Shown here piece after piece: positions 1 through 17,946 of a stretch of DNA of 17,946 nt. The notes below the pieces were generated by a model, which searched no databases, was not told the origin of the DNA, and worked only from the letters and a program-made list of their open reading frames with translations. Every line of letters begins with the position of its first letter. Within the stretch, counting starts at the first letter, position 1. The position numbers and the translations under genes are program-made. Where the stretch lies: assembly GCA_963772455.1 (NCBI GenBank), contig CAVYXJ010000015.1, positions 1 to 17,946 on the forward strand, given 5' to 3'. Source of the DNA: Candidatus Bathyarchaeota archaeon (GTDB lineage Archaea; Thermoproteota; Bathyarchaeia; Bathyarchaeales; Bathycorpusculaceae).

Positions 1-9
1 ACCAATAAG

Positions 10-420
10 TTATGTTTTTAGAAAAATCACATTGTCCAAGCGGCGAAAATGTTCGTCTCCAGTTACTACTGTTCCTTTCAAACTTCTGGCAGTGCAAAGA
101 ACTATTGAATCTGCCAACCCCCAGCCTTTTGCTTCGAGTTTCATTTCCTCACTAATTTCGCCTGCTTCGATTGCGATTTCAAAATCTAAATCCATTATCC
201 TGCTTGTTGCCCGTATAAATTCTAATCTTCTTATTCGTCCTTCTCGTGTTTCATTTCCCAACTCAATATCTTTTCTTAATTTCCGACTGATTTCGGAAAC
301 TACAATCGTAGGTGTGATTGAATAATCACTTTCAATATATCCCTTTGCAGTCTTGCCCATTTCGGAAGCTTTGAAATATTCGATCCATGCATATGTGTCT
401 ATTATGTAGTTAGAACTCAT
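10..420 (-). CDS. vapC: PIN-domain ribonuclease toxin (VapC family), 136 aa
   Basis: PIN motifs YIIDTYAWIEY, VVSEI, LADSIV and VVTGDEHF. The start is placed at the ATG at 420 (MSSNY), which overlaps the upstream antitoxin end, rather than at the ORF-track start of 474. Confidence 0.9.
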   Translation of the reverse strand: MSSNYIIDTYAWIEYFKASEMGKTAKGYIESDYSITPTIVVSEISRKLRKDIELGNETREGRIRRLEFIRATSRIMDLDFEIAIEAGEISEEMKLEAKGWGLADSIVLCTARSLKGTVVTGDEHFRRLDNVIFLKT

Positions 421-610
421 GAAATTCAACTCGGTCTTTTTCAGTAAACGACGTGAGTTTAGGGTTTGAGCCAAACATAGAACAAGGAATCTTTTTTTGT
501 TCGATGAGTAACTTCTTTATTACTTCGTCATGGCTTTTTGCGTTCATTTCCTTTTTAGCTTTGTTTAGCATTTGAAGAGTTTTCTCGTTTACTTGAACTG
601 TTGTCGGCAT
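410..610 (-). CDS. vapB: VapB-type antitoxin (RHH-like N-terminus), 66 aa
   Basis: MPTTVQVNEKTLQMLNKAKKEMNAKSHDEVIKKLL fits a ribbon-helix-helix-like archaeal antitoxin, followed by an SMFG motif. It overlaps the PIN gene by 11 nt. Confidence 0.85.
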   Translation of the reverse strand: MPTTVQVNEKTLQMLNKAKKEMNAKSHDEVIKKLLIEQKKIPCSMFGSNPKLTSFTEKDRVEFHEF

Positions 611-621
611 AATGGCTTCCC

Positions 622-659
622 ATCTAATATATAGTTATAGTTATAGATTTAAAAGTTTC
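622..659 (-). promoter_or_regulatory. Putative BRE/TATA promoter and operator of the vapBC pair
   Basis: The minus strand reads GAAACTTTTAAAT followed by CTATAA-CTATAA-CTATA (+ strand TATAGT x2, TATAGA at 630-647), with an ATCTA...TAGAT inverted repeat, just upstream of the ATG at 610. Confidence 0.55.
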
Positions 660-773
660 GAGTAATGCTTTTTCTCTTAAAATAATTTCATTATCTTAGA
701 TTATGGAGGAGAACTTACGATCCTCTAAGGCAAGTTTTAATGTTTTCAAATCCCTTGCACAAGTTCAGGACCG

Positions 774-1016
774 CCCACAATAGTTTGCCGATGATTCTAA
801 GGCTTAAGTAAAATGGTCAAAGAAATCAAGGTCCAACTTAAACCCCACATCTACCCACACCACACCCACACTATTCAACATGACCGTCATGTTGACTGTG
901 TGGAGCAATCTCTGTTCCCACACTTAAACAGCAGTTAAAAAACAGCCCAAACCAAAAAAGCAAACAAAACCAAAGCCCACAGTGTGGTGTGCAATTGTAT
1001 AGCTACACACCCACAC
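774..1016. repeat. Intergenic cluster of CCCACA direct repeats with perfect palindromes
   Basis: CCCACA occurs at 774, 844, 854, 865, 917, 976 and 1010. CACACCCACAC occurs at 861-871 and 1006-1016. Palindromes are TCAACATGAC-C-GTCATGTTGA (875-895) and CCACA-G-TGTGG (977-987). Confidence 0.8.
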
Positions 1017-1162
1017 AAAGAACAAAAAATGACCATTCGTTAACAAATTCTCTTAAAAAAATGAGTCAGGAAGGGTACAAACCCCACTTTGTTGTCGTCT
1101 TGTTACAATCACATATACTTAAGAAAGCTGGCAACCGCTAATAGATTGTTTAGGTGTAAGTC

Positions 1163-1351
1163 ATGCGCAAAAAAGAACATCGTCACACGGACACATTGGG
1201 TGCCGCGTCATCTCAAGATATACCAGTAAGAGGAGTAGAACCAAGTCAAATTCCTTGTCCAGTTTGCGGGAGACTCTTTAAGACCCATTCGGAAATGGAT
1301 AGGCATAGAGATACAACTCACCACGAAACAAAAGGACACGAGGAAGAATAA
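1163..1351 (+). CDS. Small C2H2-type zinc-finger protein, 62 aa
   Basis: CPVCGRLFKTHSEMDRHRDTTH matches C-x2-C-x3-F-x8-H-x4-H. AGGTG ribosome-binding site lies upstream of the ATG. Confidence 0.8.
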   Translation: MRKKEHRHTDTLGAASSQDIPVRGVEPSQIPCPVCGRLFKTHSEMDRHRDTTHHETKGHEEE

Positions 1352-1542
1352 CTATTCAGTTCAAGCCCAAAAGAATCTGCCCAAACGATTCGTATTATTC
1401 AGAGTAAAAAAAATTGCCATTGGGCAAAATTTGTGTCGTTAATGGTTGTTAGATAACATTCACAAACTCTTATTTTCACTTCTTTTCAAAGAATTTCTTG
1501 GCTCAATAAAACATTAAATTATTTGCGAGTTTGTGGTCCTAG

Positions 1543-2959
1543 TTAACGATTAAACCTTTGCGGAGGCAAACGGAGAACAAAGGTTGTTCCTTTTCCTTCA
1601 TCGCTTTCAAAAGTAACCATTCCACCTAATGATTCAGTCATGCGTTTTACGACGGGTAATCCAAAGCCTTGACCTTTAGATTTTGTAGTGAACATTACTG
1701 TGAACATCTTGCTTTGGACATCTTTTGGAATGCCAACTCCTGTATCCTTAACAGATATGACAGTGTCGTCTGCTTCTTTTTGTGCTTGTATAGTAAGCTT
1801 GCCACCGTTTGGCATTGCTTGTATAGCGTTGGTTACCAAATTGTACATTATTCGATTTATGTAATAAGAGTCAGCATTTATCTTCCTAGCGGCATCGTCC
1901 ACCTTGACGTTGACTTTGATATTCTTTGGCAAGCCATTTTTAGTAAACATTTTTTCAAAAATCAGTTTAAGATCGCTTTCTTCAGCCTTGGGATTTAGAG
2001 GTCTTGAATAGTCTTGAAGATCTTGAACTATTTTGTTTATGTACTCTGTGTTTTTTTCTATTTCTTCTATACTCTCGATAGCATTCTTCTTCTCTTCGCT
2101 GTCCGGAATAGCGGATAACTCAGTTTTAGCTAAATATGCGTCACTAGTTATGGCCTGCAGTGGGTTGCGGATGTCATGTCCAACCATTCCTGCAGTGGCA
2201 CCAATCGCAGCTAATCTTTCTGAATCCTTCAACTTACCGTTAGCAGTCTTAAGGTTAGCAGTCATCTGGTTAAAAGAACGGGATAATTCCCCAATTTCAT
2301 CTTTCCTATTATTTTCAATCTTATAGTTAAGGTCCCCCGAACCTATGACAGCAGTGCCGGCTTGAAGGTCAGATATTGATTTAAGTGTACGCCCAAAAAT
2401 TTGGATATAGGTTGCGACAAGAAATAAACTAAAAATTCCAATTATTCCCAAAATTAATCCGTAATTTATTGAGTTAAGTTGATCTACTTGTATACTAAGC
2501 AATTGAGATAATCTTGTCGAGTCCGCGACAACAGTTTGGCTTTGAATAGACATACGACTCCATGATATTTGAAGTGCCGAAACGGTTTCATGTGAGCTTT
2601 GATTTTGAGCAATAGAAACTATGCTGTCAAATACTGTTTTCATTCGTTGCTCATTAGCCTTAATATTAATTACAAGCGATTGCTGTTCTGAATTATCGAC
2701 GCTTAGGTTTTCAACGTCGTTAGAGAATGAAATGTACCTTGTTTGCCATTGAGTCAAGCTGCTGGTTTCCACGGTAAATTACGTAGTCGCTTGAAAGGTA
2801 GCTTAAATCGTTGGCGCCTTGTGAAATGCGGTCGGCAAGATTTTCCTGTGTTCGGGTTTTACTTACCTGCCCAGAAGTAATTACAAGTGAGGAAGTAATA
2901 ACTATTAAAAATAGGCTAAAGATTATCAGAGTAATAATGAATTGGGTTCTGATTCGCAT
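1543..2959 (-). CDS. Membrane sensor histidine kinase (TM-sensor-TM-HAMP-HisKA-HATPase), split by a one-base frameshift near 2756
   Basis: H-box GHDIRNPL, N-box NLVTNAIQAM, DTGVGI, FTTK and GQGFGL are present, as is HAMP ...KDEIGELSRSFNQM. ORF 2720..2959 supplies the first TM helix. Removing one base joins GNQQL to TQWQTRY, giving 471 aa. Confidence 0.85.
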
Positions 2960-2968
2960 AATATTTGC

Positions 2969-3991
2969 CTACTTGAATATATTTACCGAGTTAGGCTTAA
3001 CTGCAAATAGACCGTCGAGGTAAATGTAATTCAAAAAGTTGGGCAGAACTGTGGAGTTGGTTAAGTTGTTATTTATCAACCATTGCGATTCATCTTGCAT
3101 AGCTAGAAGCATCGATTGGTCAAGTGAAAGAGAGAATTGGTTCTGACTCCATACTTTATCTGTATAAGCATCACTCAGGTTTAGCTGGTTTTTTACAATT
3201 GTTTTTGTCTCAGATATGTGTTTTAACGCAAAATCTTCAGCTTGTAAGAGAGACCTGAGAAATCGAACGACTATTTCAGGATGATTCGTTATCCAATTAT
3301 CGGTGGCAATAGCCTGAGCGTATAGAGGTTGGCTACTCTGAATTGACCAAACTATCGCGTTATTACCCAAACTATCCTTTGCAGATTCTGCATACGGCTG
3401 GGCAGTCGCAACCGCGTCTATAGATCCATCTACTACTGCATTTACCCATTCTATGGGCGTCTTAAGATCGATGAGTTTCACATCTTTAAGACTCATTCCA
3501 TTTAATTCAAGAAACCTGCCCAAATAGAAATGCGCTATAGTTCCAAAAGTAGTCCCAATCGTTTTCCCCTTCAAATCTGAAACTTCACTAATTCCCCGAT
3601 CTTGTCGCCCTACGATATATATGAATTCAGATTTTGCAATAGTGCTAATTGAACGAATTTGGACCCCATTAAGCGCATTTATAGTCAATGGAAACTCTGA
3701 GGTTCCCACAACGAGGTCATCCACACCATTCAACACTCCGCCTAATGCGCCTGATCCAGTACTATACTTATGGGAAGTTACGTTAAGACCGTTTTGACTG
3801 AAGAAATTTTGGTTTTCAGCAACCCAAAAAAGTGTCAGTGATTCAAATGGTGAATAAGCCACGTTAATTGTTTCCATTTTTCCCGCATATGGCTTTTGAG
3901 AATTAAGGTAAATAAATGAACTTAAAACAATGGCAATAATCAAGAAAATAACGGCTAGAACAATGAGAACTCGTTTCTTTTGCAATGCCAT
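2969..3991 (-). CDS. NitT/TauT (SsuA/NMT1-THI5-like) substrate-binding protein with N-terminal membrane anchor
   Basis: Motifs VAENQNFFSQNGLNV, DLKGKTIGTTFGT, GSIDAVATAQPY and HPEIVVRFLRSL. The likely start is the ATG at 3991 (MALQKK), preceded by GAGGGGG. Confidence 0.88.
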   Translation of the reverse strand: MALQKKRVLIVLAVIFLIIAIVLSSFIYLNSQKPYAGKMETINVAYSPFESLTLFWVAENQNFFSQNGLNVTSHKYSTGSGALGGVLNGVDDLVVGTSEFPLTINALNGVQIRSISTIAKSEFIYIVGRQDRGISEVSDLKGKTIGTTFGTIAHFYLGRFLELNGMSLKDVKLIDLKTPIEWVNAVVDGSIDAVATAQPYAESAKDSLGNNAIVWSIQSSQPLYAQAIATDNWITNHPEIVVRFLRSLLQAEDFALKHISETKTIVKNQLNLSDAYTDKVWSQNQFSLSLDQSMLLAMQDESQWLINNNLTNSTVLPNFLNYIYLDGLFAVKPNSVNIFK

Positions 3992-4205
3992 GTTACTTTC
4001 CCCCTCAGAAGACAAAACTTTACATCAATTTGAAAGATGTGGGCTTATATAACTATCGAAACTAACCACAAACTTGCTTACTTCATATTTTGATGAGATT
4101 AAGAATTTGGTTAATGTCGATCCTTTTTTCCATCAGCACCAACTAAAAAAAGTAAAGCATGATTTTAAGATACTAATAAGTCAGAATTAACTCTCCATAT
4201 ATTAG

Positions 4206-5489
4206 GTGTCAATGTTGGTTGTTGAAAAAGCTATGCATTTTTATTCTTGTCAATTGGCGACATCTAAATCTGTACAACAGCACAAACTCCGTAAGCGCAT
4301 AGCTTGGTTGTCAAATAAAGAGGGAAAAGGTAGAGAGTTCATCTCACTTTTCATACCTCCAAAGACTCGAATAGATGGGGTAATTGCCAACCTGAAGAAG
4401 GAATCTGATTTAACCATCAGAGAATCTGAGAGTGTTAAAGAACGCTTACAAAGTGCCTTTAAAGCTGTAATCCTTAATCTAAAACAGATTAAGGAAATTC
4501 CGGAAAACGGGTTAGCTCTATTTGCAGGATTTTTTCCAGTTAACGAATCTGAAAAAGAAGTCTTAAGCCTGGAAGAGATAGTTCCACCTGAACCGTTTAA
4601 CACCTATTTTTACTCAATTGGTGACCATTTTGACTTAATGCCACTTAGAGAAATCCTAAGAGACCAAAAAAACGTTGGAATACTCGCTTTAGATTCTAAA
4701 CAGGCTAGTTTTGGATTATTAAATGATGAACACATTGAAGTCTTAGAGAATATTTCTTCTGGAATTTCCGGAAAATCTGGAAAAGGCGGGTCGAGCCAAA
4801 GAAGATATGAAAGAGAACGCGACTCCTCAGTCGTAAACTTTTTTCACAGAATTGCGGAGCATGCAAACAAACAATTTATCAAGAAAAAAGTTAACATTTT
4901 GATAATAGGGGGACCTGGTCAAACTAAGAATGATTTTTTGAAGGGTGAATATCTTCATTATGAACTGAATAATATGCTTCTAAACATAGTTGACACTCAA
5001 TCCGCTGGCAAAGAAGCGCTAAAAGAGATTCTAAATAAATCATCAGAACTTCTTAAGAATATGTGTGGACCTGAAGAGAAAAGAATCGTTCAGAATCTAA
5101 TGATAGAACTGAATAAACAAAGTGGTTTAGCTACTTATGGCTTAGATTCAGTATTAGAAGCGCTTAGAAATGGTGAAGTGCAAATTGCTATAGTGACAGA
5201 TAGCACCGATATGGTTCTAAATGTTGCTGTATGCAAAAAATGTGGATTTTCAAAAACAAAGATCGCAAATAAAAAAACCCATGCCATAAAGGAAATGATT
5301 GAGAGGCCCTGTGAAAAATGCAATGGGGTTTCATATGAGGTTGGAGAAAAAGACATTGTTGATGTTTTAGAAGATATAGCTTCTAAAACTGATGCAAGCG
5401 TTGAGGTAATTTCATCCATTTCTGATGAAAAAGCATCACTCACAGCGCTGGGTGGCTTTGCAGCTCTTTTAAGATACAAATCAGGATAA
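4206..5489 (+). CDS. Divergent paralog of archaeal peptide chain release factor aRF1 (eRF1 domains 1-3 plus zinc ribbon), with GGS in place of GGQ
   Basis: EFISLFIPP, PENGLALFAG, VPPEP, GKSGKGGSSQRRYERER, LIIGGPGQTKNDF, LATYGLDSVLEAL, CKKC...CEKC and LGGFAALLRY. The start is uncertain (4206, 4233 or TTG 4254). Confidence 0.9.
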   Translation: MSMLVVEKAMHFYSCQLATSKSVQQHKLRKRIAWLSNKEGKGREFISLFIPPKTRIDGVIANLKKESDLTIRESESVKERLQSAFKAVILNLKQIKEIPENGLALFAGFFPVNESEKEVLSLEEIVPPEPFNTYFYSIGDHFDLMPLREILRDQKNVGILALDSKQASFGLLNDEHIEVLENISSGISGKSGKGGSSQRRYERERDSSVVNFFHRIAEHANKQFIKKKVNILIIGGPGQTKNDFLKGEYLHYELNNMLLNIVDTQSAGKEALKEILNKSSELLKNMCGPEEKRIVQNLMIELNKQSGLATYGLDSVLEALRNGEVQIAIVTDSTDMVLNVAVCKKCGFSKTKIANKKTHAIKEMIERPCEKCNGVSYEVGEKDIVDVLEDIASKTDASVEVISSISDEKASLTALGGFAALLRYKSG

Positions 5490-5788
5490 ACACCTTTTTT
5501 CAACAATTAAATTCAACAGATATAATTTTCAAAAGTTTTGAATCGTAAAAATATCTTTGTAAAAACTAAAAAACATAAGTTGCCATTCCGTTTTCAAAGC
5601 CGATGATTTTCTAATAACAATTGTTTCTTGAACTGCTTTGAATACTTGCATGATTTCATGCTTGTTTCAACCTATAATTTTAAATGAGATGAAATCATTC
5701 TTTTTGATAAAAAATTTACTTTCAAATCGTCAAAAAACTGCAACTCTTGACACGGAGATCAGAACGCTGAATGAAAGGAAAAGCCCGC

Positions 5789-6487
5789 ATGAATGATGAA
5801 GTAAAATTATTCTCAATAGGGGTAATGATCTTTATCCTTTTATTGGGACTTGCAGCTTATTTTTCTACAGAAGGCGTATCAGCTAAACAGATTCGCGTAG
5901 CTTGCGTGGGCGATAGTATTACTGAGGGAAGCGGTTATCCCTTCCAATTACATTTGATGCTTGGTTCAAACTACGTAGTTGGCAATTTTGGGGTAAGCGG
6001 ATCCACTGTTTCACTTGATTCTACGAAACCTTACATGAATGAAAGCAAATTCAAAGCAGCTTTGGATTTTAACCCTGACATTGTTGTAATTATGTTAGGA
6101 ACTAATGATGCAAACACAGAAGTCACTCCAAATGAAAATGACGTTGATACTGATTATTCAAAACTGGTTTCGGCATTCCAACAACTTGAAGGTAAACAAC
6201 TAATTTGGATCGCAAAGTCACCGCCGATCTTTCCCAACAATTCAAATTACAGCAACACAATTCTCACCACGAATATACTTCCACAAATTGACAATTTAGC
6301 TGATGAAATGAATTTACCTACAGTTGATATGTACAATATTCTCAGCGACCACTCGGAATATTTTGCTGACGGCATACATCCAACTCGTGATGGCGCCGCT
6401 TTGATTGCCACTAATGTTTACAATGCAATAACTTTGCCCGATGGGTCACCAGATATGTCTTTCTTTGATTCTGGTTACTCTGATTGA
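5789..6487 (+). CDS. Membrane-anchored SGNH/GDSL hydrolase (acetylesterase-like)
   Basis: Blocks GDSITEG, NFGVSG, MLGTND and DGIHP are present, with an N-terminal hydrophobic helix. The start could alternatively be 5771. Confidence 0.9.
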   Translation: MNDEVKLFSIGVMIFILLLGLAAYFSTEGVSAKQIRVACVGDSITEGSGYPFQLHLMLGSNYVVGNFGVSGSTVSLDSTKPYMNESKFKAALDFNPDIVVIMLGTNDANTEVTPNENDVDTDYSKLVSAFQQLEGKQLIWIAKSPPIFPNNSNYSNTILTTNILPQIDNLADEMNLPTVDMYNILSDHSEYFADGIHPTRDGAALIATNVYNAITLPDGSPDMSFFDSGYSD

Positions 6488-6544
6488 TATTGGTTGGAAA
6501 TTACTCTCTATTGCGGATATTACGCAAACTGTTTATAGTAAATC

Positions 6545-7645
6545 GTGAGTAAAGAAAGATACAGGTTATTGGGATCCAAAGTGAACCTGAAGAATGAAGA
6601 ATTAGTTCTTCCTGTAGATCTCATCCGTACTGTGGCCATAATTTTAGTTATCTTGCTTCATGCCTCAACACAGTCTTACTCGGAGGTTGATTTGATGTCG
6701 CCACAAGGAGTACAAATCTGGTGGGCATCAAATATCTATGATTCTCTAGCTCGAGTATGCATCCCTTTGTTTGTGATGTTGGCAGGTGCACTTTTGCTTC
6801 AACCCAGCAAAGTAGATGAACCACTAAAAATCTTCTTCAAAAAAAGGCTATATCGAATCGGACTGCCTTTCATCTTTTGGGGGGCAATATATTTTGCTTG
6901 GCGATTCTTCGTAAATGGCGAAGCATTAACACCTGACTCTTTTATTCAAGGACTGTTAAATGGACCTTACTATCAATTTTGGTTTCTCTACCTAATAATA
7001 GGATTATATCTCGTGACACCAATCCTGCGAGTACTAATAAAACATGCAGACCAAAAAATAATCAAATACTTAATTTCCATTTGGTTTTTAGGCACAGCTA
7101 TAATTCCAATATTAACATTGTTCGGATCTTTCAATTTGAATGCCAATGTCTTCCTTTTGACAGGATGGTTAGGCTATTTTGTTTTAGGCGCATACCTAAT
7201 AAAGGTACATTTGAGATCTTCAATTCTAATCACCGTTTTTGCAGCCGCTTTTCTCTGGACAATAATTGGCACGTACCTAATAATTGGCAATTTAGGTGAA
7301 ATATTTAATCAGTTTTTCTTATCAGGTTACAGCTTCAACATCATACTGGGTTCAACTGCATTATTCTTGCTCATGGCTTCTATCCCAGCCCCTAAAATAG
7401 AAAAAAGATTTCCAAATGGCAATCGAGTACTTAGGGTAATAAGTCAAAACACTTTGCCGATATTTCTATTCCATCCAATTGTACTGGAAACCTTACAGAA
7501 AGGTTACTTAGGATTTGCCATAAATATAACATCAATTAACCCAATTATAGAAATCCCACTTATCACTGCCCTCACTCTGCTCATCTGCCTCGCAATAATT
7601 GTTCCTTTAAAGAAAATACCTTATGTAAAAAGAATCATTGGTTGA
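6545..7645 (+). CDS. Acyltransferase family 3 (OafA/WecH-like) integral membrane O-acyltransferase
   Basis: DLIRTVAIILVILLH, CIPLFVMLAGALL, FFKKRLYRIGLPF, QFWFLY and IFLFHPI, with about 10 hydrophobic helices. The start could be GTG 6581. Confidence 0.9.
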   Translation: MSKERYRLLGSKVNLKNEELVLPVDLIRTVAIILVILLHASTQSYSEVDLMSPQGVQIWWASNIYDSLARVCIPLFVMLAGALLLQPSKVDEPLKIFFKKRLYRIGLPFIFWGAIYFAWRFFVNGEALTPDSFIQGLLNGPYYQFWFLYLIIGLYLVTPILRVLIKHADQKIIKYLISIWFLGTAIIPILTLFGSFNLNANVFLLTGWLGYFVLGAYLIKVHLRSSILITVFAAAFLWTIIGTYLIIGNLGEIFNQFFLSGYSFNIILGSTALFLLMASIPAPKIEKRFPNGNRVLRVISQNTLPIFLFHPIVLETLQKGYLGFAINITSINPIIEIPLITALTLLICLAIIVPLKKIPYVKRIIG

Positions 7646-7748
7646 AATAAAAAATTTTCAAGTAAAGTTCTACAATAAATTTCTGTTACTTTTCTAGCAA
7701 ACTATTTCTTGAACAAAGAGGGGCTAATCTAAGGAAAAAAGCTGTACC

Positions 7749-9224
7749 TTGAAAATAATTAAAGAACAAATCAAGTTGCAAACAAACGCATTTCGCGAAA
7801 AATTTGAAAGAAATAACTTGAAAACAATCTTAGCTGATAATTATCCTCTCTTAAGCATACTAATTGGCTACTTATTTGTAGCATTAACAATAGGACCGTT
7901 CTACAATAGTGATACTGCAATCGAATACAACGCTGTATCGGGAGTGTTGAAATATGGTTTGCCAAAACTGGATGACGGCTACATCATTAATCAACCCCCA
8001 TTGGGATTCTATTCTCAAGCCTTTTTCTTGAATATTTTTGGTTCTTCAATAAGTAATGGCACGTTCTTGGTCACCTTGTTTGGGCTTGGATGCATCGTCT
8101 TAGTATATGGAATTGCCAATACCGTGTACAATAAGACTACAGCTTTTTTCGCAGCTACCCTTTTTGCTTTTAGCCCATGGCATCTAATATTGTCTAGGAC
8201 TTTCCTAATTGATGTTCAATGTCTCTTCTTCAGTTTGTTTTCGCTATTTCTTGGAATATTTGCCGTCCGCAGAGATTCAATCAAGTTATTTGTAGGTTCA
8301 GGGATCATTTTCGCAATGGCTTTTAGCACAAAATTATATGCTGTGTTTATTCTTATCCCAATTTTAGCTTTCTTTTTCTTCTTTAGATCTGAAAAAATAA
8401 AACAAAAATTAATTTGGTTGGGTGCATTTTCCGCGCCAACATTTTTGTTTTCCTTTTTGTGGTATCAAACAATTGCGAAAGTTGGAATGGGCGCTATTAT
8501 TTTTCATACTGATTTTGCAGTTCATGAATCTAGCGGTATAGTTCCTTCTTACTTTTTTGTGAGCAATTTCCTTACTAGCTATGGTTTGGGCTGGTTATTT
8601 GTGGATGCAGCAATTCTGTCACTATTCCTATGTTTCACCCAAAAACGCTTATTTCGCAGATTTCTTGCGTTTGATATAATCAGCTTGTTAACTATAATTT
8701 GCGTAATAAGTGTGAACACTTTTTTGGGAGCAACCTTGAAACTTAATTCCCCTTATCTGACCGCGATAAAATATGATTATCAATCATTGCCTTTCTTTGC
8801 TTTCTTAGCGGGATCATTGATAACAAAAAGCATTTCTCTTATTAATTTAAGCAAGCTAAAGAAAAAAGTAACTCGTATAACCTATGTTTTTGCCGCTTCA
8901 ATTGGATTCATATTAGTGCCTCTTTCAATAGGAATCAACATGAGTTATGTGAATCTGTTTTCCACTTGGACCTATTTACTTTTCAAAGCAGACTCAAACC
9001 TTAAAGTAGGGTATTCATTTTTTAGCGATACTCCACTTGCTTTAAACAACGTTTTGTTTAATTTTCAATATTTAGGGTATGCATTAATGTTATCAGGAAT
9101 CGTATGGTTAAGCAGACATAAAATATCTTCATTACTAAAAACATTACATTTCAAAATCCATTTCAGTAAAATTTTATACAAAAACAAGTTACGAAATGAA
9201 GTTCAAAAAAAAATAAGTATTTAA
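7749..9224 (+). CDS. GT-C fold membrane glycosyltransferase (ArnT/PMT_2-like, GT39/GT83-related)
   Basis: An N-terminal DTAIEY acidic motif, NQPPLGFY, FSPWHLILSRTFLID and AFSTKLY, in a polytopic membrane protein. Confidence 0.8.
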   Translation: MKIIKEQIKLQTNAFREKFERNNLKTILADNYPLLSILIGYLFVALTIGPFYNSDTAIEYNAVSGVLKYGLPKLDDGYIINQPPLGFYSQAFFLNIFGSSISNGTFLVTLFGLGCIVLVYGIANTVYNKTTAFFAATLFAFSPWHLILSRTFLIDVQCLFFSLFSLFLGIFAVRRDSIKLFVGSGIIFAMAFSTKLYAVFILIPILAFFFFFRSEKIKQKLIWLGAFSAPTFLFSFLWYQTIAKVGMGAIIFHTDFAVHESSGIVPSYFFVSNFLTSYGLGWLFVDAAILSLFLCFTQKRLFRRFLAFDIISLLTIICVISVNTFLGATLKLNSPYLTAIKYDYQSLPFFAFLAGSLITKSISLINLSKLKKKVTRITYVFAASIGFILVPLSIGINMSYVNLFSTWTYLLFKADSNLKVGYSFFSDTPLALNNVLFNFQYLGYALMLSGIVWLSRHKISSLLKTLHFKIHFSKILYKNKLRNEVQKKISI

Positions 9225-9226
9225 GA

Positions 9227-9265
9227 GAAGAAGAAGAGTGAAAAATTTGCACTTCTTCTTCCTTT
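9227..9265 (+). terminator. Imperfect hairpin after the glycosyltransferase gene, possible terminator
   Basis: GAAGAAGAAGAGTG...CACTTCTTCTTC followed by CTTT, immediately after the stop at 9224. Confidence 0.35.
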
Positions 9266-9504
9266 AACAATCTTCTACCATTAACAGTTGCTTTGTATGA
9301 AGCCGAAATTTATGACCCTTTAATTGTTGAAAAACTCGAAAAGGCTTGATTCAACATGTTAGAATGGGGACAAATTACGATGCATCGGATTTTATGTATG
9401 CAAAGATCGCTCATGGCTTATCATCCCCCAAGTTAAGCCGTATGGCTATTTCTGGTAAAAACAAGTCTTATGTATTTGAGAGGCATACAAGAAAGTGATG
9501 AATT

Positions 9505-9876
9505 ATGCAAAACGACACAGAAACAAAAATTAAGCAAGACCTTTTGGCTGAAATTCAAAACTTAGAACAAAATTACATAGTAATTCAGGGTTTTATCGCT
9601 GGAAAAGAATATGAGGTTACAGTCATCGGATCAAGCCTTCAATCATTCAAAGACAGCTTAAGTAGAGCTAGCGCATTTGTCCTTGCATTATACAACTTTA
9701 AAGGCAAAAGAGTCAACATTCCATGGGAACCGCTTTTCACAAACTTGGATTATGCACTCGCGACTTTGTCAACTACTCCAAAGAAAGAAGCTGTCCAGGT
9801 AATCTTATCCATGGCTAAAGAACAGATTGAACAGGTATTATCATATTTCTCAGCGCTAAAAGAATCACTCAAATAA
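9505..9876 (+). CDS. Hypothetical alpha-helical protein, 123 aa
   Basis: Open frame with amphipathic helical composition and a GTGA ribosome-binding-like site upstream. No family recognised. Confidence 0.75.
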   Translation: MQNDTETKIKQDLLAEIQNLEQNYIVIQGFIAGKEYEVTVIGSSLQSFKDSLSRASAFVLALYNFKGKRVNIPWEPLFTNLDYALATLSTTPKKEAVQVILSMAKEQIEQVLSYFSALKESLK

Positions 9877-10055
9877 AATTTGAAACATAGCAATGCATAG
9901 AATTAATGCCTTTCTTTTTGATTTTTATGGTTTCTTTTTCTGTGGCTCAAATAGAATAGGTTTGCAAATTTCCTGTTGGATTCGAAAGCGGAGACTAGCG
10001 GTATTCAAAGGATGAAGAGTTAAGTATAACCCAAATCAAACATTTGTGAAGAAAG

Positions 10056-10415
10056 ATGGCATACTTACGTAACGAGAAAGAAAACCTCGAAGTATCATAT
10101 CCGCTGAAACAGATATGGGCTGCAATACCAGAAACCATCAAGATTTTGGAGTGGACGATAGAAGAGCAAGACGACGCAACCCACAAGGCTAAAATCAAAA
10201 CAAAGGGTGGTTTTTTAGCATACAATTCAATGCTTTACCTTGAAGCATCCGCAGTAGATGAGAACACTACTAGAATGTCTATTTATGCGGAAACACCAGT
10301 AACCACAATAACCTCAATTATTGATTTTGGCAGAACAAGAGACCGCATAGGTCAATTTATTGAAACATTAGGCAAGATAATGGAAAAGAAAGATAATCAA
10401 AAGAAAACAAGCTAA
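10056..10415 (+). CDS. Hypothetical protein, 119 aa (alpha/beta, C-terminal DFGRTRDRI motif)
   Basis: Protein-like composition, collinear with its neighbours. The DFG-x4-RI ending recalls DUF1499-like proteins (weak). Confidence 0.75.
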   Translation: MAYLRNEKENLEVSYPLKQIWAAIPETIKILEWTIEEQDDATHKAKIKTKGGFLAYNSMLYLEASAVDENTTRMSIYAETPVTTITSIIDFGRTRDRIGQFIETLGKIMEKKDNQKKTS

Positions 10416-10457
10416 TTAAGCAAAAAAACTAATAACAATAGTAAATGTTGATTACTT

Positions 10458-11423
10458 ATGATACGCATTCTCAACTTGGGCGACAATTCCGAAAGAACCG
10501 TAACTGATGAAGAACTAAAAGGATTAAACCTCACGAGTCAATGGCTGGAACTTGTTGACCCAACAGAAAACGAGTTGCGTTCAGTATCCGATTCAACACA
10601 GTTTCCTGTAACTTTTTTGAGATTACCCACAACTGAAGGATATGTTAATTTACGATTAGAACAAGATTACGGAATCATTAATTTCCTAGTTATGCAGGAC
10701 ATTGTATCAACCAAAAAAACACACCCCGTTGTCCTGGCTTTTTCGAAGAATTTGCTCGTAACCGTCGCAACCAAGGAAACTCAGAAAATCATTGACGTTG
10801 CTAAAGAACGAATGAGCAAAGCCAAAATAGACCCCCCATCTCACGTTATTTATTTTATCCTTGATGAAATAGTTTCCTCTCATTATATTCAAATTGAAAA
10901 ACTAGAACACCTCACCGAAAAAATGGAAGAAGAAGTCGTTGAGAAAACCTCCGCTGACACACTAAAGAAAATTTTCAAACTTAAATCAAACATGGTTAGC
11001 TTTAACAAACTTCTTTGGTATGAACGAGGGCTAATTTTCAATATTAGAAAATTCGAGGAAATCCACTTGTCTCCAAAAGCCCGAGCCTTGTTTGACACTA
11101 CACATGAGGATTTGACTAGGCAAATAGACATAGTTGAAACTTATAGAGAAATACTTTCAGACGCTATAAATGTGCATTTATCAGCAATTTCAAACAAAAT
11201 TAATTTCTCAATAAAAGCTTTAACAGTCGTCATATTCTACTTAACAATTGTAACTACAATTACTTCTTTTCCAAACACAGTCGCCACCTTCTTTGGTATT
11301 GCGCAGTTTGGAAACACAAACATCCTAATAATTACCACAGCATTACTGCTATCGATTGTTTTGCCTCTCATTTGGCTTTGGAAAAAGAGTTGGCTTACCT
11401 CAAAGAGACTCGATTATCAATAA
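10458..11423 (+). CDS. CorA/ZntB-family divalent cation transporter-like protein with non-canonical signature (GIA instead of GMN)
   Basis: WLELVDPTENEL, LLVTV, YFILDEIV, IFKLKSNM, REILSDAINVHLSAISNKIN-x2-IKALT, two C-terminal TM helices and a KKSWL tail. Confidence 0.85.
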   Translation: MIRILNLGDNSERTVTDEELKGLNLTSQWLELVDPTENELRSVSDSTQFPVTFLRLPTTEGYVNLRLEQDYGIINFLVMQDIVSTKKTHPVVLAFSKNLLVTVATKETQKIIDVAKERMSKAKIDPPSHVIYFILDEIVSSHYIQIEKLEHLTEKMEEEVVEKTSADTLKKIFKLKSNMVSFNKLLWYERGLIFNIRKFEEIHLSPKARALFDTTHEDLTRQIDIVETYREILSDAINVHLSAISNKINFSIKALTVVIFYLTIVTTITSFPNTVATFFGIAQFGNTNILIITTALLLSIVLPLIWLWKKSWLTSKRLDYQ

Positions 11424-11543
11424 CTCCAGAAGATTTGTAATGAACCACGCACAATTTCAACATCCAAACAGCTCTCCAACTTTAGAACCGCTGGAAGTTA
11501 TTTTGATTACTTCGGTTAAACTGAATAATACATCGGGAATTAT

Positions 11544-11969
11544 ATGAGCAAAAAACAACCACCTATAATTATTTACAAAGGTAGAAGCTTGGGCATCGTC
11601 ATTTTGGTTGTTTCACAGTTAATTATCGGGGCTATCCACGCCTTCTTCGGGTTACTTCTTCTTGTATACGAAAACTTTTCGTTCCTTCCAACAACAGCAG
11701 TTTATGACATTTACACTTTTGTCTTTGGGTTGTTGGCTTTGGTTTTCGCAGTTCTTATTTGGGAAGGCAAAAAGATTGGGTGGATTGGCACAATTGCAGT
11801 TTCGTTATTTGTGATTGCTGCAGATTCTTTGACGCTTCTGGATTTGCCAAGTATTCCAGGGATTCCAAAGTTTGCGGGATTTACTGAAATAGCATATAGT
11901 GTTTTGGTTGTTGGTTATTTGCTTCAACCCAGAATAAGAAAAAAATATTTTGCATCCAAGAAAAATTAA
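11544..11969 (+). CDS. Hypothetical 4-TM membrane protein, 141 aa
   Basis: Four hydrophobic segments with RSLGIVIL, GKKIGW and YLLQPRIRKKYF, a pattern typical of small archaeal membrane proteins. Confidence 0.8.
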   Translation: MSKKQPPIIIYKGRSLGIVILVVSQLIIGAIHAFFGLLLLVYENFSFLPTTAVYDIYTFVFGLLALVFAVLIWEGKKIGWIGTIAVSLFVIAADSLTLLDLPSIPGIPKFAGFTEIAYSVLVVGYLLQPRIRKKYFASKKN

Positions 11970-11998
11970 AGCTATAAAGATATTAGAAAAACTCTAAT

Positions 11999-12664
11999 TT
12001 ATCTCAGGGTTGCATTGTTGGGGTAACCTCTGCTTTCCCAGAAACCCAGATAATCAGGGTTATCTGTTAATTCGATGTTGGTAATCCATTTCGCCCATTT
12101 GTAGCCATATTGGCTTTCAGCGACGAGTTCGAATGGGAAGCCGCGTTCAGGTGGAAGAGTCAAACCATTCATCTTGTAAGCAATAATGATGTTTTTGTCT
12201 GTGATGTAATCGATCGGAAGCTCAGTTGAGTAGCCATCGTACGCGTAAAAGATCACTGCCACCGCACTCGAGTTGACGCCTGCTTCTTTTAGCAAATCGT
12301 TTACAAGAAATCCTTCCCAAAGAATCTTAGCCGACCAACCTTCAACACAATAAAGGGTTACGACTTTTTCATATTTCTGGAATTTGCTAAGTATCTCGTC
12401 GTAAGTGTAATTCACTGTTTTGTTAACCAATCCAGTTATTGACAAGCGATAAGTGGAGATGTCGACTTGTTGGGGTCCCTTAATCGAGTTTTCCCTAAAG
12501 TCTCCGATTGAAGAAAGGTTTTCGCCTTGGTAATCGCGGATTTCTCCGGGATACAACCTTTTAGGCTGATTCACTCCATAGTAGACGGCTAAGAAAACAA
12601 GCACTAACAACATTATTGTTAAAGAAACCGCAATTAATTTTTGATAGCGATTTTTTTTCTCCAT
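11999..12664 (-). CDS. Membrane-anchored molybdopterin-dependent oxidoreductase (sulfite oxidase/MsrP-like family)
   Basis: YRLSITGLV, TLYCVEGW (Mo-ligand Cys), DGYSTELP, MNGLTLPPERGFP, GYKWAKWIT and GFWESRGY. Confidence 0.9.
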   Translation of the reverse strand: MEKKNRYQKLIAVSLTIMLLVLVFLAVYYGVNQPKRLYPGEIRDYQGENLSSIGDFRENSIKGPQQVDISTYRLSITGLVNKTVNYTYDEILSKFQKYEKVVTLYCVEGWSAKILWEGFLVNDLLKEAGVNSSAVAVIFYAYDGYSTELPIDYITDKNIIIAYKMNGLTLPPERGFPFELVAESQYGYKWAKWITNIELTDNPDYLGFWESRGYPNNATLR

Positions 12665-12799
12665 TCTTATTCAACTCAAAAAAGTAGGAACCCTTTAATC
12701 CACTGAATGGTTGTACATCATACTTAAAAAACCCAATCCTTATTCAGAGCATTTACTCACCAAAAAATCAAAACCTGATTCGCAAGATAACAAATAATT

Positions 12800-13207
12800 T
12801 TAAACTTTTTTTTGAAGAGTACTCAAATACGTAGGCAATCCTTCGATGCATTGAATTTCTCTACCTGCAAGTGCGCGCAGAGCACGCCAAAACTTCAGGT
12901 TAACCAAGATTTTTTTCCATTCCAGACTCTCCTGGAGATGCTTAGTACCTTCTTGTCCTCGTCGATCAAAATCAAGCAATAGAATAACTTCTCTTGAACA
13001 TAGCCTTTGGATTTCTACAGTTGCTTCAAGAAAAGATTTACCTCCAGTCTTCACCATTAAAATCGGGCCTTTAGCACCCAATTCTTGAAGAGCGTCAGCA
13101 TCTTTCTTGCCTTCAACAATAAGGGGAGTACCTTCCAATGATTTTTCTATCAACTGTGTTATGATTTGCTCTATTTTCTCTACTTTTTCTTTACGATGTG
13201 TAGACAA
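12800..13207 (-). CDS. Stand-alone Toprim-domain protein (small primase/RNase M5-like)
   Basis: LIVEGKKD and LLLDFDRRG Toprim motifs. It starts 5 nt after the tyrS stop. Confidence 0.88.
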   Translation of the reverse strand: MSTHRKEKVEKIEQIITQLIEKSLEGTPLIVEGKKDADALQELGAKGPILMVKTGGKSFLEATVEIQRLCSREVILLLDFDRRGQEGTKHLQESLEWKKILVNLKFWRALRALAGREIQCIEGLPTYLSTLQKKV

Positions 13208-13212
13208 AACAG

Positions 13213-14302
13213 TTACCGGGTAATCTTTGCGTTGCGAACAGTCTCTAAGCAGCCTTTTGCTTCTTTGTTATTTTCAAAGTAACGTCTAACTGGTTCAAGG
13301 ATACTTGCAAGTTCAGTTGCAACACCATTTTTAAGATCCATCGGATGCAATTTGCCATCTGAATAGGCTACCTCAAGTTCTTGGAAACTCTGAAACTCAG
13401 CATTTCCGCCGAATTTAGCTGGACGCTCTATTCTGAAGACTGGTTTTTCCCTAAAAATAATGTATTTGCAAATGTCCATTATAGGATTGTACTTTACAAT
13501 TCTTTCTGGACAGAACGCTTTACTCATCTTTTGCTTGATTTCCTCTGGTGAATCATAAATGAAGACGCAGGTGTCTGGTTTGCTCTTAGACATTTTTGCT
13601 GAAGCAACTGCTTCTCTTTCTTGTCCTTCGGGAATTGGCCAAATTCCAGGTTTAGCTAAGCCCTGTAACAAATGATGATGCACGCAAACGGGTTTCCAGC
13701 AACCGATTTTCTCTCCGATTTCTCTTCCAACCATGTTTGCTTTGCGTTGATCCATGCCCAGTTGGCAAATTTTGACTTTCATATGGAAGATATCCGCCAC
13801 CTGCATAGGTGTATAGAGATAGTCAGAAACGTAGTGGGCTTCACCCTCTTTTCTACCGGCGATTTCAAGAGTACGCGTTGTTCGAGCTAAAGTCAGGTTC
13901 TTGGCGATTATCACTGTTTTTGCCCAATAGTCAATGTCTTTGTAGAGTTCATCCGAATAAATGAATTCGACTTTATCTCCTGGCACCCCAAGGGCGAGCC
14001 AGGAATATCTAAAGAGGTCTGCGGCTTTGCGGATAAGGGTTAAGTCGCCACCAAGTTTGTTGTTTAACCATGCATGCCAAGTTGCCAAGAACGCTTTGAA
14101 GTGAATTCCAGCTTCCGCAAAGTCTTTCATTTTATAGGCGCAGATAACGCCTGTTCCTAAATGTGCCTAGACCAGAAGGTTCCCAACCGTTATAGGCGAT
14201 GGGATGTTCTTCAATTTCAAGAAGCGCTCTCAAATCCTCTGTAGTTACTAATTCTTCAGTTGGTGGTCTACAAATTAAATCAATTTTCTTTTCAATGTCC
14301 AA
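13213..14302 (-). CDS. tyrS: Tyrosyl-tRNA synthetase (archaeal type), 362 aa after correcting a one-base frameshift at 14166-14167
   Basis: A TTG start at 14302 (GGTG upstream) gives MDIEKKIDLICRPPTEELVT...AYNGWEPSGL. The +1 frame continues AHLGTGVICAYKMKDF (HIGH-like motif), then YTPMQVADIF, GMDQRKAN and KMSKS. Confidence 0.93.
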
Positions 14303-14537
14303 ATTGGCACCAAACCTTAGTGGTTATAGGTTTAATGCATGTGATGAACTTAAAAATTCGCTTTCTACTCTAAATTCGCTAGCTGAATTCTGCCTCTTTA
14401 AGATAAAACAACAAAAAAACATTTTTTTAAAGAAAAAAGTTTGCTATGGGCTCTAGGTAAATATAATTGTAATAGAATTCCCAAAATAATTCTTAATTAG
14501 CGAGAGCATTCCATAACTAGAAGAGGCTATGTGACAG

Positions 14538-15032
14538 GTGAACAATATGGGAAAGAACGATGTGAATAAGGATGAGTCGCCTTCACAGCTTATAGACGCG
14601 CGAATTCAGGAACTAGGCGATTGGCGCGGAGAAACGTTAGCCAAAATGCGCCAGCTTATCAAGGAGGCGGATCCAGAGGTAGTTGAAGAGTGGAAATGGG
14701 TGAAACCTACAAATCCTGGTACTCCAGTCTGGTCCCACAACGGCGGCATTTGCACAGGAGAGACCTACAAAAATTCGGTAAAACTCACATTCTTCAAGGG
14801 TGCTTCGCTAGAGGACCCCTCTCACCTGTTCAACCAACCTGGGACCGTCAGGCGCGCCATCGACATCCATGAAGGCGAGAAGATTGACGAGGAGGCCTTC
14901 AAGATCCTCATTCGTACCTCTGTGAAACTGAACGTTTCCAAATGCAAACTGGAAAAACTACAATCCGAAAGTCGAATAAAAACCTCAATTGAGGAAGAAG
15001 TGAAACTGATTAGAGAGGATAGAGAACGCTGA
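14538..15032 (+). CDS. DUF1801 (YdhG-like) domain fused to a VapB-antitoxin-like C-terminal tail
   Basis: SPSQLIDARIQELGDWRGETL, EADPEVVEEWKW, PVWSHNGGICTGETYK and RRAIDIHEG are typical of DUF1801. The tail IEEEVKLIREDRER is typical of archaeal antitoxin ends. The start may be ATG 14547. Confidence 0.8.
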   Translation: MNNMGKNDVNKDESPSQLIDARIQELGDWRGETLAKMRQLIKEADPEVVEEWKWVKPTNPGTPVWSHNGGICTGETYKNSVKLTFFKGASLEDPSHLFNQPGTVRRAIDIHEGEKIDEEAFKILIRTSVKLNVSKCKLEKLQSESRIKTSIEEEVKLIREDRER

Positions 15033-15421
15033 TAGTTGCCGACAGTATTTTCATAGTTGAAGGTCTCCTTAAGAATAGAGAACTACTTGCAGATGAACAG
15101 ATTGTTGCTCCCGAGTTAGTTGCTTACGAAGTTACAAACGCCATTTGGAAACATGAACATCTTTTGAAAGATTTAGAAAACGGTAAACAGTACTTATCAA
15201 TTTTCTACGGTTTAATGGAAGCTGGAAAAATAAAGACACTAATTCCAAACGAAGAGTTGATGCAGGAATCATATTCAATCGCAAAAAGGCAAGGAATAAC
15301 ATTATACGACGCAGTTTTTGTTTCTCTGGCAATTAAATTAGGATTGACCTTAAAAAGTTACGACAAAGTTCAAATTCGAGCCCTAAAATCTGAGAATAAC
15401 CAATCTTACGATTCTCAGTGA
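15029..15421 (+). CDS. vapC: PIN-domain toxin (VapC family), 130 aa, probable CTG start overlapping the upstream TGA
   Basis: The frame extends upstream of the ORF-track start at 15164: LIVADSIFIVEGLL...APELVAYEVTNAIWK...TLYDAVFVSLA...LKSYDK. An in-frame TAG at 15020-15022 bounds it, and AGAGGA lies upstream. Confidence 0.85.
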   Translation: MIVADSIFIVEGLLKNRELLADEQIVAPELVAYEVTNAIWKHEHLLKDLENGKQYLSIFYGLMEAGKIKTLIPNEELMQESYSIAKRQGITLYDAVFVSLAIKLGLTLKSYDKVQIRALKSENNQSYDSQ

Positions 15422-15515
15422 AAAAGGTTTCAGCCTTGGCAGCGAAATAACCGGTTAAAGAAGAAAAGATTGGATGGTTAAATTAAGATTTAACCAAAAA
15501 AACTTTGCCGGGAGT

Positions 15516-16106
15516 TTATTTTTCTTGCAACACCTGAAGCTTAGCCTTGTATTCTTCTTCAGATATTTCTCCCTTAATAAACCTCAATTTCAACTGAACT
15601 AACGGATCTTCAACAGATTGAGCTTGAACAGAAGTATTCTGCCTAAAAATCATCTCCTTAGGCTTATTAAACTCCCAATCCGCCATACCAAGAAGCTCAC
15701 CTTTACGCTTCATTGAAACCGGCTCAACCGCAATGCCATTATACGCAATTTCTAAAGCATCAATAAAATTAGCCATATCCCCGCGATTTACTCTCTCCAC
15801 CGTAAAAATAGCCCCGTCCTCCATTTTAACCGTAACTTCTCCCCATACAACTGCGCCTCTATGCGCACTTATTTGAAGTACCTTCTGCAAAGGCAATGAT
15901 TTGAAGTCGTATCTACCCAAATGTTTTTCATCAAAATAGATAAGGCGAATGTTCGTAAGTACTATGTAATTTGTTCGTTCAGCTATAACAAAGCTGTTGA
16001 GAGAACTGATAACTTCTTCGCCAGGAGAAAGATTCTTTTTTAAACCGCCTGGTAACTTATCAACTAAACTTTTACTAGAAGGTTTCTCACTCACTTTTTT
16101 CACCAT
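15516..16106 (-). CDS. Bacterial-type PH-domain protein with C-terminal SHOCT domain
   Basis: LSPGEEVI...YIVLTNIRLIYF...WGEVTV indicates the PH domain, and DPLVQLKLRFIKGEISEEEYKAKLQVL indicates SHOCT. Confidence 0.85.
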   Translation of the reverse strand: MVKKVSEKPSSKSLVDKLPGGLKKNLSPGEEVISSLNSFVIAERTNYIVLTNIRLIYFDEKHLGRYDFKSLPLQKVLQISAHRGAVVWGEVTVKMEDGAIFTVERVNRGDMANFIDALEIAYNGIAVEPVSMKRKGELLGMADWEFNKPKEMIFRQNTSVQAQSVEDPLVQLKLRFIKGEISEEEYKAKLQVLQEK

Positions 16107-16311
16107 CTTACAAGATTAATGGTATTTTATTCCTGTATTAAAAAGTATGCAGATCACAAAAATATTGGGTCCCTTCGAACGCGCTTACTCGTTTTAAATG
16201 TCTGCCTGTAACTCTCTGTTGGCACGCGTTTGTAACTGTCGTTCTACAGTCACAAATCGTTAAGTATACTTGAAAAGACAATAAATCAGTTATATAAGAG
16301 GTGATTAGCCA

Positions 16312-16431
16312 ATGAAGTTTTTCCGTAATATCAAAGCTGGTTTAGCTGGATGGCTCTGGTATGCTATCGTAGTAGTAGTATTAGTTATAGTTCTTATTGT
16401 TGCTTTGAGATTCCTTTTTAACTTGATATAA
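16312..16431 (+). CDS. Unannotated 39-aa single-TM peptide MKFFRNIKAGLAGWLWYAIVVVVLVIVLIVALRFLFNLI
   Basis: Strong GAGGTGA ribosome-binding site at 16298-16304, ATG at 16312, TAA at 16429-16431, with a basic N-terminus and a long hydrophobic helix. Confidence 0.75.
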   Translation: MKFFRNIKAGLAGWLWYAIVVVVLVIVLIVALRFLFNLI

Positions 16432-16483
16432 GTCAAGCTAAAAAAGAGTTAGCAAGAGTAAACCTGCACCAGCCATATTTTCT

Positions 16484-16690
16484 CACCACGATTATTTTAA
16501 AAGAAATCAAGCGTTCGCTTTTGATTTTAACTTCCACAATCAACTTAGTCTTCTTAGGGTGAGAAACCACTGCGTTAAATCCTTATTTCTTTATTTGCCG
16601 ACAAGGTGGCGTAACGGCGGTGAAAAAGTCCATAACTACTCTCAAACTTTGAAATGCAAGAGGTAAGCCGCAGAAAAATTCTTCTTGATG
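16484..16690 (-). pseudogene. Decayed IS110-family transposase fragment (N-terminal DEDD domain)
   Basis: The minus-strand frame reads HQEEFFCGLPLAFQSLRVVMDFFTAVTPPCRQIKK*GFNAVVSHPKKTKLIVEVKIKSERL, resembling the IS110 pattern V-x-ME...GF-x-VVV-x-HP-x2-T-x2-IA-x2-KIK-[ST]-D-x2-D. There is an internal TAA at 16583-16585. Confidence 0.65.
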
Positions 16691-16731
16691 TAACCAATTA
16701 TGTCTTAACCTAAGCGAGAGTCACGATAATT

Positions 16732-17505
16732 ATGTCTGAAAAAAAGACACCAACAGTCTTGGCTATCTCAGGTTCTCTAAGAAGCCCCTCTTTTACTGAG
16801 AAAATGTTAGATAACTTGCTTGAAGGAATGGGTGAAGTGGAAGTTCACAAGTTTTATCCTCATAAAATGAAGATTGGACCTTGCACAAGCTGTTGGAGCT
16901 GCTGGCAAGGAAAAAACAAAGGTAAATGTGTCCAGAAAGACGATTTTCAATCAATATACGATATTTACAAAAAGTGTGATTACTTTATCATCGCTGCACC
17001 AGTATACGTTTTTGGCTTTCCGGCAACTGTCAAAAACGTAATAGATAGATTCTTTATAAACTTGGAACCTTCCCAGATTTTAATGGAGAACGGGATAACT
17101 AATCACCCACAACGGCATGCCTCTAAAGCAAAAGGTGTCTTAGTTTCATCTTGTGGTTTTCCAGATATGGAGAATTTTACTATAATGAGTGAACATTTTA
17201 AGAAGTTTATGATGCACTTTGGATTAACTTGGGCAGGAGAAGCTCTAATACCATCAGCTGGGGCAGCAAACATTCCTCATTTGCTTGATGGCAACATCGA
17301 GGCAGTTAGACAAGCTGGTGCCGAATTGATTAATGGCATAATATCTTCTGACACAATGCGCGTTATTAGTGACGTTCCAATATCTAAAAACGATTATAGG
17401 GAAATGACTAATGCCAGCTTCAAAGGAGGACTATCTGGAAAAGCAAAGACTTTTGCCATCGGAATCAAAGCAATAAGAAATAAAGGAAAGAAAAAACAGT
17501 CTTGA
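16732..17505 (+). CDS. Iron-sulfur flavoprotein / multimeric flavodoxin (NADPH-dependent FMN reductase family)
   Basis: VLAISGSLR, CTSCWSC-x8-C-x3-DD, IIAAPVY and VKNVIDR. Confidence 0.9.
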   Translation: MSEKKTPTVLAISGSLRSPSFTEKMLDNLLEGMGEVEVHKFYPHKMKIGPCTSCWSCWQGKNKGKCVQKDDFQSIYDIYKKCDYFIIAAPVYVFGFPATVKNVIDRFFINLEPSQILMENGITNHPQRHASKAKGVLVSSCGFPDMENFTIMSEHFKKFMMHFGLTWAGEALIPSAGAANIPHLLDGNIEAVRQAGAELINGIISSDTMRVISDVPISKNDYREMTNASFKGGLSGKAKTFAIGIKAIRNKGKKKQS

Positions 17506-17585
17506 TGATTCTTCCAACGGCATATCTAATCTTCAAAGAGTATTGAACTCAAACTCTCCACGAAAAACGTCATTTCTTGAGTTAA

Positions 17586-17864
17586 CTATTTTTTCAATTC
17601 AATTAGCATTTTTAACACCAATTTGAGTGCAGAGTCATAGCCACTGCAGTATTCTTTGCTGGAGTCTTTGTCCGCATAGATTTGCTGCACAATTTCTTTT
17701 CCAATGCCTTCATTAGTTAGCTGGATTGAGCCCTCTTTTAGCCATATCAGAGCATCAATATACCCGTGTTCTGAGTCTGAAAGATCATCTGTATTAGATG
17801 ATTCTGCTTTCTGCCTGATTATTTCCTCAATCTTTTCTTTTAACTCGTTCTCAACCTTACTCAC
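17586..17864 (-). CDS. Hypothetical acidic protein, 92 aa, with an internal GY-x2-AL repeat
   Basis: GTG start with GGTGA upstream, and repeats SEHGYIDALIWL / YCSGYDSALKLV. Confidence 0.7.
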   Translation of the reverse strand: MSKVENELKEKIEEIIRQKAESSNTDDLSDSEHGYIDALIWLKEGSIQLTNEGIGKEIVQQIYADKDSSKEYCSGYDSALKLVLKMLIELKK

Positions 17865-17946
17865 TTCTTCTCACCAATTCGATTACTTGTTTGTTATAGA
17901 GTTAAGTAGATATCGGCTGCTAGTTTCTTCAAACATAGTTTTAGAC

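What the first reader, a model, noticed from the sequence alone, without database searches (positions are those of the whole stretch)
4206..5489. Full-length aRF1 paralog that has lost both stop-codon reading and the GGQ catalytic motif
Seen: all three eRF1 domains and the zinc ribbon are intact over an uninterrupted frame of about 410-427 codons. The catalytic loop is KGGSSQRRYER (GGC GGG TCG at 4785-4793; TCG is at least two substitutions from a Gln codon, so it is not an indel artefact). NIKS is replaced by TIRES, GT-x by GRE, and YxCxxxF by YSIGDHF. Known: GGQ is essentially invariant in class I release factors, and NIKS/GTS/YxCxxxF decode stop codons. Pelota lacks GGQ but has a different N-domain, and Vms1/VLRF1-type relatives use a displaced Gln in GGSQ/GGxSQ-like loops. 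Inference: this is a neofunctionalised tRNA mimic. It could be a codon-independent ribosome rescue, splitting or hibernation factor, an aEF1A/ABCE1 decoy, or an enzyme using the Gln of GGSSQ.
Basis: partly seen in the sequence, partly recalled or inferred. Interest (0 to 1): 0.88.

Follow-up and report, generated by a model that had tools for sequence, protein, structure and literature searches.

The report
Mobile aRF1 copy without stop-codon reading
This is an intact, selected extra copy of the archaeal translation release factor that can no longer read stop codons and no longer needs the classic catalytic glutamine, and it moves between related archaea as a single gene, so it probably does a new job on the ribosome.

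Summary
Window 4206-5489(+) is an intact 427-codon aRF1 homologue. It scores 329.7 bits on TIGR03676 and all three eRF1 domains are found. Its motifs read GGS, IRES, GRE and YSIGDHF. The same genome also has a canonical NIKS/YxCxxxF/GGQ aRF1 and a pelota.

It is not a decaying duplicate. It belongs to a family of at least 148 distinct sequences. I found that family only in one order of Bathyarchaeia-like archaea, in 76 of 401 genomes. Pairwise dN/dS is 0.12-0.42.

The codon-reading loops vary freely across the family, with none of 177 rows keeping NIKS. The catalytic-centre loop K-G-G-x-S-Q-R-R-Y-E-R is invariant except at x, where S 74, Q 59, E 7, M 4, W 3 and A 1 occur. Gln at x is ancestral and was lost several times without any relaxation of selection.

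Trees place the family inside Nitrososphaeria aRF1, so it is a xenologue rather than a local duplicate. It also still moves as a unit of about 1.4 kb: copies are 92-94% identical between genera whose canonical aRF1 genes are only 62-80% identical.

My best reading is a codon-independent A-site factor. It would still act at the peptidyl-transferase centre through a GGxSQ loop. A non-hydrolytic, Balon- or pelota-like blocker is the main rival. No structure model and no biochemistry could be obtained.

The parts
4206..5489 (+). Gene for the NIKS-less aRF1 xenologue. It has 427 codons counted from GTG 4206, and the stop codon is included. The true start may be ATG 4212 or TTG 4215.
   Evidence: ORF listing and translation. 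TIGR03676 scores 329.7 bits. The family-conserved 5' end is shown.
4172..4181 (+). A+T-rich box (ACTAATAAGT), a candidate archaeal TATA/BRE promoter element about 25-35 nt upstream of the AGGTG.
   Evidence: I read a similar box (AAACYRATAAATYA-like) by eye at the same distance in most of the 34 family upstream regions printed. It lies inside the roughly 100-nt upstream stretch that travels with the gene. Promoter function is inferred and was not tested.
4204..4208 (+). AGGTG, either a Shine-Dalgarno-like element or the element that holds the GTG start.
   Evidence: Sequence. GGTG stands at the same offset in most family members.
4278..4655 (+). N domain, homologous to the stop-codon-reading domain (residues 25-150) and strongly diverged.
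   Evidence: Pfam eRF1_1 scores 25.8 bits here against 82.5 bits for the genome's canonical aRF1. Counting-method dN/dS for this domain is 0.35.
4329..4337 (+). G-R-E (residues 42-44), standing in place of G-T-S or G-T-E.
   Evidence: Alignment. The Thr-equivalent position reads M 91, K 39, R 31, L 6, I 4, T 3, V 2 and N 1 in 177 rows, against T in 39 of 39 canonical rows.
4413..4427 (+). T-I-R-E-S (residues 70-74), the loop standing in place of (S)NIKS.
   Evidence: Alignment. None of 177 family rows has NIKS. There are 109 distinct loop strings with length changes, and the loop is one residue shorter than canonical. Nonsynonymous change at positions 70-72 runs at 0.76-1.1 of the neutral expectation.
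4611..4631 (+). Y-S-I-G-D-H-F (residues 136-142), standing in place of YxCxxxF.
   Evidence: The Cys-equivalent position reads V 148, I 19, A 6, L 2 and M 2, against C in 39 of 39 canonical rows. Y136 is kept in 153 of 177 rows and F142 in 175 of 177. The D-D-H-F part is shared with Nitrososphaeria aRF1 (YQCDDHF).
4656..5066 (+). M domain (residues 151-287), the best-kept domain.
   Evidence: Pfam eRF1_2 scores 113.4 bits against 119 bits for the canonical aRF1. dN/dS is 0.21.
4782..4805 (+). Tip of the peptidyl-transferase-centre loop, K193-G-G-S196-S-Q198-R-R. S196 (TCG 4791-4793) replaces the Gln of GGQ.
   Evidence: DNA. K193, G194, G195, S197, Q198, R199, R200, Y201, E202 and R205 are invariant in 177 of 177 rows. 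The loop length is 17 in all 177 family rows and all 39 canonical rows. The x position reads S 74, Q 59, E 7, M 4, W 3 and A 1 in 148 distinct sequences. dN/dS for loop residues 186-207 is 0.087.
5067..5486 (+). C domain (residues 288-427), with an inserted zinc ribbon (C343...C372, nt 5232-5321) and the C-terminal L-G-G-F-A-A-L-L-R-Y motif (nt 5448-5477).
   Evidence: Pfam eRF1_3 scores 57.3 bits. The four Cys are invariant. The GGxAAxLRY motif is kept as in canonical aRF1. In e/aRF1 and pelota this motif is implicated in binding the EF1A-family GTPase (PMC2613156, passages read).

Best explanation
The gene encodes a release-factor-derived A-site protein that has stopped reading stop codons but still works at the peptidyl-transferase centre.

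Shown:
- It descends from a Nitrososphaeria-type aRF1 that entered one order of Bathyarchaeia-like archaea by horizontal transfer.
- On the stem of the family the codon-reading elements (NIKS, the GTS Thr, the Cys of YxCxxxF) were lost and then drifted almost neutrally.
- The M-domain loop became fixed as K-G-G-x-S-Q-R-R-Y-E-R.
- The original Gln (x) was then replaced several times without any loosening of selection.
- The gene is accessory and still spreads between genera as a unit of about 1.4 kb with its own upstream region.

Inferred:
- The protein is brought to the ribosomal A site by aEF1A, because the C-terminal GTPase-binding motif is kept.
- It binds irrespective of the A-site codon.
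- It inserts the GG loop into the peptidyl-transferase centre and hydrolyses peptidyl-tRNA.
- Gln198 of the GGxSQ arrangement, the loop backbone, or both do the work that the GGQ Gln does in canonical factors.

On this reading it is a codon-independent rescue release factor for stalled or non-stop ribosomes. It would be a functional analogue of bacterial ArfB/ICT1 and of the VLRF-1 hydrolases, kept as a dispensable stress or conflict gene.
For: Identity and integrity.

Purifying selection:
- dN/dS is 0.198 against the nearest copy, within the range of its neighbours (0-0.245).
- 143 family pairs give 0.12-0.42.
- There is no difference between Gln-bearing and Gln-less pairs (medians 0.182, 0.191 and 0.214).

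Loss of decoding:
- None of 177 rows keeps NIKS, none keeps the Cys, and 3 of 177 keep the Thr.
- The loops differ in length and sequence.
- Nonsynonymous change at loop positions 70-72 is near the neutral rate.

The catalytic-centre loop is preserved:
- Ten loop residues are invariant in 177 of 177 rows and loop length is constant.
- Loop dN/dS is 0.087, the lowest of the regions measured.
- The M domain scores as high as a canonical one (113.4 against 119 bits).

Burroughs and Aravind (PMC6514570, passages read) make three relevant points. Inactive aeRF-1 relatives (Dom34, most baeRF-1) have degenerate catalytic loops of unconstrained length. Predicted hydrolases keep a Gln and a narrow range of loop lengths. 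[quoted passage not shown]

The order of events fits a hand-over. The nearest canonical relatives read GGQSA. All family members have Q198. Gln196 is found in all deep branches and was lost at least four times.

The Gln side chain is not strictly needed in canonical factors. PMC1976462 (passage read) says mutational studies do not support direct participation of GGQ in catalysis. [quoted passage not shown]

The aEF1A-binding motif is kept, and the genome holds only one aEF1A.

Accessory and mobile nature.
Against: - No biochemical or structural evidence exists for any member, and I could obtain neither a structure model nor expression data.
- Gln at +2 (GGQSQ) also occurs in some canonical aRF1s: 4 of 80 Nitrososphaeria-type loci, 1 of 39 canonical Bathyarchaeia rows and several metagenome representatives. 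Q198 therefore need not be catalytic.
- The loop is no longer than in aRF1, whereas the VLRF-1 loops are longer. A Gln two residues further along may not reach the ester bond.
- Bulky or charged residues at x (W, M, E) would be odd neighbours of an attacking water and fit a non-hydrolytic occupant as well.
- Rescue hydrolases known so far keep their Gln strictly.
- The invariant loop could be kept only for rRNA binding.
- No conserved neighbour, regulator or partner gene points to rescue.
Confidence: 0.42

Rival explanations
1. It is a non-hydrolytic A-site and catalytic-centre occupant. The protein binds vacant or stalled ribosomes independently of the codon and parks its GG loop at the peptidyl-transferase centre without releasing the peptide. 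It would then act either as a hibernation or protection factor (as bacterial Balon/Rv2629 does with EF-Tu) or as a pelota-like adaptor for ABCE1-driven splitting.
For: - There is a precedent. Balon and Rv2629 are aeRF1-fold proteins without NIKS and GGQ. They occupy the A site independently of mRNA and contact EF-Tu (PMC10901736, abstract and passages read).
- The Gln that directs water was lost repeatedly and replaced by S, E, A, M or W, as expected if hydrolysis is not selected or is selected against.
- The Rv2629-family profile NF052289 scores higher on this protein (41 bits) than on the genome's canonical aRF1 (18.5 bits).
- Several neighbours are ion-transport and compatible-solute genes: P-type ATPase, ClC, CorA, and a mannosylglycerate-synthase-like glycosyltransferase with a HAD phosphatase. 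This hints at a stress context.
Against: - Known non-catalytic relatives (pelota, Balon, most baeRF-1) have lost or remodelled the whole loop. Here ten loop residues and the loop length are invariant and the loop is the most constrained part of the protein.
- About 40% of the family (59 of 148) still keeps GGQ, which would release peptides if the loop reaches the centre.
- NF052289 at 41 bits is far below its cut-off of 320.
- The genome already has a pelota.
- The stress-gene neighbours are each seen in only a few loci, at most 8 of 42.
Confidence: 0.3
2. It is a conflict-driven factor. On this reading the mobile gene is a decoy or guard against something that attacks termination or the ribosome, such as a viral or toxin protein aimed at the GGQ loop of aRF1. 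The variable residue x would be the contested site.
For: - The distribution is patchy: 53 of 88 species of one genus and sporadic elsewhere.
- Single-gene transfer between genera is recent. Copies are 92-94% nt identical while canonical aRF1 genes are 62-80% identical, and the flanks are unrelated.
- Seven near-identical copies (dS 0.13-0.29) carry five different residues at x. That column is one of only 2 of 493 with five residues.
- Burroughs and Aravind argue that several release-factor paralogues arose in conflicts that target the ribosome (abstract).
Against: - There is no hit to any of 5027 PADLOC defence models.
- No family member was found in viral contigs; the 11 distant hits are 24-40% identical.
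- No integrase, transposase or defence gene appears among the 25 commonest families of 150 flanking ORFs.
- Over the whole family tree, x is not faster than neutral. It has 14 nonsynonymous and 11 synonymous changes and ranks 142 of 425 by nonsynonymous changes.
Confidence: 0.12
3. It is a terminator with changed specificity, or a competitor of termination. It would read some other A-site triplet, or would compete with canonical aRF1 at stop codons to promote read-through.
For: The equivalents of eRF1 E55, Y125 and F131 are largely kept: E66 in 158 of 177 rows, Y136 in 153 of 177 and F142 in 175 of 177. K-S of NIKS survives in most members: K73 in 127 of 177 and S74 in 154 of 177. The assignment of these residues to stop-codon contacts is recalled from the eRF1 literature and was not checked here.
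Against: - A factor that reads a defined codon should have conserved reading loops. These loops are the most variable parts, with indels and near-neutral rates.
- The window copy itself has E in place of the Lys.
- There is no pyrrolysine system in the genome. PylS scores 23 bits against a cut-off of 178.
Confidence: 0.05
4. It is a decaying duplicate or a gene without function.
For: Its overall dN/dS (about 0.2-0.3) is several times that of canonical aRF1 (0.045 in the one unsaturated pair). A few copies in other genomes look truncated or carry internal stops, for example G208, G470, G468, G356 and G072.
Against: - The frame is intact in nearly all of 84 matches.
- 148 distinct sequences show strong conservation in all three domains.
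- Purifying selection holds in 143 of 143 pairs.
- The promoter-like and SD-like elements are conserved.
- The gene has been retained through repeated transfers.
Confidence: 0.02

Closest known systems
Canonical archaeal release factor aRF1 (TIGR03676; classical aeRF-1 clade), in particular that of Nitrososphaeria
   Same: Same three-domain architecture, same length, same zinc-ribbon insert and same C-terminal GGxAAxLRY motif. The GG dipeptide and loop length are the same. It scores above the TIGR03676 cut-off and branches inside Nitrososphaeria aRF1.
   Different: NIKS, the Thr of GTx and the Cys of YxCxxxF are all lost, and the Gln of GGQ is dispensable. Q198 and K193 are invariant where canonical factors have Ala. 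A conserved N-terminal extension of about 15 residues is added. dN/dS is about four times higher. The gene is accessory and mobile, not a universal single-copy gene.
aVLRF-1 / acVLRF-1 (Vms1-like release factor clade; Burroughs and Aravind 2019)
   Same: The catalytic-loop motif is GGxSQ, as the paper reports for these two families. The predicted role is a specialised peptidyl-tRNA hydrolase that does not depend on normal termination.
   Different: aVLRF-1 lacks the C-terminal pelota-type domain and has an N-terminal coiled coil. acVLRF-1 lacks the N domain. This protein keeps all three aRF1 domains and its loop has canonical length. NF041024 scores 29.4 bits against a cut-off of 125. The Pfam acVLRF1 hit (37.5 bits) is matched by canonical aRF1 too (40 bits). 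The shared motif is therefore convergence and not membership.
Balon / Rv2629-family ribosome hibernation factors (bacteria)
   Same: It has the aeRF1 fold, no NIKS and no GGQ Gln in this copy. A-site binding without codon reading is expected, as is contact with the EF-Tu/EF1A-type GTPase.
   Different: Balon has about 10% identity to aeRF1 and replaces the GGQ loop by a lasso loop and a bL27 trap. It also has an HP motif and a beta-hairpin. Here the aRF1 loop is intact and invariant, and identity to canonical aRF1 is 30-43%. NF052289 scores 41 bits against a cut-off of 320.
Pelota / Dom34
   Same: It is a codon-independent member of the same superfamily, delivered by the EF1A-type GTPase. The C-terminal motif is shared.
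   Different: Pelota has an Sm-like N domain and no GGQ loop at all. TIGR00111 scores 65.3 bits against a cut-off of 177.65. A true pelota is present elsewhere in the genome.
Second aRF1 copies of other archaea (for example Methanosarcina aRF1-2)
   Same: It is an extra aRF1-like gene beside a working one. A 2025 survey found two copies in 4.3% of sampled archaeal genomes (n = 81) and more copies in larger genomes. [quoted passage not shown]
   Different: Those copies are described as lineage-specific duplications. Their motif states were not available to me, and the list (Table S9) is in a supplement I could not open. The present family is a xenologue with documented loss of decoding motifs and recent inter-genus transfer.
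ArfB / ICT1 (bacterial and mitochondrial codon-independent GGQ hydrolases)
   Same: This is a functional analogy only, to the proposed role of releasing peptides from ribosomes without a stop codon in the A site.
   Different: The fold is unrelated (bacterial RF type) and the GGQ Gln is kept strictly. I recall this and did not test it.

Membership tests
Classical aRF1/eRF1 (stop-codon-dependent class I release factor) | Three-domain N-M-C architecture and a family-profile score above the cut-off | tested here: met
   Pfam eRF1_1, eRF1_2 and eRF1_3 are all above their cut-offs. TIGR03676 scores 329.7 bits against 234.7.
Classical aRF1/eRF1 (stop-codon-dependent class I release factor) | NIKS loop | tested here: not met
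   The window copy reads IRES. None of 177 family rows has NIKS, against 39 of 39 canonical rows with (N/K)IKS.
Classical aRF1/eRF1 (stop-codon-dependent class I release factor) | YxCxxxF and GT(S/E) motifs | tested here: not met
   The Cys position reads V, I, A, L or M in 177 of 177 rows. Thr is kept in 3 of 177 rows. Canonical rows have C and T in 39 of 39.
Classical aRF1/eRF1 (stop-codon-dependent class I release factor) | Invariant GGQ | tested here: not met
   The window copy reads GGS (TCG). The family reads S 74, Q 59, E 7, M 4, W 3 and A 1. The GG dipeptide itself is invariant.
Classical aRF1/eRF1 (stop-codon-dependent class I release factor) | Phylogenetic position inside the aRF1 clade | tested here: met
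   It nests inside Nitrososphaeria aRF1 with SH-aLRT 100.
Pelota / Dom34 | Profile score, Sm-like N domain and absent GGQ loop | tested here: not met
   TIGR00111 scores 65.3 bits against 177.65, and only over the M and C domains. The N domain matches eRF1_1. The loop is intact.
Balon / Rv2629 hibernation factors | Profile NF052289 above the cut-off | tested here: not met
   41 bits against a cut-off of 320.
Balon / Rv2629 hibernation factors | Lasso loop, HP motif and EF-Tu-binding beta-hairpin; mRNA-independent A-site binding | not testable with these tools
   This needs a structure or biochemistry.
aVLRF-1 / acVLRF-1 | GGxSQ catalytic-loop motif | tested here: met
   G194-G195-x-S197-Q198 is invariant in 177 of 177 rows. 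The motif definition comes from PMC6514570.
aVLRF-1 / acVLRF-1 | Domain architecture (no C-terminal pelota-type domain plus an N-terminal coiled coil, or no N domain) and profile score | tested here: not met
   All three aRF1 domains are present. NF041024 scores 29.4 bits against 125. The PF18859 hit is generic, since canonical aRF1 scores 40 bits.

The most novel reading that the evidence does not exclude
The catalytic glutamine of a release factor has migrated. In a horizontally acquired aRF1, a new Gln two residues downstream (GGQSA to GGQSQ to GGxSQ) took over, which freed the universal GGQ Gln to vary. The result would be the first archaeal stand-alone, codon-independent rescue release factor. 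It spreads between genera as a self-contained promoter-plus-gene unit, possibly in response to agents that stall or attack ribosomes.
Probability: 0.3. Interest if true: 0.82.

Novelty: new variant of a known kind. Interest (0 to 1): 0.72.

Why it matters
GGQ is the textbook invariant of all class I release factors, and NIKS and YxCxxxF define stop-codon reading in archaea and eukaryotes. This family offers a natural, well-populated experiment. It has at least 148 sequences under purifying selection.

In it, decoding has been abandoned and the GGQ Gln has been replaced many times. The rest of the catalytic-centre loop stays frozen in a GGxSQ form, which is otherwise reported for Vms1-like hydrolases.

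Three questions become testable:
- What does the Gln side chain really contribute?
- Can a neighbouring Gln substitute for it?
- Do archaea have a codon-independent release or hibernation factor beside pelota?

It is also a clear case of a core translation-factor gene being captured from another class and then circulating as an accessory gene.

There is a practical consequence. Public sources name these proteins "peptide chain release factor aRF-1 / subunit 1", which is probably wrong as a statement of function.

I found no description of this family in five full-text searches. A supplement that lists archaea with two aRF1 copies (PMC12626013, Table S9) could not be opened and may include these genomes.

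Tried and rejected
Analyses that did not finish or were not available:
- The site-heterogeneous tree on 110 rows did not finish on one CPU. I replaced it with FastTree, LG+G4 trees and a 46-row C20 tree.
- The complex-prediction job (M+C domains with the genome's aEF1A) was never accepted because the queue was full, so there is no verdict.
- No RNA holder was listed for the gene.
- PMC2175178 (Shaw and Green 2007) is not held. What I say about Gln mutants therefore rests on one passage and on titles seen in reference lists.

Ideas tested and dropped:
- A link to pyrrolysine. The genome has no PylS.
- A dedicated EF1A-like GTPase. Only one aEF1A is present, and the other hits are weak matches far below the family cut-off.
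- Virus carriage. There is no family member among viral contigs.
- A known defence system. PADLOC gave 0 hits.
- A conserved operon partner. The commonest neighbour cluster occurs in 8 of 42 loci, and no Pfam family occurs in more than 5 of 150 flanking ORFs.
- TAG or TAA as the hub of the changes at x. Ser is always TCR, but E, A and M do not fit a stop-codon hub.
- Faster-than-neutral change at x over the whole tree. This was not seen by a parsimony count, and synonymous sites are saturated, so the test is weak.
- Terminal repeats or att-like sites at the ends of the shared 1.4-kb unit. I saw none by eye in the alignment.
- The Pfam acVLRF1 hit as evidence of VLRF membership. The hit is generic.
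Full report
**1. What is at the coordinates**

Window 4206-5489(+) is one uninterrupted frame of 427 codons starting from GTG. It matches all three Pfam eRF1 domains: eRF1_1 at 25.8 bits, eRF1_2 at 113.4 bits and eRF1_3 at 57.3 bits. It matches the aRF1 equivalog TIGR03676 over its whole length at 329.7 bits, against a cut-off of 234.7.

The best solved relative is an archaeal aRF1 (4af1, E 4e-47), followed by human eRF1 entries. In those alignments S196 stands on the Gln of GGQ, I-R-E-S on N-I-K-S, G-R-E on G-T-S and Y-S-I-G-D-H-F on YxCxxxF. The DNA reads GGC GGG TCG at 4785-4793.

A family-conserved AGGTG lies at 4204-4208, with ATG at 4212 and TTG at 4215. The real start may therefore be two or three codons further in.

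**2. The genome has the normal set as well**

The window is the whole of contig C15 of a 2.45-Mb assembly of 24 contigs, 92% complete with 3.4% contamination. A canonical aRF1 lies on C7 at 509.7 bits and carries NIKS, YRCDSRF and GGQSARRYER. A pelota lies on C12 at 214.6 bits.

A second copy of the odd gene lies on C5 and is 91% identical in protein. However, the whole of C15 is collinear with C5:35022-49852 at 92-95% nt identity, and the block includes a tyrosyl-tRNA synthetase gene. I therefore read C15 as a co-binned sister strain and not as a true duplication.

That pair still gives a clean selection test. For the aRF1-like gene, dN is 0.043, dS is 0.217 and dN/dS is 0.198. This is inside the range of its similarly diverged neighbours, which run from 0 to 0.245.

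**3. It is a family, and a restricted one**

A search of 5.8 billion proteins gave 771 hits at E <= 1e-10 among 8000 scored candidates. The best 120 are 61-91% identical to the query. Four are named by NCBI as "Candidatus Bathyarchaeia archaeon" and one as a Zixibacteria bin. At 50% clustering the family is essentially one cluster. The next hits are canonical NIKS/GGQ aRF1s at 36-43% identity.

Distribution in species-representative genomes:

| Sample | Genomes with the family | Notes |
|---|---|---|
| Own class (151 genomes) | 3 have a second, low-scoring aRF1 | Canonical aRF1 found in 137 |
| Own order (401 genomes) | 76 (E <= 1e-90) | See breakdown below |
| Own phylum (401 genomes) | 6 (E <= 1e-110) | All in the window's own family |

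Within the order, carriers are 53 of 88 species in the window's genus, 70 of 247 in its family, 4 of 60 and 1 of 25 in two other families, and 0 of 68 in nine further families. Eight carriers have two matches. These are samples, so outside the order the family was not found in the genomes searched.

**4. Which residues are kept and which are not**

I compared 177 family rows with 39 canonical aRF1s of the same class. Some genes were fetched twice, so the 177 rows hold 148 distinct sequences.

All three domains are well conserved within the family. By a counting method, dN/dS is 0.35 for the N domain, 0.21 for the M domain and 0.29 for the C domain.

The stop-codon-reading elements are the exception:
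- None of 177 rows has NIKS.
- The loop is one residue shorter than canonical, shows 109 different strings, and its positions 70-72 change at 0.76-1.1 of the neutral rate.
- The Thr of GT(S/E) survives in 3 of 177 rows.
- The Cys of YxCxxxF survives in none.

In the canonical set these positions are invariant in 39 of 39 rows.

The opposite holds for the loop that reaches the peptidyl-transferase centre. K193, G194, G195, S197, Q198, R199, R200, Y201, E202 and R205 are identical in 177 of 177 rows. The loop has 17 residues in every family member and every canonical aRF1. Its dN/dS of 0.087 is the lowest of the regions measured.

Only position 196, the Gln of GGQ, varies. It reads S 74, Q 59, E 7, M 4, W 3 and A 1 in the 148 distinct sequences.

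The M domain scores like a canonical one, at 113.4 against 119 bits. The N domain has lost most of its score, at 25.8 against 82.5 bits. The four zinc-ribbon cysteines and the C-terminal GGxAAxLRY motif are kept. That motif is implicated in binding the EF1A-type GTPase in e/aRF1 and pelota (PMC2613156).

**5. History of the Gln**

On an LG+G4 tree of 91 rows, all deep branches of the family carry Gln. The tree needs at least four Gln/non-Gln changes and seven changes of state in all. Ser is always TCA or TCG, which is two substitutions from CAA or CAG.

Selection did not loosen after the loss. Median pairwise dN/dS is 0.182 for Gln-Gln pairs (n = 10), 0.191 for pairs where neither copy has Gln (n = 74) and 0.214 for mixed pairs (n = 59). 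The same pattern holds in the M domain alone.

One group of seven very close copies (dS 0.13-0.29) carries E, Q, A, E, M, S and Q at x. This is one of only two of 493 alignment columns with five residues in that group. Over the whole tree the site is not faster than neutral by a parsimony count, but synonymous sites are saturated there.

**6. Origin**

The family is monophyletic with a long stem in all four trees: FastTree, LG+G4 on 91 and on 101 rows, and LG+C20+F+G4 on 46 rows. Support for the family clade is 100 in each, as local SH-like support for FastTree and as SH-aLRT for the IQ-TREE trees. The stem length is 0.53-0.70.

The family does not sit beside the canonical aRF1 of its own order. 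Its nearest canonical relatives belong to records titled Nitrososphaerales, Thaumarchaeota or Nitrososphaeria. With 25 such sequences added, the family nests inside them at SH-aLRT 100. It is sister to one subgroup, at 93 with LG+G4 and 96 with the mixture model.

An AU test rejects the tree that unites the family with the canonical aRF1s of its own class. The log-likelihood is lower by 74.0 and p is 0.0125. The group was named after I had seen the tree.

The Nitrososphaeria relatives are canonical. Of 80 loci, 73 read NIKS with GGQSARR and 4 read NIKS with GGQSQRR. They share the D-D-H-F part of YxCDDHF with the family. The gene is therefore a xenologue taken from Nitrososphaeria and then remodelled.

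**7. It still moves**

Seven copies from five genera and two families share only 1.34-1.6 kb of DNA at 89-94% identity. The shared unit is the gene plus about 70-110 nt upstream and 8-136 nt downstream. Everything beyond it is unrelated.

In five of these genomes the canonical aRF1 genes are 62.5-80.5% identical in DNA. Synonymous sites are saturated in 9 of 10 pairs. The xenologues, by contrast, are 91.9-94.5% identical with dS of 0.14-0.20. In one of these genomes both genes lie on the same 2.35-Mb contig, which rules out a binning artefact there.

The upstream stretch that travels with the gene holds an A+T-rich box and the AGGTG. Both recur at fixed distances in most family members.

Neighbours differ from locus to locus. 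The commonest neighbour cluster occurs in 8 of 42 loci. No Pfam family occurs in more than 5 of 150 flanking ORFs, and no integrase or transposase appears among the 25 commonest families. One locus has the gene directly behind a tRNA-Leu gene. No family member was found on viral contigs and there is no PADLOC hit.

**8. What it most likely does**

Three conclusions stand on direct evidence:
- It does not read stop codons.
- It is selected.
- What selection guards most strictly is the loop that canonical factors push into the peptidyl-transferase centre, together with the GTPase-binding end.

Burroughs and Aravind (PMC6514570) give a useful yardstick. Non-catalytic relatives such as Dom34 and most baeRF-1 have degenerate loops of free length. 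Predicted hydrolases keep a Gln and a fixed loop length. Two Vms1-like families carry GGxSQ.

By that yardstick this family looks like a hydrolase whose working Gln sits two residues further along. The order of events fits: GGQSA in the donors, then GGQSQ fixed on the stem, then repeated loss of the first Gln.

The Gln side chain of canonical factors is also not indispensable for hydrolysis, according to a passage in PMC1976462 and a title seen in reference lists.

I therefore favour a codon-independent, aEF1A-delivered release factor for stalled ribosomes, at about 0.4.

The main rival, at about 0.3, is a non-hydrolytic A-site occupant like bacterial Balon/Rv2629 or an adaptor like pelota (PMC10901736). 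It explains the loss of the Gln and the bulky W, M and E residues well. It does not explain why the rest of the loop and Q198 are frozen, nor why 40% of members keep GGQ.

A conflict or decoy role, at about 0.1, is suggested by the mobility and the burst of changes at x, but it has no direct support. A changed-specificity terminator and a decaying gene are both unlikely.

**9. Limits**

- No structure prediction, complex prediction or expression data could be obtained (and later attempts).
- The dN/dS values use the Nei-Gojobori method, and site counts use parsimony on a saturated tree.
- The statement that the family is undescribed rests on five full-text searches and on passages of four papers.
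- The supplement of PMC12626013 that lists archaea with two aRF1 copies could not be opened.

Noticed in passing
window 1-17946 (contig C15) against G000:C5:35022-49852: The whole window contig is collinear with part of contig C5 at 92-95% nt identity. The shared block includes a TyrRS gene at window 13213-14130(-), which scores 338 bits on NF006330. The region upstream of the aRF1-like gene (histidine kinase, NMT1-like binding protein) is only about 75% identical and is rearranged. A co-binned sister strain is the likeliest explanation.
   Followed up: partly
L071 = G015:C11:12031-13251: This is an otherwise canonical aRF1 (527.8 bits, NIKS, YRCDSR) whose loop reads GGM in place of GGQ. It is the only aRF1 match in that 88%-complete genome. 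It may be a real variant or a sequencing error.
   Followed up: no
protein P0141 (metagenome representative, 404 aa): It has NIKS and YRCDQMF but its loop reads GGW. This is another sporadic loss of the Gln in a canonical-looking aRF1.
   Followed up: no
proteins P0123, P0126, P0131, P0144 and many others of 540-1450 aa: Long aRF1 relatives match the query in two stretches that break at residue 196. Several lack a contiguous GG.S..R string. They look like inteins inserted exactly in the GGQ loop. Some are among the closest canonical relatives of the family (41-43% identity).
   Followed up: no
G000:C12:43706-44206(-) (L010:1495-2235, 246 aa): This is a short pelota-like protein with only the M and C domains. 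TIGR00111 scores 41 bits over model positions 138-349, and Pfam eRF1_3 scores 28 bits. It is a further superfamily member of unknown role in the same genome.
   Followed up: partly
G000:C12:62715-63780(-): The pelota match is split. A 53-codon N-terminal frame and a 349-codon frame are separated by one TGA. It could be a frameshift, an assembly error or a split gene.
   Followed up: no
L116:6889-6976 (tRNA-Leu CAG), and L095 upstream of the gene: In one family locus the gene starts directly behind a tRNA-Leu gene. A related locus shows a tRNA-like 3' end at the same place that ARAGORN did not call. This may be an integration site.
   Followed up: partly
L086, L095 and L111 (flanks of the family gene): A beta-CASP/RMMBL RNA-specific metallo-beta-lactamase gene lies one to three genes from the xenologue in three related loci. 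It could be local synteny or a functional link to RNA cleavage.
   Followed up: no
window 10-474(-) and 12800-13207(-): A PIN-domain protein lies at the contig edge and a small stand-alone Toprim-domain protein lies next to TyrRS. Neither was examined further.
   Followed up: no

Follow-up and report, generated by a model that had tools for sequence, protein, structure and literature searches.

The window analysed here is a stretch of 17,946 nucleotides, contig C15 of a Bathyarchaeota genome (G000). Within it, a DUF1801 domain continues in frame into the end of an antitoxin and is followed by the gene for a PIN toxin, the second member of a toxin-antitoxin (TA) pair. The following features are confirmed to be present, with coordinates counted along the window:

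13213..14302, minus strand: tyrosyl/tryptophanyl-tRNA synthetase-type gene, the left flank (Pfam tRNA-synt_1b, E 6.3e-29)
14486..14500, plus strand: ATAATTCTTAATTAG, a promoter-like cassette-boundary motif at the left edge of a variable segment (recognised by a homology break and by recurrence)
14538/14547-15032, plus strand: fusion open reading frame, a DUF1801 domain and then a 29-residue antitoxin tail
14547..14943, plus strand: DUF1801 (YdhG-like) coding part (Pfam PF08818), without its last two usual codons and stop
14941..14944, plus strand: recombination junction, placed by DNA alignments of both parents and blastn break points
14943..15032, plus strand: antitoxin tail of 29 codons and TGA (C136-R164 of the fusion, corresponding to residues 46-74 of a 74-residue VapB-like antitoxin)
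15029..15421, plus strand: PIN (VapC-type) toxin gene (Pfam PIN), in a frame open from 15023
15429..15456, plus strand: 28 nt that separate the last position of TA homology (15428) from the conserved right flank (15457 onwards)
15516..16106, minus strand: gene with bPH_3 and SHOCT domains (Pfam), the right flank, conserved beside the variable segment

The fusion reading frame, as listed from GTG 14538, encodes 164 amino acids. ATG 14547 is the more likely start, and GGTGA at 14537-14541 precedes it; the 161-residue form that begins there is the entry for the fusion in the protein collection (P0002). Residues 30-128 match Pfam DUF1801 (PF08818) with E 8.7e-21 and 74.6 bits, against a gathering cut-off of 27.2. 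An earlier note on this DNA had observed that the protein runs past the usual DUF1801 end, and this holds. All 12 aligned homologues terminate in ...VKLNxS(K/T)S(R/Q), and the 119 other best matches to the fusion (among the best 120 of more than 8000) are 132-165 amino acids long and cover only 79-84% of it. The stand-alone DUF1801 proteins listed, mostly 134-146 amino acids long, share 81-92% amino acid identity with the DUF1801 part. Compared with the stand-alone architecture (about 134 residues, ending in ...VKLNxSKSR), the window's gene has lost two codons and the stop and has gained 29 residues.

Stand-alone DUF1801/YdhG-like proteins include B. subtilis YdhG/Fra, PDB 2OC6, 2KL4 and 9T2W. 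The window's protein resembles them in its strong Pfam match, and differs from them in its missing last codons and in the antitoxin tail that it bears. Its predicted model is of modest quality (mean pLDDT 66.5) and shows weak fold similarity to YdhG-like chains (9t2w_A, prob 0.95, E 0.16; also 2kl4); Foldseek against the PDB gave nothing at E <= 0.001. NCBIfam gave no match for the fusion or the PIN protein.

The DUF1801 part differs in composition from its surroundings. The drop in GC content that had been described was reproduced exactly on recount (31/60, 36/60 and 21/60). Over 14547-14941 the GC content is 50.6%, with 59% at third codon positions, against 39.7% for the genome, 37% for the antitoxin tail and 35% for the PIN gene (31% at third positions in each of the latter two). 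Among 12,190 windows of 395 nt taken across the genome, just 0.54% attain 50.6%. By blastn, the DUF1801 part is 82-90% identical to the 11 closest DUF1801 loci of the genus and 65-72% identical to six more distant ones, with ends at 14933-14943; the window aligns with such loci from 14483/14530 to 14941 at up to 90%.

At the left edge of this segment, homology between the window and its sister copy on another contig of the same genome (G000:C5) stops exactly at 14500, the last nucleotide of ATAATTCTTAATTAG. This motif occurs six times in G000 in exact form. It lies on both sides of DUF1801 in 5 of 19 loci of the genus and in 0 of 19 TA loci. Of 61 genomes searched, 18 carry a 22-nt form, namely G000 and 17 of 36 congeners; none of the 24 genomes from other genera has it, and a reversed control also gave 0. 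In relatives, the DUF1801 gene is, by this layout, a cassette bounded by a genus-specific motif of 15-22 nt. The window differs from the stand-alone cassette in that the toxin gene replaces the cassette's 3' end and the next motif. Foreign composition, patchy distribution in the genus and a motif-bounded cassette elsewhere agree with the earlier proposal that the DUF1801 gene was acquired. Judged from sequence, the DUF1801 part is both foreign and mobile.

The second half of the fusion is the true C-terminus of an antitoxin. Its 29 residues are all identical to residues 46-74 of the closest intact orthologue (in genome G011), from which its codons differ by 4 synonymous and 0 non-synonymous changes. 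Intact 74-residue antitoxins with a PIN gene are present in four congeners, and a full-length antitoxin lies ahead of PIN in all 15 loci from species-representative Bathyarchaeota metagenome-assembled genomes. As in VapB, the tail in the window lies upstream of the toxin gene and overlaps it, and GAGGA at 15015-19 within it forms a Shine-Dalgarno-like site for the toxin. The first 45 antitoxin codons are absent, with DUF1801 in their place, and the source genome holds no second antitoxin copy able to act in trans.

The missing N-terminal part can be studied in the intact relatives. Among 48,161 PDB chains, four reach Z >=5 against the model of the intact antitoxin, and all are TA antitoxins of the ribbon-helix-helix (RHH) type: ParD (5.9), MazE (5.3), a CopG/Arc/MetJ antidote (5.2) and KacA (5.1). 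The aligned RHH domains correspond to residues 1-43, 2-47 and 3-41 of the model. A Foldseek search of the PDB with this model gave no match at E <= 0.001. The NCBIfam family VapB_Sulfo (NF050799) matches the intact antitoxin co-linearly over its full length at E 0.001, below its cut-off, and further sub-threshold matches are to Pfam DUF6290 (E 0.0066) and to PDB CopG-family profiles (E 0.24-0.9). An RHH-like N-terminal part is thus a moderately supported prediction for the intact antitoxin. The ..IREDR.. ending that the earlier note had described as common in archaeal antitoxins holds in this family.

The two halves meet at a sharp junction. On its right side, window 14942-15428 aligns with TA loci, reaching 94.7% nucleotide identity by blastn (L006), so that the locus is a mosaic of two parents with only A14942 and T14943 common to both, a microhomology of 2 bp. 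Lost at the join are two codons and the stop of DUF1801, together with the antitoxin's promoter and N-terminal domain. Both the alignments and blastn place the break at the end of the RHH-like domain, with the whole post-domain tail kept, in agreement with the proposed in-frame replacement of the antitoxin's DNA-binding domain. An alignment by MAFFT also paired the RHH region with the DUF1801 C-terminus; this similarity was judged coincidental because blastn gives no DNA homology there.

A repeated 10-mer, GTGAAACTGA, had been pointed out near the junction. It does occur in exactly two copies, at 14922 and 15000, and was considered as a recombination site. Both copies are kept, each is native to its own parent gene in most relatives, and the junction coincides with neither; seven direct-repeat families of at least 10 nt occur within the same 1.26 kb. 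Since the copies are parental and off the junction and many such repeats exist locally, this one was rejected as meaningful. Of the origin first suggested, the in-frame joining of DUF1801 to an antitoxin tail therefore stands, and the role of the 10-mer and a normal PIN start codon do not.

A join of this kind could be created during assembly or binning, if a DUF1801 contig were chimerically connected to a TA contig. The contig does duplicate part of G000:C5 at 92-95%, the source bin has a contamination of 3.4%, and one extra G splits the neighbouring tRNA-synthetase gene, a core gene that is intact on G000:C5 (362 amino acids), into 56 and 305 amino acids. Furthermore, in no public run were as many as half of the sampled words of the stretch present. 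Evidence against a chimera comes from a contig of 250 nt in an independent public soil run (X2, record 11), which spans 14893-15142 without gaps and with three mismatches, 49 nt left and 201 nt right of the junction. Contigs of other runs across the DUF1801 part are also gap-free, and parts of the stretch that run contigs do not cover are uninformative. The 2 bp shared at the junction are far below what a graph assembler needs for a mis-join, and the segment is flanked on either side by sequence co-linear with the sister contig. An artefact is accordingly very improbable: the junction-spanning sequence that had been called for exists, and the objection of a chimeric assembly is largely refuted. 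The fusion is a genuine and probably recent recombinant gene in a Bathyarchaeota-type genome. Given the synthetase frameshift and the 92-95% duplication, the contig itself may represent a duplicate undergoing decay, another strain or an assembly prone to error.

Downstream of the tail, the PIN gene looks intact rather than decayed. It matches Pfam PIN (PF01850) with E 2.3e-6 and 28.7 bits, against a cut-off of 23.6. A profile of 13 PIN proteins matches PAE0151 (E 1.1e-27) and PAE2754 (E 1.8e-11). In these 13 proteins, the window's included, D5, E34, D94 and D112 are invariant, so the acidic residues noticed earlier are indeed kept. The PIN orthologues are 83-96% identical, and the window's gene has a dN/dS of 0.08-0.17 against them. 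No second close PIN gene was found in G000.

The start of the toxin gene is unusual. TGA 15030-15032 overlaps the PIN frame, where the codons are CTG 15029 (within CTGA) and ATA 15032. The frame overlap described in the earlier note is thus real, but no ATG, GTG or TTG lies there; the first canonical start in the PIN frame is TTG 15164. A CTG/ATA start is the norm in this family. Overlaps in 15 orthologues are CTGA (13), ATGA (1) and CTCATAG (1), with no canonical start in 14 of the 15; ATA is kept in all 15, and paralogues carry ATAA.

One interpretation of these features is that the fusion is real but a dead remnant, the chance in-frame outcome of a neutral or slightly harmful deletion, whose toxin is unmade or inactive, whose tail has no role and whose locus is decaying. 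The absence of a canonical PIN start is compatible with this, although intact orthologues share it while under a dN/dS of 0.08-0.27. The PIN gene has one unique non-synonymous change (S7I) and two synonymous ones. S7I lies two residues past the catalytic D5; the number of unique changes is within the range of the 13 orthologues. The tail has one unique synonymous change and no non-synonymous one, so that tail and PIN together show no excess over 13-15 orthologues; neither contains stops or frameshifts, and the catalytic residues are all kept. The window and the X2 allele differ at three positions, each of which changes an amino acid (E>A in the tail; I/S and V/I in PIN). This fits relaxed selection better than constraint, although with an X2 contig depth of about 3 they may be errors, and the codon effects were read by hand. 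Two of 15 orthologous loci have a truncated PIN, so the family does decay, and the frameshift in the neighbouring tRNA-synthetase gene and the extreme rarity of the fusion point the same way. Against decay, the junction is common to two diverged alleles and has therefore persisted for some time. Being in frame distinguishes little: such a join has a prior of one in three and may be chance, and strict coupling of the toxin would let out-of-frame joins survive too, so the in-frame state is not evidence of selection. A dead remnant is a serious candidate, though on balance a rather unlikely one.

The explanation we lean towards, by a modest degree of confidence, is that a deletion recently fused the two genes by accident and that the product continues to neutralise its toxin but has lost its autoregulation. 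From the observed anatomy we infer both its route of formation and, likewise, its mode of working. A mobile DUF1801 cassette with a regular left boundary would have occupied a variable spot between the tRNA-synthetase and bPH/SHOCT genes. An illegitimate join at the 2-bp microhomology, most simply a deletion, would have connected a point 8 nt before the DUF1801 stop to codon 46 of a resident 74-residue antitoxin. This would have removed the TA promoter/operator and the RHH-like domain for dimerisation and DNA binding, and kept the complete tail, the toxin's Shine-Dalgarno-like site and the PIN gene.

After the join, the DUF1801::tail protein would be driven by the cassette's own promoter and ribosome-binding site. 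Ribosomes terminating at TGA would re-start on the overlapping near-cognate CTG/ATA, so that toxin synthesis would depend strictly on translation of the fusion. The linear tail, although grafted, would still bind and block the PIN RNase, and autoregulation by operator binding would be gone. This main explanation implies no new sensing or defence role. Among the public runs, no RNA run contains the stretch.

The order of these events is harder to read. TA loci sit elsewhere in G011 and G029, and past the tRNA-synthetase gene the DNA of relatives resembles neither the island nor the right flank; the order of events can therefore only be inferred. Nothing else in the genome, nor any retrieved locus, matches the 28 nt at 15429-15456. 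Copies of the bPH_3/SHOCT gene occur at 95-96% on C5 and C12.

Binding of the tail to the toxin is weakly supported by complex prediction. The PIN protein with fusion residues 125-164 scored 0.48, against 0.00 for the best of three controls; of 157 solved complexes, 116 attain the prediction mark, as do 2 of 215 mismatched pairs, and at <=0.60 just 18 of the 157 and both passing mismatches attain it. The runs, which used author-built alignments, agreed in at least 97% of contacts, with a partner pLDDT of at least 77. Because VapBC complexes are already solved, the pass may reflect those known structures.

The modularity of antitoxins is accepted, and engineered grafts of neutralising tails are known to work. 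For instance, Phd-C joined to SUMO (SUMO::Phd-C) counteracts the toxin in vivo, as described by Ernits et al. 2023 (PMC10440598). That paper also describes antitoxins with non-DNA-binding domains (Panacea) and treats fusion and exchange events as a plausible evolutionary path. The window's protein is like SUMO::Phd-C and Panacea (PanA) in carrying a short, putatively neutralising element on an unrelated scaffold. It differs from them in being a natural fusion with both parents known at nucleotide resolution, in being a single instance known from sequence alone, and in having a DUF1801 scaffold, which is not known to have been reported as an antitoxin partner.

The locus can also be compared with VapBC systems that have an RHH VapB, such as the partners of PAE0151 and PAE2754 and the family NF050799. 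Shared with these are a four-acid PIN toxin and an overlapping small open reading frame with a putatively neutralising C-terminal tail, and the module is canonical (74-residue antitoxin and PIN) in 15 related genomes. The differences are that the antitoxin's N-terminal domain and promoter have given way to DUF1801 and that the toxin start is CTG/ATA and not ATG/GTG. A weak start within an overlap has a haloarchaeal parallel: vapBC1, with a GTGA overlap, is translationally coupled (PMC13488343).

Alternatively, the fusion may have been selected for a new role. DUF1801 could make its cassette addictive through the toxin, or act as a ligand or stress sensor that gates the release of the PIN RNase. 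The break lies at a domain boundary with the complete tail kept, the junction persists in two alleles, and TA and cassette biology, with the Panacea precedent (PMC10440598), makes such a coupling conceivable. For YdhG of B. subtilis, only a frataxin-like or iron-chaperone role has been put forward (PMC10855754). Neither positive nor purifying selection has left a sign after the fusion, and PADLOC defence-system models gave no match (E <= 0.01) to the fusion, the PIN protein or the intact antitoxin. To our knowledge, DUF1801 has no known ligand-sensing role.

The searches also returned no recurrence, which speaks against a new role. The earlier note had suggested looking for the fusion in other genomes; it was found only in the window and in the one X2 contig. 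The junction pattern occurs in 0 stretches of metagenome_contigs and 0 of genome_contigs, fusion residues 125-164 matched only the window's own protein among proteins of 90-287 amino acids in 5.8 billion clusters, and none of 53 representative relatives of the antitoxin joins a foreign domain to the tail. Three longer relatives (P0153, P0154 and P0166) were considered as further fusions and have no Pfam domain upstream; a fourth (P0162) is an antitoxin-PIN read-through. Selection for a new role is thus improbable, and nothing seen here points to a new function. A similarly small chance is given to the most elaborate version, a functional module under selection, formed when a mobile cassette gene captured the VapBC tail and toxin, giving cassette addiction without a DNA-binding antitoxin or gating by an iron- or redox-type cue. 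A genus-specific repeat delimiting exchangeable cassettes in Bathyarchaeota would be a separate novelty. If the selected module were real, loss or silencing of the cassette would free the PIN RNase, and the YdhG-like domain would tie toxin release to a cue such as iron or redox state.

Antitoxin part-swapping is rarely caught in nature at a stage where both parents can still be recognised. This locus shows the donor cassette and the recipient operon, the point of breakage and, independently, a second allele, which makes it a clean test case. Is the toxin still controlled once its VapB tail sits on an unrelated scaffold? What becomes of a TA pair after the loss of autoregulation? Is a near-cognate, overlapping toxin start strictly coupled to the upstream reading frame? 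Even a merely decaying accident would still document the erosion of TA pairs at variable sites.

The repeat around ATAATTCTTAATTAG is of interest in its own right. The motif sits in an imperfect palindrome of about 62-70 nt (z -2.06 for a complete copy). Copies share one orientation and occur at variable spots, with spacings of 0.9-1.9 kb. Neither the window nor the sister locus has an Rfam match, and a promoter and terminator scan gave no more than shuffled sequences, with a sigma-70 model unsuited to archaea. As in integron attC arrays and dif/pdif modules, unrelated genes lie between copies of an imperfectly palindromic repeat of about 65-70 nt. The core consensus of attC is RYYYAAC/GTTRRRY, to which the repeat, read by eye, shows no exact fit. 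Also unlike integrons, the motif arrays have no adjoining integrase: G000 has three matches to PF00589 (integrase), none of them beside a motif array. The repeat may equally be a shared promoter or operator used by homologous recombination, and the exchange point lies at its centre.

The 17,946-bp window is the entire contig C15 of its source bin (2.45 Mb, 24 contigs, 39.7% GC). It contains a gene in which a DUF1801 domain runs in frame into an antitoxin tail, ahead of a PIN toxin gene.

14538-15032, plus strand: fusion ORF, 164 aa from GTG.
Fusion residues 30-128, plus strand: DUF1801 domain (PF08818, E 8.7e-21).

The likelier start, ATG 14547, lies behind GGTGA and corresponds to the ATG of the homologues; the protein collection records the fusion as a 161-aa form. 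More than 8000 proteins of that collection match the fusion. The other 119 among the best 120 are unusually conserved in the DUF1801 part (81-92% amino-acid identity), and are 132-165 aa long with a query coverage of only 79-84%. All 12 aligned DUF1801 homologues end in ...VKLNxS(K/T)S(R/Q), and the window protein is 29 residues longer. In the fusion model (pLDDT 66.5), a low-confidence hinge at 131-138 stands between the DUF1801 fold and a helical tail. YdhG-like chains are among the model's weak fold matches. The one paper with DUF1801 in the literature searched, PMC10855754, connects it with YdhG-like, frataxin-like folds. The GC counts of the earlier note were exact on recount. The DUF1801 part has 50.6% GC (GC3 59%), a value reached by just 0.54% of 12,190 equal-size genome windows, the tail 37% and the PIN gene 35%.

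The intact parent of the tail can be found in related species. Four congeneric genomes carry PIN orthologues with 83-96% identity, each downstream of a 74-aa ORF, MTMK.VSVRISEEEK...DELLCKLEKLQSESRIKTSIEEEVKLIREDRER. The window tail is identical to the last 29 residues of the closest relative's antitoxin, with 4 synonymous and 0 non-synonymous differences in the 29 codons. A scan of species-representative genomes yielded 15 toxin-antitoxin (TA) loci, probably including these four, all from MAGs titled Candidatus Bathyarchaeota or Bathyarchaeia; the full 74-aa antitoxin is present in 15/15. The antitoxin family is small: at E <= 0.001, a search of 1.84 billion clusters gave 53 representative ones. 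Its C-terminus reads ..LIREDR.R almost throughout, in line with the earlier note, which calls ..IREDR.. endings common in archaeal antitoxins. An NCBIfam Sulfolobales VapB model matches the antitoxin end to end at E 0.001, under the cut-off.

The N-terminus of the antitoxin is unstructured in an AlphaFold model (pLDDT 79), and helices occupy residues 12-20, 24-54 and 61-73. Foldseek returned no significant match for this model. An independent structure scan of 48,161 chains gave only four with Z >= 5, all of them ribbon-helix-helix (RHH) TA antitoxins: ParD (5.9), B. subtilis MazE (5.3), a CopG/Arc/MetJ antidote (5.2) and KacA (5.1). Residues 1-43, 2-47 and 3-41 superpose on isolated RHH domains with an rmsd of 1.4-1.8. 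Because Z values below 8 are modest, the N-terminal domain is termed RHH-like rather than RHH. From the residues so aligned, the break after residue 45 falls at the end of this domain. PIN-RHH is a principal TA pairing (PMC2701414). In P0162, a 182-aa metagenomic ORF of the representative library, an antitoxin of the same family continues directly into a PIN domain via a frame change near the antitoxin end, as a result of either natural antitoxin-toxin read-through or an indel error.

The junction can be placed almost to the base. By blastn, 14483/14530-14941(43) matches DUF1801 loci (identity up to 90%) and 14942-15428 matches TA loci (94.7% to L006). The DUF1801 parent ends in ...TCC AAR TCC CGC TAG and the TA parent reads ...TTG CTA TGC AAA CTG G, while the window reads TCC AAA TGC AAA CTG G. 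The parents share just A14942 and T14943. Two codons and the stop were lost from DUF1801, and the promoter region and codons 1-45 from the antitoxin. The repeated 10-mer described in the earlier note does exist, with copies 11-20 nt to the left and 57-66 nt to the right of the break; it had no role in the junction, both copies being parental and retained. A perfect 11-nt inverted repeat, 14934-14944 GTTTCCAAATG and 15142-15152 CATTTGGAAAC, has its left arm across the junction and its right arm within the conserved AIWKH codons of PIN. Chance may account for this repeat, as the same 1.26 kb contains 5 inverted pairs of at least 10 nt.

Such a join could also be an artefact of assembly. Contigs of four public sequencing runs were compared with the window, and run X2, labelled soil metagenome, has one of 250 nt (contig depth about 3) that spans the junction. 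This contig covers 14893-15142 without a gap and with three mismatches, reaching 49 nt to the left and 201 nt to the right. Mis-assembly of the graph is unlikely because the join shares 2 bp only. With both observations against it, an artefactual junction is very improbable. In runs X1 and X5 the antitoxin has its intact form, with the ancestral ...GAGTTGCT in the loose ends before 14942. Run contigs over the DUF1801 part contain no indels. Word sampling of public runs found none with half or more of the sampled window words, and no RNA run carrying the stretch.

The fusion lies in a segment with a second version in the same bin. Positions 4033-14500 and 15457-17916 are co-linear with contig C5 at 92-95% identity; almost the entire contig (4033-17916) is a copy of C5:35022-49852. 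The interval between the two co-linear stretches is 1870 bp in C5, with a nitroreductase gene, and 956 bp in the window, with the fusion and PIN genes. No match was found for the 28 nt that follow the TA homology (15429-15456). One gene in the segment is interrupted.

13213-14302, minus strand: class I tRNA-synthetase (W/Y type) gene, broken by a single additional G into parts of 56 and 305 aa.

The extra G lies at 14130-14170, CTAGGCAC against CTAGCAC in the intact 362-aa C5 copy. Pseudogene formation in a duplicated segment, strain variation or a sequencing error may explain the split. From the co-linear copy and the split gene, C15 is therefore a second strain, a diverged duplicate or error-bearing sequence; the duplication itself reflects either strain heterogeneity or a large diverged duplication. 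A third copy of the bPH_3/SHOCT gene, at 96%, lies on C12.

Homology to C5 stops exactly at the end of ATAATTCTTAATTAG (14486-14500). This 15-mer has 6 exact copies in the bin, often paired at distances of 0.95-1.85 kb. It forms the middle of an imperfect palindrome of ~65-70 nt, cATAATTATC...TTACCAAC-ATAATTCTTAATTAG-...GATAATTAT, with inverted outer boxes of 9 nt.

Positions of the repeat and of DUF1801 copies
Repeat in the bin: 14486-14500; C5:45510, 46463; C7:144998, 146238; C9:11990, 12942; C14:23894, 25734 (minus strand).
Further repeat-bearing loci: L026, L027, L029, L030, L036.
DUF1801 copies noted: genus loci L026-L044; congener contigs G089:C6, C19, C16 and G092:C29.

On C5, two copies of the motif enclose the nitroreductase gene, and the same cassette recurs on C9. 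The motif is found on both sides of the DUF1801 gene, in the gene's orientation, in 5/19 genus loci, and at 0/19 TA loci. Its 22-nt form (<= 2 mismatches) occurs in 18/61 genomes, namely the source bin and 17/36 congeners, and in 0/24 genomes from other genera, with no hit for the reversed control. These patterns indicate that a genus-specific repeat probably bounds exchangeable gene cassettes. No integrase is adjacent to the repeats. The repeat could act in recombination, as an attC- or dif-module-like site, or serve as a shared promoter/operator where recombination occurs. Genes between repeats spaced 0.9-1.9 kb apart include DUF1801, nitroreductase and others, and one copy lies 37 nt before ilvC.

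DUF1801 itself behaves as a mobile cassette. It is patchy in the genus (28/81 genomes, the source bin included), sometimes with 2-6 matches per genome, several of them fragmentary or with stops. Congeners' copies are 82-90% identical in DNA. The window cassette has a regular 5' edge and lacks its 3' end and downstream motif. The simplest history would begin with the insertion of a DUF1801 cassette ahead of a resident TA operon, followed by a deletion reaching from the 3' end of the cassette into the antitoxin gene. The relatives compared offer no synteny for this order.

The second gene is assigned to the PIN family by a Pfam match and a family profile against the solved PAE0151 (E 1.1e-27); D5, E34, D94 and D112 are invariant in the aligned PINs. 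It starts without ATG, GTG or TTG: CTG overlaps the TGA as CTGA, followed by ATA (15029-15034). Since 13 of the 15 orthologous loci have CTGA (ATGA and CTCATAG once each; ATA in 15/15), this start is not a lesion of the window locus. Paralogous pairs have ATAA, in one case TAATC. PIN genes of this Bathyarchaeota group (L006-L021 and L067-L081) mostly have no canonical start; the antitoxin stop is then always overlapped by a near-cognate codon (CTG, ATA or ATC), with a GAGGA from the conserved REDR codons ahead of it. In the window this GAGGA (15015-15019) sits 9-12 nt upstream. Across orthologues, PIN has a dN/dS of 0.08-0.27, the first 25 codons included, and the N-terminus is therefore translated. 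The start codons suggest that termination-reinitiation may be obligatory, and the toxin is likely made in this way at a near-cognate codon. This mechanism would be an extreme form of the translational coupling with weak-start GTGA described for a haloarchaeal vapBC (PMC13488343). Ribosomes would reach the toxin start only by way of an in-frame upstream ORF, and an out-of-frame join would therefore probably silence both parts and also be viable. Because of this alternative, the in-frame join is by itself no evidence of selection.

The locus appears to work like a VapBC pair, although the fusion gene lacks the defining N-terminal DNA-binding feature of VapB and its PIN partner has a non-canonical start. 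It fits the "linear neutralisation" model of modular antitoxins in PMC10440598, where grafted linear neutralising elements such as SUMO::Phd-C function, a point in favour of a working fusion. The fusion is a well-resolved natural intermediate, seen essentially once; the literature searched contained no report of a DUF1801-antitoxin fusion.

Several observations speak for a working fusion. The whole post-RHH tail is kept; its unique changes are 1 synonymous and 0 non-synonymous, no excess compared with 13 orthologues. Those of PIN, 2 synonymous and 1 non-synonymous (S7I), are inside the range of these orthologues. Against it, no RNA run carries the stretch, the fusion is very rare, S7I is close to D5, and the three differences that separate the window and X2 alleles are all non-synonymous, though at a contig depth of about 3. 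A truncated PIN also stands beside an intact antitoxin in 2/15 orthologous loci (L076 and L081), which shows ongoing toxin decay in the family.

The complex prediction mark is reached by 116/157 solved complexes and 2/215 mismatched pairs. PIN with fusion residues 125-164 scored 0.48 (best of 3 controls 0.00), possibly through memory of solved VapBC complexes, and at 0.60 or under the mark is reached by only 18/157 solved complexes and by both passing mismatches. With our own alignments, 97% or more of the contacts agreed between runs, and the partner had a pLDDT of 77 or higher. The prediction weakly supports binding of PIN by the tail.
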